From contig JAITVQ010000161.1 of NCBI GenBank assembly GCA_031285745.1, positions 1 to 54,692 on the forward strand: a stretch of DNA of 54,692 nt, given 5' to 3'. How positions within the stretch are numbered: the stretch's first letter is position 1; each line of letters opens with the position of its first letter. Below the pieces are notes generated by a model. That model saw only the letters and a program-made list of their open reading frames with translations, ran no database searches and was not told where the DNA came from. The position numbers were made by a program, and so were the translations under genes. Of this stretch, positions 1 through 54,692 are shown piece by piece. Source of the DNA: Puniceicoccales bacterium (lineage in GTDB: Bacteria; Verrucomicrobiota; Verrucomicrobiia; Opitutales; UBA953).

Positions 1-53
1 TGTAACGGCAGGAAAGTAATGTAAAGGGTCGCGTCGGAAAAGATGAAAAGGGT
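1..53 (+). repeat. Left terminal inverted repeat and putative transposase-binding end (attL-like)
   Basis: TGTAACG, then GCAGGAAA at 8-15, then AAAGGGT at 23-29 and again at 47-53. The same motif order occurs in reverse complement at 36967-36998. Confidence 0.55.
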
Positions 54-88
54 TGTTTTGCGTAACGCGGCGGGTCCGCAGGACCGCT

Positions 89-112
89 GCGGGGTGCCCG
101 CAGGTACCCCGC
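89..112 (-). terminator. GC-rich hairpin downstream of the last late gene (weak terminator candidate)
   Basis: GCGGGGT at 89-95 pairs with ACCCCGC at 106-112, with a 10-nt loop. It lies between the Dam stop codon (129) and the phage end. There is no clear U-tract. Confidence 0.25.
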
Positions 113-128
113 GACCCGGTAGCCGGGA

Positions 129-965
129 TCAGGCGACCGCCCGGCGACCCTTTTGTGGAAATTTGAGCGTAGCGAGGTCGGAAGGTGCCAGCGCAGGGTG
201 AAACACCAGCAACTCGCCCGAGTCCTTGGCACTTCCATTCTTCGCCAGGCTGTACCGGATGGACATGGGCTGCGCCGGTAATCCGGAGAACACTTTCCGG
301 CATTCCGGAGAGTCATCGCAGGTAAGTAGCCACTGTCCCTTCAATTTATCCAACCGACGCCGGACACGGGCCATGTCAGCGGCAGTAAAGGCCGCGTAGG
401 CGGTATCCCCGCAGTTGACGTAGGGCGGGTCGAAGAAAAAGAACGCGTCCGGAGCGTCATAGAATTCGACTACCTTTTCCCAGTCCCCGCACTCGATGGT
501 TACCCGCTCCAGGCGGACGGCCAGTTGGTCGATAAGTGGGACCAGTCGATCAGCGTCCCACCCGTGGAAGTCGCGTCGGTCCCGCCCCCAGGTCTGACCC
601 TGTGAACCAAAAGAGCACACTTTCAGGAGGTACCAGCGGGCGGCTCGCTGCAAGTCCGTGAAGCCCGGATTGCGGAGCAGGTCGAGGAAGTTGGCCCGTG
701 CGTTGATATAGCCCCGCAATTCCCCGATGAGCGCCTCTTTATGGAAGCGCACGTAACGGTAGAAAGCGACCATATCACCATCGGCGTCGTTGATTACTTC
801 CAGATGTGCGGGAGATTTGGCCAGGAGGACGGCACATCCCCCGCAAAACGGTTCCCCATAGACCCGATGCTCCGGGATATGCGGGAGAATGTGTTTGAGG
901 AGGCGGCGCTTGCCACCGGGATGGGCAAAAGCCGGTTTAAATGGCAGGATGTTTTTGTCGGGCAT
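129..965 (-). CDS. Dam-type (D12 class) N6-adenine DNA methyltransferase
   Basis: 278-aa ORF with an FCGG SAM-binding-like motif near the N-terminus (EPFCGGCAV) and the catalytic DPPY motif (FFFDPPYVN). This motif order is typical of Dam-family enzymes. Confidence 0.85.
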   Translation of the reverse strand: MPDKNILPFKPAFAHPGGKRRLLKHILPHIPEHRVYGEPFCGGCAVLLAKSPAHLEVINDADGDMVAFYRYVRFHKEALIGELRGYINARANFLDLLRNPGFTDLQRAARWYLLKVCSFGSQGQTWGRDRRDFHGWDADRLVPLIDQLAVRLERVTIECGDWEKVVEFYDAPDAFFFFDPPYVNCGDTAYAAFTAADMARVRRRLDKLKGQWLLTCDDSPECRKVFSGLPAQPMSIRYSLAKNGSAKDSGELLVFHPALAPSDLATLKFPQKGRRAVA

Positions 966-978
966 GGCAGGGAAAGGG

Positions 979-1698
979 TCAGTGAATGAGAGTCTGGACG
1001 TATTTACACAGCGCCGGGATGCGCTCGGGCAGCAGTGGGTCTAGCAATGCCACCGGAGCCCAGGGAGGTAGCCCGTTCATGGGATGCCGGAGTGGCTTCC
1101 AGTAGTGATCCTCAAGATCGGCGATGCCCCCGGCATCGATCACCGCCCGGTGGACGCAGAGGTCCTCGGCAGTGGGCGTCCAGCGATTAGAGAAAACCGG
1201 CCCGTCGTAGGTATAGGTCGTTTTACGGGTCTTTTTTGGGTCGGACGGGTCAGGCTCGGTCGGCGAGTCCGGGACCTGGTATTTTTCAACGAAAGCCCGA
1301 ATCGCGTCCGGGACATGGCGATTGATAACATAGCAGCCCCCTGAAAGGCACCCGCCAATACGCACTCCACGCACATGGGCAACGTCCTCCTGGATCGGAT
1401 CATTCAGAATGGCCATTTTTAACAGGCCAGCGTCGCTGTCACATTTTTCCACGACGTCGAAGCCTTGGGCAAAGATGCCATCGAGCACCCCGGCATACCC
1501 CTTCAGGAATATCCCGCCGTTCAAATTACCGCCAAAAGAGAAATCGCAGACAATCTTCGTGGCACCGGCCATGATCTCGATGTCCACATCCTTTTCCTCT
1601 ACGCAGACGAAGTGGTGATCGATCCCTTGGGCGATCGCACCGGTGGCCTTGGCAATTTCGGCATGCTTGGCACAGGTAAAGGTGAGGCGAGCTTTCAT
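979..1698 (-). CDS. Hypothetical protein, late operon, between GT25 and Dam
   Basis: 239-aa ORF tightly packed with its neighbours (gaps of 14 and 4 nt). No recognisable motif. Confidence 0.6.
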   Translation of the reverse strand: MKARLTFTCAKHAEIAKATGAIAQGIDHHFVCVEEKDVDIEIMAGATKIVCDFSFGGNLNGGIFLKGYAGVLDGIFAQGFDVVEKCDSDAGLLKMAILNDPIQEDVAHVRGVRIGGCLSGGCYVINRHVPDAIRAFVEKYQVPDSPTEPDPSDPKKTRKTTYTYDGPVFSNRWTPTAEDLCVHRAVIDAGGIADLEDHYWKPLRHPMNGLPPWAPVALLDPLLPERIPALCKYVQTLIH

Positions 1699-1701
1699 GA
1701 T

Positions 1702-2355
1702 TTAGAGGGCTTTGTTGGAAGGTTTGACGAAGTGACCGGCAATATCGCTTATATCCGGATTCTGATAGGCGGGCATGTCCACCATCCGGAACGCCAGGAT
1801 GTTCGGATGCTGCGTTTCCATGAAAAAGTCCCACTCCCGCCCGGACACCTGGAGCGCGGGGAGGAGCTTTTCGGCAGCCTGTCTAGTCCATAGGATCGCG
1901 GTGCAAAGCCGGGCTCCAGTGAGCTGCCGCCAGTAATCATTCACCGGTGTGGTCGGCGTGCGATCATGAGCCGAGAAATACAGCACATCCCATTTCTTGG
2001 GGAGGTTGGCCATGGCCGCGTCAACCTTGACTGCAGCATCATCCACCCAGTGGCAATCGTCCTGGCAGATCAACGCTTGCTCATGTTCGGTCCCGAGAAA
2101 CCATTCCAGGGCCTTAATGCCCGCCCGCTTGCAGCCGACAGCGCCGAGGGCATAGTTACCCCGCAAATTCTCGGCAGACCCGTAGGCTTCCATTTCGCAC
2201 ACCTCATCGAGCAGGATGGATGATCGATCGGGACGAACCCCGTCGATAAAGATCGGCGTAGGCATACCTACCTTTGTCCAGTTGGCCCGGAGGCGTTCCT
2301 GCCGATCGGTCCGTGACTTGAGAGAAATTACCCTGTTAGGAATATGATCGAGCAT
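1702..2355 (-). CDS. Glycosyltransferase family 25-like protein
   Basis: 217-aa ORF. The N-terminus VISLKSRTDRQERL, followed by AVGCKRAGIKAL and ICQDDC, resembles the GT25 signature (LOS/LPS beta-galactosyltransferases and collagen galactosyltransferases). Assigned from memory of the family pattern. Confidence 0.6.
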   Translation of the reverse strand: MLDHIPNRVISLKSRTDRQERLRANWTKVGMPTPIFIDGVRPDRSSILLDEVCEMEAYGSAENLRGNYALGAVGCKRAGIKALEWFLGTEHEQALICQDDCHWVDDAAVKVDAAMANLPKKWDVLYFSAHDRTPTTPVNDYWRQLTGARLCTAILWTRQAAEKLLPALQVSGREWDFFMETQHPNILAFRMVDMPAYQNPDISDIAGHFVKPSNKAL

Positions 2356-2361
2356 GGCTGG

Positions 2362-3504
2362 TTAGAAGTAAAGGGGGGCGGATTTGAGCGTGCCGTTGGC
2401 GTTCATTTCCCAAAAAAGCTGCGTGAACGAAGTGTTCACCCGCATGCAGGCTTGGCCGAGGTTCAACTCTCCGGCAGCCTCGGTCCCGGTAGCTTTGCTG
2501 ACCGGGATCATGGGGGTATCACTGACCCGAACAGTCATGGCCACGGTGCCGACTTCGCCGTTGATCGTAAGTCCCCCGATGAGGCCAGTCCCGCCACCGC
2601 CACCTGCGGCGGTTGTATCGGTGGAGGTACTGGTTCCCGAAGGGTCCTTGCTGGGGTCAAAAACCCCGATCAGCATGGAGTAAGGCTGCGTTGCTTTCGC
2701 GTTAGCTCCGATCGCACTGGAAAACAATCCATCGGCGCGGGCATTTCGGCCAAGGACCAGTGTGTAGTCATTAAGCGCATAAGCCGATGGCCCCAGTGCG
2801 ACGCTGCCCATGCCGTACACTCTGGTGTCCGATCCGATCCCAATTGAGTAGGCTCCATCCACAAAAGACCAGTAGCCGATATTGATGGCATTAACCCCTT
2901 CGCAAGTGCCAGGTGACGAAGGCGGGGCAATCCAGATCGAACGGGCTCCATGCACTCCAGAAGGTATGCCTAGATGCCCGATGAACAAGGCACCATATCC
3001 AGAAGAGCCAGCATCCCTGATGGCTCGAACCAGTAAATCCTTGGCCCGGACCACTCCCGTCCCACTCCCGCTTTGCACATCAAGCGTAGCTGCGTATTTT
3101 ACCACGCCGGAAACGGTTTCCGTCGCCTCCACAATTTGCCCCTGGCTTACCAGATCGTTCAGTGTCGCAAACCGGTTGGTAGCACTTGCCCCTGGGGCAG
3201 CCAGGATGGCCTGACGATAGAGCGGCGACAGGGCGAGTGCCTCCACAGTAGTCACCCGCTGGCCCAAGGCTGTCACATTACTGGTCAGTATAGCCACACT
3301 GGCGCGAATTTCGGAGGTAACGTCAGGGATCAATTCCTGATTAAACATCCCTGTCTCCGGATCAATCAGGAGGGAGAATTCGACATTACCCTCGGCATCG
3401 GTTGTGCCCGTGCGGGTGCCGACCAACTCCAACGGCAGCATGAAGTCAGGCGGCGCGGACAATTCTCCGGTTTCGGTATCATAAATGAGGGCGAGTTGAG
3501 GCAT
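2362..3504 (-). CDS. Tail fibre protein with YadA-head/Hep_Hag-like repeats
   Basis: 380 aa. It has the ATETVSGVVKYATLDVQSGSGTG motif common in phage fibres. A degenerate repeat run follows (SIGIGSDTRVYGMGSVALGPSAYALNDYTLVLGRNARADGLFSSAIGANAKA, aa 205-281, nt 2662-2892), then a Gly run. It sits in the distal tail module. Confidence 0.7.
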   Translation of the reverse strand: MPQLALIYDTETGELSAPPDFMLPLELVGTRTGTTDAEGNVEFSLLIDPETGMFNQELIPDVTSEIRASVAILTSNVTALGQRVTTVEALALSPLYRQAILAAPGASATNRFATLNDLVSQGQIVEATETVSGVVKYAATLDVQSGSGTGVVRAKDLLVRAIRDAGSSGYGALFIGHLGIPSGVHGARSIWIAPPSSPGTCEGVNAINIGYWSFVDGAYSIGIGSDTRVYGMGSVALGPSAYALNDYTLVLGRNARADGLFSSAIGANAKATQPYSMLIGVFDPSKDPSGTSTSTDTTAAGGGGGTGLIGGLTINGEVGTVAMTVRVSDTPMIPVSKATGTEAAGELNLGQACMRVNTSFTQLFWEMNANGTLKSAPLYF

Positions 3505-3515
3505 GTGGAGTGTAG

Positions 3516-3959
3516 TTAAGATTCAGCCACCGTCCACGACTGCAAATCCGGTTTATTCTCCGCAGCCAATGCCTGGGCATCTTCCAGGCTGGCCTGCTCT
3601 TCAAATCGATCGCGCTTCATGTCGAAGGGAACTTCCGTGACCAGCAGATGAAACACCTTGTTTTCATCGCGGTATGGAATCACCTCGAATGGCGACATGG
3701 CGAAGGTTTGCCCCGGCCAAAGCTGGGCGATCAACCCCTGGGCATAGGCCAGCCGGTTATAGAGTGACTCCAGGCGTCCATTTTTTGACAGGATGTCGCA
3801 GACCGCTTGGGGTGTTTTGTTTTTGGTATTCCAGATCAAGGCGACCGCCGTGTCAGAAGCGACGACCAAGGTGCCCAGGAGCGCATTGGAAATACCATCG
3901 GCAGTTTCGTTGATTGCGATGATGGCCTGCATTTCGGCCATGGAGAGTTCGTTTGCCAT
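3516..3959 (-). CDS. Hypothetical protein between the two fibre genes (possible fibre assembly or adaptor protein)
   Basis: I start this at the ATG at 3959 (MANELSMAEMQ...), 11 nt after the stop of the upstream fibre gene. The longer ORF call up to 4172 would overlap that gene by 200 nt. Confidence 0.5.
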   Translation of the reverse strand: MANELSMAEMQAIIAINETADGISNALLGTLVVASDTAVALIWNTKNKTPQAVCDILSKNGRLESLYNRLAYAQGLIAQLWPGQTFAMSPFEVIPYRDENKVFHLLVTEVPFDMKRDRFEEQASLEDAQALAAENKPDLQSWTVAES

Positions 3960-3969
3960 AAGTGTGTGT

Positions 3970-6384
3970 TTAAGGGATGTTTTGAATGAGAGCGCCGTCA
4001 TGGGCTCCGGTGAGAATGTTGGCGGCAGTGAGATTGCGGACGGCGATCGACACATTGCCCTGGGAGGTGCAGCGCGGACCATTTTTGACAACCAGTCCGG
4101 CAGGCAGTGCCGTTGCTCCTGGTGTCCAGACCAGTGCATCACCGGGCATAATGGAGCCGATTTGCGTGGCATGCGCTGCTGTGAGCAAAACAGCGGCTTC
4201 CCCGTTGGCAGGGATGTTAGTAGTTGGCCATGTTACAGGGATTGTTCGTTCCTGCACCCGTGGTGCCACTGGGATGATTACGGAAAGATGGCCGAGGGTA
4301 AGGTTGCTTCCGGTTCGTGATACCCAGCGGCCCATTGGTGAAATTCCGTCTGGGCCATAATCACCGACACAACCGAGAATTTCCACGCGAAGTTTTTTGA
4401 TTACACTCCGGCCCGTCCCATAATTGCGAAATGACAAATACAACAGGCGCGAAGTGATTTTCACCACCTCTGAAAAGCTCTTTCCGGTTACTGGTGTAAA
4501 AATGCCAAAACCAAGATTTCCCACACCCTCAAAATTAAAAAATCCACCTTCATTTATTTCGCAGTCTCCAGAAATGCGAACATAAGCCCCCGACTTTAAC
4601 CGCAACAACCGGGAATCATCAATGCCACATTGCCTCTGCGTTCCTGTAGATGTGACATCCAAGGTCTCATTTTCAAAAGAAAATGAATCAAATGCATATA
4701 TCCCGAAACCGTAATTAAGCCATGCGTTGAGATTGGCCTCAATGGCAAAATTGTCGCCCGGCGCTACCCCGTAATCAAAACAGTCATTGATTTCATCCAG
4801 TGACAAAATCCGGTTGTAAACCTTATGATCATCGCACCAGCCCGCAAATTCACCATAACCAGCAGGGTGAGACGAGAGCACACGCTGGACAGTTCCGGTG
4901 ACAGTCCATGGCACCGCGACAGGAGAATATTCAACTCCATTGACCACCGCCTGCACCTGATTGGTGGCCTGATACCACCGAATGGCTAATTTCCACCTTG
5001 CGCCTCTGTAAATATAAACAGGCGCAATTTGAATTGCGGGGCGGCCTTCGCTTGAAACGAAAAGCCCAACTTCATTCGTACTTAATCCATTTCGCGAATA
5101 GATGGCAAAATTGTCCCCGCCGATAATTACACCCCTAAAATAATACTCGCCGCTTAAATAGTCTCCGCCCTCAACGCGTAGTACAAAAGTCCTGTCTTTG
5201 TCTAGTATAGGTGGGCTGTCATAGATAAAACCTCCTCCAATACCCCCTCCGTCCAGCCCCATAGAAAAAGCACCTCCTTTACCCCGGTTGCCGACTTCTA
5301 CCACCTGCAGCCGCTCCTCGGCCACTGTGTCGCCATCATCACCCTTGATCCCCTGGTCGCCCTTATCACCTTTATCGCCCTTGTCTCCCTTCTCGCCCTG
5401 GATGCCTTGCAGCCCCTGATCTCCCTTGTTGCCCTTCGCCCCCGCCAACTGCAGCAGGAGCATCTTGTCCCCGGCTTCCAGGTCAGCCGTGAAATCATTC
5501 CGAATGGCAACCAGCAAGACCGTCGCGCCCTCGATGCCGGTCACCTGCGCCCGACCCAGTCCGGCGAGATTCACCACGCTCCCTGGCGTGATCCAGGCGA
5601 CGAGATTTGCATCGGTCACCGTGACAGTGAACCCTTGGCCTACTGTGGGCTTGGTGACAGCACCAGGGGTGAAGGAAATTTCAAACGGATCGACCAGCGG
5701 CACATCGTCGGGCGATTCATACCCCGGCCCGATCTGGAAGGTCGTGTGACCTGCCTCCCCGACCAGTGTCACCTGGTGCCAAAGTCCAGTCTCTGAATTG
5801 TACCAGGCAAATGATCCACGCAGCACTTTGCTCATCCAGAGCGCCAGGGCCTGCAATTCCGCCCGGCTGACCAGATCTTCCGGTGGCGGCCAGGTTTGTC
5901 CGGCATCAGTTGGAGGGGCTTCATCGCCCTGGTAATTCTCGCGGACGATGACGATATCGCGCTGGAAGGTCAACCGGCGCGCATTACCCACCGACTGCAG
6001 TTCGATATCCAGTTTGGCAGAGATGCTAACGGCGCTCTCGCCCAGGGCCGCCTTGATCTGAGTCGTATTCAAGTCGAGGATGGCCTCGTAGTGCTCGCCG
6101 GAGCCATCATCGACTAGTTTGAAATCAGCCGCGATGGCCAGCAGGGTGCCGCTTTGCTTGATGGCATAGACGATTGGCCCGTTGGCCCGAACCAGCTCAT
6201 GAGGCTGCCCAACCGAGGTCGTTACCGGCGAACAAGGCCACAGCCTCAATAGCACCGTGTCGCCCTGGACGTGCTGCAGCGTGCCGACCTTGTTGGTCGA
6301 GATCAGGGAGACAAAGCATTCGCAGGGCACTTGCGGCCCGCGTATATTGAGAAAGACATCCGAGGTTTGATTGAATTGTGCCAT
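3970..6384 (-). CDS. Large tail fibre or host-specificity protein with a collagen-like triple-helix repeat and a LamG/ConA-like lectin-type domain
   Basis: 804 aa. There are 12-13 uninterrupted G-X-Y triplets at aa 315-352. The following lower-GC segment ends in GWCDDHKVYNRILSLDEINDCF, which resembles the end of LamG-type domains. Confidence 0.8.
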   Translation of the reverse strand: MAQFNQTSDVFLNIRGPQVPCECFVSLISTNKVGTLQHVQGDTVLLRLWPCSPVTTSVGQPHELVRANGPIVYAIKQSGTLLAIAADFKLVDDGSGEHYEAILDLNTTQIKAALGESAVSISAKLDIELQSVGNARRLTFQRDIVIVRENYQGDEAPPTDAGQTWPPPEDLVSRAELQALALWMSKVLRGSFAWYNSETGLWHQVTLVGEAGHTTFQIGPGYESPDDVPLVDPFEISFTPGAVTKPTVGQGFTVTVTDANLVAWITPGSVVNLAGLGRAQVTGIEGATVLLVAIRNDFTADLEAGDKMLLLQLAGAKGNKGDQGLQGIQGEKGDKGDKGDKGDQGIKGDDGDTVAEERLQVVEVGNRGKGGAFSMGLDGGGIGGGFIYDSPPILDKDRTFVLRVEGGDYLSGEYYFRGVIIGGDNFAIYSRNGLSTNEVGLFVSSEGRPAIQIAPVYIYRGARWKLAIRWYQATNQVQAVVNGVEYSPVAVPWTVTGTVQRVLSSHPAGYGEFAGWCDDHKVYNRILSLDEINDCFDYGVAPGDNFAIEANLNAWLNYGFGIYAFDSFSFENETLDVTSTGTQRQCGIDDSRLLRLKSGAYVRISGDCEINEGGFFNFEGVGNLGFGIFTPVTGKSFSEVVKITSRLLYLSFRNYGTGRSVIKKLRVEILGCVGDYGPDGISPMGRWVSRTGSNLTLGHLSVIIPVAPRVQERTIPVTWPTTNIPANGEAAVLLTAAHATQIGSIMPGDALVWTPGATALPAGLVVKNGPRCTSQGNVSIAVRNLTAANILTGAHDGALIQNIP
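5329..5442 (-). repeat. Collagen-like G-X-Y coding repeat
   Basis: GAKGNKGDQGLQGIQGEKGDKGDKGDKGDQGIKGDDGD. Lys occupies the Y position in 7 triplets. Confidence 0.9.
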
Positions 6385-6403
6385 GGTTTTCAGTTGTTAA
6401 AGA

Positions 6404-7198
6404 TTACACCCGCGTCCCCTTGAGGGCCTTGTTGGGATAGCCTCCGGTCATGCTGGCCGAGTATGTGGCCTCGATGCCGGGAAAGGTGGTCGTGGAGCCG
6501 TCGTTATTGGTTGAGCCCAGCGCCACCCAGTAGGCCGAGATATCCTTGCCGGGCTCGATGACTGGAAAGCCGCCGACCTTGCGGGTGGGATAGACTTTCA
6601 AGTCATCGCGATTGATGGTGCCGTCTTTCTCGTAGATATCGGCCTTGTTCACACTGCCGAAGAGACAGTGCCAGCCTTTCTCGGCAGTGAATTCCGTATA
6701 ATAGACCGGCTCAAATCCCGGCGTCCACCCCTCGGCTCCATGCTCCTGTTCAGACCACATCACCCGGTAGCTGGTACCGGGGCGCAGGCCGATGCACAGG
6801 ATGGCCATGTACATCGGCGCGAAAATCGGATCGCCTCCATTATTGCTGTAGGCGCTGTGGCCGAAGGTCGCCCATTCATGCTTAACATGCAACTCGTACA
6901 CCTCCGACTCGGACACCATGAAGAGCGACGCCTGCGGGCCGCCCAGGCGAGGTCCACCGCCACCGGGAACCTGTGACTTGCGTGGCCCGATCCAGCCAGT
7001 GTTTGGCACGAATGAATTGGTGGCAAACCCGGTGTAGTGGGTAAAGAGCAACCCTGGCGGTGCGTTTTGCTTGGTCCCGCAGCGCAGCGAGACCGCGCCT
7101 TGATGATAGCCCCCGCCTATGCCGTAAACCGACTCGCCCCGGATCGACGGCCAGCCGTTCTGCGCTACCTGGATGACTCTGCCGCGCCTGGCTTTCAT
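6404..7198 (-). CDS. Hypothetical tail or baseplate-region protein
   Basis: Start chosen at the ATG at 7198 (MKARRGRV...), which forms an ATGA overlap with the stop of the upstream gene at 7195. 264 aa. Located in the tail module. Confidence 0.55.
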   Translation of the reverse strand: MKARRGRVIQVAQNGWPSIRGESVYGIGGGYHQGAVSLRCGTKQNAPPGLLFTHYTGFATNSFVPNTGWIGPRKSQVPGGGGPRLGGPQASLFMVSESEVYELHVKHEWATFGHSAYSNNGGDPIFAPMYMAILCIGLRPGTSYRVMWSEQEHGAEGWTPGFEPVYYTEFTAEKGWHCLFGSVNKADIYEKDGTINRDDLKVYPTRKVGGFPVIEPGKDISAYWVALGSTNNDGSTTTFPGIEATYSASMTGGYPNKALKGTRV

Positions 7199-7830
7199 GC
7201 TGCTTCCTCCTTGGCAGATTGCGGAATCCATTCCGTGCCCGGTCCCATCCATATCCAGGTGCCGCCGTTGACGGTGGCCTGCAGCGAGGACGCATTGAAG
7301 GGCACCACTTCCCAGGCGGGCGTGTCACCCTCGCCGATATTGAAGATCCACCCGATCAGGTAGTATCCAATGTAGGCAGTGGAGGCCGGAGTGCTGGCAG
7401 AAAAGACGATGTTGACGTTGGAGGACGATGGCTGCGACTCGCCCTGTCCCAGGGAAAATTCGCACGAGGCCCAGATGCCGCCCTCCGACGCGATCCGGGC
7501 CGCCCACTCGGCGGGATCGGAGCCGACCATCGGCTGCCCTTCGCAGGTCGGGATGACATTGTTGATGTGGCCAGGCGTGACTGACCATTCCGCTCCGCCG
7601 ACCAGCACCGGCATCAGGAAAGTGGGCATTTCCACACTCTCGCCGCCGCCCCGGCGGGCCGGAGAGAAACGCTTGCGGTAGGAAAACCCATGCGTCGATT
7701 GCTCCATGAGCAAGCCTGTCCCTTGTTGCGGGATCAGCATCTTCAGGCATTCGATAACCTTTTGCCCCCACTCGGCAGTGAGAGGTTGGCCACGACGCGG
7801 TGGGGGTGGGATGAAGGAGCGGATCGACAT
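7195..7830 (-). CDS. Hypothetical tail-region protein
   Basis: 211-aa ORF. It starts 3 nt after the stop of the upstream gene and overlaps the downstream gene by ATGA. Confidence 0.55.
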   Translation of the reverse strand: MSIRSFIPPPPRRGQPLTAEWGQKVIECLKMLIPQQGTGLLMEQSTHGFSYRKRFSPARRGGGESVEMPTFLMPVLVGGAEWSVTPGHINNVIPTCEGQPMVGSDPAEWAARIASEGGIWASCEFSLGQGESQPSSSNVNIVFSASTPASTAYIGYYLIGWIFNIGEGDTPAWEVVPFNASSLQATVNGGTWIWMGPGTEWIPQSAKEEAA

Positions 7831-7832
7831 GG

Positions 7833-8675
7833 CTATTTGGCGTAGAGGTCCTCGTCGATTTCATCGGAGCCGGTCCACTCCTCGATGCGCTCTCCGCGAC
7901 CATACCTTCCCGTCCACGAGAATTGGTCGGTCGTCTTAATCCACTTAAAATCTTTTCCGTTCCCGCGTTTGGGTAGCTTGGAAAAACCCACAGGTTTCTC
8001 AATTTTCCCCGGACGCTCCGGGACGGGCTGGACTAGATGCTCTGTCGTTTTCCGGGCGACTGGCGCATAGAGCCGGTAGGATTCAATGCCTGCGTCCCAT
8101 TTTTCAAAAAACCCCTGAACAAAATCCTTCCAAGTCACCACACTCATATATTCATAGACTGCGGCCCGTTCATAGGGAGTCATTGATTTCATCAATTGAA
8201 TCAGGCCACCATTGGTGGTTACATATTCTTTTGATCCAAAGATTTTCTGAAGCCTGGCATCAAGATCACCATTACCCGTGTTAGTCCTAATCTTTGCTTC
8301 GTTCGCCATCGTCTCAGTGCCAAACTTGGGCTCCTCATTAAATATAGGATGGGTTTCGAGGGGCTTGTCGATTTCGACCCAAATCAACTCGAAACGAGGC
8401 TTGGACGGTTTATCATCTCCAGTTCCTTCGATCTCGGTATCGTCCCGCAGGGTCACGACAATCTTACCCCGTTCCATCGTCATCCGTGATACGGTCACTC
8501 GCTGGATAGCCCCTGGATACCCCTTGATGGTTTGCCCGCGCTTGGGCCGCCGCGCGATGCACTCCGCATAGGGACCCATATAGGTCAGGATGGTGGTACA
8601 GCCGTCCTGGTCGTAGGCCATCTCCAGGTCGGCCTGCAACTGCAGTTCGGTTGAACCTCTCCATTTGACAGCCAT
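7833..8675 (-). CDS. Hypothetical tail protein (distal-tail position, immediately after the tape measure)
   Basis: 280-aa ORF. The assignment is by position only. Confidence 0.5.
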   Translation of the reverse strand: MAVKWRGSTELQLQADLEMAYDQDGCTTILTYMGPYAECIARRPKRGQTIKGYPGAIQRVTVSRMTMERGKIVVTLRDDTEIEGTGDDKPSKPRFELIWVEIDKPLETHPIFNEEPKFGTETMANEAKIRTNTGNGDLDARLQKIFGSKEYVTTNGGLIQLMKSMTPYERAAVYEYMSVVTWKDFVQGFFEKWDAGIESYRLYAPVARKTTEHLVQPVPERPGKIEKPVGFSKLPKRGNGKDFKWIKTTDQFSWTGRYGRGERIEEWTGSDEIDEDLYAK

Positions 8676-8679
8676 AAGA

Positions 8680-10194
8680 TCAGCTCCAAGACGCCGCAGG
8701 TGTTGCGGAAGAGTTTTTAATTGATTCGAGAGTCCGGCTCACCGTTTCCAGCAATCGGACGGTACGATCCCCGGCATCGGCAGTGCGACGTTGGTAACTG
8801 GTGGTCAGGTTCATCCCACCCCCGCCGACAAAGAGGCCGATCCGGGCGTAGGCATCGGTGAAACGATCATCTGTTTTTTTGGGATTCTTGGCGTTGAGGA
8901 TGGAGTCGGTTCCGTCTCCCAGGCCAAAGTTTCCTCCGTTACGGGCAGTATCAATCCGGGTGTCCCCAATCGCTTGAAAATCCCGTTTAAACTCAGCCCA
9001 ACCCTCCGCGATCATGCTGGACAGTCCATTGGTGAGCCAGCGGCTCGGCTCATTGCCCATGCCGACAGTGCGTTGGTTTTTGCTCCAGGCTGAATTGAAA
9101 TCGTCCATCCAGGTGCCCCGGCTTGATCCCTGGCCAATTCCGAGATCAGGGATCAGATCATCGACCCAACTGCGCATCCGTTTCCCCGATGCCTCGATGG
9201 CGGCCACCAGCGCTGTGCCCAACCCCTGTCCGATGTAGAGGCAGTTTTCCAGCATCGTGGTCACGAAATAACCCGCCGAGGAATAGAATGCCAACTTGAG
9301 GCCGCGAGAAACCAACTCCCCGAGGCGATTATTCTCGAACGCATACATCGTCATGCTGAGCACATTGCTGACCTCGGTGCCAGCGCTCTTGGCGGTTTCC
9401 TGCAGCCGGGGCATTAATGCCTGAGTCCTCTCAAGTAAAGGAGTGAGTGACTCCATGAGCGGCTGGGCAAAGGCCGATTGCACGTCCTTCCAGTGCTCGC
9501 TTAATTGGCGCATCTTGCCGGAGGCGGTCCCCATCCTGGCTTCTGCTGCCCCGCCGAAACGGTCAATGCTCTGGCGCAATTTCTCCCACACTACTTCGCC
9601 CTGGGCTCCGCGTTCGATCATGGCGTCGAGGTCGGCCTTGGCCGCAGGAGTGAGCACGCCGGACATCTGCAGTTGCATCATCCCGCGACCAGCGATCCCG
9701 GAGTGGATCTCGGCATAGGTGCGACCCAGCGCCTGGGCCATGCCTTCGACCGATTGCTCCGAACCCGCCGCGAGGTCGCTGATCAGACGCAGGGCTTCCG
9801 CACCGCCCCAGGCATTATTGGTGAAACGGGCCAGGGTCAGTTCCGCGCTGACCAATTCCTTTGGATCAAACGGCACGGAAAACTTCATGCCGTCGATTTC
9901 CTCGTAACGGCGCTTGGCTTCCTCGGCGCTGGCTGAGACTGCCCGCAGCCGGACGATCATGTCCTCATCCTCGGCCACCTCGGCCAGGCCGCCACGCACA
10001 AACCTGATTGCGCCGCCCAATGAAAGCATCCCGGCAGTCGTGGCCGCGATCGGCCCGATGATGCCCCGGAAAGGCATCATCAGCAGATTGGAGGCACTGT
10101 CAGTCAGGCCCCCGACCATCTGCTTCACGCCGCCGAGAACCTGACTGGCCCCGGCGTCGCGGGCGCGGATAACGATGTCGAGAAAGGATGGCAT
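8680..10194 (-). CDS. Tail tape measure protein (short)
   Basis: 504 aa, Ala/Gly/Met-rich and helical, with hydrophobic stretches (IIGPIAATTAGMLSLGGAI). It lies downstream of the tube and chaperone-position genes. Confidence 0.6.
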   Translation of the reverse strand: MPSFLDIVIRARDAGASQVLGGVKQMVGGLTDSASNLLMMPFRGIIGPIAATTAGMLSLGGAIRFVRGGLAEVAEDEDMIVRLRAVSASAEEAKRRYEEIDGMKFSVPFDPKELVSAELTLARFTNNAWGGAEALRLISDLAAGSEQSVEGMAQALGRTYAEIHSGIAGRGMMQLQMSGVLTPAAKADLDAMIERGAQGEVVWEKLRQSIDRFGGAAEARMGTASGKMRQLSEHWKDVQSAFAQPLMESLTPLLERTQALMPRLQETAKSAGTEVSNVLSMTMYAFENNRLGELVSRGLKLAFYSSAGYFVTTMLENCLYIGQGLGTALVAAIEASGKRMRSWVDDLIPDLGIGQGSSRGTWMDDFNSAWSKNQRTVGMGNEPSRWLTNGLSSMIAEGWAEFKRDFQAIGDTRIDTARNGGNFGLGDGTDSILNAKNPKKTDDRFTDAYARIGLFVGGGGMNLTTSYQRRTADAGDRTVRLLETVSRTLESIKNSSATPAASWS

Positions 10195-10235
10195 GGATTA
10201 TTTGATCTGCTGGGAAGGTGGCGTGGGCAGATCGT

Positions 10236-10796
10236 CTAGGGTGTCGCGCTCGACGTAGTCTCGGTCGGCGAACTTTCCTCCGTTGGCGAAGTGGGCGGCT
10301 GCGGCGAGGGCGTGGACGGTGGCCAAGGGGATTCTATCGAGGGTGTCGAAGGGGTGGATTCCTTGCTCGCTGGCGAGGTAGGCGATGAGTTGGAGGCCCC
10401 AGCCGACTCCGCAGGCGTCGCCGGGGCCGTCATCTCCCCCTTGGTAGGAATAAAGGAGGCAAATGCGTCAACGAAGAGGGTGCGAATCGCCCCGGCCACA
10501 TCCCAGAGCTGGCTGGGCGAAACCCTGTCGGAAACGTCTTCGGCGAGATTGCGCATCTCTTCGCTGTCAGGGCCAAGGGCGGCGAGTCGCCGGGCTTCCT
10601 TGCTGGGAAGAGTCAGGATGACGACAGCCTGCAAGACTTGGTCCAATGTGCTATCCAGTCCGGGTTGAGCGAAGGGACTGCCCAGACTTTGCAGGGCGAG
10701 CACATGGCCGAGCATCATCGGCTGCAGGGTAATTTCCCCGACCGTCACAGGCGACGGGCAGATGGCGTTAACGGCGCTGGTTGGATTCTTAAACAT
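10236..10796 (-). CDS. Tail assembly chaperone-position protein with a Pro/Ser/Thr-rich C-terminal tail
   Basis: 186 aa, lying between the putative tube and tape measure genes. The last ~60 aa are low complexity (PATPAESAGASNSSPTSPASKESTPSTPS...). Confidence 0.4.
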   Translation of the reverse strand: MFKNPTSAVNAICPSPVTVGEITLQPMMLGHVLALQSLGSPFAQPGLDSTLDQVLQAVVILTLPSKEARRLAALGPDSEEMRNLAEDVSDRVSPSQLWDVAGAIRTLFVDAFASFIPTKGEMTAPATPAESAGASNSSPTSPASKESTPSTPSIESPWPPSTPSPQPPTSPTEESSPTETTSSATP

Positions 10797-10825
10797 GGAA
10801 AGTAGTGTTAAGGAGATGAAGGGCC

Positions 10826-11191
10826 TCAGGCATCGTAATTGACCTTGTCAAAGCGCTTGGCCTTGATGGTGTATTTTGCGGCGCTCTTGTTTTCCCACTG
10901 CCGGTCGATACTGACGATGATGCCCTTGTAATCTTTCATCTCGCAGATATCGTCTTCCTTGGGTTCGGTGTAATTGCCCTTCACGACGACGACAAAGGAC
11001 ATGTCGTATTTCTTATTGGAGGTGATGTGCGAGACGGTTTCGCCCACCTCGTCTTCGACGGTTCCTTCGTCCTTGTTGCTGTTGATGGAGGACGATTGGA
11101 CGTAGCCGATGGTCGGCGACTTTACGAGGTCGGCGCAGCCATAGACGATGGTCTTGTCGCCGTAGATTTTTACTGAGTCAGGGAGAGCCAT
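10826..11191 (-). CDS. Putative major tail tube protein
   Basis: 121-aa ORF directly upstream of the chaperone and tape measure genes. There is no sheath gene nearby. Position-based call. Confidence 0.4.
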   Translation of the reverse strand: MALPDSVKIYGDKTIVYGCADLVKSPTIGYVQSSSINSNKDEGTVEDEVGETVSHITSNKKYDMSFVVVVKGNYTEPKEDDICEMKDYKGIIVSIDRQWENKSAAKYTIKAKRFDKVNYDA

Positions 11192-11223
11192 GATGATGGA
11201 TGTTGAGTTGTGAAAGTTCGGGA

Positions 11224-11658
11224 TCAGTTGCGGGACTCGAAAGCCCAGAGGATTTCAGCGGTGATGCTGTGGCCTGCCGTGCCGACCGGAGTGGCGATCG
11301 CATCATGCCCGGTCACCCGGAAGCAGGAGTCCGTCGCTACATTCGACGGCTGGCCGGGGGCTTCATGAATGGCATAAATGGCCGACTCGATGATGGGCAG
11401 AAGCGGCTTGGCCTTGTCGGCCAGCATGGAGGCAAAAAAGGAAATGACGATCGTCTCGTTGATGAGGCCAACCCCCATGGCGCTCTCGGATTCGTTGCCT
11501 CGCGAGGTCTGGATCGCCACACAGAGCGCGGTGTTTTTGCTGATTTCTGAGGCGATAAGAAAAGACAGGTCGGCCTTGTCTTCAGTGTAGACCGGCACGC
11601 CCTGGATTTCAGGAATACCCTGCAGGAGTTCAGCGATGCGTTTTTGGAGGAAAACCAT
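11224..11658 (-). CDS. Putative head-tail joining or tail terminator protein (Mu gp37-like position)
   Basis: 144-aa ORF between the gpG-like protein and the tube. Position-based call. Confidence 0.35.
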   Translation of the reverse strand: MVFLQKRIAELLQGIPEIQGVPVYTEDKADLSFLIASEISKNTALCVAIQTSRGNESESAMGVGLINETIVISFFASMLADKAKPLLPIIESAIYAIHEAPGQPSNVATDSCFRVTGHDAIATPVGTAGHSITAEILWAFESRN

Positions 11659-11660
11659 GA

Positions 11661-12230
11661 TTAATTTTTCTGTTCGGCGACCAACTCGGCAGCCCGGTCA
11701 CAAAGACGGCGCTCCAGTTCGTTCATGTCGGGCAGTGCCCGTGGATCAGGGTCGTGGATAGTGAATTCCCGCAAGTGGTAGTAGAGGATCAGGTGACCCG
11801 ATACGCTGGATGCCAGGAACTCTTTTTCGGTTTTGGGATTAGTCCATTTGAAGAGTCCCGGAATCTGGCACTCGCGGGCGCGGATACCGTAGACGGACTC
11901 ATGGACAGGGATGGCCAGGTTGTCGGCCTCCTGGGCCTTGACGGTGCCACTCTTGACTTTCAGGGCGATGGCCGGATGGGCGATTGTGACAGTGGCTCCC
12001 TCATCAGTGGCTCCCGCCAGGGCAGTCACCCTGCGAATGCCCGCCCAGAAATGCTGCCGGGGCCAGCCTTGCTTGTTGGGGGAATCCTGCTCCCGGGTGG
12101 CGAAGTGAGCACGAAGGGCTACCTCCACCATTTTTCCCAGGCGGAATAGAATGGGACGCGGATGGGTCACCCCTTGGAGGATTCTCTCCAGCGAGGGAGT
12201 CGCCTCGTCATAAAACCACAGGTTGATCAT
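11661..12230 (-). CDS. Virion morphogenesis protein (Mu gpG / P2 S-like)
   Basis: 189 aa. The N-terminal pattern LERILQGV...LFRLGKMVEVALRAHFATREQDSPNKQGWP fits the remembered gpG-family pattern (mr.iG..l......F......G..W.p). Confidence 0.45.
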   Translation of the reverse strand: MINLWFYDEATPSLERILQGVTHPRPILFRLGKMVEVALRAHFATREQDSPNKQGWPRQHFWAGIRRVTALAGATDEGATVTIAHPAIALKVKSGTVKAQEADNLAIPVHESVYGIRARECQIPGLFKWTNPKTEKEFLASSVSGHLILYYHLREFTIHDPDPRALPDMNELERRLCDRAAELVAEQKN

Positions 12231-13030
12231 GCGACATCCTCCAGGCTGGCGGTGTCTCCGGAGAGGTTGACTCGGTCCCCAAAAAAATCCGCGAGCAGTT
12301 CGCGGGCCTGCGGCGAGAGTCCTGCGGTGCTGGCTTTCAACTCCTTGTTGAAGCCTTCCTCGGCGGGGGTGATCTTTTCACCCTTGGCGATCACGCCCAT
12401 ATCCTCGGCCTCGCTCCGGTGGATGTCCTCGATGCCCATACCGGAGCCGTAGTCGAACGGCGGCCAAGGCCGGCCAAAGCGGGACAGCTTGATCCAGACG
12501 GGATCGTCCTTGCGGGCAATCATCCGGCCATCGTAAAGCTGCCCGCCTGCCGCTTGCCAACGGGCGACCCAGTCAAGGCGCTCCTTGATGCGTGATTCGA
12601 CCCGGAGAAATTCCTGGCATGGGTATTCATCCAGGAGTTCGGGGTCTTGTTCCATTTTCCAGCGTCCGTAGGAATTGGCGTCCTCGACCTGGAAATCATA
12701 AATTAGCTGCAGGCGGCGGATGGATGAAATGTCCTCCAGGCTGCCCTTGGTTCCATCCGCGATCGCGCCCAGTTCCCGGCGCATGTCGGCCACGAATTTG
12801 CTCCGGTCCATGAAAGGACCGGTGCCGTCCGGCTTCACCGCCTGCAGCAGCTTGGTCCGCATGCTGTCCAGGACGCGGATTTTTTCGATACCGGAACTCC
12901 AAAGCGACCGCTCCCGGATGGCCAGCGGCACCCCCTCCCACTCGGCACTACGCAGTGGAGACGGCACCAGGACTTTACCCTGGAGCCGTTCGACGGCCTG
13001 CTGAAATGGTATGACGGTGGGTTTTGGCAT
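12227..13030 (-). CDS. MuF-like (gp30-like) minor head protein
   Basis: 267 aa. The N-terminus PFQQAVERLQGKVLVPSPLRSAEWEGVPLAIRERSLWSSGIEKIRVLDSMRTKL resembles the Phage_Mu_F domain start. Confidence 0.45.
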   Translation of the reverse strand: MPKPTVIPFQQAVERLQGKVLVPSPLRSAEWEGVPLAIRERSLWSSGIEKIRVLDSMRTKLLQAVKPDGTGPFMDRSKFVADMRRELGAIADGTKGSLEDISSIRRLQLIYDFQVEDANSYGRWKMEQDPELLDEYPCQEFLRVESRIKERLDWVARWQAAGGQLYDGRMIARKDDPVWIKLSRFGRPWPPFDYGSGMGIEDIHRSEAEDMGVIAKGEKITPAEEGFNKELKASTAGLSPQARELLADFFGDRVNLSGDTASLEDVA

Positions 13031-13033
13031 GGA

Positions 13034-13486
13034 TTAAATGCCCGATTGTTTTTTTCGGGAAAAGATACGGGGGCGGCTCCGGACGTGGGGACTCCCGCCT
13101 CCGGGCATTTGCTCCGGCCCCAGTTCATCGGGAACTTCGAGGGCGAATTTACAGGACGCTACATCGGCAAGCAGCTTGATGGCATCGTCATATTCCTTCT
13201 CGCGGGCGGGCGTGTTCAGCGCCGGAACCGGCAAGCGGCTGAGCAACCGGAAACGGATGATCGCCAGGGCCGTCCCGACCAGTTGGTCGGGAATAGTCCC
13301 GGCAGGACCAAGCTTGTTTTTCCGACAAGCTTTCACCCGGCCCCGGATTTCATTCACGGTAAACTCGACGACCTCTTTCAACGGATCAGGTTGGCGAGGG
13401 TCTTTCGCCGCACTCTCCACCGCGTCCATTTCCGGACCGGTGAGACGGGAGGCAACGCGTTCGACTGTGAGTGAAATCCAGGCCAT
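13034..13486 (-). CDS. DUF1320-like (Mu gp36-like) head-tail connector protein
   Basis: 150 aa, directly downstream of the capsid gene. It has the helical pattern typical of this family. Confidence 0.45.
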   Translation of the reverse strand: MAWISLTVERVASRLTGPEMDAVESAAKDPRQPDPLKEVVEFTVNEIRGRVKACRKNKLGPAGTIPDQLVGTALAIIRFRLLSRLPVPALNTPAREKEYDDAIKLLADVASCKFALEVPDELGPEQMPGGGSPHVRSRPRIFSRKKQSGI

Positions 13487-13519
13487 GGTGATTTAGTTAG
13501 TGATTAACTCCTGGTCGGA

Positions 13520-14446
13520 TTATTCTTCCTTGGCGTTGGTGCGATCAGCAGCCGTGCCGTTGGTCACGACGATTTCTTCGATCCAGTCCATTTTGAGGAT
13601 GTCATCGCGTTCGTCTTCGGACTTGTAGGCACCCGGGCGCATCCATTGTCCCATCAGCCGGAACGTCTTCATGAAAGACGGGTCCATCGTGTTGGGGTTT
13701 GGATTGCAGGCGAAGACGATGATAGCCTCGTCGACCAGGAACTGGATGTCTTCCTCTTTTCCTTCCGGGGCGGCATCATGCACCATCAGGGCTGTCTCGA
13801 TTTCCGGCTTGCCGATCAGCATGTCGGAGAGGTCGGTCAGCGTCGGAACCTTGAGGGCCTTGCCGCCGCCGCCGTTGAAACGATACAGCACCTTGCTGTT
13901 ATTTTTAAACAGGCGCTCGGCGGTTGGTCCGAAGAGAATGCGGATACCCGCCCCATTTTTGGCCAGCTTCATGACCTTGATGATCTTCTTATCCAGATAA
14001 TCAATCGGGTCGAAGTTGGCGGCCTTGAAGTCGACGTCGTCACCGGCCCCGACTTGTTCCAGCATGGTATCGATAACATTGGCTTCGTGATCCAGGCCGG
14101 AAGAGTCAGCCAGCAACGTGGTGCCATAGCGCACCTGGTTCATGAAGCCCTCGTCATTGAGGGTCTCGACATTCGGAATCGGAAAATCGAGAGCGTGCGG
14201 GATCAGGTTATACTTGGCATCCTTGGCGGTGAAACCGATGCGGGTGGCTTTTCCGTCCGTATTGCGCAGGGTGTTGGGCCGTTTGTAGCGGTGCTTGGCA
14301 TCGTAGATTTTATATTGTCCGGTGAGCGTGGGCACCTCGACAGTGGGCGCGACGAAGTTGGCTACCTTGCGAATCGCGCTCTGGGAGGCATCGCGGGCAA
14401 AGTTGCGGATGGTCGGGTTGGTCCCGATGGAACGAAGACGAGTCAT
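13520..14446 (-). CDS. Major capsid protein (Mu gpT-like by size and position)
   Basis: 308-aa ORF downstream of the protease-scaffold gene and a small decoration-like ORF. No motif-level proof. Confidence 0.6.
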   Translation of the reverse strand: MTRLRSIGTNPTIRNFARDASQSAIRKVANFVAPTVEVPTLTGQYKIYDAKHRYKRPNTLRNTDGKATRIGFTAKDAKYNLIPHALDFPIPNVETLNDEGFMNQVRYGTTLLADSSGLDHEANVIDTMLEQVGAGDDVDFKAANFDPIDYLDKKIIKVMKLAKNGAGIRILFGPTAERLFKNNSKVLYRFNGGGGKALKVPTLTDLSDMLIGKPEIETALMVHDAAPEGKEEDIQFLVDEAIIVFACNPNPNTMDPSFMKTFRLMGQWMRPGAYKSEDERDDILKMDWIEEIVVTNGTAADRTNAKEE

Positions 14447-14500
14447 GGTATTTCGTGATGAGAGTTAGTCTGGAGTGAGTGTCCCGTGATCGGTTGGAAA

Positions 14501-14932
14501 TCAGGCGACGGTGATGAATGAGAACGGAGCCGGTCGGAAGAGAGCCAACTGCCCGTCAACGCCAGTCTCCTCGGCCCAACCAACCACGCGGTAGGTGCCT
14601 GCAGTCGCGGGCAACTTGCGAATCATGCCCCGGTCGGCCTCAGTGGCGGCATCGGCCAGGACCAGTGTGTCGCCGGGAGCACAGGTGCCGCGCAACCAGC
14701 CGCGTTGGTTCTTGTCAGGAATCAATGGTTGGGCTGGCACGATGGCTCCCGCGTCACCCTCGTCATCGAGGAGATAGAGCGGGCCAGGGTCATTGGTGGT
14801 AGGCAACGCTACCGCTGCGAGACCGGTAGCGGCAGCAAGCATGGTGACGAGCCGGGAACGCTTCCCGAGCAGGTTTTCGTTGGCGAGGACGGGAATGGAA
14901 CCGGCCCGCGTGTTGGATTGGTCTGGATTCAT
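14501..14932 (-). CDS. Capsid-associated small protein (DUF2190-like decoration/cement candidate)
   Basis: 143 aa between the protease-scaffold and capsid genes. The C-terminal pattern GDTLVLAD...YRVVGWAEETGVDGQLALF resembles DUF2190. Confidence 0.4.
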   Translation of the reverse strand: MNPDQSNTRAGSIPVLANENLLGKRSRLVTMLAAATGLAAVALPTTNDPGPLYLLDDEGDAGAIVPAQPLIPDKNQRGWLRGTCAPGDTLVLADAATEADRGMIRKLPATAGTYRVVGWAEETGVDGQLALFRPAPFSFITVA

Positions 14933-14997
14933 TGCGGTGTGGTTGGAGAGTTGGATTGCTGGGTTGGATTGATGAGTGGATCTGCAGTCGCAGTTCG

Positions 14998-16041
14998 TCA
15001 GGCGGGGTTTTCCGCTTCAGCCTGCTCGTAGGCTTGCCCGAGGGTGAGCTTCGGATTGTTTTTCCGTAGCTCCTGGGCACGATTGGAGATACGGGAGGCA
15101 CGGGCTTCCTCCGATTTGTCCTTGGCATCTCCGGCCACGACTTCGGGAGTCTTGGCGTTGCGGCGATTGGTCAGCGGATTTCTCGGATCGTCCTTCTTTT
15201 CGGGAAGCATGCCGAAGAGTGTCCGGGCGGTGTCCCGATTCTTCACATACAGGTCGGACATCTCCGTGCGTTTTTTCTCGTCGGTGATGCCGTGTTTTTC
15301 GCAGAGCGCCAAAGCTTCGGCTTTGCGATTTTCCACGACCTCGGCTTCCAGGGTCTTGAGCGACCCGGTTTTCTCGGCAATGGCGGCGAGGATTTCGTCG
15401 ACAGTGGCAGTTTCCGGCAGCCCAAGGGCAGCCGCTATCTTTTTGAGTTCGTCCATGGATGGATTGGTTTGAGTTGTTGTTGGGTCAGATTCAGCGTTGG
15501 AAAGCGGTTGGAGGGTTTTCATATTGGGCCGATTGGTCACGGCGGCCCCGACCAGGCGCGTGGGCCGGAAACGGTTATCGCCGAGCCATTCGAGCATGGA
15601 GCCGGTCGGGAATTCCGGGGACAGGAACCGATACTCCCCGCCCTGGACTTCGTCCTGGGCCGAGTTGGTCCAGCGGATCGGCGCATACACGCCTCCCTCC
15701 CGCAATACCGGTGCGGAGAGCCAGCCAGCCGCCCGCGTGGGCTTGTCGGCATCGTGGGACAGATGGTCGTAATCGACGAGAAGGTCGCCACCCGGGAAGC
15801 TGTTCACCATCGCCTGCATGGCGGCATTGTCCACGACCTGGATGATGACGAGGTCGCCATCCTTGTCGGCCCGGGAGCGGAGCGATTTCTGGGCAGCAGG
15901 CGGCAGGGCGCGGATGTTGGTGACGGTGGAATACTCGCCGGGGGCGACGACGTGGAAGTGCCCGTCTTTCGGAAGTTGGAAATCCCGGTTCAGCAGGGCG
16001 ACCGCAGTCCCGATGATGCGATGGTGGATGGTACGGCTCAT
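14998..16041 (-). CDS. Mu gpI-like prohead protease with a C-terminal scaffold region
   Basis: 347 aa. The N-terminal half (FQLPKDGHFHVVAPGEY...LLVDYDHLSHD...AAGWL...YRFLSPEF) matches the remembered Mu-like prophage I protein signature. The C-terminal half is charged and helical. The start forms an ATGA overlap with the portal stop. Confidence 0.75.
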   Translation of the reverse strand: MSRTIHHRIIGTAVALLNRDFQLPKDGHFHVVAPGEYSTVTNIRALPPAAQKSLRSRADKDGDLVIIQVVDNAAMQAMVNSFPGGDLLVDYDHLSHDADKPTRAAGWLSAPVLREGGVYAPIRWTNSAQDEVQGGEYRFLSPEFPTGSMLEWLGDNRFRPTRLVGAAVTNRPNMKTLQPLSNAESDPTTTQTNPSMDELKKIAAALGLPETATVDEILAAIAEKTGSLKTLEAEVVENRKAEALALCEKHGITDEKKRTEMSDLYVKNRDTARTLFGMLPEKKDDPRNPLTNRRNAKTPEVVAGDAKDKSEEARASRISNRAQELRKNNPKLTLGQAYEQAEAENPA

Positions 16042-18179
16042 GACTTGACTTTTTTGGTGGTTCGCGCAGATTTGGTTTTAACAGGAGGCCGTTCCGGACG
16101 TTTGCCCAAGGCGTTGCAAAGCGCATGCAGCCCCTCTCTGTTTTTCATTTTGTAGAGTGATGTGGGGACGAGTTGTTTTTTTCCGGTGCGGACTTCCTCG
16201 TAGAGATAATAGGTGCCGCCGATCTTGGCTTTATATTCGATGGTCTGGAGCCCGCGTCCCGTTTGCCCTCCCAGACGGATATCGGCCTTGGCAACGATTT
16301 CCGGGATGCGCTGGATGTCGGCCTTGGTGATGGGGACTTGGCCGCGCAGGGTTTCGGTGGCCGAGCCATGCCGCTTATCGATGTGCCGGATTTTGTCGGC
16401 ATCGACTGCCCGCTCAAAGCCCTCGAACTTGAGTCCGGTGGCCTTTTCGAGTCGGGCGGCCTCAGTGCTGTCAACCTTGGCAATCGATTGGGTGCCCTTG
16501 AAATTCTTGTCGGCGAGCGCCTGCTCATAGAAGGTGCCCAGTGCTTGCTTGCTGTCCTCCGACTTAGGGGATGAGGCGCTGGCCCCGTCGCCGGTGAATT
16601 GGCCTCCCTCGGCAGACCCGGCAGGCTGGCGATCCTGGTCGGTGTTTTTGAGTGCAGGCAGGTCGCTGTCCTTAATGCCTTGAGCAACGGCATCGAGCAT
16701 CCCGCGCTCCAGGACGGCAGCGGTGGCATCGGTGCCAAACATGGCCGCGAGATCAGGAACATCGGCCTCGGTGGCAGTGCCTGCCTCCAGCTTGGCCAGA
16801 AACTTTTCGACGAGATCCCGGGCAGGCTCGAAATCCTTGGCCATGGCCCGGAGTAATTCACTCGATGACTCCGGATCGGCGGTCTCGCGATTGAGCAGGC
16901 CCGGTAGACCGGGTGATGGCACCGGAGCCGTGGCCGGCTTCAAGGTAACGATCCAGCCGGTCTTTTCCTTCACCTGGTCGGGATCGACCTGATAGCCAGC
17001 CTGCGAGAGCGAGGCAACCTGGGTGACAGCGGCCCCCGAGTCAGTTTCCTCATTCGCGGCCAGTTCAAAATAGGCGACCTTGGGTTGGCCGGGGAATTCA
17101 GCGTCCAGGATACTGTCGACCAGTTGCCGGTTGAAGGTTTCGGAAATGCGGCGAGCCTCACTGGAGGCGATCTGGTCGAATACTTTCTGGTGGGCACTCC
17201 CGGCCAGTGTGCCGCTACCCGGTGCCGTCAGCATGGTCAATTTCCCTCCGGTCCCGGCGAGGACCAGCTTCTCCGTGAGGAAGTCGAGCCGATCGAGAAA
17301 GGTCCGGGCGTCATGCGGCGGAGTGTTGGGTTGCCAGTTCGATCCGTTGGGCAGGTAGCCACTCCCGCCCTCGGCGATCTTGCGGGCGGCTTCCTCATAG
17401 GCGGCCTCGTCGTCTTCGGCGACATCCGGGGGGCCAATCACGACACCGCTCGGAATGTAGACGCTTTCGTTGAAGGCATCCCAGTCTTTCTCACTGAAGG
17501 AACTGCGGACATGCTTGATCAGTCCGAAGCGATTGATCGGCCTGCGCGATTCCCGGTAGAGAAAATTCTTTGGATGCATATCCATCTCCGAACCGAGTTC
17601 CTCGTAGCCGCAACTGCGGGCGGTGGGATTATAGCGCCAGGCACCCTTGAAACCGTCACGGATCGCGTTCCATTGGTCGACGATCTCCAGGTGGTAAACA
17701 TCACCCCCGGCATCAAAATACTTTTCGCAATGGGCAAAGCCCCGGAAAGGAGCCATGGCCAGATGTTCGATTGCGTCGTAGAGATTATCGATCTTGGCCA
17801 GCTTCTCGCTGATGCAGGCGAACTGCTCATCAACCAGGGTTTTGTCGGCATCCTTTTCGGTGCCGACATTATGGTTCATTTCCAAGATGCGACCGAGGCG
17901 GGCTTCCAGCAGGCCAATCATGTCCGGGTCCGTCTGCTCGACATAATAATAGGTCCACTGCAAGTCGGACATCCGACCCCGCTCATAATCTTCCAGAAGC
18001 GAGATGGCCTTGGCAATGGTCAGGCCCCGGAGCGGATTGAATTGCTCACGCCAGGTGTTGAGTTTCAGGCGGACTCCCATCGACATGGCCCCCGAGGGCG
18101 CAGCAGTCAAACGAATGGGCCTGCCGTGGGCATCATACCAGGTGTCCGGCTTCTTGTTTTTCAAAGGAGTCTTTTTCAT
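16038..18179 (-). CDS. Portal protein (DUF935 / Mu gp29-like) with an extra ~200-aa C-terminal extension
   Basis: 713 aa, about 200 aa longer than the ~512-aa Mu portal. It lies directly downstream of TerL with overlapping start and stop. The extension (aa ~510-713) has a low-complexity linker with GGQF, followed by a domain with DKIRHIDKRHG. Confidence 0.75.
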   Translation of the reverse strand: MKKTPLKNKKPDTWYDAHGRPIRLTAAPSGAMSMGVRLKLNTWREQFNPLRGLTIAKAISLLEDYERGRMSDLQWTYYYVEQTDPDMIGLLEARLGRILEMNHNVGTEKDADKTLVDEQFACISEKLAKIDNLYDAIEHLAMAPFRGFAHCEKYFDAGGDVYHLEIVDQWNAIRDGFKGAWRYNPTARSCGYEELGSEMDMHPKNFLYRESRRPINRFGLIKHVRSSFSEKDWDAFNESVYIPSGVVIGPPDVAEDDEAAYEEAARKIAEGGSGYLPNGSNWQPNTPPHDARTFLDRLDFLTEKLVLAGTGGKLTMLTAPGSGTLAGSAHQKVFDQIASSEARRISETFNRQLVDSILDAEFPGQPKVAYFELAANEETDSGAAVTQVASLSQAGYQVDPDQVKEKTGWIVTLKPATAPVPSPGLPGLLNRETADPESSSELLRAMAKDFEPARDLVEKFLAKLEAGTATEADVPDLAAMFGTDATAAVLERGMLDAVAQGIKDSDLPALKNTDQDRQPAGSAEGGQFTGDGASASSPKSEDSKQALGTFYEQALADKNFKGTQSIAKVDSTEAARLEKATGLKFEGFERAVDADKIRHIDKRHGSATETLRGQVPITKADIQRIPEIVAKADIRLGGQTGRGLQTIEYKAKIGGTYYLYEEVRTGKKQLVPTSLYKMKNREGLHALCNALGKRPERPPVKTKSARTTKKVKS

Positions 18180-19741
18180 GCGGCGGTCCTCCTGCGGGCT
18201 TCAGATCGACGGCTGCCCTCGGGTGGGGAAAATGGCCGGGGCCGGGTCGGCACACCCTTGTTGGTGAGCGCAAAATGGCATTGCTTGAGGGAATCAAAGA
18301 CGTCGCCGTGATTACCTTCGGCATCGGTAGCGTTGGAAAAACTGCCATTGTCACGCTTGACCAGGCGCATATCGTCAAACACCCACTTGTCCGGAGGCAA
18401 CGATGCCTTGCCCTCATCGTAGACGTTCACCAGTTCATTGCCCTGGTACTGCTTATAGCTCATATTCTGGCCGTGGTGGCGGATGACTTCGTTGGCAATA
18501 ATGAGGATGATTTTGACGAGCAGCCGCAGGGCCGCCTTGAGGATGGCCGCAAAATAACGCTCATTGCTGGCATCGACGGACATCATGCGCGGACCGCGTT
18601 TCATGACTGCCGAGCCACTCTTGATGACGAGCTTGATTCGATTCTTGGCGACTTCGGGATCGCTGGTTTTCCATCGCCAGATCAGACGCGGGACAAAATG
18701 GCCATTGACCATCTGCGCTGCCGACAGGACGGACGGGTTGCTCTTTTCCTTGTCCGTCGTGGCAATGTCGAAGCCCAACGCCCAAGGCGCATCGGGTGTA
18801 AGATGGTCGGTCCAGTTGGCGGGTAATTCTGCCTTATCATTAATCGTCGTACAGCGCCTGGCCTCGGGATGGTTCTGCGCCAGCGCAAGGGACACACGGG
18901 AAAGTGCGGCCATGCCACTTGTCGCAAGGATCATGGCATAGTTGCGATCCCAGGACTCTTTGTCGACCGCCAGCGCCCGGTGCTGATCCGGCGTCAGGAC
19001 CTCGCCGCTTTCATAATGGTAGAGCTTGGCCCCGGCTGCCTCGGCATCCCACGCGTCAACGTGGTGGACCATGATCCCGGCCTCGCTGCGATACCAATGG
19101 CCCTCCGCCTTTACCTCTTCCAGTGCCTCCAGCGTTTCCTGGGAAGGCAGCATCAATTCGTGGGAAAAGTGCGAATCGTCTTTCGGCGGCGTGGTGGCCA
19201 GCAAGCAGGTGAAGTCCGGATCACTGGAAAAGATCGGCTCCACCGCATCCCACATATCCTGGAAATCTGGCACCCAGGCGAACTCGTCAAAAAACACGTC
19301 ACCAGTCCAACCACGGGCCGTGGCCGGATTCGGGGCGATTACCTGCAGGCGGGAAAAGGAAGTCCGGTCGTGCCAGAGTTTGACCTTGAGGCGGCCTTTC
19401 TCGAAAATTTCTGCAAAGTCATCGTCGGTGCCGTCGCGGACATTGGTCGTGATCGGCATTCCTTGGGCGTGATTGCGGAGCAGGTCCCGGAATAGCTTGG
19501 CATTCGTTTCGACAATTTCTCCACCGACCAGGAGCGAAGCGGAGACAAATGTGATCCGATGATCCCGTCTGGCGGCCATCCGGCGCAGGCTGCGGACCCC
19601 CAACGAAGTGGTTTTCCCACCCTGGCGTCGCCACTTCTTTATCTGCATGCGCAGGCCCCGCTCATATTCCGTTTCGCGGGCATAAGGCCGGAGGCGGAAG
19701 AGAGGCCGGGGCACGGCAGTGACTGGAGCTTCAGAGGACAA
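18176..19741 (-). CDS. Terminase large subunit (Mu gp28-like)
   Basis: 521 aa. LRPYARE...WRRQGGKTTS is a Walker A-like motif preceded by the LxPYQ-like motif seen in Mu-type TerL. Its position fits. The start is apparently TTG at 19741, because the first ATG at 19648 would remove the conserved N-terminal motif. Confidence 0.8.
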   Translation of the reverse strand: MSSEAPVTAVPRPLFRLRPYARETEYERGLRMQIKKWRRQGGKTTSLGVRSLRRMAARRDHRITFVSASLLVGGEIVETNAKLFRDLLRNHAQGMPITTNVRDGTDDDFAEIFEKGRLKVKLWHDRTSFSRLQVIAPNPATARGWTGDVFFDEFAWVPDFQDMWDAVEPIFSSDPDFTCLLATTPPKDDSHFSHELMLPSQETLEALEEVKAEGHWYRSEAGIMVHHVDAWDAEAAGAKLYHYESGEVLTPDQHRALAVDKESWDRNYAMILATSGMAALSRVSLALAQNHPEARRCTTINDKAELPANWTDHLTPDAPWALGFDIATTDKEKSNPSVLSAAQMVNGHFVPRLIWRWKTSDPEVAKNRIKLVIKSGSAVMKRGPRMMSVDASNERYFAAILKAALRLLVKIILIIANEVIRHHGQNMSYKQYQGNELVNVYDEGKASLPPDKWVFDDMRLVKRDNGSFSNATDAEGNHGDVFDSLKQCHFALTNKGVPTRPRPFSPPEGSRRSEARRRTAA

Positions 19742-19895
19742 GGGTCAAATTTTAGTTTTCAGTTGTTGTGGGTGATGGAAGGAACCAACCCGCAAATAAC
19801 CCGCGACGCCCCGACAAGGTGGGTGACGGTCACCGCATGAGCATTTTCCCTAGCGGTGTTTTTTGATGAACTGCGGGCGTTTTTGAGAAAAAGGG

Positions 19896-20492
19896 TCATA
19901 GGGCATCGATTTCCTTTAGGAGAACCTGGATTGCCTGGCTGTGTTTGTCGTCGTATGGATTGGCCTTGATGGCCTTTTCCAGTTCCTTGAGTTTATCCTT
20001 CACCTTCATCTTGGTGAATTGCACCCGCGTCTTGTATTCCTGATAGCCAAGGTCGGCGTGGGAAAGGCTCTTGATGCTTTCGACCAGCGGGAAAAACTTC
20101 TTTGGATCAGTAGCTAGAAGCGCCTTGAGTTGCTCAGGCTCGAAACTCTCCAGTGCTTCCGCCACCACGGCGGTGGCCTGCAGGGCGACCGCTTGCGGGA
20201 GAGATTGGCCGCCTTCCTTCGACTCGCGGACCAGCCGCTGGGCTGCCGCAGTCTGCTCGCGGATGCGGTCCAATGTGTCGCGGCGTTTTTGCCATCGGGA
20301 GAAATAGCCCTGGCGAAAGGCTGTCAGGTTGGCGTCGTTGATCGGCAGCGCAGCATCATTCTTCGCATGTTCGACCACCCAGTTGATGAGTTCCCGGTTG
20401 GGTTTCTCGGCGGCGACCAACTCGCAAAACGCATCGAGCATCTTGGTATTATGCCCAAGCGCCCGGAGAATTTTGGAGGTGGAGGCGGCCAT
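19896..20492 (-). CDS. Terminase small subunit candidate (DUF3486 / Mu gp27-like)
   Basis: 198-aa helical protein immediately upstream of TerL. Confidence 0.5.
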   Translation of the reverse strand: MAASTSKILRALGHNTKMLDAFCELVAAEKPNRELINWVVEHAKNDAALPINDANLTAFRQGYFSRWQKRRDTLDRIREQTAAAQRLVRESKEGGQSLPQAVALQATAVVAEALESFEPEQLKALLATDPKKFFPLVESIKSLSHADLGYQEYKTRVQFTKMKVKDKLKELEKAIKANPYDDKHSQAIQVLLKEIDAL

Positions 20493-20498
20493 GACAGA

Positions 20499-20747
20499 TT
20501 AGAGGTTGCCCTGCTCGATGACATCGATGCCAGCGGCGGTAATGGTGAATTTCTCCTGGTTGACCGCCGTGTATTCTTTAGATACAAGGCCCTTGCTGAT
20601 CAGGTAGGCCAGGTCGGCCTTGACCGAAATCTCGGTGACGTCTTCGCCCATGTGACGGGCATGGTGGACCAGCCACTCGATCGGACGTGGCACCGGGTGT
20701 CCGGCCTTCAACAGCTCCAGGCAGATTTTGCGGGTTTCAGTGCTCAT
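20499..20747 (-). CDS. Small winged-helix-like protein
   Basis: 82 aa. LAYLISKGLVSKEY resembles a wHTH recognition region. Function unknown. Confidence 0.4.
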   Translation of the reverse strand: MSTETRKICLELLKAGHPVPRPIEWLVHHARHMGEDVTEISVKADLAYLISKGLVSKEYTAVNQEKFTITAAGIDVIEQGNL

Positions 20748-21226
20748 GGTTTGTTGAAAAATACTTCGCGTTTCAGGTTGCGGATGCCCTCACGTTGGTT
20801 GGATATCTCGGCTTGCAGCCCGGCGATCGTCTCGGCGGATTTGTTGATCTTGTCGTGCATCGTGGCCGCATCCGTATCCATCTTGGTGCGCATGCAGGAA
20901 AATTCTGCGGTGAGTAAGGCGACCAACTTCTCATGCCTTCTCTCGCCACTGTCATTAAAGTGCTTCACTGCATCCTGAATTTCTTTCCGCAGTTCGACAG
21001 TGTCAGCTTTCTGCCTTTCCTCCAGCTTGGCTAGATCAGTCGCCAAGGCGTAGACAGGAACGCCCTTGACCTCGACGGGCATCTCCAGCGGCTGCGCCTT
21101 GGGTTTTCCGATGAAAGACTTCGCCGCTATGGCTATCATCAGCAGGAGATTTATGCTCAGAACCACCTCCATAAAGATATTCGGGTCTTTTGGGACAGCG
21201 GCTTCGGCAAGAATGATGGGAAGCAT
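20744..21226 (-). CDS. Membrane-anchored coiled-coil protein (i-spanin or holin-accessory candidate)
   Basis: 160 aa. One N-terminal TM segment (VVLSINLLLMIAIAAKSFI) is followed by charged helical sequence. It lies in the lysis region. Confidence 0.45.
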   Translation of the reverse strand: MLPIILAEAAVPKDPNIFMEVVLSINLLLMIAIAAKSFIGKPKAQPLEMPVEVKGVPVYALATDLAKLEERQKADTVELRKEIQDAVKHFNDSGERRHEKLVALLTAEFSCMRTKMDTDAATMHDKINKSAETIAGLQAEISNQREGIRNLKREVFFNKP

Positions 21227-21277
21227 GGGCGGCGATCGTTGGAAATTTCTGCTCGGACGGGTGGCAGGTGCGGAAGA

Positions 21278-21988
21278 TTACTTCCGCAATAAAGCCTCTC
21301 GCACACGGCGGGCATATTCGATCTCGGCCAGATCGTTGACATCGGTGGCGTTGGCCGCTCCCGAGGCCGTGGCACTTTCGTGGGCGTGGATCTCGGCCCC
21401 GATGGAATCCGCCAGGAGATTGAGGACGGTTTCCTGATGTTCAGGCTCGGCGACGATCACCAGCACATCCTCACGAAGCGACTGGGCTAGTTCGGTGGGT
21501 GTGGTGGTCGGAGTAGCCTCGGAAAACGTGATCTGGAATTTCGCCTGCAGTTGGGGAACCACGCCCGCCAGTTCGGGGACTTTCTTCGCCAGGGCATTGA
21601 GGCCGACATTCAGGCCAGCCTTCACGACGTTGAGCAGGATGCTGCCGATGGCTTCTTTTTCCGCCGTGGTGAGATTGCAACCGGTGAGGGTAAAAGTGGA
21701 GCCCAGCATGAGCAGGCCGATGCACAGCACCGACACGGTCTTGCCTGCAGCGTTTGCCGCCTGCTTGGCAGCTTCGGCAGCCTTGGCGGCGGCCCGGCGA
21801 TCCCAGGCGGCCCAGCCAATCGCGCCCAGGGCCATGATGGCGCCGATGCCGGTCTGCACTTCCTCGGAAGTCAGGAGCGGCGTGGTAGTGCCGTCTGCAC
21901 CGATGTGCGCGAATCCATTGCCAGAGAGCAGACCGCCCACGGCAACGAGGAGGAGTTGGAGGAATTTGAAGACAGTTTCTTGTTTCAT
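21278..21988 (-). CDS. Multi-TM membrane protein (holin candidate) with an internal lipobox
   Basis: Start taken at the ATG at 21988 (MKQETVFKF...). There are three hydrophobic segments. The third ends in LTGC, followed by a ~150-aa soluble region. Confidence 0.45.
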   Translation of the reverse strand: MKQETVFKFLQLLLVAVGGLLSGNGFAHIGADGTTTPLLTSEEVQTGIGAIMALGAIGWAAWDRRAAAKAAEAAKQAANAAGKTVSVLCIGLLMLGSTFTLTGCNLTTAEKEAIGSILLNVVKAGLNVGLNALAKKVPELAGVVPQLQAKFQITFSEATPTTTPTELAQSLREDVLVIVAEPEHQETVLNLLADSIGAEIHAHESATASGAANATDVNDLAEIEYARRVREALLRK

Positions 21989-22059
21989 GGTTTGATGGTT
22001 TGGAAATTTGCTCCGCACTCCCAGCGGGCTACACGCAGTGAGTGCGGAGATTGGTTGGG

Positions 22060-22263
22060 TTAGGTTCGGTGGACGCGTCCAGCATCCGGTTGGTTACGGA
22101 TTAAAGGGTTTCCCGTTTGCGAGTATTCCATCGGACTGAGCGGACGGCGTTCGTTGCTGGGGGTGGCACAGCCGGTGAGGAAGCTTCCGGCGACCACGGC
22201 TGGCGCGAGAACCAAGGCAGTGACCACCAGGACAAGAAGGAAAAGGCGGGATAGGTTTTTCAT
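22060..22263 (-). CDS. Small lipoprotein (o-spanin candidate)
   Basis: 67 aa with a signal peptide ending in the lipobox FLTGC, then a Pro-containing tail. It starts immediately after the stop of the upstream gene. Confidence 0.55.
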   Translation of the reverse strand: MKNLSRLFLLVLVVTALVLAPAVVAGSFLTGCATPSNERRPLSPMEYSQTGNPLIRNQPDAGRVHRT

Positions 22264-22716
22264 TTAGATCAAAACCAGCCAGGCGCTCTCACGCTCGGCA
22301 GGGGTGAGCATGATGAATTCCTGGGTCTGCGGCTCCCAGGTTTCGACGCCACGTTTAGTGATGAGGATGTTGATGGCGTGCCCCAAGCCGCGCTGGCCAC
22401 CTTGCGAATAGCAAACCACCCCGAAGGCCATGCCCTCGGGGGTCGTGCTGTCGGCCTTGGCCCGCAATGCGAGAGCATGCTTGATGTGGGCCAGCGAGGC
22501 CGCGTGCCGGGCAAACTTGTCGCAATCCCAAACAATGCTCCAATCCGTCACCCCGAAATGCACAATCAACTCGGATCGAAATTCAGGCGCGAAAACCGTC
22601 TTGATGTGTTCGTGCGAGGCGACGGCGTAGTTGCGATCGAACGGGGTCAGTACCTGGGCATTCGGAAACTGGGCCAGGATGGCGGAGCGAAGAGCGATGT
22701 TGTCGATGACGGTCAT
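22264..22716 (-). CDS. Hypothetical protein at the endolysin position; possible papain/transglutaminase-fold cysteine peptidase
   Basis: Start at the ATG at 22716 (MTVIDNIAL...). The motifs WDCDKFARHAAS and GLGHAINILITKRGVETWEPQ resemble the Cys...His...acid arrangement of transglutaminase-like peptidases. It is the first gene of the late lysis block. Confidence 0.35.
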   Translation of the reverse strand: MTVIDNIALRSAILAQFPNAQVLTPFDRNYAVASHEHIKTVFAPEFRSELIVHFGVTDWSIVWDCDKFARHAASLAHIKHALALRAKADSTTPEGMAFGVVCYSQGGQRGLGHAINILITKRGVETWEPQTQEFIMLTPAERESAWLVLI

Positions 22717-22824
22717 TTTTACAGAGTGACATCGCAGCGCCGTAGGCGCGTTCCGGGCTCGGGCAGATTTTACAGGCGGTGGCAGGTGCTGGTGGTCTGC
22801 AGGCCGGGCGGCTCCCCAGCGCCG

Positions 22825-22854
22825 CGATGTCGAGTGCATAATACCACGACATCG
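22825..22854 (-). promoter_or_regulatory. Inverted repeat flanking a TATTAT box upstream of the late operon (late promoter or activator-site candidate)
   Basis: CGATGTCG at 22825-22832 and CGACATCG at 22847-22854 form an 8-bp inverted repeat with a 14-bp spacer. The spacer reads TGGTATTATGCACT on the - strand. It lies ~110 nt upstream of the 22716 start. Confidence 0.3.
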
Positions 22855-22902
22855 GTATTTCATCCACCCGTTGTGTCCGCTATTGCCGCTCTGTCGTAAT
22901 TA

Positions 22903-22937
22903 TTTTTTTAATACAAACCCCCCGCACCGCAGGGGCC
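22903..22937 (-). terminator. Weak intrinsic terminator candidate after the HTH gene
   Basis: On the - strand, CCCCTGCGGTGCGGGG forms a short bulged GC hairpin followed by TTTGTATT and an A-run. It lies just downstream of the stop at 22940. Confidence 0.3.
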
Positions 22938-22939
22938 TG

Positions 22940-23284
22940 TTAAAACTGCCACTTGGTGCGCAGCCTGGGGAGGGCGGATGCGCGGATCAGGAACCGGCGT
23001 TTTCCCACCCGCCTGACTTCGCCATCCTTAAATTCCCCTGTTTCGATCCAGCGGGTCACCGTGCGGCTCGATATGGGATGGCGCGGTCCTCCCAACGTGC
23101 ATCCGAATTCCTTGGTGGTTAATTCGTCACTCGGCGAAGTGGTTGCGGGAATCAACTTATAGGTGCCGTCGCCCAGGGGTACCGTGGAAAATAATGAGGC
23201 GAAGAAAAGCATCTGCCCGTCGCTTCGTTTGCGACGCAGTGCTTTTCCGGGACTTTCCCCTGGACTGTAAACCCCACCTGCCAT
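22940..23284 (-). CDS. HTH_17/excisionase-type DNA-binding protein (candidate middle or late regulator)
   Basis: 114 aa. The C-terminal sequence LTTKEFGCTLG...ISSRTVTRWIETGEF..GEVRRVGKRRFLIRASAL matches the MerR/excisionase-like HTH pattern. It sits at the head of the late transcription direction. Confidence 0.55.
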   Translation of the reverse strand: MAGGVYSPGESPGKALRRKRSDGQMLFFASLFSTVPLGDGTYKLIPATTSPSDELTTKEFGCTLGGPRHPISSRTVTRWIETGEFKDGEVRRVGKRRFLIRASALPRLRTKWQF

Positions 23285-23357
23285 GATGCCGCATTGAGAG
23301 CATCAGGGCGAGTCCGTCAAGGGGGAGTTATGCAATATGTGCAACCGGGGAGCGATA

Positions 23358-24008
23358 TTACCACTTCACCGTCCAAACGGTGATCCGTGTTTTTTTATCG
23401 AGGCCGACCTTGGATTCCCTGACTTCCCATACTCGACCGGCTTTAAGCATTTCCACGAATTTCTCCTGGGAGATAACGGTGAGGCCAAGTTTCTCGGGGG
23501 TGGTTTCAGCCATGCTGTACGCGCTTTGTCTTTCACCAGCCGGAGTCGTGATTGTTTTGCTTTTTGGGTCTACTTTTACCAGAAGCTTCTCCCCCGGAGT
23601 GTCGCCGACATTCCATTTTTTGGGAGATAGTGTTTGCAGAGCTATCACAGTCGGAGCTCCCCAAACCTTCCCACTATAGTCTCGTTTGTATTGCTCGACA
23701 ATGAACTCAGTGTCGGAATTTTTCTGTATGACTTTTTCGGCAGTTATGCATTGCGCACCCCAAATTGTTTTTATCGTGACGACGTTTCCTTTCGCATCAA
23801 GGTACTCGCGGCCCTGAATTTCCTGAAAAAGCTCCAGCAACTTTTCTCGCGATTCGGACGCTCCAGGCCGACCTACCTTGGAAACCTCAAAGACTTTTTG
23901 TTGTGGTTTATCATCAGCCTGGGCGAGCGCGACACAAGGAAGCGCGATCAGTGCGAATAAAGAGAGAATCGAAATTTTAATGAAGCGAACTGAGAAGTGA
24001 TTTTTCAT
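23358..24008 (-). CDS. Secreted hypothetical protein (moron candidate)
   Basis: 216 aa with a clear signal peptide (ILSLFALIALPCVALA-QADD). GC content is visibly lower than in the flanking phage DNA. Confidence 0.6.
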   Translation of the reverse strand: MKNHFSVRFIKISILSLFALIALPCVALAQADDKPQQKVFEVSKVGRPGASESREKLLELFQEIQGREYLDAKGNVVTIKTIWGAQCITAEKVIQKNSDTEFIVEQYKRDYSGKVWGAPTVIALQTLSPKKWNVGDTPGEKLLVKVDPKSKTITTPAGERQSAYSMAETTPEKLGLTVISQEKFVEMLKAGRVWEVRESKVGLDKKTRITVWTVKW

Positions 24009-24147
24009 ATCAACGGAGTTTTTTGTGACGCTGCAATTTGTCCTTCGGACGGCAAGGGCTAAATAATCCCCCTCGGTTAATTTGCCTGACGTTCAACATG
24101 GAATAACAGTCATCGTTCGATTACCTTCTCGTTATGCCAAAAAAAAC

Positions 24148-24393
24148 ATGATTCCGTTTGATCCTTGGGACCTCGCACTCCGCAAGGCTGGAAAAAATCC
24201 AAAGCGACTGGAGACATTATCGATGGCGGCCATTCGCCAAATTAAGGACCTGCTCGGCTATTGGAAAGAAGAGGGCATGGAACCGCCTGCGCTTAATCCT
24301 CCGCCGACATGGTCGGACGAGGATGAGGTGCCCAGGCAGATGCACCTGCAACTGGAAAACTTCTCCGGATCCCTGACGATTTCGGCAGAGTAA
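24148..24393 (+). CDS. Small hypothetical protein
   Basis: 81 aa from the ATG at 24148 (MIPFDPWDLALRK...). It is convergent with the repressor gene. The ORF track begins earlier, at 24082. Confidence 0.4.
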   Translation: MIPFDPWDLALRKAGKNPKRLETLSMAAIRQIKDLLGYWKEEGMEPPALNPPPTWSDEDEVPRQMHLQLENFSGSLTISAE

Positions 24394-24397
24394 GCGG

Positions 24398-25003
24398 CTA
24401 GACCGCTTTATTGTCTTTCTTGTCCTGGTTATCGCGTTGCGCCGCGATAGCCTTTCTTCGTGCTTCCGTCCGCTCTCGGGCGCGCTTCAACTCGCCCAGG
24501 GGCAGACGGGTGGATGGCTGTTTTTTGGGTGGTTCCTCTGACTCAGATTCGGATGATACATTTGAGCTGTCTTCATACGTGGGAGAATCTTCGTTGAGTG
24601 CATAATTAGCCGCTCCTCTTGAAATCAAACCCGCATCGTGCGGTTTTGATTTTTGAGAGAAATTGAGAGACTCTAATAAATAAATAATTTTATCTAACTT
24701 AAGTGAAATTTCATGAAAAGGATCGTTTGATTTTTTTCCGATAGCTAAAGGAAGATCAGCTGAGTCATCTGATAAAACATTTTCTCCTAAATTAAAAAAT
24801 AACGCAAGTCTCGATAACATGCGTTGTTGTGGATTATTCACACCTCTACACCATCCATTTATTGTTCCTGAGCTAACGTCCATCTGACGAGCTAACTCAT
24901 ATTGGGACAGTCCTCGTTCTTTCATCAAGAGAGTTAGTTTTTCGGAAAAAAGCATAAGAAAAGATTTAAGCGAAATTGAGAGATTCCGCTTGATTTCACT
25001 CAA
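24398..25003 (-). CDS. XRE/Cro-CI family HTH repressor (Mu c-like role), without a peptidase S24 domain
   Basis: LTLLMKERGLSQYELARQMDVSSGTINGWCRG is a canonical XRE HTH. The gene is divergent from the early operon. The true start may be the ATG at 24955 (MLFSEKL...), which would leave the 24974-25015 inverted repeat intergenic. Confidence 0.8.
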   Translation of the reverse strand: MSEIKRNLSISLKSFLMLFSEKLTLLMKERGLSQYELARQMDVSSGTINGWCRGVNNPQQRMLSRLALFFNLGENVLSDDSADLPLAIGKKSNDPFHEISLKLDKIIYLLESLNFSQKSKPHDAGLISRGAANYALNEDSPTYEDSSNVSSESESEEPPKKQPSTRLPLGELKRARERTEARRKAIAAQRDNQDKKDNKAV

Positions 25004-25015
25004 AACCTCTCAATT
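24974..25015. promoter_or_regulatory. Operator candidate in the repressor / early-operon divergent region
   Basis: AATTGAGAG at 24974-24982 and CTCTCAATT at 25007-25015 are perfect 9-bp inverted repeats 24 bp apart. They lie between the divergent repressor and Ner-like genes. Confidence 0.4.
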
Positions 25016-25041
25016 GTTGTTTTTCAAGTTACCCGAAACCT

Positions 25042-25362
25042 ATGAATACACCACAAAAAAAGAACCGCGTGGTCCGGTTCCCGGGGATTATGGATGCAGC
25101 CCGGAAATTACGCGTCTCCCGAATCCACCTCTATCTGGTTCTTTCAGGCCAGCGCGAGAGTCGCAGCCTGAAAACTCGCTACCAGAAACTAGCAGCCACC
25201 TCGACTGGGTCGGGGTCGTCACGGACCCAGTTTGCACGAGTTCCTGCAAAATCAAATTTATTGCAGCTTGCACAGCGGGCATCTGCTCGATCTCGACCCG
25301 TTTCCAGCGCCCCGCCTTCCCAGGGTAAAAAGCATCCACGGCTTCGCGGTAAGGCACCATGA
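25042..25362 (+). CDS. Ner-like small HTH protein, first gene of the early operon
   Basis: The N-terminal 50 aa (VRFPGIMDAARKLRVSRIHLYLVLSGQRESRSLKTRYQKL) look like a small phage HTH regulator. The C-terminal half is low complexity and is overlapped by an antisense ORF, so the 3' end is uncertain. Confidence 0.5.
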   Translation: MNTPQKKNRVVRFPGIMDAARKLRVSRIHLYLVLSGQRESRSLKTRYQKLAATSTGSGSSRTQFARVPAKSNLLQLAQRASARSRPVSSAPPSQGKKHPRLRGKAP

Positions 25363-25434
25363 GCAAATCGCGCCATGCCAATAACTGAATATGTGCCTCG
25401 GGCAAATTCATGCCACCAACCAATCTGAAAAACC

Positions 25435-25638
25435 ATGAACTCTACAATCCAAAACAACCCTTTTCTCCACATCGGCAACCACCTCATCAAGGTCGGCAAT
25501 ATCGCAGGGGTATTCCTGAATCCCAACCTCCCCGAGGAATCACAGTGCGTTGTGTATCTTGAATCCGGCTATGCGCCACTCCACCTGCCTGTCGAGGCAT
25601 TTGAGCAAATCCAGAAGCGCCTCCACATCGTCGACTAA
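25435..25638 (+). CDS. Small hypothetical early protein
   Basis: 67-aa ORF in the early operon orientation. Confidence 0.4.
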   Translation: MNSTIQNNPFLHIGNHLIKVGNIAGVFLNPNLPEESQCVVYLESGYAPLHLPVEAFEQIQKRLHIVD

Positions 25639-25684
25639 CCCCGCCGCCTTACCCCCTAGACCTTTTTTCTCAACCACTCACCAC

Positions 25685-26587
25685 ATGAAAGCATCCTCAA
25701 AAAACAAATCAACCGCGCTGGAAATTGTCGTGGAGGCTCCTGCCCAAGGTTCCTGGGAACGGGCCGCCAAATGGGCCAATGCCGTCCGCAGTTTTACCCG
25801 GTGTACCGTTGCGGCTCAGGTAATGACCGGTCTCGAACTACTCGCCCTTCACCGGGAGCATGAAATCACTCAAGGAGGTGATCGAAAATCAAACCCGCAC
25901 AATGCGGTTTTGAACTGGCCCGAGTTGATCCGTCAACACTGCGACATTTCCGACGATACTGGCTACCGCTGGATGGATATGGCCCAGCACGCAGGCGACC
26001 GGATCAAACTACTCCACGGCATCGATATCATCGGGACCCCCTTGGGCAATTTCACAGCCAAGCAACTCGGCCAGATCGAGACGGCAGTGCAGGAACTGAC
26101 CGATGGGAAAACGCAGACGGCCTTTCTGCGGGAATGCCGCGTCCTGCGGAAACTCTCGCCCAAGGAACTCGGCTGGAGCGAGCAGGACATCACCCGCATC
26201 GAGGACATGCGCATCCTGGCCAAGGCTGCCAAGGGGCAACTGACCGAGGACGCGGAATACAGCGTCGGGCAGTTGAGCGAGGAAGCCCGGCAGGAATTCA
26301 TCGCCGCGCTGCCCGCGACTATCGCCGCCTGCGAGGCGGGTGAACTGCGCCCCGCCCGCGCCTGGGCAGGACTCTTCGGCAAAGCCTCGACCGATGGCAA
26401 GAAACGGGCCGAGACCAACCACGACGAGAATCTCTACAACGGCCTGGCCAAGCTGAAGACATCGCTCCCGCACTGGTACGATATGAGCGCCAGGGGACGC
26501 ACGCGGTACATCCAGACGTTTGTCGAAATCATCCAAAACATGCCCGACGAACTGCGCATCAAGATCAGCGAAGCCCTCAAGAAATAA
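25685..26587 (+). CDS. Hypothetical early protein (DUF3102-like?)
   Basis: Start at the ATG at 25685 (MKASSKNK...), 300 aa. The pattern GLELLALHREH...WPELIRQHCDISDDTGYRWMDMAQ is reminiscent of DUF3102 phage proteins. Confidence 0.5.
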   Translation: MKASSKNKSTALEIVVEAPAQGSWERAAKWANAVRSFTRCTVAAQVMTGLELLALHREHEITQGGDRKSNPHNAVLNWPELIRQHCDISDDTGYRWMDMAQHAGDRIKLLHGIDIIGTPLGNFTAKQLGQIETAVQELTDGKTQTAFLRECRVLRKLSPKELGWSEQDITRIEDMRILAKAAKGQLTEDAEYSVGQLSEEARQEFIAALPATIAACEAGELRPARAWAGLFGKASTDGKKRAETNHDENLYNGLAKLKTSLPHWYDMSARGRTRYIQTFVEIIQNMPDELRIKISEALKK

Positions 26588-26608
26588 CCCGCCGCCACCC
26601 GTCCTCCC

Positions 26609-28432
26609 GTGCTGCCGAACATGCCCACTGCCGAACAAGTCCAAACCCTCGCCCAGCGCGGAATCCATGAGGCGGAAATCGCCCACATGCTGGACTGTTC
26701 GCCCGCCACCGTGCGCCGCCTCCTCAAGCCGAGGACGGCCCCGGTGCAGCGGCAGGGGAGGCCAGCGGTGGCCACGTTGACCGACGAGCAGGCCACCGAG
26801 GTCGCCAGCACGGCACTGCGCATGGCGGCAAACACAGATGATACCGTGCCAACGCGGATGGCCTTCCGGCTTTTTGCCGCCGAGTCGCCTAACTGCCCCG
26901 AGGACCTCCGTAAATTCATCCTGGCGCGGGAGCGGTTGCCCGAGGCCATGGTGCGGCAGGTGCGCTCCCGGATCACGCCGGAGCAACTGGAAATGCACCG
27001 GGGCCGCAAGCGATCCAAGTTGCACGTCTTCACGGTGCAGCGCTCGTTGACCCGCCGCGATGAGGAGGGCCACGATCACGACCTGCGAGCGATGGACCTG
27101 ATCACGGCAGACGACGCCCACTTCAACGTCGGGTTCTATTATCCCTGTGACGACGTCCGCATCCCCGGCGTCGAGAAATTTGGCGTGCGGGCCGCCCGGG
27201 CGCAAAATCTGGTCTTTGCCGATATCGCCACCGGGCGCATTATCAGCCAGGCGATCATTGCCCGCTACTCGGACGCCTACAACCAGCGCGACATCCGCTG
27301 GGCCATGATGCGCCTCCTGCGCGATCACGGCGTCCCGCGCTTCGGTTTCTATTTTGAACGCGGTGCCTGGGCATCGCGGGAATTATCCTACGCCTGCGAT
27401 CACATCGGCTCGCCTATCCGCCATGCCTACAGCGCCAAGGGCAAGTCGCTCATCGAGCACAAATTCAACGAGCATCAGCGGGTGATGTCGGCAAAATTGC
27501 GGGTCAACTTCGGACGCACGCGGGGCGAGTTTGACTGGGCAGGCAAGGACTGGTGCGCAGTCCGTGAGGGCAAGGTGCATCCCAGGGAACTCGGTTACCT
27601 GCCCGTCGAGGAATTCATGCAGGTGGTGGATGAAAGCTGGTCCTTCCTGAATGAAATCCCCATGCACGGCCAACTCTATAAAGGCATCCCCGACGAAACC
27701 TGGGAACGCCACCTGGCCGAGGATGAACCCGCCCGCGCTGCCACGGCAGCCGATCTCTGGCAGTTTACGCCGGAGCGCCATGAGGCAACCATCCGGGGCG
27801 GGCAGGTGACCGCGAAGTGCTCCGACTCCGGGATTGTCTACTATTTCACTGCACCCTGGTTTGCCGCCCTGGGCAACGGTTACAAGGTGACCGTTTGCTT
27901 CGACCCGAGCGATCCGGAGCGTGCCGCCATCATCAACCGCGAAATCGGAGCCCGAGCCAAGGTGCGCGGGCACGTCTGCAGCCATGCGCCGGAACTCGCC
28001 GCGCAGTGGAACGATGCGCAGATGTCCCAGGGGCTGCGGTTCGGGGAGTTGATCGGCGTCGCGGAATTCAACGAGCGCTCGCCCTTCATCAATGAGGACT
28101 GGAAGTCGCTGCGCACAACCCTGAAAAAGCGGAGCGAATACTACCGATACTCCCGGATGCTCTACCGCCAACTGGTCCCAGGCCGCCGTCGCGGGGCTTA
28201 CGCGGACGAATGGCGCAACGGCAAGGGCGATGCCTCGCGTATGGAAGTCGGCACCACCGCTCCGGTCGAAATCACCAGCAGCAGCCGGATCACGACGGCC
28301 CCGGCCAATCCAACCACCGTGCGTGGCCTCGGCCTGCACGATATCCCGCGCATCGATCGCGAGTCCGTCGCGGTGCCGTCGCAGGGTGATCGCAGGCCAA
28401 CCGTAGCCGAGGAGCTTTTCGGCAAATTCTAA
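26609..28432 (+). CDS. Mu A-like DDE transposase
   Basis: 607 aa. It has an N-terminal HTH (IAHMLDCSPATVRRLL). Candidate DDE residues lie in AMDLITADD, LVFADIATGRI and FYFERGAW. The gene is followed directly by a MuB-like ATPase. The start is GTG at 26609 or ATG at 26621. Confidence 0.75.
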   Translation: MLPNMPTAEQVQTLAQRGIHEAEIAHMLDCSPATVRRLLKPRTAPVQRQGRPAVATLTDEQATEVASTALRMAANTDDTVPTRMAFRLFAAESPNCPEDLRKFILARERLPEAMVRQVRSRITPEQLEMHRGRKRSKLHVFTVQRSLTRRDEEGHDHDLRAMDLITADDAHFNVGFYYPCDDVRIPGVEKFGVRAARAQNLVFADIATGRIISQAIIARYSDAYNQRDIRWAMMRLLRDHGVPRFGFYFERGAWASRELSYACDHIGSPIRHAYSAKGKSLIEHKFNEHQRVMSAKLRVNFGRTRGEFDWAGKDWCAVREGKVHPRELGYLPVEEFMQVVDESWSFLNEIPMHGQLYKGIPDETWERHLAEDEPARAATAADLWQFTPERHEATIRGGQVTAKCSDSGIVYYFTAPWFAALGNGYKVTVCFDPSDPERAAIINREIGARAKVRGHVCSHAPELAAQWNDAQMSQGLRFGELIGVAEFNERSPFINEDWKSLRTTLKKRSEYYRYSRMLYRQLVPGRRRGAYADEWRNGKGDASRMEVGTTAPVEITSSSRITTAPANPTTVRGLGLHDIPRIDRESVAVPSQGDRRPTVAEELFGKF

Positions 28433-28509
28433 TTTCCCAAAGGAAAGCCCCGCATCGTTGAAGCGATGCGGGGCCACAGAAAACGAACGATACAAACTAA
28501 AGAAACCAC

Positions 28510-29526
28510 ATGAAAGCTACCGACCCTGGCATTGTCAATGCCGCAATCATCTCCGAGGAGTTGGATCACTTGATCGCTCGCGTTGAGCGTCATCAACACA
28601 ACCTCGGACTCAACGATACGAAGTTTGTGGCGCGATATTCCCGCCACCTGAAAACGGTCGACTCCTGGTCGCGGACGTTGAAACGCCGCGACGCCGAGCG
28701 CCTCACAAAAAACAACATCCCGAAATGGACCGAGACGCTTCGCAAGCTGGTCGCGGAAATCGACGGGGCCAGCGAGATGGAGGTTGTCTACGAAAGCCTG
28801 CCCATCCTGCGCTGCGCCGAGCAGCTTTACGAACGGCTGCAGGGAGCCAATAATGATCGCCGGGTCGCCTGGCTGATCGGCCCTACCGGCATCGGGAAAA
28901 GCATGTCGATGCGTTACCTCAAGCGGCACAACCCCCGCGATACGGCCTATACCAAGGTGACCCCGCTGTGGAAGGATAACAAGCGCAGCATCGCCCGAGG
29001 ACTGGCCACCGCGATCGGAACCACGACCGAGCACGGCTCATCGGCCACGCTGGACCATGTAATCGAGCACTTGAAGGGAGCGCCACTTACACTGCTTCTG
29101 GATGAAGTCCACGAAGGCGGCGTGCTGCTTTTCAAGATTATCAAGACGCTGGTGGATGAGACGCCCGTGCGGGTGATGCTCTCGACCTGGCCGACCAGTT
29201 ACCGCCGCCTGGTCAACGGCAGCAGCGAAGCCCTCAGCGAGGCGCAACAACTGCTCGGGCGCTCACTGCGGCCCATCTATATGCAATGGGCGCAGGGTGT
29301 GCGCGAGGAGGACATCATTGCCTTCCTGAAGGTCGCCACGCCGGAGATCAATGACGAGCAACGCCCGCTCCTGGCCAAGCATGTAGCGCTCCCGGTCAAG
29401 AAGCTGGGGCTCCGCCTGCTCGCCGATGTGATCGAAGCCGCCCGTGCCCTGGCTGATGCCAAGGATGCAAACCTTACCCACGAAACCATCAAAACGGTCT
29501 TTGAGGAGATGGCCGCAGAAATTTAA
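28510..29526 (+). CDS. MuB-like AAA+ ATPase (transposition target DNA activator)
   Basis: 338 aa with Walker A GPTGIGKS and Walker B LLLDEVHE. It lies immediately downstream of the transposase. Confidence 0.8.
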   Translation: MKATDPGIVNAAIISEELDHLIARVERHQHNLGLNDTKFVARYSRHLKTVDSWSRTLKRRDAERLTKNNIPKWTETLRKLVAEIDGASEMEVVYESLPILRCAEQLYERLQGANNDRRVAWLIGPTGIGKSMSMRYLKRHNPRDTAYTKVTPLWKDNKRSIARGLATAIGTTTEHGSSATLDHVIEHLKGAPLTLLLDEVHEGGVLLFKIIKTLVDETPVRVMLSTWPTSYRRLVNGSSEALSEAQQLLGRSLRPIYMQWAQGVREEDIIAFLKVATPEINDEQRPLLAKHVALPVKKLGLRLLADVIEAARALADAKDANLTHETIKTVFEEMAAEI

Positions 29527-29530
29527 CATC

Positions 29531-29815
29531 ATGACTACTCCTAAACCCTCACTTCGTAAAAGAATCGCGGCTGCCCGCGAAGCTGCAGCAGACTGGAATA
29601 CCGCCAATCCAATCGGCACCCTGGTGGAATATACGCCACTCTCCAGCGCCAGCCTTGATGTCGAGCGCTGCAAAACCCGCACCCTGGCATGGGTGTTGGA
29701 AAGCGGCTACGCCGTTGTCGCCCTGGAAGGCCGCCCCGGTGGCGTGAGCATCAACCACTGCAGGGTGGTAGTAGCGCAGGCTTCCAGCCTGCAGAAAGGA
29801 GATGATGCGAAATGA
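29531..29815 (+). CDS. Hypothetical early protein
   Basis: 94 aa from the ATG at 29531, 5 nt after the MuB stop. Confidence 0.45.
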   Translation: MTTPKPSLRKRIAAAREAAADWNTANPIGTLVEYTPLSSASLDVERCKTRTLAWVLESGYAVVALEGRPGGVSINHCRVVVAQASSLQKGDDAK

Positions 29816-30204
29816 TGATCCCGGTTTATATCCTTGCGGTGATAGGAATCGTCTGTGTTGGATTTTTCCTATTCGCGATCGCTACCGCCCTTGGTGAGCA
29901 AATCAATTCCGGTCTTTGGAGTTATGGTTCTGTTTTACGAAGCCATATTTCCGGCTTCGGGTGGAAACTCGAACGCGCCCGATTTCTCCGAAAATTCGAG
30001 AAACAGTCCGAGCAAATCAAGATACTCCAAGAGCAAGTAAAACTCCATGGTGAATTCCGCGTGGAGGCTGACAATCGACTCTTTGCGCAGATGGATCGTA
30101 TCAGAAAATTCATCAATAACTGTCGGATTAATCGAGGCAGGAAACCTTCGTGCAATTTAAACCGTAGGCTGGAGAAATTCCTAAACAAAGGGGTATGGAA
30201 ATGA
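29812..30204 (+). CDS. Small membrane-anchored coiled-coil protein
   Basis: 130 aa with an N-terminal TM segment (IPVYILAVIGIVCVGFFLFAIATAL). It is lower in GC than its neighbours and overlaps the upstream stop by ATGA. Confidence 0.5.
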   Translation: MMIPVYILAVIGIVCVGFFLFAIATALGEQINSGLWSYGSVLRSHISGFGWKLERARFLRKFEKQSEQIKILQEQVKLHGEFRVEADNRLFAQMDRIRKFINNCRINRGRKPSCNLNRRLEKFLNKGVWK

Positions 30205-30416
30205 GTAACGATCGCGAGACATTACTTGCCCAGGCATCCGAGGCCGCCCTCGATCTCAAGCATCATGCCAGTGCCTTGAGTGAAAGCCTGGACGCGGGAG
30301 ACATGGAAGCAGCCGAACGTCGCTTGGAAAATATGAACGCGGCGCTGGCTGATTTGCTCCGCTACTGCGAGGCGCTTCGTCGCCTCGCCAACCCCGAGGA
30401 GGTCGGACGTCCATGA
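30195..30416 (+). CDS. Small helical hypothetical protein
   Basis: 73 aa, translationally coupled with its neighbours. Confidence 0.45.
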   Translation: MEMSNDRETLLAQASEAALDLKHHASALSESLDAGDMEAAERRLENMNAALADLLRYCEALRRLANPEEVGRP

Positions 30417-30619
30417 ACCTTACACAGCCGACCTTTGGATATTCCTACGAGTGCGCGAGTGGCTGCATTTCCCGCATGGTCTCGGACAAGCCCATGGGAC
30501 GCTGTAAAGTTCCGGTCGTGATCGTCCCGCAGGAGGTTTTCGACGGACTACAAGGACAGATCGCCTCGCTGGAATATCAACTCGAAACCCTGAAAAAATC
30601 CACCCCCGACCAACCATGA
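30413..30619 (+). CDS. Small hypothetical protein
   Basis: 68 aa with ATGA overlaps on both sides. Confidence 0.45.
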   Translation: MNLTQPTFGYSYECASGCISRMVSDKPMGRCKVPVVIVPQEVFDGLQGQIASLEYQLETLKKSTPDQP

Positions 30620-30936
30620 TCCTCAACAATATAGAACTGGAAGCCTTGAGGCGGCAGGTAGAAGCCCTCACCACTGAGCGGGATCGCCTGCGGGAACGGA
30701 TCATCTGGGCACAGGGCGACAATGTCGACCAGCTCACCTTTATCCCGGTTACCGAACGGGCACCCGATTGCAACCACTTCCTGGCGTTGGTCCGGTACTA
30801 CGAGGATGTCGTGGAGGTCCTTCTCACGCCTTATGCTCAAGGGACCATTTTTCAGACGGTGGCGCATGGCACCATCTGTTCCAGCCAGATCACCCATTGG
30901 CGTCCCATCATAAGGAAGGACGAGACAGTATGCTAA
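30616..30936 (+). CDS. Hypothetical protein (DUF551-like?)
   Basis: 106 aa. An N-terminal coiled coil is followed by FIPVTERAPD...ITHWRPI, which is reminiscent of DUF551. Confidence 0.4.
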   Translation: MILNNIELEALRRQVEALTTERDRLRERIIWAQGDNVDQLTFIPVTERAPDCNHFLALVRYYEDVVEVLLTPYAQGTIFQTVAHGTICSSQITHWRPIIRKDETVC

Positions 30937-31250
30937 CCGCATTTAATCGTCCGACGCTGGAAGCGATCGTCGCCGCGTGCGCACGCGGGTTTGCCGTCAG
31001 CCATGATGCTTTGCTCGGGCGTAGCCGCCGAGGAAACCTTCCGGTGGCTCGTCACGCAATTGTTAGGCTCGCGAGGTACTACGGCTACACCCAACGCGAG
31101 ATCGGTGCGGAACTCAACCGCGTCGTCAGCACCATTACCAAGTCGGAGCAGGTGGCCGATGATCTGCACGACACCTCCGCTGCATGGCGCAACTGCTATG
31201 CCACTGCAGTGGCCACATTTCACACATCAACCAACACTACCCATGGCTAA
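30930..31250 (+). CDS. DnaA domain IV-like HTH protein
   Basis: 106 aa from the ATG at 30930. The sequence HDALLGRSRRGNLPVARHAIVRLARYYGYTQREIGAELNRVVSTITKSEQ resembles the DnaA C-terminal DNA-binding domain (R...a.aRqiamyL.r..t..s...IG..fgrdHsTV). Confidence 0.55.
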   Translation: MLTAFNRPTLEAIVAACARGFAVSHDALLGRSRRGNLPVARHAIVRLARYYGYTQREIGAELNRVVSTITKSEQVADDLHDTSAAWRNCYATAVATFHTSTNTTHG

Positions 31251-31776
31251 AGAAATCAAAATCAAGACCACAAATGAATTCATCGACACGGTCGACACTA
31301 TCGCCCAGAAGAGCGTGCAGCTCACGCAACTGGAAGCGACCCGCGATCGCGAAATCCAGGATGTGCAGGAGCGGCACAAGGGCGGCATTGAGCCGCTGAA
31401 AAAAGAAATCAAGGCATTGACCTCCACGGCGAAGATTTACGCCGAGGACCACCGCACCGAATTGTTCCATGATGCGAGCGCGAAGCGGGCCAAAACGGGT
31501 CTGTGCACCTACGGTCTGATCGTTAACCCGCCCGCGATCAAGAACCGGGGCAAGGCATTCCCGGACGAACGCTGCATCGACCTGCTCAAGCAGAATCGCC
31601 GCCTGGTACGTTTTGTCCGCACCCGGGAGGAAATCGACCGAGAGGCGTTGTTGGCCGCCTATAGCGACGGCGAAATCACCGCCGAGGACCTGGCTGATGT
31701 CGGCCTCAAGCGTGATCAGGATATCCGTTTCGACGTGAAGCCTCTCGTCGACAGCGGCGACAAGGCAACGGCGTAA
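31243..31776 (+). CDS. gam: Mu Gam-like host-nuclease inhibitor
   Basis: 177 aa from the ATG at 31243. It has an N-terminal coiled coil, and RFVRTREEIDREALL aligns with RFIRTKQEINKEAIL of Mu Gam. Confidence 0.8.
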   Translation: MAKEIKIKTTNEFIDTVDTIAQKSVQLTQLEATRDREIQDVQERHKGGIEPLKKEIKALTSTAKIYAEDHRTELFHDASAKRAKTGLCTYGLIVNPPAIKNRGKAFPDERCIDLLKQNRRLVRFVRTREEIDREALLAAYSDGEITAEDLADVGLKRDQDIRFDVKPLVDSGDKATA

Positions 31777-31797
31777 TCAACCCAAATCTCCCCACCC

Positions 31798-32202
31798 ATG
31801 AAACAAAAGAAAAACATCTTCCCGGTCACAGCGGTCATCATCAATTTCTCGGCGATATGCCTTCTGCTGATTTCCGCACAGCCAGAGGGCATTCAAGGGC
31901 TTGGAAATATCGTTATCCTCTATGCCAATGTCCTCCTTATTTCTAGCCTCGCTTGCCTGTTTGCTCCCGAGAAAACCCTCAAGGAGGCTCTTAAAAAAGA
32001 GATACCATATTTGGTTAAAATCCCAGGTGAGGTCTGGGACTTTTGCAAAATCCTCCTTGCGCTGATCTCTGCCTATTATGGCTGGTGGTGGTGCTGCTTC
32101 TGCTTCGCCTGTGCTTGGATTTTCATCGCAAGCTGGAGAAAGCGAAGGAACGACCTCCGGGATGCCATGGAGAAAAGTGGGGAACTCCAACCCAGCGCAT
32201 AG
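31798..32202 (+). CDS. Small integral membrane protein
   Basis: 134 aa with 3-4 hydrophobic segments, including YYGWWWCCFCFACAWIFIASW. Low GC. Confidence 0.5.
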   Translation: MKQKKNIFPVTAVIINFSAICLLLISAQPEGIQGLGNIVILYANVLLISSLACLFAPEKTLKEALKKEIPYLVKIPGEVWDFCKILLALISAYYGWWWCCFCFACAWIFIASWRKRRNDLRDAMEKSGELQPSA

Positions 32203-32204
32203 CC

Positions 32205-32444
32205 ATGGCCCGCACAGACCCTTGCTGCAAACTAATGTTCGCCTCCTTTGTTTCACCATGGCGGTGGACGTTCGCGATCCTTCCCAAGCGCACGCTGGAT
32301 GGGCGTCTGATCTGGCTTATGCCGATCATGACCTGCCGCGCCCATCTCCACGAATGGCTGACTCCACGAGTCAGAGACGAGTGGAATGTTTATTGGTTCC
32401 CGTGGGGATACCGCAAAACGAACCCGGAGGTGCGCCATGGCTGA
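32205..32444 (+). CDS. Small hypothetical protein
   Basis: 79 aa from the ATG at 32205. It overlaps the next gene by 8 nt. Weak support. Confidence 0.3.
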   Translation: MARTDPCCKLMFASFVSPWRWTFAILPKRTLDGRLIWLMPIMTCRAHLHEWLTPRVRDEWNVYWFPWGYRKTNPEVRHG

Positions 32445-33438
32445 GACAACCATTGGCTGGACCGTGACCGTGTTAGCTGATGGGACGATTCTCCCAGGCT
32501 ACACCTTTAACCCGTGGATCGGCTGCACCAAGGTTTCTGCAGGATGCGGATTCTGCTATGCCGAGGCGCAAGATCGTTTCCGCAATTGGACACCGGAGGG
32601 ATGGGGGCCAGGGAGACCGAGGCGACGTACCAACAAGCTATATTGGGAAAACCCACTCGTCTGGAATCAAGGAGCGAGAAATAAGGGCGTACGGTTAAAA
32701 GTATTCTGCGCCTCGCTTGCGGACTGGTTGGATCATGAGGTTCCGATCGAATGGCTGGCCGACTTGCTTGATCTTATTCGCCGGACGCCTCACCTCGACT
32801 GGTTATTGCTGACCAAGAGGCCGGAGAATTTCAAAGAGAGGATGTTGGCGGCACTCCGCCATAATGAAAACAATGGCGGTTCCGAAGAACTTCATGCGTG
32901 GCTTCTCGATTGGGTGACAGGAACCCCACCGTCAAACGTCTGGATCGGCACAACCGTCGAGAATCAAGAAATGGCAGATAAGCGCATCCCGGAGTTGTTA
33001 GATATTCCGGCTAAGGTTCATTTCTTGTCATGTGAACCAATGCTCGGCCACGTGACCATCTCCAATTTTGTCGAATCGGAGATATTAGCATACGCTGGAA
33101 GCTCCCCAGAGTTTGATTGCTGGCAGCCGCACCCATCAAAAAAATGGGTAATTTGCGGGGGAGCCAGTGGCACACAGGAGCAACCATTCTGCGTCGAGTT
33201 TGCCGATGATCTGCGGCGACAATGCAAGGCATCCGGTGTGCCGTTTTTCATGAAACAGATGGGGTCGAATCCCGTCACGTCCAACGCCAATCTATACGAT
33301 TGGCCCGATCACGTGGAGTTCATCGATTACAGCTCTTTCGCCGCTAGTGCAAAAATTCACCTCCGTCACCGCAAGGGCGAGGACATCAACGAATGGCCCG
33401 AGGAATTTCAAGTCCGAGAATTCCCCGCCGTTGCATAA
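32437..33438 (+). CDS. DUF5131 (phage Gp37/Gp68) family three-Cys-motif protein
   Basis: 333 aa from the ATG at 32437. The N-terminus TIGWT...NPWIGCTKVSAGCGFCYAE matches the family hallmark (IEWT..tWNPv.GC...S.GC..CYA). Confidence 0.75.
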   Translation: MAETTIGWTVTVLADGTILPGYTFNPWIGCTKVSAGCGFCYAEAQDRFRNWTPEGWGPGRPRRRTNKLYWENPLVWNQGARNKGVRLKVFCASLADWLDHEVPIEWLADLLDLIRRTPHLDWLLLTKRPENFKERMLAALRHNENNGGSEELHAWLLDWVTGTPPSNVWIGTTVENQEMADKRIPELLDIPAKVHFLSCEPMLGHVTISNFVESEILAYAGSSPEFDCWQPHPSKKWVICGGASGTQEQPFCVEFADDLRRQCKASGVPFFMKQMGSNPVTSNANLYDWPDHVEFIDYSSFAASAKIHLRHRKGEDINEWPEEFQVREFPAVA

Positions 33439-33440
33439 CC

Positions 33441-34316
33441 ATGGAAACGACGCTCTGGAACGTATCGGCAACTCCGTTCAATTTTCTCTCGCTGGGCGGT
33501 GGAGTTCAGTCGTCGACAATGGCTCTTATGACAGCCCACGGCTTGATTGAGCCAACGCCGAATGCCGCGATCTTCGCCGATACCCAGGTCGAGCCGAGGT
33601 CGGTTTATATCTGGCTTGATTGGCTACGGTCAGAAATAGCCCGTTCTCCTCGTCCGTTCCCAGTCTATACTGTTACTAATGGTAATTTGATGGAGCGTGC
33701 TCTAACAATACACACTGCCAAGGATGGCCGAAGATACACAAGGTCCGACGTTCCCACTTTCCTCATAAATGCTAATGGCGAAAAAGGCATGATCCCAAAT
33801 CGTGCCTGTACTGGCGACTTCAAGATTAAGCCCATTTTGAAAAAGGTTCGTGAACTGGCAGGCATTAAACGGGGACAAAAGGAAATTACAGTCACGCAAT
33901 GGATAGGGATTTCATGGGATGAAATGCAGCGAGCAAAACTGTCCCGTGACAAATGGTGTCAGAATCGCTGGCCACTCATTGAGAGAAAAATGACCCGGGC
34001 GATGTGCCTTGCCTGGATGAAAGCGCGGGGCTATCCGCAGCCTCCCCGCTCGGCTTGTTCCTTTTGTCCATTTCACAATGACACAGAGTGGCGTCGCCTC
34101 AAGCTGGAGGAACCGGAGGCTTTTGCCCAAGCTGTCTATTTTGACCGACGCTTGAGAGCCTTAAAGGCGGAAACTAACAACTTCCGCTCTATCCCGTTCG
34201 TTCATCCGAGTCTCAAACCACTTGATGAGGTCGATTTCTCAAACGAGGAAGACCGGGGACAGCTTAACCTGTGGCAAGATTTCAACGTCGAATGTGAAGG
34301 GATGTGCGGAGTATAA
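33441..34316 (+). CDS. PAPS reductase-like PP-loop ATPase family protein
   Basis: 291 aa from the ATG at 33441. It has the PP-loop-like motif LSLGGGVQSSTMAL near the N-terminus and a C-terminal Cys pair, CSFCPFH. Confidence 0.7.
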   Translation: METTLWNVSATPFNFLSLGGGVQSSTMALMTAHGLIEPTPNAAIFADTQVEPRSVYIWLDWLRSEIARSPRPFPVYTVTNGNLMERALTIHTAKDGRRYTRSDVPTFLINANGEKGMIPNRACTGDFKIKPILKKVRELAGIKRGQKEITVTQWIGISWDEMQRAKLSRDKWCQNRWPLIERKMTRAMCLAWMKARGYPQPPRSACSFCPFHNDTEWRRLKLEEPEAFAQAVYFDRRLRALKAETNNFRSIPFVHPSLKPLDEVDFSNEEDRGQLNLWQDFNVECEGMCGV

Positions 34317-34318
34317 TT

Positions 34319-34780
34319 ATGGCCAGCCTCTCCAACGATGACAAACGCGCCTTGGGTAAATTGGCAAACCAGGCATGGAAAGGCATGCCAGAGACCGAAC
34401 GCCAGGCGATTATCGACCAGGCCAGTACGGCCTACAACGACCCACTGGGCGTTTGTAAGTCGGTAGCGTTCACATGGTGGCGGCACCGGGTCCAGGTCTC
34501 GGTGACAGGCAAGTCATCAATGCTGGTCATGGATGAGGACGATTTCGCTAAAATGAAAATACACTGGCTCCGCCTTTTGAAGACACAGGGAGACCAGACC
34601 GCCATCCTCGAAAACAAGGCCAGGCAATACCGCTGGCTGATTCGTCAGGAATGCCTGAAGCGCGGGCACAACTTTCCCGAATATATCAATAAAATCTGTC
34701 GGGATCAATACCGCTGCACCATCGACGCCGCCACACTCCCGCAACTGAGGCGGCTTCTGATCACCATGCATAAACGCTAA
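34319..34780 (+). CDS. GemA/Mu gp16-like regulatory protein (tentative)
   Basis: 153 aa from the ATG at 34319. The C-terminal pattern ...CTIDAATLPQLRRLLITMHKR is similar to DUF1018 proteins. Confidence 0.35.
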   Translation: MASLSNDDKRALGKLANQAWKGMPETERQAIIDQASTAYNDPLGVCKSVAFTWWRHRVQVSVTGKSSMLVMDEDDFAKMKIHWLRLLKTQGDQTAILENKARQYRWLIRQECLKRGHNFPEYINKICRDQYRCTIDAATLPQLRRLLITMHKR

Positions 34781-34782
34781 AA

Positions 34783-36183
34783 ATGAGAAAATCACAGCAG
34801 CAGGAAATGACATTTATTGACCGGGTGCCTCCGCACAACCTGGAGGCCGAGCAAGGGTTGCTGGCCAGCGTTATCATCGACGGTGGAGGCGACATCCTCA
34901 GCCAGTGTTTAACCCGGAAAATCCGGGCCGATTACTTTTTCTCATCCAGTCACCAGTTGATCTTCTCCGCGCTGGTCGAACTCAGCAATAAGGGCACCGG
35001 CATCGACGAAATTACCATTTGTGAAGAATTGCGGACCAGTAATAGCCTGGAGGCTGCAGGTGGCCCGGCCTATATCAACGAACTGACCAACCGGATCGAA
35101 GTCACCGCCCACGCGATCCACTGGCTGGAAATTGTCCGCGAAAAGTATTTTCTGCGGAAGCTGATCAGCACCGCAGTCGTTACCGTCGAACGTGCCTATA
35201 AATCCGGCGACGATCTCGACCACCTGCTCGACTCGGTTGAGCACAGTTTCTTCGAGATCAGCCAGGACCGCATCACTGATACCGCCCAGCACATCCGTGG
35301 CTCAATTGGGGAGGCCGTGGATATGGTCCATTTTCTCAAGGAAAACAAGGGGGCCATTACCGGAGTCCCGACTGGGTTTCCAGACCTGGATCGGCTGTGT
35401 TTTGGGTTCCATCCCGGCCAGATGATCGTGGTGGCCGCCCGTCCGGGCATGGGAAAAACCTCGATCGCTTTGAATTTTGTCGAGGCGGCACTATTTCCCA
35501 GGCACCGGGAGCCGATCCCCACGTTGATGTTCAGCCTGGAAATGCCCTCCCGCGAACTGGCCATGCGCCTCCTGTGCTCCCGATCCCGGGTAGACGTGCG
35601 GCGAGTCCGTGACGGTTTTGTTGATCGCGGGCAGTTGCTGGAGATTGAGAAGGTATCCAGGGAATACCAGGACATCCCCTTTTTCGTCGATGACGCGGGT
35701 GGCCAGAATATCCTGGAGATCAGAGCCAAGGCCCGCCGCCTGCACCAGCAGCACAAGCTGGGCCTGATCATCATCGACTACCTGCAGTTGATCAACGGCA
35801 CCGACAGCAGCGTTAATCGTGAGCAGCAGATCGCCGAGGCATCCCGGAGCATCAAGGCCATGGCGAAGGAATTCGGGTTGCCGATCGTCGCCCTGGCACA
35901 ACTCAACCGCAAGAGCGAGGATGAGAACCGTGCCCCCCGCATGTCTGACCTGCGCGAGTCGGGGTCGATCGAGCAGGACGCCGACATGGTCCTCCTCATT
36001 GACCGCCGCCGTCGTGGCACGAAAAAGGCCGCCAAGGACGGCGAAGAAGAGGAGGCCGAGGTTAACCCTGGCATCGTCGAACGGGACCTCATTGTCGCCA
36101 AGCAACGCAACGGCCCCACAGGCGAGATCCCGCTTCTATTTAACCGGAGCCTTACGCGCTTCGAAACCCCGGCAGCAAAGTGA
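34783..36183 (+). CDS. dnaB: Replicative DNA helicase DnaB
   Basis: 466 aa. The N-terminus PPHNLEAEQGLLASVIIDG is canonical. It also has Walker A ARPGMGKTS, Walker B LIIIDYLQL and the SGSIEQDADMV motif. Confidence 0.95.
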   Translation: MRKSQQQEMTFIDRVPPHNLEAEQGLLASVIIDGGGDILSQCLTRKIRADYFFSSSHQLIFSALVELSNKGTGIDEITICEELRTSNSLEAAGGPAYINELTNRIEVTAHAIHWLEIVREKYFLRKLISTAVVTVERAYKSGDDLDHLLDSVEHSFFEISQDRITDTAQHIRGSIGEAVDMVHFLKENKGAITGVPTGFPDLDRLCFGFHPGQMIVVAARPGMGKTSIALNFVEAALFPRHREPIPTLMFSLEMPSRELAMRLLCSRSRVDVRRVRDGFVDRGQLLEIEKVSREYQDIPFFVDDAGGQNILEIRAKARRLHQQHKLGLIIIDYLQLINGTDSSVNREQQIAEASRSIKAMAKEFGLPIVALAQLNRKSEDENRAPRMSDLRESGSIEQDADMVLLIDRRRRGTKKAAKDGEEEEAEVNPGIVERDLIVAKQRNGPTGEIPLLFNRSLTRFETPAAK

Positions 36184-36716
36184 AGCATCCGCCTCCATTT
36201 TTTGCAAGAGCCTGGCATACTGCCAATCGGGACACATTGCTAAATCCACCAATTAAGGAGTGGGCGCGATTTTATCTAACTCGATCCACAGTATCTGTTG
36301 ATCCTTTTGCTAGAAATTCCAGTTTGGCAAACTGGACAAATGACCTGAATCCTGAAACAGCCGCTAACTTCCACATGGATGCTTTTGATTTTTTACTGCA
36401 TCTTAAAAAAGAAGGGGTGACTTGTGACCTTTGCATATTTGACCCTCCTTATTCACGTGCGCAGGTAAAGGAATGTTATGAGGGAGTTGGGCGTCATTTT
36501 GGGCAAGCCGATTCTCAAGGTTTTACAGGCAACTGGAAAAAGGAACGTGATGCCCTTGATTCGATCTTGGCGCCGGGCGGTGTGGTATTATCATTTGGCT
36601 GGAATTCATCGGGGATGACTTTGGCACGCGGATATACTCTTGAAAGCGTCCTCCTCGTTTGTCATGGAGGTGCCCATCATGACACCATTTGTATCGCAGA
36701 GAGAAAACAGTCGTGA
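36180..36716 (+). CDS. Small DNA (N6-adenine or N4-cytosine) methyltransferase-like protein
   Basis: 178 aa. The GTG start overlaps the dnaB stop (GTGA). VDPFARNS is motif I-like, FDPPY is catalytic motif IV, and LAPGGVVL is also present. Confidence 0.6.
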   Translation: MKHPPPFFARAWHTANRDTLLNPPIKEWARFYLTRSTVSVDPFARNSSLANWTNDLNPETAANFHMDAFDFLLHLKKEGVTCDLCIFDPPYSRAQVKECYEGVGRHFGQADSQGFTGNWKKERDALDSILAPGGVVLSFGWNSSGMTLARGYTLESVLLVCHGGAHHDTICIAERKQS

Positions 36717-36852
36717 CCGGCGCCGGGGCGACGGCGGCAAAATGAACCTCCCGCACGATGCGGGAGACTATTCGCGAGCCTATCGCAGCCACCCCGCGAT
36801 GATCCAGCGGGCATCCCGCGCCTCAAATTTGCCAGCCCCCTCGCTTTATCCC

Positions 36853-36998
36853 ATACCCTTATCACCATTCAGATCATGACCCTTTATAGCATTCTGACCC
36901 CAGATTCAGCCCCAGCCCCACGATCCTTGATTCTATGGGCATTTAAAGGTTCCTTGAATTTATTTAACCCTTTTTAAGGTTTTCCTGCTCTCTCAACA
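36853..36998 (+). repeat. Right terminal inverted repeat and putative transposase-binding end (attR-like)
   Basis: ACCCTTA at 36855-36861, ACCCTTT at 36879-36885 and 36967-36973, TTTCCTGC at 36981-36988, and terminal CAACA ending at 36998. This mirrors the left end. Confidence 0.55.
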
Positions 36999-37022
36999 GG
37001 CGTCTTCTTCATCCTTCTCGGA

Positions 37023-37436
37023 TTGGTTGCCGCACCCTCACTTCTTTTGGCTAAAAAGCCAAATGCCAAAGAGATCTTCGACAAGATCGCACCCTACCAA
37101 GGCTGGGCTGGTGTCGTATTTTGTATCTGGGGCATCTGGGGCATTATCAGCGCGATTCTGACACTGGGCTGGCTCAGCCACGGTGCCGGGTGGATCATTG
37201 CCTGGGTTATCCTGCTCGTAGGCAGCATTGTTGAAGCCGGCGTCGGCTTCATCCTCGGCTTTGCGCTTATCGACAAATATGTTCTCTCCAAGAACCCCCA
37301 GACACAGGCCAAGGGTAAGGAATTGCTCGCCAAGCTGATCCCGCTTCAGGGCACCTTGGGACTCGTTTCCATTGTTCTGGGCATTGTTTACATTGTCCTG
37401 ACAATCATGGTAGTTGCTGCTGCCGCAACCGCCTAA
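37023..37436 (+). CDS. Host integral membrane protein, probably the 3' part of a gene split by the prophage
   Basis: The frame is open from 36978. Host-side sequence starts at 36999 with GVFFILLGLVAAPSLLL, a full TM helix that begins exactly at the junction. The only in-frame start after the junction is TTG at 37023. Four further TM segments follow. Confidence 0.55.
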   Translation: MVAAPSLLLAKKPNAKEIFDKIAPYQGWAGVVFCIWGIWGIISAILTLGWLSHGAGWIIAWVILLVGSIVEAGVGFILGFALIDKYVLSKNPQTQAKGKELLAKLIPLQGTLGLVSIVLGIVYIVLTIMVVAAAATA

Positions 37437-37455
37437 TTTCTAATATATTTCAGTC

Positions 37456-37490
37456 AAAAACTCCCCGGTGAAAACCGGGGAGTTTTTTTT
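37456..37490 (+). terminator. Rho-independent terminator
   Basis: AAAAACTCCCCGG-TGAAAA-CCGGGGAGTTTTTTTT. Perfect 8-bp GC-rich stem (13 bp if the flanking A/T run also pairs), 6-nt loop and a T8 tract, 20 nt after the stop codon. Confidence 0.9.
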
Positions 37491-37862
37491 GTCGCATAAC
37501 ACTTACACTTTTCCGGCTCCATTACCCATCGCCTTTTCGGTTAAGACAGCTTCACAACAGTTGTAGAGTCCCCATTGTCGCTTGTATCATTGAGTCATGT
37601 CGGACGATTTCTCATTTGCTGCTGTTCATGACGTGACCATTCCGTTGGCAGGAACCAAATGTTTGTTGGACAATGAGACTAAATCATTTGATTTCCTGTT
37701 TGCTTCGGCTGATGAAAACGAGAAATCAAACGGAAAGTCATTTGCTTCTCTTCATGATCGAGTCCCGCAAATGATTTTGCCAAATGATACTCTTCACCAT
37801 GGTGTCATATCATTCGCAGGAACCCATCATGAAGAGTACAATGGAGACTCTGCATCCTGCTT

Positions 37863-37967
37863 TCATGCATCTAACCTCAATTTTACGAGGTTTCCCAGAT
37901 GTGCAGGATATTCCAGTGCCGGAACTCATCATGCATCTAACCTCAATTTTACGAGGTTTCCCAGATG
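37863..37967 (+). repeat. Two perfect 39-bp direct repeats, each with an internal hairpin
   Basis: TCATGCATCTAACCTCAATTTTACGAGGTTTCCCAGATG occurs at 37863-37901 and 37929-37967, with a 27-bp spacer. Within each copy, CATCT/AGATG and AACCTC/GAGGTT can pair. Confidence 0.9.
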
Positions 37968-38195
37968 GATAGACCCAGTTTCTTAAACAAGACAAGGATA
38001 CAGCAAACGTCCAGACCCTGGCAAACTCTCCGAGAAGACCACATTCCCTGCCGAATATAGTATTTTCGATCAATATGAAGATGGCAGGCACGGCTTGCTT
38101 CCCCTGTAGACTATTAAAACCTTCCGACTCTATTGATTGGAGATATTATAAAATTAACTCGTACAGGCATTTTCTGCCCATATTCAATTTCCGAT

Positions 38196-38654
38196 ATGAG
38201 CGAAAATCTCCCACCCTCGCTTGATCCTCCTCCGAAACTAGACCCACCCTATTATGAACCTGAGTCTTCCCCGGATTTAGCCTCCAGTGTTTCAAACAAT
38301 GACAACAACAGTAGCGAGTCTCCTTTCGACGAAATCCCCAATGATGTAAAATCCATCGCCATGCTGGCACACCTGCTTTCCATCTTTGTTGGCGTGCTGG
38401 CCCCCCTGCTAATCTGGTTACTGAAAGGACAAACACATCCTTTTATCAATACGCATGCGAAAGAAGCCCTGAATTTTCAAATTACCATAGGTCTCGCGTT
38501 TATCGTCAGCCTGCTCCTCGGATTATTGGGGACAGGTTCCATGCTCTTTGTGGTCGTGCTCATAGTGAATATTGTCCTCTGCATCACCGGTGGGCTAAGA
38601 AGCAAAGACGGGAACACTTATCACTATCCAGTCGCGCTACGACTGGTTGATTAA
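38196..38654 (+). CDS. DUF4870-like membrane protein
   Basis: 152 aa from the ATG at 38196. It has a Pro-rich N-terminus, then AMLAHLLSIFVGVLAPLLIWLLKG...INTHAKEALNFQIT, which is typical of this family. Confidence 0.65.
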   Translation: MSENLPPSLDPPPKLDPPYYEPESSPDLASSVSNNDNNSSESPFDEIPNDVKSIAMLAHLLSIFVGVLAPLLIWLLKGQTHPFINTHAKEALNFQITIGLAFIVSLLLGLLGTGSMLFVVVLIVNIVLCITGGLRSKDGNTYHYPVALRLVD

Positions 38655-39997
38655 GGAGCTTTTTCCCCGGAAGACGCGCCCTTTGGTTCTGCTGAAATAA
38701 CCGCGTCTCTTTCCCAATGCAGGGACTTGGGTGCCTGTTTGAAACGTATCCATCCGAACGAAGATCTTTCCCCTGGATTCAACATCTGTGGCGTCGAGGA
38801 GATTTGCTGGAAGGTCACTGATGATCCATCCTTGGCTACGATCTTATAACCACCGATGGCATCGGCGGCGACTAATGAAGCATCCTCCCAGGTAATTTTC
38901 ACAGCAGAAGGCTGTGACGTCGCCAAGTCCCCGGTGTTCTTCAGAAACAAATCCTGCAATAATCCATCTGTTGTTTCAAATTGCGCATCAACGCGTATCG
39001 CTGGCAATTCGCCTCGGCGTACCTTATTCCAAGCTGTTGTCGTCCAGTTGAGCCGGTCTTCAGGAACAGGCAGACGATACCATACAACTCCCGTAAGCAT
39101 GGCCGGGTGAGATTGCTGCCATTCCTTGACCAGTGTCGCCAGAGCCGCCGCATCGGCGGAGATCATTTTCCAACCAACGACGCCTTGCGGTTCGCTATCC
39201 ACTGACTCTGCAGCCACCCCTACATAGCGTCCTTTCGCGTCAAACCCAACGCGATAGGTATATGTCGGCAAAGCCACGCGGAACGGTTTGCCCAAACGAG
39301 CGGCCTGCCGCATCCAACGCCGTGTCTGCACTGTGTCGCAAAGGGGCGGCAATTCTCCTTTCTTTGTCGCAGGAGACACGGAATGAACCTGTAGAACGTA
39401 ACCATCGGCAATGTTGATAACCTTGCGAAAACCTACGGAATCCAACCAAGCCGGAAGCGCGGTAATGCTAACGGGAATCGTACCAGCGATCTCCTTGGCC
39501 TGGGTTATCCATTGGGCATATTCGGACAGGCAACGGGTCGGGCAGTCGAAATCGAGCTGTATCTCCGCAGGTGTCCAACCCGCTTTTTGAGCGGACCCCA
39601 ATGAGTCCCGAACAGCCCGGGCGACCGCCTGGCTCATGGAATTCTCCCGGTTAAAAGGTCCGCCATGCGCGCCTATTCTGATTACCAGGGCAATGGGTTT
39701 CTGCAATGTCGCCAGCAAGGCGTAGTCCGGCAACACAGGCCGAATTTTCGGATTACCGCCACCGGGCATAATTTCAGCAGAGACAACCAGTAATTGCTGG
39801 ATTGTCACGTCCTGGTCGGCGGAATGAACAGCCCCGACCACACCCTCGGTCCAGCGATATTGCCAAATATAAACGGAATCAGGCAGTGCTCCTGTCGCCT
39901 GCGGAACGGGTCCGAAAAAATGCCAAGCCACAAATCCGACCACCCCGATCACCAATGCGAAGCACACGAGCAGGCCGACTCGAATACGCTTTTTCAT
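38651..39997 (-). CDS. Signal-anchored hypothetical protein (DUF3142-like)
   Basis: 448 aa with an N-terminal TM anchor. The motifs SVYIWQYRW and ...EIQLDFDCP fit my recollection of DUF3142. Confidence 0.55.
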   Translation of the reverse strand: MKKRIRVGLLVCFALVIGVVGFVAWHFFGPVPQATGALPDSVYIWQYRWTEGVVGAVHSADQDVTIQQLLVVSAEIMPGGGNPKIRPVLPDYALLATLQKPIALVIRIGAHGGPFNRENSMSQAVARAVRDSLGSAQKAGWTPAEIQLDFDCPTRCLSEYAQWITQAKEIAGTIPVSITALPAWLDSVGFRKVINIADGYVLQVHSVSPATKKGELPPLCDTVQTRRWMRQAARLGKPFRVALPTYTYRVGFDAKGRYVGVAAESVDSEPQGVVGWKMISADAAALATLVKEWQQSHPAMLTGVVWYRLPVPEDRLNWTTTAWNKVRRGELPAIRVDAQFETTDGLLQDLFLKNTGDLATSQPSAVKITWEDASLVAADAIGGYKIVAKDGSSVTFQQISSTPQMLNPGERSSFGWIRFKQAPKSLHWERDAVISAEPKGASSGEKAP

Positions 39998-40034
39998 GGC
40001 CGGGTTATTTTCCGACTGTCAGGGCTACTCCAGC

Positions 40035-41306
40035 TTATTCGTAACGGAGTGCCTCAATCGGGTCGAGCTTGGCTGCCCGGACAGCCGGATAAATGCCGGC
40101 CAGCAACCCTACTCCCATACTGAATGCCAACCCTGCCAGCATGATAACCGGCTTAACCGTGGATGTCGCGGCATCGGGCAGTGCATTGGAGAGAATCATA
40201 TTCATGGCAAAGATAATGCCGAAAGAAACCCCCAAGCCGATGATGCCACCCAGGCAACTAATGACCCCGGCCTCCGCCAGAAACTGGAAGAAGATATCGG
40301 AACCGCGCGCGCCAATCGCCTTGCGCACCCCGATTTCCCGGATGCGCTCGTTGATGGACGCCAGCATGACGTTCATGATCCCGATGGCGCCGACAAAGAG
40401 CGAAATGCCAGCCACCCCTCCCAGAGAGAAGGTGAAAGACGCCTCGGTTTTCTGAAATTCGGCCAGCATTGTCTCATTGGTATTGATGCTAAAATCCTGC
40501 AAACCGTCGTGTGTCTGGATCAAAATGTTCTCAATCTGGGGAACCGCATAAATCACATCCTCTGCCTTCGCGACACTGACGTTGAGCGTGGTCAAGGTAT
40601 CGTTGCCGGTATATCGGCTGATCGCGGTCTGGAGAGGAATGTAAATATCGTTATTCATCCAGCGGTTGATCCCGCTCCGGCTCCCGCGGCGCTGGTTTCC
40701 CCGACTGGGTTGGCCAGGCGGTTCGACCGGTTCAAGAACGCCGACAATGACAAATTGGGTCCCGCGAATCTTGATGGTCTGTCCGATCGGATCCTCGTGT
40801 TCAGTGAAAAGAACATCGGCTGTATAAGCACCCAACACTGCCACATTGGTTTTTTGCAAAAGATCAAGGTCGGCAATAAACCGTCCGGTTGCCAGCTTGC
40901 GTTTGTTGACGGGCAGCCAATCGGGCGTCACCCCAGTCACGCGGGTATTCATCTCGTTGCCGGGCCGGGTAATTCGCTCCCATCCTGCCCGAATCTCAGG
41001 CGCAATATAACGCACCAAGGGAGCACCGACTTCAATGGCCTTCACGTCGCGCATCGTGATGCCAACGGAAAGCGCGGAAAGGTGTTCCTGTTCCTTGGGC
41101 AAGTCATCCTTGGCGATGGAGATTTTTTCAATCCCCCCCTGCAATTCCACGAACTTGCGAAATCCACCCATCATCCCTTGGACGACGGTGACCATCGCAA
41201 TAAGGGCCGCGACACCCAGAATAATACCCGACATGGAAAGCAGGGAACGAATCTTGTTCGCCCAAAGCTCCCGAAGTCCATTGATAATGGCGGCAAATAT
41301 GTTCAT
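40035..41306 (-). CDS. MacB/FtsX-family ABC transporter permease
   Basis: 423 aa. Its architecture is an N-terminal TM, a large periplasmic domain, then three C-terminal TM segments. RIREIGVRKAIGA is the FtsX-family motif. Confidence 0.85.
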   Translation of the reverse strand: MNIFAAIINGLRELWANKIRSLLSMSGIILGVAALIAMVTVVQGMMGGFRKFVELQGGIEKISIAKDDLPKEQEHLSALSVGITMRDVKAIEVGAPLVRYIAPEIRAGWERITRPGNEMNTRVTGVTPDWLPVNKRKLATGRFIADLDLLQKTNVAVLGAYTADVLFTEHEDPIGQTIKIRGTQFVIVGVLEPVEPPGQPSRGNQRRGSRSGINRWMNNDIYIPLQTAISRYTGNDTLTTLNVSVAKAEDVIYAVPQIENILIQTHDGLQDFSINTNETMLAEFQKTEASFTFSLGGVAGISLFVGAIGIMNVMLASINERIREIGVRKAIGARGSDIFFQFLAEAGVISCLGGIIGLGVSFGIIFAMNMILSNALPDAATSTVKPVIMLAGLAFSMGVGLLAGIYPAVRAAKLDPIEALRYE

Positions 41307-42016
41307 CGGCGACGATCCTCCTGCACCTTGCCATCACGCATGGAAATAATGCGCCGCGCATGATCGGCCACTCCAAGATCGTGAGTAACCATGATAACCG
41401 TCAACCCTTCGACCAACAGCGAATCCAGAAGATCAAGGATACGTCCGACGTTTTTACTATCGAGATTCCCGGTGGGCTCGTCCGCGAGGATGATCCCCGG
41501 TTGGTTAACGATGGAGCGGGCAATCGCCACGCGCTGGCGCTCTCCTCCCGAAAGTTGACTGGGACGATGATGAATCCGGTGCGTCATGTCCACGCGAGCA
41601 ATCGCCTGTTCGGCCCGAGCCTTGGCATCGTGGATTTTACTGCGGCTATAACGCATCGGCAGCAGTACATTTTCCAGCACCGAGAGACGCGGCAGCAGAT
41701 TGAAAGCCTGAAAAATAAACCCGACCCGGTTGGCCCGATACCAAGCCCGGCGGGACGCACTAATCCGGCTGACATCCTCGCCTTCAAAACTGATCTTTCC
41801 GCTGGTCGCTTTATCCATGAACCCGAGGATATGCATAAGCGTGGACTTTCCCGACCCTGACGGCCCCAGCACAGCCAGAAATTCTCCACGATCTATGGTC
41901 AAATCCACCCCATCGAGGGCGTGTACCTGCTCGTCACCCATGATGTAGGTCTTCCGCAGGTCCTTTATCGTGACCAGGGATGATCCGGCGGCGGCGTTGG
42001 TGACAGGTTTCGTCAT
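41303..42016 (-). CDS. ABC transporter ATP-binding protein (MacB/LolD type)
   Basis: Walker A GPSGSGKST, signature LSGGERQRVAIAR and Walker B ILADEPTGNLD. Confidence 0.95.
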   Translation of the reverse strand: MTKPVTNAAAGSSLVTIKDLRKTYIMGDEQVHALDGVDLTIDRGEFLAVLGPSGSGKSTLMHILGFMDKATSGKISFEGEDVSRISASRRAWYRANRVGFIFQAFNLLPRLSVLENVLLPMRYSRSKIHDAKARAEQAIARVDMTHRIHHRPSQLSGGERQRVAIARSIVNQPGIILADEPTGNLDSKNVGRILDLLDSLLVEGLTVIMVTHDLGVADHARRIISMRDGKVQEDRRR

Positions 42017-42058
42017 GGATGAATAATCAGATATAATCGTCGAGGAGTTAACTGTCTC

Positions 42059-43204
42059 CTATTTACGATCCTCCTTGGGAGGACGAATAAGGCTGACCGT
42101 GTCCCCTTCGGAAATACCCTCGGTTATTTCAATATACCCGTCGTTGTTGATGCCTGTTTTTACCACCTGCCGTTTATAGGTTTTATTGGACTGCTCCACA
42201 TATACACATCGATCATTTCCTTCGATGAAGACCGCGGAAACCGGTACCGCCAGGGCATTCTTCACACTGGCGATAATCATGCTGATATTGGCGCTGATTC
42301 CCGGGCGGATGGAATGGCCCTCCGAGGAAAAGGAAACCTTGATCGGAAAAACCCTTAACGCCGTGCTCAATGAGGCGGTCGTACTGGAGCTGGTAGACAA
42401 GCCGGAGGGGGAAATGAAAAACAACTTACCGGTCACCTTGATGTCCGGCAGCGAGTCGAAGGTAAGAACAGCTGGTGTGCTTTCCTGAATTTTCGCGACA
42501 TCAAACTCATTCAGGTTAGCCTGAACAATGAGCTGGCTCAGGTTATTCACCTTCATGAGCGTAGTGCCACTGTTGACGGAGCCCGCACCAACCACGACTT
42601 GGCCGACATTGACGTCCAAATTGGTCACCATGCCATCGTGTGGTGCCAGAATTGTGGTTTTATCGTAATTTTCCTGGGCCTTGTCTACACGGGATTGTTG
42701 AACCGCCAAGGAAACCTCGGCATTCTTCTCAGCAGTCTCTGCATCCAGCCAATCCTTCTCTGTCGCAAACCCATCGGCATACAATTTTTTATATCGCGTG
42801 TGATCTCGCTTGGCCTTTTCAAGGGAGATTTTCTGCATCTGTAAACTCTGCTGGGCCTCCTCGAGTTCGGCCTCGGTAAGTTTTTTATCCAGGACGACAA
42901 GAATCTCACCTGGAGCCTCCTGCTTGCCATCCTTTCCCAGCTTTGGGCCCTTTACCATATCGCCATTTTCAACTTTTATCTCCAAAATTTTTCCGCTCAC
43001 TTCCGACTTCACCTCGGTGGCAATAAGCGGCTCAACAAATCCACTGACGTCCACGCTCCGATCAATATCACGACGGGTGACTTTCACGACTGGATAGGCA
43101 GAGACTTCCTGTTTGCCGTTACCCATCGGAAGGCTGTCCTTGAAATAATAGCCGGCGCCACCAAGCGCACCAAGGATAACGATGGCGATGATGATTTTCT
43201 TCAT
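42059..43204 (-). CDS. Efflux periplasmic adaptor (HlyD/MacA family)
   Basis: 381 aa. A signal anchor is followed by lipoyl-like, coiled-coil and beta-barrel segments. The gene is in an operon with the ABC pump and TolC. Confidence 0.8.
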   Translation of the reverse strand: MKKIIIAIVILGALGGAGYYFKDSLPMGNGKQEVSAYPVVKVTRRDIDRSVDVSGFVEPLIATEVKSEVSGKILEIKVENGDMVKGPKLGKDGKQEAPGEILVVLDKKLTEAELEEAQQSLQMQKISLEKAKRDHTRYKKLYADGFATEKDWLDAETAEKNAEVSLAVQQSRVDKAQENYDKTTILAPHDGMVTNLDVNVGQVVVGAGSVNSGTTLMKVNNLSQLIVQANLNEFDVAKIQESTPAVLTFDSLPDIKVTGKLFFISPSGLSTSSSTTASLSTALRVFPIKVSFSSEGHSIRPGISANISMIIASVKNALAVPVSAVFIEGNDRCVYVEQSNKTYKRQVVKTGINNDGYIEITEGISEGDTVSLIRPPKEDRK

Positions 43205-43240
43205 TTGGAAAAACGTTGGAGAAATTTCATAGTGGAATGA

Positions 43241-44803
43241 TCAACGGGAAGCAGTCCCATTGTCATAGGTCATGACTGGTGGTTCTTTGCCGGCTTGTTC
43301 ATCCATGACTTCCCAGGAAAAGCCGAGATTGGACAAAATGGTCCCATCAAGTCGGGCCACGGCGGCGGCAGCTACCACACAATCCAACATGGATTGCAGA
43401 TTGCTCAATTCTGCCGCATCGAAAGATGCCTTGGCGACCAGCACATCGCTCATGGTTGAAGCGCCTACCGCATACTTGGCCCGTTCACCATCATAGGCTT
43501 CGCGCTTTAAAGAAACAGTGGCCTGGGTGGCAGCCAACCTATCGCGGGATGTTTCCAAGGCTCGCCAAGCGCTCCGGGCATTGAACATGGTTTGCTGCTG
43601 GGTGGTCACCTGCAACAGAAACGCCTGCTCACGGGCCTTGCGGGCCTGACGCAACCTGGCCTCGCTTTCACGAAAACCCAAGGGTATTGAAAGCTCCACC
43701 CCCGCATTAAGTCCGTATCCGCTCCGCGTAAAAACGCCGGTATAGGCATTGCCGACAGTCCGATCCCGACCCAATGCGGATGCTCCCGCAATCAAGTCCA
43801 GCGACGGTTGATCGGCATTATCGGCAACCAAGACATCCAAGTCGGCCTGCTCAATCTCAATGGATCGTACCTGGGCATCAATATCGAAGGAACGCACCTT
43901 GGGAATCCACCGGGCAAATGCAGGCATGGATTCAGGTGCTGTCTGGGGAAGCTCCACAGTGGCGAGCGGCGCAGGATCAACTTGGTTCATCTCACTCAGC
44001 AACAACCGCAAGTTGTCTTCTGCATCAGCAATGCTTTGTCGCGCGTTAATAATGGCGACACGTTGCGATGCGACATCGGCTTCCGCCTGCAGCACATCTT
44101 GCTTCAAGCCATCCCCGGCAACTTTTCGGGCCTGGGCTTGCTTGAGCAGCGCCTCGGCACTCTCCAGATTACTCAGGCGTAATTGCAGAAGCGCATGATT
44201 GGCTGAAAGGGTCCAGTAGGCCACCTCCACATCGCGCAGTAGATCCAGCACGGCCTTGCGCAGGTTCAGCTTGCTCTTGGTCAGATTTTGCCGCGCCTGG
44301 GCAATGGGTGCCAGATTCACGGTGCGTCCGGCTCCGCTCAAAAGGGGTTGCCGCCCCTCTATGCTAAACGCCACGGCATTATCGGGCGACATGTATATCC
44401 CTGACGGATTAGTCCAATCTGTCCCGAGCGAGGTAGCCAGTGAAACAGTGCCTCCGGTGGAGAATTTCTTGGAAATACCCAACGAAGAATCCCACGTATC
44501 GTTGATCGAGCGGGAAACGGAATAATCCGTCGGCTTGGCCGAAAGAGAACGCCTCCATCCGGTTTCCGCAGTAAACGTGGGATCAAAAACACTCTCGGCA
44601 ATGTCAATGCTGTCAGCGACGATATCCGTATCAATACGGTTAACGGCAATCCCCAGGTTTCGAAGCAACGCCTTGTCGGCGACCTCCCGGAGCGAAAGTA
44701 CTTTTTGCGGAACAGGCTCCCCGGCGACAGTCGACGAAAACTCCTGCGCAGACAAAACCACAGGGCCTAGTGCCAATAAGATAGGAACCAGTCGAAAGAT
44801 CAT
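43241..44803 (-). CDS. TolC-family outer membrane efflux protein
   Basis: 520 aa with a signal peptide and two repeated helical OEP-like halves. The operon context supports the call. Confidence 0.8.
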   Translation of the reverse strand: MIFRLVPILLALGPVVLSAQEFSSTVAGEPVPQKVLSLREVADKALLRNLGIAVNRIDTDIVADSIDIAESVFDPTFTAETGWRRSLSAKPTDYSVSRSINDTWDSSLGISKKFSTGGTVSLATSLGTDWTNPSGIYMSPDNAVAFSIEGRQPLLSGAGRTVNLAPIAQARQNLTKSKLNLRKAVLDLLRDVEVAYWTLSANHALLQLRLSNLESAEALLKQAQARKVAGDGLKQDVLQAEADVASQRVAIINARQSIADAEDNLRLLLSEMNQVDPAPLATVELPQTAPESMPAFARWIPKVRSFDIDAQVRSIEIEQADLDVLVADNADQPSLDLIAGASALGRDRTVGNAYTGVFTRSGYGLNAGVELSIPLGFRESEARLRQARKAREQAFLLQVTTQQQTMFNARSAWRALETSRDRLAATQATVSLKREAYDGERAKYAVGASTMSDVLVAKASFDAAELSNLQSMLDCVVAAAAVARLDGTILSNLGFSWEVMDEQAGKEPPVMTYDNGTASR

Positions 44804-44916
44804 TTTTATTTGGTGGATTTAATAACACACAAATTCCGTTCTGGTTTCATGAAAAATGCGGATTAGCCCAAAAGGGCCAAAATAATTTCGATTGGCCACC
44901 CAACTCACTCCAAAAA

Positions 44917-46107
44917 TCAAAAGGCCTCCCCCATCGAAAGGTACCACGCACTGCCTTCCTTGCCATAAGCCCAATCAAGGCGAAGATTCACGGGATTTTT
45001 CTCGGAGAGTCGAAACCGCACTCCCGTTCCCACACTCCAGAGCATATTGCTGAAATAAAACTTATCCATGTCGGGAGCAACCTCCCCAAAACCCGCAAAA
45101 GCTACAACAGTCCAACGCCCACCCAAGGGCTGGCGGTACTCAGCCTGGATATCGAACATCATCTTGTCGCGATATTGCCCACTGATATAACCTCGCAGGT
45201 CACTGCGCTGGCCAAATTGGGACATTCCGTAGAATGGCACATCACCACCAGTAAACCGTCCGTACCCTCGCATGGCCAGCACACCATTGGTTTTCTCTAT
45301 GCTGACGTATTTGTTGAAATCGACCTCGCAACTCCAGTAATCCGAATCGCCCAGGAAATAAACGAAGTTCAAGTTGGAATACTCCCCTTTCGTGGGGAAA
45401 AACTCATTGTCCCGTGTATCCCACTGGAAAACAGGGCCGAATCCTGCCATGGAAAGTTTCGCCTCATTTTCAATCTCCGGTGGTAATGATGCACCGGTGG
45501 AGATATCCACCTTGCTGCCTAGCACACGGGCGCCGCCATAGAAATGCGGGACGATCCGGCGAAGAAGTTGACCGAATCCAAAGGGCATTTCCTGGGCAAT
45601 GGGAATCGAACGTCCAGCTTCCCCGGCAATTTGCCCTGTTCCGTAAAAATCATATTTGATCCGCGCATAGCCTCCGGCCACGGCATAACGCCAATCATCA
45701 TATGCGGAAGATCCCTTGTAGGCAATAAGCCCGGCCCAACTATCCATTTCAGAATAAAAACCGGCCGCAGCCAAAATGGAAGGCGGCGTGGTCGGACCAT
45801 GTCCTTCCGGATGATAAATATACTGGCTGACCAACGTAAGGTTGAATTCCTGGGAAGGATTATATCCGGGCAACGGCGCAACGACGAAATCTCCGCTATC
45901 ATCGTCGGCAGGCTTTAACGGAGGAACCGGAGTCGGATGAGTCGGATCAAGGGGCGGCTGGTTACTGGCATCGGGGGAAGCTGAAGGCGGAGCCATGGCA
46001 GTATCGGCGCCCATGACCCATCCGGTATATCCAACGCTCCAGATGGCAATTGACACAATCAACCATCTGCCGGGAGAAAAGGAAAACTGATGGAAGAAAT
46101 CATTCAT
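44917..46107 (-). CDS. Omp85/surface-antigen (D15) type outer-membrane beta-barrel without obvious POTRA domains
   Basis: 396 aa. The C-terminal region ...SDLRGY...GGRWTVVAFAGFGEV...WSVGTGVRF...LRLDWAYG...YLSMGEAF, ending in an aromatic residue, is typical of Bac_surface_Ag barrels. Confidence 0.7.
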   Translation of the reverse strand: MNDFFHQFSFSPGRWLIVSIAIWSVGYTGWVMGADTAMAPPSASPDASNQPPLDPTHPTPVPPLKPADDDSGDFVVAPLPGYNPSQEFNLTLVSQYIYHPEGHGPTTPPSILAAAGFYSEMDSWAGLIAYKGSSAYDDWRYAVAGGYARIKYDFYGTGQIAGEAGRSIPIAQEMPFGFGQLLRRIVPHFYGGARVLGSKVDISTGASLPPEIENEAKLSMAGFGPVFQWDTRDNEFFPTKGEYSNLNFVYFLGDSDYWSCEVDFNKYVSIEKTNGVLAMRGYGRFTGGDVPFYGMSQFGQRSDLRGYISGQYRDKMMFDIQAEYRQPLGGRWTVVAFAGFGEVAPDMDKFYFSNMLWSVGTGVRFRLSEKNPVNLRLDWAYGKEGSAWYLSMGEAF

Positions 46108-46316
46108 TCACGCAGTTCAATTCATACAGGAAGGAGAACCAACCCTGCCTCAGTCTTGAAGCGGGTCAAATGCAGGTAGATATAAACTTGCCGGATAATC
46201 CATGAAAAAACGCGCACACGCCAACAAAGCCACCGCCATCGCCATGTATTTTTCTTTAAAATACTTCCCTGCGCCCTGACATTGACTTTCCCCAAGTTCG
46301 GCTAAAGGTTTTTGCC

Positions 46317-46865
46317 ATGAGTACCCACGAATTTGTCCTAAATCGCGATTGCCGGGCCACGCTGGTTCCTGCAGGGGATGATATTATTCTGGAAAAAGAC
46401 ACCACGGTAAAAGTCACCCAGGCACTCGGCGGCACGGTCACAATATCGACACCCATGGGACTCTTTCGTGTCAACGCCGGGAATCTCGACGCGCTTGGCC
46501 CTGAGGCGGTCAAACTCTACGGACTCAAGAAATCTTCCGAGACTCCCGCCGCCTTCTCCGAGGAATTGGTCTGGGAAGCCCTGCGGGAATGCTATGATCC
46601 GGAGATTCCGCTCAATATCGTCGAGCTTGGTCTTATCTACGACCTGGCCGTGGAAGCGCAGTCCAACGGGAAAAACAAGATTTTCGTGAAGATGACACTG
46701 ACCGCCCCTGGATGCGGAATGGGACCAGTGATTGCCAATGATGCCAAGATGCGTATCGAGGCTCTTCCCGATGTCCAAAGCGCGGAAATCGTCATCGTCT
46801 GGGATCCGGTATGGAATCCGAACATGATTTCGCCCGATGGGCGGAAACAACTCGGCCTTGAATAA
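46317..46865 (+). CDS. sufT: SufT-like Fe-S cluster assembly protein (DUF59 domain)
   Basis: 182 aa. The C-terminal DUF59 pattern is present (VWEALRECYDPEIPLNIVELGLIYD...TLTAPGCGMG), preceded by the N-terminal extension typical of SufT. Confidence 0.75.
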   Translation: MSTHEFVLNRDCRATLVPAGDDIILEKDTTVKVTQALGGTVTISTPMGLFRVNAGNLDALGPEAVKLYGLKKSSETPAAFSEELVWEALRECYDPEIPLNIVELGLIYDLAVEAQSNGKNKIFVKMTLTAPGCGMGPVIANDAKMRIEALPDVQSAEIVIVWDPVWNPNMISPDGRKQLGLE

Positions 46866-46878
46866 GGACGCTCCGGAG

Positions 46879-48012
46879 ATGGCGGGACCCCTTGGCATTT
46901 ACTGCCATGTTCCGTTTTGCGCGACGACTTGCGACTTTTGCGCATTCTATCAGGAAAAGCCGCGCCGGGGGGACATCGAACGCTACCTCGCCGGAATCGA
47001 AAAAGAGTTGCAGCAAATGAAACCCTCGCGGGTTGCGGATACTTTTTTCTGGGGTGGTGGCACGCCCGGATTATTGCCTGCAAACGATCTGGAGCGTTTG
47101 GGTAGAGCCTTTCTTTCCGTCAATCAAGCACCGCCCTCGGAATGGACAGTAGAGTTGGCCCCCTCGACTGCCAAGGCCGATAAACTGGCCGTATTAAAAG
47201 CATTGGGCGTCACCCGCATTTCCATGGGAGTGCAGAGTTTTGACGAAACCACCCTCTCCGCGCTGGGACGGCAACACTCCCCCCGGCAGATTTACCAGGC
47301 GTGGGAGTTGATCCAGCAAACCGGATTTCGGGATGTCAGTCTCGATTTGATTTTCGCGATTCCCGGACAAGACGAATCCCGCTGGCGAAAAGATCTCGCG
47401 GAAGCCGTCCGACTATCTCCCGATCATATTTCCACTTATTGCCTGACCTTTGAGGAAGACACCGCGCTTTTTGTAAAGCTCGCCCAAGGGAAGGTGACTG
47501 TTGATCCTGATCGGGACGCGGATCTCTACCGGACCACCTGGGAGTTTCTGGCCGGGCACGGCTTCGCCCAATACGAAATATCCAATTTCGCCAGGGCCGG
47601 ACACGAATGCATCCACAATTTGAATACTTGGCGGATGCATTCATGGCTGGGTTATGGCCCTTCCGCCGCATCGCAATTCGCCGGGCGTCGATTTCAGAAC
47701 CCGGCCAACCTGGATCGCTGGCTGTCCGGGATTGCATCAGGACGGCCCGTCCATGAACAAATCGTTGAACTGACCGCCTCGCTGCAACTGGCCGATGCCA
47801 TCGTGTTCGGATTGCGCATGAACGAGGGAATTGACCCCCTTTCGCTCGCCCAAAGATTCGCGACACAGCTTCCGCCGGATTTGACCGAACTGGGAAGTCA
47901 ACTGGTCGACGAGGGATTCATGCTAGTGGAGGATTCACGCTGGCAGCTTACCCTAGAAGGCCGGTTGCGAGCCGATGCCATAGGTGTTGCCGTGCTGGAA
48001 GTTTTCTCCTAA
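46879..48012 (+). CDS. hemW: Radical SAM HemW/HemN-like heme chaperone or coproporphyrinogen oxidase family protein
   Basis: Start at the ATG at 46879. The radical SAM motif is HVPFCATTCDFCAF (CxxxCxxC). GGGTP and the HemN C-terminal region are also present. Confidence 0.85.
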   Translation: MAGPLGIYCHVPFCATTCDFCAFYQEKPRRGDIERYLAGIEKELQQMKPSRVADTFFWGGGTPGLLPANDLERLGRAFLSVNQAPPSEWTVELAPSTAKADKLAVLKALGVTRISMGVQSFDETTLSALGRQHSPRQIYQAWELIQQTGFRDVSLDLIFAIPGQDESRWRKDLAEAVRLSPDHISTYCLTFEEDTALFVKLAQGKVTVDPDRDADLYRTTWEFLAGHGFAQYEISNFARAGHECIHNLNTWRMHSWLGYGPSAASQFAGRRFQNPANLDRWLSGIASGRPVHEQIVELTASLQLADAIVFGLRMNEGIDPLSLAQRFATQLPPDLTELGSQLVDEGFMLVEDSRWQLTLEGRLRADAIGVAVLEVFS

Positions 48013-48014
48013 TC

Positions 48015-48455
48015 ATGACTCTTATGTCCACCGACGATATCTCCTTCAGCACCGATTGTGCCGGGGTTGATTTTACAGCTCTGGCCAATTTGATGAAGGA
48101 ATGCGGGATGGCGCATTATGAGCCTGACTTGCATCGCCGGGCCTATGAGAATAGCGCCCATGTCGTTTTCCTGTTTCAAGGGAACGCCTTGGTTGGCTGT
48201 GGCCGGGCCATCTCTGATCAGGCTTACCAAGCCGCACTTTACGACATCGCCGTATCCCCCACGCTTCAGGGCAGAAAACTCGGCAAGGCAATTGTCGATC
48301 ACCTCATGGGCCAGTTGAAAGGCTACAACGTCATCCTGTACGCGACTCCCGGCAAGGAGGACTTCTACCGCAAACTCGGGTTCCGGAAGATGCTAAGCGG
48401 AATGGCTTCTTTTAAAAACCAAGTCCGGATGAGCGAACGCGGCTTCACTGAATAA
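48015..48455 (+). CDS. GNAT family N-acetyltransferase
   Basis: 146 aa. VSPTLQGRKLGKAIVDHL is the acetyl-CoA-binding motif A (Q/RxxGxG/A). Confidence 0.85.
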   Translation: MTLMSTDDISFSTDCAGVDFTALANLMKECGMAHYEPDLHRRAYENSAHVVFLFQGNALVGCGRAISDQAYQAALYDIAVSPTLQGRKLGKAIVDHLMGQLKGYNVILYATPGKEDFYRKLGFRKMLSGMASFKNQVRMSERGFTE

Positions 48456-48497
48456 CCTTTACCTTACACCCCTCTCCCTCAGGCAACGGGCACACCC

Positions 48498-49403
48498 GTG
48501 TTCATCCCAGTATTCACCAGTTTTCTTTATGCGACGTCGATGTTTTGCGCCCGACGAAGTTCGCAGATCCATGGCCCGGCCAAGGCCAATCTGCTGCGTA
48601 TCGGGATCGCCGCCTTCGTGCTGGCTTTTTATGCTTTTCTCATCGGGAGCGGAGTGCAGGGAGCCGGATTATACTGGCTGCTCCTGTCCGGAATACTGGG
48701 CATGGGAATCGGCGACGCAGGCTTCTTTGCCGCCATGCCCCGCCTCGGGCCCCAGTTATCGGGCATCATCTATCAATGTCTGGCCGCTCCGTTCGGCATC
48801 CTGATTGAATGGCTTTGGCTGGGCATCCTCCCGGCCCGCCTGCAAATGGTAGCCGCCCTTGTCGTCCTGACAGGGGTTTGCGTGGCGCTCTGGCCGAAAG
48901 AAAAATTCGCCGAGGTATCCTGGCGGCAAAAGGCCTACGGCATCTTGTTCGCCCTGATTGCGGCCCTGGGACAAAGCAGCGGAGCAGTCGCCACCCGCAA
49001 GGCAGTCGAGTTGAACAACGCAACCGGGACATTGGTTGATCCCATTACCCAAGCCTTCCAACGCAGTCTGGGAGGGTTGGGGATTATCCTGATTATTTAT
49101 CTCTGGGTAAGCTGGAAGACCCGCAGGTTGCCGATATCAGTACCTCATGCCAATGCCAGCACAGGCACGAAAATCTTTTGGCCCACCAGCAATGCGGTCG
49201 TCGGAGCTGTGCTCGGCGTGGCATCCCTCCAATGGGCACTCGCCAGCATGCCTGCGGGCATCGTGCTCAGCATTGTCGCCACCAGTCCGTTGCTGCTAAT
49301 TTTTATGGCTTGGATTTTCGATGGTGAAAAACCCAGCAAGCAACATGTAGTGGGTGGCATCCTCGCGGTTATCGGCGTAGCCGGATTGCGACTGGTGGCG
49401 TAG
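48498..49403 (+). CDS. EamA/DMT superfamily transporter
   Basis: 301 aa, about 10 hydrophobic segments in two similar halves. GTG start. Confidence 0.7.
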   Translation: MFIPVFTSFLYATSMFCARRSSQIHGPAKANLLRIGIAAFVLAFYAFLIGSGVQGAGLYWLLLSGILGMGIGDAGFFAAMPRLGPQLSGIIYQCLAAPFGILIEWLWLGILPARLQMVAALVVLTGVCVALWPKEKFAEVSWRQKAYGILFALIAALGQSSGAVATRKAVELNNATGTLVDPITQAFQRSLGGLGIILIIYLWVSWKTRRLPISVPHANASTGTKIFWPTSNAVVGAVLGVASLQWALASMPAGIVLSIVATSPLLLIFMAWIFDGEKPSKQHVVGGILAVIGVAGLRLVA

Positions 49404-49477
49404 CCTTTGTTGCCAAAGAAAATTGCAGTCGCCAGTTTTTCTCTAACACTGTCGCAGCAACAAAACCCACCTTCCTC

Positions 49478-49948
49478 ATGGCCCCTGATACCTGTTGCCC
49501 GCCGTTCGATCCCGCTCTTTGGGATGAAAAAATGTTCGAATGGAAAGACAAATGCTTCGTGAAAGTACGCGTCCGGACATTTTTCTACATGCCAGTCAAC
49601 TTCGGCAAAGTCATGCGCACGCTGGAAGATAAACTTCAAGCGGCAGGTGCTTCCATCTGTGACAGCATGTGCCTGTCCAACCATACGTCGAAATGGAATC
49701 TGGACGTCTACGTGGTCATTGACCGTGAAGTCCCCGCACTCCAAAGTTGCAGACTAAACGGGCCTTTTTTCTCCAAGGTCTACGAAGGCCCTTACAAGGA
49801 TACCGGCAAATGGCGTGATGATTTTTACGCGCAGGCAAAACGCCAAAACATTAAAATAGGGAAGCAATACATATGGTACACCACCTGCCCAAAGTGCGCG
49901 AAGAAATATGGTAAAAACTATGTGGCGATTTTTGGTGAGGTAAAATGA
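49478..49948 (+). CDS. Conserved Cys-containing hypothetical protein
   Basis: 156 aa with CCPPFDP at the N-terminus and CPKCAKKYGKNY at the C-terminus. I could not name the family with confidence. Confidence 0.5.
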   Translation: MAPDTCCPPFDPALWDEKMFEWKDKCFVKVRVRTFFYMPVNFGKVMRTLEDKLQAAGASICDSMCLSNHTSKWNLDVYVVIDREVPALQSCRLNGPFFSKVYEGPYKDTGKWRDDFYAQAKRQNIKIGKQYIWYTTCPKCAKKYGKNYVAIFGEVK

Positions 49949-50065
49949 AGAAGAGGTACAACGTCAAAGGGAGAACCCAAAAGGAGAAAACAGACAGGAT
50001 TTACAGGATGGGTGAGAAAATTAGACAGGAAAACGAGAAGACGCCGGAAAACAAAAGTCCCTCCA

Positions 50066-50097
50066 TTCGTAATCCGTAATTTGTAATTCGTAATTAC
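50066..50097. repeat. Short 7-bp tandem repeat (CGTAATY-like, four units)
   Basis: TTCGTAATCCGTAATTTGTAATTCGTAATTAC, lying between two convergent genes. Confidence 0.7.
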
Positions 50098-50099
50098 CC

Positions 50100-51677
50100 T
50101 TATCCCTCTGCCTTCCCCTCCGGCACCTTGAGCGGAGCTTCCTGTTTAAGCTTGGGATTCCAAGGCCATTGGGCCTCGCGAGCAGACAACTCCTTTTGCA
50201 GACGAGTAGCCAGTTCCCTCAATTTTTCCGGTTTGTCTTTGGAAAGCTCCGTTTTTTCGCCGATGTCCCCGGCAATATGATAAAGCTCCCACTTGTCGGG
50301 AATGTAGAAGTAAATCGCCTTCCATCCGTCCAGGACAATGCTGCTGTGCGGAGTATAGTCCGGCTCAGGCTTTATCCACGAGTGCGGATAATGAAATACC
50401 AGTGGTCGTCCCGGGGAACTGGCACCCGTCAAGGCTCCGGTAAAATCATTTCCATCATGAACCACGCCCTTGGCATCCGCAGGCAATGAGCCTCCTGCCC
50501 AATGCAAGAATGTCGGCATAAAATCCTCGGGCATCACGGCAGACTTGGTTCGCAGTCCCATCTTTACCGGAATATCCTTTTGCAAAGACGCCTCCGCATC
50601 CACCTCGGCCCAGACAACCACCATGGGCACCCGGGTGCCGCCCTCGTAGGCGGACCCTTTTCCAGCCCGGAGTGGCCAGTTCTGCGAATTGGCGCCGCCA
50701 TAAGGTGTCTTGCCTCTCGCATGGGCCGCCAGCCCGCCGTTGTCGCTATAGAAAACCACCAGTGTTTTCCGAGCCACCCCGGTTTTCTTCAATGTATCCA
50801 GGACTGACCGGATGCTCGCGTCATAGCCCTCGATCATGGACGCATATTGGGTCTCCACCGGCTTCATCACAAAGTCTGTCCCGGCATACTTCGTTCCGGT
50901 ATAGTTCTTGATGAATCGCTTGTCCGGTTGAATCGGGACATGCACGGCATAATGGGCCAGATACAAAAAGAACGGTTTTTGCTCGCGCGCTGCAGCCTCG
51001 ATTTGCGCACAAGCTTCCTTGGTGAGGGCATCCGTTAAATTGGTGGATGTGCCATGGTATTTTTCCAGACCCGGCACATTCCAGACACCACCCCCGCTCT
51101 TGGAGGCATAATTGTCCTCGCCCTGATAACTTGCCGGACCTCCTGACGCATGGCCGGCGATATTCACATCAAAGCCCAGATTGAGCGGATCCGCCGACGG
51201 GGTATCAATGGCCCCGAAATGCGCCTTGCCGATCATGATGGTCTTATAGCCGTTCTTTTTTAGTAATCCAGGCAGGCTCGGCCAATTCACATCAAAACCC
51301 GCCCTTCGCCAATCACGCGGTGCAGGTAACTCCGAGGGAAATCCCGTCTCCCCTTCCTTGCGCAAGGTCCAGCTTGTTACCCGGTGCCGGGCGGCATTCA
51401 TGCCGCTGAGGAGCGAGACCCGGGTTGGGCTGCAAACCGGGCAAGCCCGCGCGTCGGTAAACGTGACCCCGGTCCGGGCCATCTCCTCCACTGCCGGAGT
51501 ACGGTACGTCTTGTTGAAAATCGTCGGGGCATCCCCCATCGGAAGCGAGGTATCCTGCCAGCCCAGGTCATCGATCAGGACAAAAACAATATTCGGTTTT
51601 TCCTTTGCCAATACCGGACAGGAAACAAATGCAGATACCGACAAGAGTTGCAGGATACGCGCCAACGAGTTTTTCAT
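50100..51677 (-). CDS. Sulfatase (formylglycine-dependent)
   Basis: Start at the ATG at 51677 (MKNSLARILQ..., signal peptide). The sequence NIVFVLIDDLGWQD and the CSPTR formylglycine motif are present. Confidence 0.9.
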   Translation of the reverse strand: MKNSLARILQLLSVSAFVSCPVLAKEKPNIVFVLIDDLGWQDTSLPMGDAPTIFNKTYRTPAVEEMARTGVTFTDARACPVCSPTRVSLLSGMNAARHRVTSWTLRKEGETGFPSELPAPRDWRRAGFDVNWPSLPGLLKKNGYKTIMIGKAHFGAIDTPSADPLNLGFDVNIAGHASGGPASYQGEDNYASKSGGGVWNVPGLEKYHGTSTNLTDALTKEACAQIEAAAREQKPFFLYLAHYAVHVPIQPDKRFIKNYTGTKYAGTDFVMKPVETQYASMIEGYDASIRSVLDTLKKTGVARKTLVVFYSDNGGLAAHARGKTPYGGANSQNWPLRAGKGSAYEGGTRVPMVVVWAEVDAEASLQKDIPVKMGLRTKSAVMPEDFMPTFLHWAGGSLPADAKGVVHDGNDFTGALTGASSPGRPLVFHYPHSWIKPEPDYTPHSSIVLDGWKAIYFYIPDKWELYHIAGDIGEKTELSKDKPEKLRELATRLQKELSAREAQWPWNPKLKQEAPLKVPEGKAEG

Positions 51678-51782
51678 GAAAGAGGTTTTGACATCTCCTG
51701 CCCCAAGATTGTTCCTCCCAACCTGCGACACCGTGGAAACAAAACGCCCGATTGAATGTCGTAAGAAAGTCTCCTTTAAGAT

Positions 51783-53396
51783 ATGCGTACCCAACTCGCC
51801 GCCTTCATTACCGCAACATCCCTTGCCGCTCCTGCCATTGTCTCGGCAGCAGAGCCGGTTTCATCCGGAAAATCTGCCCGGCCCAATATCGTCTTCATCT
51901 TCAGCGACGACCATGCGGCGCAAAGCATCCAGGCCTACGGGGCCAAGCTCGGGGTGTCCGTAACCCCCAATATTGACCGGATGGCGCGCGAAGGGATGAC
52001 GTTTGAAAATTGCTTTGCCGGAAATCCGCTTTGCGGCCCGTCACGCGCCTCCCTCCTCACCGGAAAATTCTCCCACGCCAACAAGTTTTTTTCCAACGAG
52101 GCCCATGTCCCTTTTGACGGTTCCCAGCCCACGTTTCCCAAGTATCTGAAAGAAGCCGGCTATCAGTCCGCCATCTTCGGAAAATGGCACCTGGAATCCA
52201 CCCCGACAGGATTCGATGACTACGCCATCATGGTAGGCCAGGGCATCTACTATAACTCCCCGGTCATCACTCCCAAGGGGAAAAAAGAACGCACCGGCTA
52301 TGTCACCGAGGCAGTCACGCAGGATGCGCTCAATTGGCTGAAGGACAAGCGCGACGCAAAAAAACCATTTGTGCTGATGGTTCACCACAAGGCCCCGCAT
52401 CGCAACTGGGTACCGGGACCCAACGAACTGGACCTGTTCAAGGGACACGTCTGGCCCGAACCTCCCACCCTGCGGGATACCTACGAAGGCAAGGCGCAAT
52501 GCATCTCCGATATCCGCATGCGAATTCTGCGCGACATGCCATATCCCAGCGACCTGTTGATCCCGGCAAAAGGAAAAGACACTTCCCCCGGTTACATGAC
52601 CGGAATGTGGTACCTGTCCAAGGAGGAGCGGAAACGCCTCGAGGATGCCTACCGGGAAGAGAACGACCTGTTTATCAAAAACAATCCCCAGGGAGATGCG
52701 TTGCTGAGCTGGAAATACCAACGCTACATGACTAACTATCTGCGTACGGTGGCGGGCGTGGACAAGTCGGTGGGCACGATTCTTGACTATCTTAAAAAAT
52801 CCGGCCTCGAGGAAAACACGCTCGTGATTTACAGCTCCGACCAAGGATTCTTCCTGGGCGAGCATGGTTGGTACGACAAGCGGATGCCTTATGATGAATC
52901 GGGGCGAATGCCCTTCATCGCCCGCTGGCCCGGAAAGGTCAAGGCAGGCAGCCGGACTCCCACCGTCATCCAGAATACCGACATCGCCCCCACCTTCATG
53001 GATCTCGCCGGGGTCCCCGTGCTGGCAGACATCCACGGACGATCCGTGGTGCCCCTGCTCCAAGGCAAGGCCGATCCGGCCAATCGCGACGAGGCCTATT
53101 TTCATTTCTACGAGGACACCGGCGAACATCATTGCCCGGTCTATGTCGCGGTCCGCACCCAGGATCACTTGCTCGCATGGTATTACGAGCACGACTACAC
53201 CGAGCTTTTCGATATCAAGAAAGATCCCCTCCAATTGAAGAACGAGGCCGACAATCCCGCTTTTGCCGAGACCCGAAAGTCCATGGAGAAGCGCTTGCGC
53301 CAACTCGCCGAAAAATACGGCGATCGCACTGCACCGTGGGGAGATGAACCCGGCCCCAAGCTGAAAGTAGCCTCCGGTAAGGAAAGCGGCATGTAG
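51783..53396 (+). CDS. Sulfatase (formylglycine-dependent)
   Basis: 537 aa with a signal peptide, NIVFIFSDDH and the CGPSR motif. It is divergent from the other sulfatase. Confidence 0.9.
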   Translation: MRTQLAAFITATSLAAPAIVSAAEPVSSGKSARPNIVFIFSDDHAAQSIQAYGAKLGVSVTPNIDRMAREGMTFENCFAGNPLCGPSRASLLTGKFSHANKFFSNEAHVPFDGSQPTFPKYLKEAGYQSAIFGKWHLESTPTGFDDYAIMVGQGIYYNSPVITPKGKKERTGYVTEAVTQDALNWLKDKRDAKKPFVLMVHHKAPHRNWVPGPNELDLFKGHVWPEPPTLRDTYEGKAQCISDIRMRILRDMPYPSDLLIPAKGKDTSPGYMTGMWYLSKEERKRLEDAYREENDLFIKNNPQGDALLSWKYQRYMTNYLRTVAGVDKSVGTILDYLKKSGLEENTLVIYSSDQGFFLGEHGWYDKRMPYDESGRMPFIARWPGKVKAGSRTPTVIQNTDIAPTFMDLAGVPVLADIHGRSVVPLLQGKADPANRDEAYFHFYEDTGEHHCPVYVAVRTQDHLLAWYYEHDYTELFDIKKDPLQLKNEADNPAFAETRKSMEKRLRQLAEKYGDRTAPWGDEPGPKLKVASGKESGM

Positions 53397-53419
53397 CCTC
53401 TAGTTAGGACCAAGAACAG

Positions 53420-53540
53420 AACCACGGATAAGATAAGGATAAGCGGATAAGAAAAATACTCTTACTGTCGCAACAAGCGACGTAATGTTCTTTTCTCATC
53501 TATCTTTCGTTATCCCTACATATCCGTACCATCCGTGGTT
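53420..53540. other. Intergenic element closed by a 10-bp inverted repeat, with GGATAAG-type short repeats
   Basis: AACCACGGAT at 53420-53429 pairs with ATCCGTGGTT at 53531-53540. The 5' arm carries GGATAAG/GATAAG x4, mirrored imperfectly by TTATCC/TATCCG in the 3' arm. An internal GTCGC-AACAA-GCGAC hairpin lies at 53467-53481. Confidence 0.5.
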
Positions 53541-53764
53541 TACTGCTCCGGTCCCATTTTATTTTACATCTCCATTTCTCCCTGCGGGAATTTGCTCAGG
53601 AAAGAATGATCTCTTCGCAATAGGCAGCATTCTCGCATAATTTCTCTGGATTCAAGTGACTTGCAAACCCCATTATCTTGTCCGACCGCGACTCCCTAAG
53701 CCGACATCGATAATTTTTCATAAAATCCGGTAACAAATCTCCCGGTTTGCTTCTGATGCAAGGT

Positions 53765-54692
53765 ATGACAACCAATACTCCCATGAACAATACGCCGGAT
53801 ACCCCTCCGCTCGGTGGCCTCAACCCTGCCGATTTGCTTCGTCAGGGGGCAACCGATGACACCCAGTTTGAAGACAAGGGGGTTACCTTCAACCCCCCAG
53901 CCTTGGAAGACCTCGCCAAGATATTCCCCCAGTTTGAAATCCTGGAACTCATCGGACGCGGCGGCATGGGTGCTGTCTATAAGGTTCGCCAACGGGAACT
54001 CGACCGGATTGTCGCCCTGAAGATTCTTCCGCAGGAGATCAGCGCGGATCCCTCCTTTGCCGGACAGTTTGCCCGCGAAGCCAAGGCTCTCGCCCAACTA
54101 AACCACCCCAATATTGTCACCCTTTACGAATTTGGCCAAGCTCAGGGACTCTATTACATCCTCATGGAATATGTGGATGGCCTGAACCTGCGACGCCTGA
54201 TGGACAATGGGCGTATTTCCCCGCGTGAAGCCCTCGCCATCGTTCCGCAGATTTGCGACGCCCTCCAATACGCCCATGACCGCAAGATCATCCATCGCGA
54301 TATCAAGCCGGAGAATATCCTGCTTGATCGCCTGGGACGAGTGAAAGTCGCCGACTTCGGCTTGGCCAAACTGGTTGCCGACGCCCAAACGCCTTCGTCA
54401 GAATCCTCGCCGGCTGCCGTCTCCTCGCACGAAACCCTGCTCATGAAAGACGGCAAGATCATGGGTACCCCGGCCTATATGGCCCCGGAGCAGCGCGAGA
54501 CGCCCTCCGCCGTTGACCACCGGGCTGACATTTATGCTCTGGGCGTTGTTTTCTACCAGATGCTCACCGGAGAACTGCCGGGCAAACCCTTGGAAATCCC
54601 CTCGCGCAAGGTCCAGATCAACGTCAAGCTCGATGAGGTTGTCCTGCGCGCCTTGGAAAAGAACCCCGACCGGCGTTATGCGCAGGCGAGTG
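53765..54692 (+). CDS. Ser/Thr protein kinase (Hanks type), 3'-truncated by the window end
   Basis: Not in the ORF track because no stop codon is reached. ATG at 53765. Motifs present: GRGGMGAVYK, VALK, HRDIKPENIL, DFG and GTPAYMAPE. Confidence 0.95.
   Translation, partial: MTTNTPMNNTPDTPPLGGLNPADLLRQGATDDTQFEDKGVTFNPPALEDLAKIFPQFEILELIGRGGMGAVYKVRQRELDRIVALKILPQEISADPSFAGQFAREAKALAQLNHPNIVTLYEFGQAQGLYYILMEYVDGLNLRRLMDNGRISPREALAIVPQICDALQYAHDRKIIHRDIKPENILLDRLGRVKVADFGLAKLVADAQTPSSESSPAAVSSHETLLMKDGKIMGTPAYMAPEQRETPSAVDHRADIYALGVVFYQMLTGELPGKPLEIPSRKVQINVKLDEVVLRALEKNPDRRYAQAS

Follow-up and report, generated by a model that had tools for sequence, protein, structure and literature searches.

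The window, a stretch of 54,692 nucleotides of Puniceicoccales DNA (GenBank: JAITVQ010000161.1), is a Mu-like prophage region with its structural module on the minus strand (Table 1). A termite gut metagenome is the only public run that contains its sequence. Within the structural module, the portal gene sits between the gene for the terminase large subunit and the Mu-like_Pro protease/scaffold gene, as Mu-type portals do in relatives. The portal stop codon overlaps the protease start in the sequence ATGA at 16038-16041, within …GTCATGAGC…. The portion of the portal gene in which the initial annotation had placed an extra domain, 16125 to 16547 on the minus strand, is in frame and encodes amino acids 545-685 of the 713 aa ORF, with a translation identical to the sequence given in that annotation.

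Table 1. Features of the window, with positions counted from its first nucleotide.
Feature	Position	Strand	Basis or remark
Dam-type methylase	129..965		
Divergent MuF-like minor head protein, short form, 267 aa, no cargo	12227..13030	-	hhalign to Mu gp30
Mu I-type head maturation protease/scaffold gene	14998..16041	-	Pfam Mu-like_Pro, E 2e-31; PHROG 328
Portal gene, 713 aa: Mu-type portal and C-terminal PBECR3 module	16038..18179	-	ORF list, Pfam, hhalign
C-terminal helix and basic tail, aa 682-713	16041..16136	-	Alignment, AF2 model
PBECR3 domain (PF18812), aa 568-681	16137..16478	-	Pfam; conservation in 150 sequences
SLYK stretch	16149..16160	-	
Predicted active-site K677	16149..16151	-	Codon checked
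Predicted active-site S674	16158..16160	-	Codon checked
HIDKRH stretch	16368..16385	-	
Predicted active-site H604	16368..16370	-	Codon checked
Predicted active-site H599	16383..16385	-	Codon checked
Helix-strand-helix N-terminal extension of the module, aa 540-567	16479..16562	-	AF2 pLDDT >90
Low-complexity linker with junction motif, aa 513-539	16563..16643	-	Short-portal homology stops
GGQFTGDG linker motif	16584..16607	-	
Post-core region common to short portals, aa 416-512	16644..16934	-	Alignment
Portal_Mu (PF06074/DUF935) core, aa 76-408	16956..17954	-	Pfam, E 6.3e-33; PHROG 113 portal
Terminase large subunit, overlaps the portal gene, directly upstream	18176..19741	-	Pfam Terminase_6N, E 7e-8
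HTH protein, 607 aa	26609..28432		
AAA protein, MuB position	28510..29526		
Mu Gam	30991..31776		

The N-terminal part of the gene product is a portal. It matches Pfam Portal_Mu above the cut-off (114.9 bits against 23.9), it is called portal by PHROGs, and the portal-family profile aligns residues 2-407 of Mu gp29 with residues 12-422 of the window portal (hhalign, probability 98%, E 1e-13). Among 969 homologues the closest are portals of Opitutaceae and other Verrucomicrobia, 50-64% identical, 520-580 aa long and matching Portal_Mu only. These short portals align with the window portal to about residue 512, beyond which they have just a short basic tail. This bears out the C-terminal extension beyond the DUF935 portals that the initial annotation had described, and the low-complexity linker with a GGQF motif was found where the short-portal homology stops. 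The same annotation had the core ending near residue 500, which needs a small correction: the Pfam Portal_Mu match stops at residue 408, and the short-portal homology reaches about residue 512. Since its close portal relatives have no such domain, the PBECR3 module is, as judged from sequence comparison, a cassette appended to the portal. The order of terminase, portal and protease is the same in a related locus with PBECR3 (L001) and in one without it (L002), and in neither is there an extra gene between portal and protease. No compositional anomaly of the cassette was seen in GC or GC3, the values being 0.584 and 0.687 against 0.588 and 0.705 for the remaining portal gene. GC3 is low (0.44) in the C-terminal end of the portal that is overlapped by the protease start region.

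What is the appended cassette? Within the whole portal it matches PBECR3 (PF18812) with 77.6 bits against a gathering cut-off of 30 (E 8.8e-22), and the isolated C-terminus scores 81.1 bits, so by its sequence it is firmly placed in the PBECR3 family. An exhaustive phmmer search of 1.84 billion representative proteins with residues 524-713 returned 1824 representative clusters at E<=1e-3, of which 502 were at E<=1e-10. The exhaustive search was required, as the C-terminal 190 aa by themselves gave no matches in a word-indexed search. The alignments to PBECR3 homologues often begin in the extension at residues 540-567, ahead of the Pfam domain.

Residue conservation was assessed in 150 sequences, comprising the window sequence and the matched regions of its 149 best homologues. 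The two histidines of the H-x3-KRHG motif, which had been singled out from the window sequence at the outset and corresponds to the HIDKRH stretch, are conserved in 146 (H599) and 149 (H604) of the 150. Position 674, a serine in the window, is Thr in 104 sequences and Ser in 43, and K677 is conserved in 131. The window also keeps the conserved positions G605, E609, R612-G613-Q614, T618, D621, P626, D633, Y649, E661-E662, R664 and L670. There are two departures: the window has Ala at 651, where 129/150 PBECR3 sequences have Lys, and Arg at 590, where His is found in 105/150 and Arg in 39.

The PBECR configuration has been described as a His combined with a C-terminal Ser/Thr (Iyer et al. 2017, PMC5512222), and the signature of colicin D consists of [KH]K, Hxx[ED], [ST] and [TS]xxK (Zhang et al., PMC3482391). 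In addition, a semi-conserved Lys ahead of the PBECR3 active-site His is reported in a 2026 preprint. With its motifs K602-R-H604 and S674-L-Y-K677, the window fits the PBECR configuration of His and Ser/Thr and the [TS]xxK of colicin D. From these residues the PBECR3 domain of the portal is a predicted RNase, and it looks active. No published experimental test of any PBECR domain was found in the searchable literature.

An AF2 model of residues 540-713, made with a 41-sequence alignment, had a pLDDT of 92.1 and a pTM of 0.77, and a trimmed model of residues 583-684 agreed with it (pLDDT 90). The modelled helix at 594-604 bears both H599 and H604. Four consecutive modelled strands follow (633-639, 645-653, 656-664 and 669-678), the last of which bears S674 and K677. 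When the PBECR3 models were compared with the PDB using Foldseek there was no match at E<=1e-3, and a sequence profile of the domain had no match in the PDB at E<=10. The top PDB matches were all RNase toxins, each of them weak (probability 0.5-1.0, E 0.03-0.3, TM about 0.5). With the trimmed model, which gave the same top matches with little gain, the best was BrnT (3u97; E 0.03, probability 1.0, TM 0.48/0.60), a weak match, as was CdiA-CT of Klebsiella pneumoniae 342 (6cp9; probability 0.9, TM 0.50). HigB2 (5jaa) and CdiA-CT of Serratia marcescens (7m5f) were further weak matches. Among the predicted viral structures of BFVD, phage polyvalent proteins were matched at E 1e-11 to 3e-7, annotated as nuclease or PolyVal ADP-ribosyltransferase. 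Membership of the modelled domain in the RNase-toxin fold class is consistent with these matches but not proven by them. A phage barnase/EndoU/RelE-like, nuclease-like module on the portal, as the initial annotation proposed it, is thus supported by the PBECR3 match above the curated cut-off, by the conserved His, Ser/Thr and Lys, and by the model with its helices and four strands.

Fusions of this kind are a minority among close relatives, yet they are documented and recurrent. The architectures were surveyed in the 149 best of the 1824 representative homologues. These comprise 43 proteins of up to 260 aa (solo domains), 13 of 261-399 aa (short fusions or fragments), 52 of 400-1000 aa (mid-sized fusions) and 41 of over 1000 aa (giant polyvalent-type proteins). 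PBECR3 is matched by every one of the 52 mid-sized proteins, together with Portal_Mu in nine and with Phage_portal_3 in one, while the others bear InPase, ART-PolyVal, DarA_N, DdrB-ParB, ArdC-N and similar domains. Fusion to the portal had at first been thought unusual. This stands insofar as it is rare in close relatives, but such fusions account for 9-10 of the 149 best representative clusters, and PBECR domains fused to portal domains have been known since Iyer et al. 2017 (PMC5512222). Fusions of 2H, Nudix and ART domains to portals were described in a later paper by the same group. The PBECR3 core of the window has at most 53% identity to any other PBECR3 core found.

Portals are one of two carriers of such modules in this lineage. 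In a survey of 160 related loci from genomes and viral contigs, made with local HMMs and with genome contigs that were mostly Verrucomicrobiota, Kiritimatiellia and Lentisphaerae MAGs, the post-core tails of portals fell into three size classes of about 0-30, about 95-170 and at least 220 aa. Of 142 portals, 19 are in the long class, among them that of the window with a tail of 298 aa. Besides the window, two long tails carry PBECR3, two PBECR1 and one an ADP-ribosyltransferase; one is a portal-protease fusion, and several are unknowns. The top portal matches include P0119, with PBECR1, and P0087, with LPD3.

The second carrier is the MuF-like protein, which the initial annotation had rightly listed as a separate gene in the window. 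Its product has no match in a Pfam search, and the assignment comes from the family profile, which matches the N-terminal MuF domain of Mu gp30 (hhalign, probability 93%, E 2.8e-7). Among the homologues there is a short form of about 265-290 aa, to which the window protein belongs, and a long form of about 385-437 aa, which bears PBECR3, PBECR1, PBECR2, LPD1 or HExxH-type modules. One MuF-like protein with a PBECR domain is Oter_3423 of Opitutus terrae, a cultured relative that has a prophage of this lineage. In the surveyed set, 26 proteins matching the MuF-like profile carry PBECR3 by local HMM. The portals and MuF-like proteins of the lineage thus carry interchangeable C-terminal modules, namely PBECR1, PBECR3, ADP-ribosyltransferase and LPD.

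Two simple relationships between the carriers were considered and rejected. The first was that a locus has cargo on only one of its two carriers. In the 60 loci with both genes complete, both proteins are long in 6, only the portal in 3, only the MuF-like protein in 18 and neither in 33 (Fisher p 0.14), so the carriers are not mutually exclusive. The second was a recent transfer of the window PBECR3 from the lineage's MuF-like protein. This is contradicted by the median identities of the window core, about 47% to portal-borne and about 29% to MuF-like-borne cores.

Each cargo appended past the C-terminal helical region of the portal is preceded by G-[RKQL]-[FW]-[ATSV], usually within the longer pattern [HD]-x3-G-[RKQ]-F-[AT]-x-x-G-G. 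The window has GGQFTGDG at this place, locus L013 has GRGKFTFAADQGGG and locus L094 has KTGRFAEGPGGSGG. The junction motif is present in 10 of the 19 long portal tails, against a mean of 1.3 and a maximum of 6 in shuffled sequences, and in 0 of 95 short tails. It is also found ahead of PBECR1 on MuF-like proteins. In the key literature no description of a junction motif for portal or MuF cargo was found. We suggest, tentatively and as something rather doubtful, that Mu-type portals and the MuF-like protein make up a two-carrier polymorphic cargo system in which cassettes are swapped behind [HD]-x3-G-[RKQ]-[FW]-[AT]-x-x-G-G, the motif serving as a recombination joint or as a cleavage site at which the head protease would release the cargo. 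Such a role would resemble that of the VENN-type junctions of CdiA toxins. The two-carrier pattern and the junction motif are side observations that might repay further work.

For the portal-borne PBECR3 itself, the reading that we consider probable is that the module is packaged, freed by the Mu I-type protease, ejected with the DNA and used to cleave RNA in the new host. With twelve subunits in a portal ring, each prohead would receive twelve PBECR3 modules as parts of the ring. The next gene, which overlaps that of the portal, encodes the Mu I-type protease; this enzyme would then cut the portal past its core and release a fragment of about 290-310 aa containing the module, which would be free inside the capsid. 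At infection it would leave with the DNA and cleave RNA in the newly infected cell, where tRNA, mRNA or defence RNA are candidate targets. Host or phage mRNA and CRISPR RNAs were suggested as targets by Iyer et al. 2017 (PMC5512222), and a tRNA would likewise suit the colicin D-like signature.

For cleavage, packaging as a free domain and ejection, the analogy is with Mu and other head-packaged effectors, from which these steps are inferred. In the Mu virion, gp29 lacks its last 124 residues, a loss that the authors of that work attribute to protease I (PMC11915804), and the portal stretch containing residues 416-512 corresponds to this missing C-terminal part. Because the Mu portal loses its C-terminus to protease I, release of the PBECR3 module inside the capsid is plausible. 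Proteins inside the head are held to exit with the DNA (PMC5512222). As a late gene, the portal gene is expressed when lysis of the cell is near, and for this reason no immunity protein would be needed.

Could the domain instead stay on the portal and have a non-catalytic or structural role in the head, such as nucleic-acid binding or a scaffold-like function? This is unlikely, although it has a precedent: the C-terminal PBECR of the Mu MuF protein is deemed inactive and possibly RNA-binding (Iyer et al., PMC5512222), so not every PBECR is an enzyme. The published PBECR end of Mu MuF was not confirmed here, since the PBECR3 profile had no significant match to the C-terminus of gp30 (probability 4%). 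The Ala in place of Lys at 651 and the basic tail that follows the domain would also suit a structural role. However, the window keeps nearly all of the polar residues conserved in the family, including both His and the S-x-x-K, which is unexpected for a decayed enzyme. Furthermore, most close portals function without such a domain, and PBECR3 is therefore not needed for assembly.

Alternatively, the module could be a polymorphic toxin comparable to the MuF toxins, released or delivered to kill competing bacteria while an immunity protein shields lysogens. Polymorphic C-terminal modules on a constant head-protein carrier are what is seen in MuF toxins (PMC5576092), and the element is a temperate Mu-like prophage, having structural genes, Mu Gam and, in the MuB position, an AAA protein. 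We nevertheless think this quite unlikely. A small candidate immunity ORF follows about 89% of MuF toxin genes (PMC5576092), whereas in the window the portal is followed by the protease gene, which overlaps its stop, and the protease is also the next called gene in the second portal-PBECR3 locus that was looked at closely. The carrier is Portal_Mu and not an N-terminal MuF domain. In 8 loci positive for PBECR3, no ORF within 10 kb of it was found to co-occur convincingly; this search gave weak matches only, to one phage that was present twice. The earlier remark that no obvious immunity gene follows the portal is confirmed by these results. It is very unlikely that the enzyme acts late in the producing cell, before or instead of packaging, to degrade host or early phage RNA. 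As the product of a late structural operon it would be in the cytoplasm ahead of assembly, and such a role is played by the BECR-fold phage RNase RegB of T4 (cited in PMC5512222). Many unrelated enzymatic modules are, however, repeatedly found in covalent fusion to portal or MuF-like head proteins, which speaks for targeting to the capsid and against a role in the cytoplasm.

As a discovery the fusion itself is modest, since both Pfam and earlier publications already contain the portal-PBECR architecture. PBECR domains are common in phages and conjugative elements, yet known solely from computation. The two-part portal-PBECR3 protein makes an easy test object. Is the domain an RNase? If so, what is its substrate, and does the portal deliver it in twelve copies? 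Delivery of a packaged RNase by the portal would bear on the disarming of host defences by phages during the first seconds of an infection.

The nearest known systems share parts of the proposed route. Mu gp29 (gpH) has a homologous portal core, and a homologous protease gene lies in the same operon. Unlike the window portal, gp29 is 512 aa long and without an enzymatic module, and in Mu the MuF gene comes directly after the portal gene, whereas in the window it comes after the capsid gene. The MuF polymorphic toxins (Jamet et al. 2017) likewise combine a constant head protein with variable C-terminal enzymatic modules in temperate phages, and the MuF-like protein of the present lineage also bears PBECR modules. 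In the window, by contrast, the carrier is the portal, without a small immunity ORF downstream, and the stoichiometry would be 12 per head as against the 1-2 reported for SPP1 gp7.

As modelled, the domain would resemble the BECR RNase toxins, such as colicin D, CdiA-CT and BrnT-RelE, in having a helix followed by a four-stranded sheet, with a His in the helix, a Lys two residues earlier and S-x-x-K in the last strand. Against this, its fold matches are weak (E at least 0.03), it has no detectable sequence similarity to solved structures, and it has no immunity partner. Closest of all are the PBECR-portal and PBECR-MuF fusions of Iyer et al. 2017, with which the window shares the family, the late-gene virion context and the predicted His and Ser/Thr site. 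The window example differs in coming from a Verrucomicrobial Mu-like prophage in a termite-gut metagenome and in its Ala at the usually conserved Lys. As in polyvalent-type fusions, a predicted effector domain is covalently carried on a virion head protein that is encoded among the late structural genes.

The cargo modules, domains appended C-terminally to the portal or to the MuF-like minor head protein, are immediately preceded by a short motif, G-[RKQ]-[FW]-[AT], and a glycine-rich stretch is often found downstream of it. The motif is present in 10 of the 19 long portal tails (at least 220 aa after the Portal_Mu core) and in none of the 95 short ones. Besides the window portal, it is found in the portal tails of related loci L013, L094, L033, L015, L089 and L001, and in the MuF-like tails of L094, L075, L012 and L109.

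No Pfam match was obtained for the MuF-like family, which can be aligned with Mu gp30 by profile comparison (probability 93%). The family has two length forms, short and long, and the long forms end in PBECR3, PBECR1, PBECR2, LPD1 or an HExxH metallopeptidase-like domain. The window protein is of the short form.

One other close portal-PBECR3 fusion was found, P0054. It has no segment equivalent to aa ~605–618 of the window portal, a stretch that includes E609, R612-G-Q614 and T618. Because this segment is missing, P0054 may be a reduced or inactive PBECR3 variant.

Other portal architectures exist in the lineage. One portal tail, most likely that of L159 as judged from its sequence, carries an ADP-ribosyltransferase exoenzyme domain, and one portal, most likely that of L074, is fused to a Mu-like protease. 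In some portals the core is separated from the helical region by an inserted segment of ~150 aa that carries no annotation; the portals of L131, L130 and L053 share one type of insertion.

Features of the window and of locus L001
Feature	Coordinates	Strand	Remarks
MuF-like minor head protein	12227..13030	-	profile alignment with Mu gp30; homologues P0270-P0350
150-aa gene	13034..13486		between capsid and MuF-like genes
Portal junction motif	16584..16607	-
607-aa HTH protein	26609..28432	+	early region; possible MuA-like transposase
AAA_22 ATPase	28510..29526	+	early region
Mu Gam	30991..31776	+	early region
DUF5131 protein	32386..33438	+	early region
DnaB helicase	34783..36183	+	early region; of phage or host
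P0054 (L001)	8001..10256		portal-PBECR3 fusion

The GC content falls to 0.49 at 24001..26000 and 36001..38000, clearly below the remainder (0.52–0.63), and these stretches may be module or prophage boundaries. The first separates the structural/lysis module from the early region, with its MuB-position and Gam-like genes.

The gene order differs from that of phage Mu (L164). In Mu the MuF gene directly follows the portal, whereas in the window the protease gene does so and the MuF-like gene comes after the capsid and 150-aa genes.

Follow-up and report, generated by a model that had tools for sequence, protein, structure and literature searches.

Phosphorothioation of DNA by the Dnd system also needs DndA or IscS, DndD, and DndE, and a lone DndC-like protein is insufficient (PMC8569181); DndC has been claimed to use SAM via its 4Fe-4S cluster (PMC10853773). 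The PAPS reductases of phages have been described as homologues of DndC and SspD that lie in variable regions, which are anti-defence hotspots (PMC13551039). Vibrio phage 44E38.1 encodes a fusion of a PAPS-reductase domain with a Dam methylase, and resistance to the host Dnd was gained by a swap of two genes, this fusion being one of them (bioRxiv 10.1101/2021.05.05.442762). The DUF5131 family has been placed in the radical-SAM superfamily (megacluster-5-2), beside spore photoproduct lyase (PMC9477430). The window, that is, the whole 54,692-nt stretch of DNA analysed here, contains a block where genes of a DUF5131 and a PAPS-reductase-like protein stand side by side upstream of genes for a replicative helicase and a small methyltransferase.

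The gene block and its position in a Mu-like prophage

The block (32437–36716) consists of five co-directional ORFs of the + strand, which are packed end to end in the ORF list (32437–33438, 33441–34316, 34319–34780, 34783–36183, and 36180–36716). The first three junctions read TAA-CC-ATG, TAA-TT-ATG, and TAA-AA-ATG, and the fourth is a GTGA overlap, in agreement with the tight packing and the gaps of 2, 2, 2, and −4 nt given in an earlier note on this DNA. A GGAGG sequence lies 7 nt upstream of the first ATG, and promoter-like or terminator-like sites within the block were not more frequent than in shuffled sequence. The packing suggests early co-translation of the block genes.

The early operon to which the block belongs extends upstream (26609–31776, + strand); besides small ORFs, this portion encodes a Mu-type transposase (26609–28432; phrog_310, E = 2.2e-13), a MuB-like ATPase, that is, transposition protein B (28510–29526; phrog_296, E = 3e-15), a DnaA_C-like HTH protein (30903–31250; PF08299), and Gam (31246–31776; PF07352, E = 1.3e-19), all on the + strand; PF13401 and phrog_491 (E = 4.4e-21) also matched in this part. 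Transposase, protein B, and Gam are encoded by a single early operon, as expected of a Mu-like transposable phage and in line with the transposable phage named in the earlier note, and the host of the prophage is probably a verrucomicrobium. The block is followed by a non-coding stretch (36717–37022), the predicted site of the right prophage end, and the ORFs downstream of 37022, which are host genes, encode MacB/FtsX, ABC, HlyD, and OEP efflux proteins, Omp85, HemN, EamA, and sulfatases; G+C goes down to 0.49 at 36–38 kb. The block thus lies at the prophage–host junction, a position typical of accessory cargo, which counts in favour of reading its members as accessory genes.

The DnaB-family replicative helicase (466 aa; 34783–36183, + strand) contains both the N- and the C-terminal domain (PF00772, E = 7.2e-22; PF03796, E = 3.5e-87) and scored 420.7 bits with TIGR00665 (E = 6.1e-126) against a cut-off of 385. 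The last gene ahead of the junction (36180–36716, + strand) encodes a predicted small DPPY-motif DNA methyltransferase of 178 aa, which matched phrog_11619 ("DNA methyltransferase", E = 3.8e-35); its Pfam matches were all sub-threshold, and its homologues were found in 26 phage records, several of them annotated as adenine-specific DNA methylase. The earlier note had named the helicase correctly, and its small methyltransferase agrees with the DPPY motif and the phrog_11619 match. The 153-aa protein (34319–34780, + strand) had no match in Pfam, NCBIfam, PHROG, or PADLOC; a word-indexed search returned only the protein itself, and an exhaustive phmmer search found approximately 70 distant unannotated homologues. 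The GemA-like label that it had been given is not supported, as neither the protein nor 35 of its distant homologues matched any Pfam or PHROG family, Mu GemA (PF06252) included, and the hhalign probability versus Mu GemA was 1.8%.

The DUF5131 and PAPS-reductase-like proteins

The first gene (32437–33438, + strand) encodes a 333-aa DUF5131 protein, putatively of the radical-SAM superfamily (PF07505, E = 6.4e-62, 209.7 bits versus a gathering threshold of 28.9 bits; phrog_2045, E = 3.7e-70). Its Cys triad, C30-x6-C37-x2-C40, was invariant in 45 homologous sequences, so both the family and the motif proposed earlier proved right. In PADLOC, the protein matched two candidate-defence components (PDC-M30B and PDC-M41B, E = 1.3e-37), and the NCBIfam scan gave weak matches to the models for rSAM mobile pair A and B. 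The top PDB match of its AF2 model (pLDDT 90.2) was spore photoproduct lyase (4fhf), a weak match with a probability of 0.99, E = 2.2e-3, and TM of about 0.36. Sequence and model point to a predicted radical-SAM enzyme resembling spore photoproduct lyase, in agreement with the published placement of the family (PMC9477430). The window copy reads GGASGTQEQP where the family has GGESG..ARP, presumably the SAM-binding GGE motif. The corresponding substitutions, E243A and R249Q, affect residues conserved in at least 90% of DUF5131 homologues, and the window copy was the sole deviant among the 14 sequences compared. Being substituted at two nearly invariant positions, this copy may not be active. 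In public annotation, DUF5131 genes are paired with an adjacent gene of the three-Cys-motif partner, TcmP. None of the five block proteins matched TcmP in the NCBIfam scan (E up to 1), and among 38 viral loci no neighbour of DUF5131 was conserved, the top neighbour cluster being present in four.

The second gene (33441–34316, + strand) encodes a 291-aa PAPS-reductase-like protein with a PP-loop, similar in type to DndC and SspD (phrog_424, E = 1.2e-43). It belongs to the PP-loop superfamily by its fold, by the SLGxGVQSS sequence after strand 1, and by phrog_424, and the Foldseek matches of its AF2 model (pLDDT 89.8) were LarE (4Fe-4S), GMP synthetase, NcsA, CysH, TtuA, and TilS. The elements SLGxGVQSS, FADT..EP, C123, C189, PPRSxC206xxC209P, and the C-terminal EC285EGMC289G were invariant in the alignment of homologues. 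PADLOC returned a partial match to SspD (E = 1.4e-15; residues 119–238 versus profile positions 78–202 of 277) and none to DndC or BrxP. No Pfam family matched even at E = 10, hence PF01507 was missed, and none of 120 homologues carried a precomputed Pfam domain. The earlier assignment to PP-loop PAPS-reductase-like enzymes is thus upheld by phrog_424, the partial SspD match, and the fold, and not by PF01507; the accompanying comparison with BrxP of BREX type 4 fell away, as BREX genes were also absent nearby. The family is 57–77% identical across many metagenomic relatives, and among viral proteins the top match of the window protein was the PAPS reductase of a Vibrio phage (E = 4.5e-9). Homologues are annotated as PAPS reductase in public records, and PHROGs places phrog_424 under auxiliary metabolic genes. 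The protein is probably an Fe-S-binding relative of DndC and SspD, with the Fe-S binding itself predicted.

Neighbourhoods and co-occurrence of the two genes

In 169 loci, the commonest neighbours within 4 kb of PAPS-reductase-like genes were N6/N4 methyltransferases (26), SF2 helicases (25), C5 methyltransferases (22), and DnaB (20), together with recombination and terminase genes, and a DNA methyltransferase adjoined the family in about 13–15% of loci. This neighbourhood is of the early-region, DNA-modification type. Neither DndA/D/E nor SspA/B/C partners were found in the 169 family loci or among the operon genes at 25–37 kb, which comprise transposition genes, Gam, DnaB, the methyltransferase, and unknowns. 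Members of the PP-loop family also stand at the head of a chromosomal island in genomes of Chloroflexota and Latescibacterota, together with genes for an SF2 helicase and for a PLD-like protein.

The two genes are not obligately paired. A DUF5131 gene was located within 10 kb of a PAPS-reductase-like gene in 4 of 166 loci (0/86 from IMG/VR and 4/80 from GTDB), and only one of 113 DUF5131-centred loci contained a clear PAPS-reductase-like gene, with two further weak matches. DnaB-centred loci, used as the control, gave 1/80 and 0/80; thus, for either family, the other was missing within 10 kb in roughly 97% or more of the loci sampled, a rate matching that of the control. The closest relatives of both window proteins were all unpaired, and homologues of the 153-aa protein and the 178-aa methyltransferase were present in none of the 371 fetched loci. 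The earlier note had united the Cys-cluster protein, the PP-loop enzyme, and, next to DnaB, the methyltransferase in one module. A co-occurrence of about 1–3% of loci, not separable from the DnaB-centred background, contradicts such a dedicated module on that note's own terms; the unpaired relatives and the lack of conservation of the other members also speak against it.

Where both genes do co-occur, their adjacency in the same order, DUF5131 then PAPS-reductase-like, exceeds random placement. It was found in four independent lineages: in the window, in genomes of a member of the Sphingobacteriaceae (L161) and of an acidobacterium (L135; here DUF5131 is a 112-aa remnant beside an intact PAPS-reductase-like gene), and in three related M. 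abscessus prophages, where the pair overlaps by 1 nt. The genes lie within 1.3–1.7 kb of each other in two further loci (L133 and L137) and 6.4 kb apart in another (L048). Complete independence of the two genes does not explain this same-order adjacency.

Explanations of the block and comparison with known systems

On balance, we favour reading the block as a variable region at the distal end of a Mu-like early operon, where individually mobile accessory genes, likely of counter-defence type, surround DnaB and do not form one conserved pathway. The three orphan enzymes (the PP-loop relative of DndC and SspD, the DPPY methyltransferase, and the putative radical-SAM enzyme DUF5131) would be of nucleic-acid type; since each of them is usually alone in other phages, a mix of separate counter-defence genes is most likely, and not one new DNA-modification pathway. 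The data themselves establish how the genes are arranged, which families and folds their products were assigned to, what their neighbours are, and that pairing is not obligate, whereas we infer all biochemical activities, the early expression, and the counter-defence role. Counter-defence at an early stage of infection is the most likely role: the methyltransferase would protect phage DNA from restriction-modification by marking it, the PAPS-reductase-like enzyme could interfere with a phosphorothioate-based defence (Dnd or Ssp) or mimic its modification half, and DUF5131 might act on DNA or RNA through radical chemistry. The 57–77% identity of the PAPS-reductase-like family, which looks like that of a constrained enzyme and less like that of a fast-evolving inhibitor, counts against this explanation, as do the insufficiency of a lone DndC-like protein for phosphorothioation (PMC8569181), the same-order adjacency of the two genes, and the two substitutions in the window DUF5131. 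With regard to the earlier note as a whole, its family assignments and its theme of DNA modification or anti-restriction broadly hold, the latter by the kinship with SspD and DndC, the methyltransferase neighbours, and the phage precedents (bioRxiv 10.1101/2021.05.05.442762; PMC13551039), and its single module is for the most part not supported.

The proteins could instead have housekeeping or auxiliary functions, the PAPS-reductase-like protein boosting host sulfate assimilation like CysH and DUF5131, in the manner of spore photoproduct lyase, repairing phage DNA damaged by UV or radicals. The public annotation of the homologues, the filing of phrog_424, and the occurrence of CysH and spore photoproduct lyase among the structural matches speak for this, but PF01507 failed altogether, the lyase match is weak (TM above), the neighbours are DNA methyltransferases, helicases, and recombinases and not sulfur-metabolism genes, and the PP-loop protein has SspD as its top defence-library match and extra invariant cysteines; we consider it unlikely. 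It is rather unlikely, too, that DUF5131 and the PAPS-reductase-like enzyme, possibly with the methyltransferase, constitute one pathway adding a new, possibly sulfur-containing, modification to replicating phage DNA, in which the PP-loop enzyme would activate the substrate and the radical-SAM enzyme would perform the difficult chemistry. The tight coupling in the window, the ordered adjacency in the M. abscessus prophages, L161, and L135, and the proximity in L133 and L137 agree with this proposal; the resemblance of DUF5131 to a DNA-acting radical-SAM enzyme does as well, and the claimed SAM use by DndC (PMC10853773) makes radical and PP-loop chemistry on DNA conceivable. However, pairing is at the level of the DnaB control, the nearest relatives are unpaired, the genes are apart in L048 and DUF5131 is degraded in L135, the window copy has lost two nearly invariant residues of the GGE-type motif, and at none of the fetched loci was the pair joined by the methyltransferase or the 153-aa protein.

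A third possibility is that the block shields the lysogen from other phages; DUF5131 and the SspD-like protein would then belong to defence systems that the prophage carries as cargo at its end. The PDC-M30B/PDC-M41B and SspD matches, the position at the prophage edge, and the island headed by the PP-loop family in Chloroflexota and Latescibacterota would suit it, but the genes lie inside the early operon of transposase, Gam, and DnaB, show no separate promoter above the chance level, and are therefore probably silent in the lysogen, and TcmP, SspA/B/C/E, and nuclease partners are absent from the block; we regard it as quite improbable. Still more speculative, and in our opinion very improbable, is that in a minority of temperate phages, across at least four bacterial phyla, DUF5131 and a DndC/SspD-like PP-loop Fe-S enzyme have repeatedly been fused into a translationally coupled two-gene cassette that installs a DNA modification, possibly sulfur-containing, without DndA/D/E. 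If true, this would be a minimal phage-borne DNA-thiolation system.

The window genes can be compared with known systems. The window DUF5131 shares the strong HMM match and the invariant C-x6-C-x2-C with its family and differs from it by E243A/R249Q and by the absence of a TcmP-like partner in the block. With DndC and SspD, the PAPS-reductase-like protein shares the partial SspD HMM match, the PP-loop fold, and conserved cysteines including a CxxC pair; it differs in that the SspD match is limited to residues 119–238, the P-loop is SLGGGVQSS instead of the canonical SGGxDS, and the operon lacks DndA/D/E and SspA/B/C. In the PAPS–Dam fusion p0018 of Vibrio phage 44E38.1 (Piel et al.) and PHROG 424, a PP-loop PAPS-reductase domain, stand-alone or fused, likewise has orphan DNA methyltransferases as neighbours in a variable region of the phage, and the window gene is two genes upstream of the 178-aa methyltransferase; unlike p0018, the window protein is a full-length, unfused protein of 291 aa with a conserved Cys-rich C-terminal half, and its methyltransferase is of another family. 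The fusion had no detectable similarity to the window protein, and tblastn (E up to 1) gave only Vibrio homologues of the full-length 285-aa type; therefore, the precedent is valid at the level of the domain superfamily only. That experiment moved two genes together, which also counts against it as a precedent. Finally, phage Mu Mom provides an anti-restriction analogy (PMC13551039), since there, too, a gene of DNA-modification type occupies the far right end of a Mu-like genome; Mom, however, is an unrelated protein with an acetyltransferase-like fold encoded by a late gene, whereas the window genes close the early operon.

Gene block and prophage setting

Direct reading of the junctions showed that the five + strand ORFs at 32437–36716 follow each other almost without spacing. 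The block opens with GGAGG-N7-ATG at 32437, the internal junctions read, in order, TAA-CC-ATG, TAA-TT-ATG, and TAA-AA-ATG, and the stop codon of dnaB overlaps the start of the last gene in the sequence GTGA. The earlier note had therefore described the gene block essentially correctly, including the gaps of 2, 2, 2, and −4 nt. Promoter-like and terminator-like sites were not more frequent within the block than in shuffled sequence, which fits a single predicted transcript. Upstream on the same strand lie the genes of a Mu-type transposase (phrog_310), a MuB-like ATPase (phrog_296, AAA_22), several small ORFs, and Gam (PF07352). Just 5′ of Gam, the + strand ORF at 30903–31250 encodes a 115-aa HTH protein resembling the C-terminal domain of DnaA (PF08299, E 2.9e-7, 30.9 bits, just below the cut-off of 31.5 bits), and its stop codon overlaps the start of Gam. 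The structural genes, including those of the portal (16038–18179) and the terminase (18176–19741), are on the − strand. They and the transposase/Gam early operon diverge from a regulatory region at approximately 24.4–25.5 kb, which contains a Cro/C1-type HTH repressor gene (24398–25003, − strand, opposite to the block). The layout of the stretch 1–37000 thus differs from that of Mu, with the transposase gene in a central position and not at a genome end. Beyond 37 kb only ordinary cellular ORFs were seen (MacB/HlyD/OEP efflux proteins, Omp85, HemN, EamA, and sulfatases), and the G+C content drops to 0.49 at 36–38 kb; thus, the block is the final stretch of the Mu-like prophage before the host junction. 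Since the named relatives of both the DUF5131 and the PAPS-reductase-like proteins come from Verrucomicrobiota, the host is probably a verrucomicrobium.

The 153-aa protein (34319–34780) was without a match in any HMM library scanned and retrieved only itself in a word-indexed search, while an exhaustive phmmer search recovered about 70 remote homologues without annotation, 150–220 aa long, that share W54, R55, G64, Y122, and a C-terminal ..T..R motif. Its previous assignment as GemA-like was tested in four ways and had to be abandoned: GemA was not matched by any of the 36 members of the family that were scanned, and hhalign against Mu GemA gave a probability of 1.8%. Its place directly before dnaB allows the speculation that it plays a helicase-loader-like role. 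DnaB itself (34783–36183) is a full-length replicative helicase encoded within the early operon. Mu depends on the replication proteins of its host, so a phage-borne DnaB is unusual for a transposable lifestyle. The last gene encodes a 178-aa DPPY methyltransferase (phrog_11619) with homologues in 26 phage records, several of them annotated as adenine methylases, and its product is probably an ordinary orphan methylase. The Dam of Vibrio phages is also 178 aa long; it belongs to a different family, thus the equal length is a coincidence.

The DUF5131 and PP-loop proteins

The first protein of the block is a clear DUF5131 member (PF07505, E 6.4e-62; phrog_2045 also matches), as originally proposed, and its C-x6-C-x2-C motif is invariant across 45 homologues. 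DUF5131 has been placed in the radical-SAM superfamily, in megacluster 5-2, beside spore photoproduct lyase (PMC9477430). The AF2 model is confident (pLDDT 90.2), and spore photoproduct lyase is its top solved match, with a probability of 0.99 but an E-value of 2.2e-3 and a TM score of only about 0.36, a resemblance to a DNA-acting radical-SAM lyase at the fold level only. In PADLOC, the protein matched PDC-M30B and PDC-M41B, both listed as candidate components of multi-gene defence systems. Residues 241–250 (33160–33190) read GGASGTQEQP, while the family consensus is GGESG..ARP. The protein is the sole deviant among 14 compared sequences, the 13 others matching the consensus, and the two changes, E243A and R249Q, affect positions that are at least 90% conserved; they may have altered or abolished its activity or cofactor binding. 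The literature search found no functional study of DUF5131, PF07505, or Gp37/Gp68. In phage phiE125, gp38 lies directly 5′ of the DUF5131 protein gp37; the possibility that it is an unrecognised PAPS reductase was examined and rejected.

For the second protein, the earlier classification as a PP-loop PAPS-reductase-like enzyme stood, although the Pfam profile PF01507 did not match even at E 10 and no precomputed Pfam domain is recorded for any of the 120 homologues listed. The phrog_424 family "PAPS reductase" matched with E 1.2e-43, SspD from PADLOC matched partially (residues 119–238, E 1.4e-15), and a PAPS reductase of a Vibrio phage was the top viral-model match (E 4.5e-9). The alignment of the family (A1) has as invariants an SLGxGVQSS P-loop, FADT..EP, C123, C189, PPRSxCxxCP, and a C-terminal ECEGMCG, while the AF2 model (pLDDT 89.8) matches the [4Fe-4S] LarE, GMP synthetase, NcsA, CysH, and TtuA. 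Taken together, these matches place it among the PP-loop proteins of PAPS-reductase/DndC/SspD type; judging from its cysteines, it probably binds an Fe–S cluster. When the family profile was compared by hhalign with an approximate sequence of E. coli CysH, the probability was 0.6% and only FADT..EP and K-x-x-P were aligned, so this comparison was given no weight. The family is large (>7,400 matches) and unusually conserved (57%–77% identity), suggesting a genuine enzyme. Neither this protein nor DUF5131 gave a significant match in sequence and profile searches against PDB sequences. Chain C of PDB entry 21fy (the 270-residue "PptA") aligned weakly with A1 positions 153–240, that is, the CxxC and the following helix (E 1.1), sharing the pattern C-x2-C...W..[IL]....P..FA; our literature search found no paper describing this entry.

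Co-occurrence and adjacency of the two genes

The 10-kb flanks of loci centred on each gene were searched with HMMs built from the alignments A1 and A2; the loci were drawn from the best matches (best 80 loci). DUF5131 was present in none of 86 IMG/VR loci of the PAPS-reductase-like gene and in four of its 80 loci from GTDB genomes. Conversely, one of 113 IMG/VR loci of DUF5131 had a clear PAPS-reductase-like gene, 7.4 kb away, and two had weak PP-loop matches. This co-occurrence of about 1%–3% is indistinguishable from the background in the DnaB control, where 80 IMG/VR loci included one with DUF5131 and none with the PAPS-reductase-like gene. Of the 212 INPHARED records that matched a fused query, only three prophages of Mycobacterium abscessus, closely related to one another, contained the pair. 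The nearest relatives of the two proteins (52%–55% identity for DUF5131 and 72% for the PAPS-reductase-like protein) are unpaired, the closest homologues had no shared context when looked up, and homologues of the 153-aa protein or the small methyltransferase were absent from all 371 loci. The idea in the earlier note of a dedicated DNA-modification module was thus not borne out, as in the sampled loci the genes did not co-occur beyond chance, an outcome that the note itself had named as a refutation, and the other members were not conserved alongside. The theme of modification or anti-restriction is reasonable, but no conserved unit lies behind it; all of the components are accessory genes of kinds already known from phages, if poorly understood. 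In the best-supported picture, the orphan modification-type enzymes of the block would act separately.

Where both genes occur, they tend to be adjacent. In the window, DUF5131 immediately precedes the PAPS-reductase-like gene, and it does so too in a Sphingobacteriaceae locus and in the M. abscessus prophages, whose DUF5131 gene, annotated as "RNA methyltransferase", has a 1-nt overlap with the gene that follows. In an acidobacterial (Terracidiphilus) locus (L135), a 112-aa remnant of DUF5131 retaining only the Cys motif (3020–3355) directly precedes an intact PAPS-reductase-like gene, as would be expected if DUF5131 had degenerated and the adjoining gene had been retained. The two genes are 1.3–1.7 kb apart and in reversed order in two other loci (L133 and L137) and 6.4 kb apart in a third (L048). 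By a rough estimate, made without a formal test, four direct adjacencies in about seven independent co-occurrences exceed what uniform placement among some 25 gene slots would give. Such adjacency could come from insertion hot spots shared by accessory genes or from a facultative functional link, which we consider an improbable, novel reading. The occurrence of the two as independent accessory genes, and not as a fixed pair, cautions against claiming a new modification system from one operon and directs study to the single genes.

Neighbours elsewhere and comparison with known systems

In 169 loci, the genes most often seen at up to 4 kb from the PAPS-reductase-like gene were N6/N4 methyltransferases (26 loci), SF2 helicases (25), C5 methyltransferases (22), and DnaB (20), other frequent neighbours being terminase, PDDEXK exonuclease, and ERF. 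Across 38 viral loci, no neighbour of DUF5131 was conserved; the top cluster, a family of about 600 aa with one member (in locus L004) carrying a ParB_N domain, was found in four of them. In a GTDB locus (L206, 9941–15690) and about 18–20 others (L180–L208), from Chloroflexota, Dehalococcoidia, and Latescibacterota genomes, a PAPS-reductase-like homologue (40%–42% identity) heads a conserved co-directional island, followed by an SF2 helicase, a protein of about 517 aa without a match, a PLD-like protein, and a 307-aa protein. The copy in L206 is directly 3′ of a glycerol kinase and a GerM-like gene. By its content, the island resembles a defence locus that pairs modification with a nuclease, of a type not yet described.

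The significance of the block is modest. It lies in the recurrent adjacency and in the two enzyme families, which are very widespread in phages: each counts thousands of relatives among phages and prophages, and no biochemical function has been demonstrated for either. The highly conserved PP-loop motifs (P-loop, CxxC, and C-terminal ECxGxCG), the frequent company of orphan methyltransferases, the defence-like Chloroflexota island, and the short list of coupled loci provide material for tests. Should one of the enzymes prove to modify DNA, it would add to the few non-methyl modifications of phage DNA that counter host defences.

Two points qualify the comparisons that follow: DndC requires partners (PMC8569181; PMC10853773) that are absent from the early operon, and the PP-loop family is conserved in the manner of a genuine enzyme. 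In a 2026 survey, the PAPS reductases of phages are treated as homologues of DndC/SspD that occupy variable regions (PMC13551039). Vibrio phage 44E38.1 encodes a PAPS-reductase domain fused to a Dam methylase; a related phage that received two phage-specific genes, this fusion being one of them, was able to grow on a host carrying Dnd (bioRxiv 10.1101/2021.05.05.442762). Fusions of this type were absent from the tblastn matches of the PAPS-reductase-like protein of the window at E up to 1, and the protein differs from the 44E38.1 fusion in having no detectable sequence similarity to it; the Vibrio phage would thus serve as a precedent for the PP-loop protein only as regards the domain superfamily.
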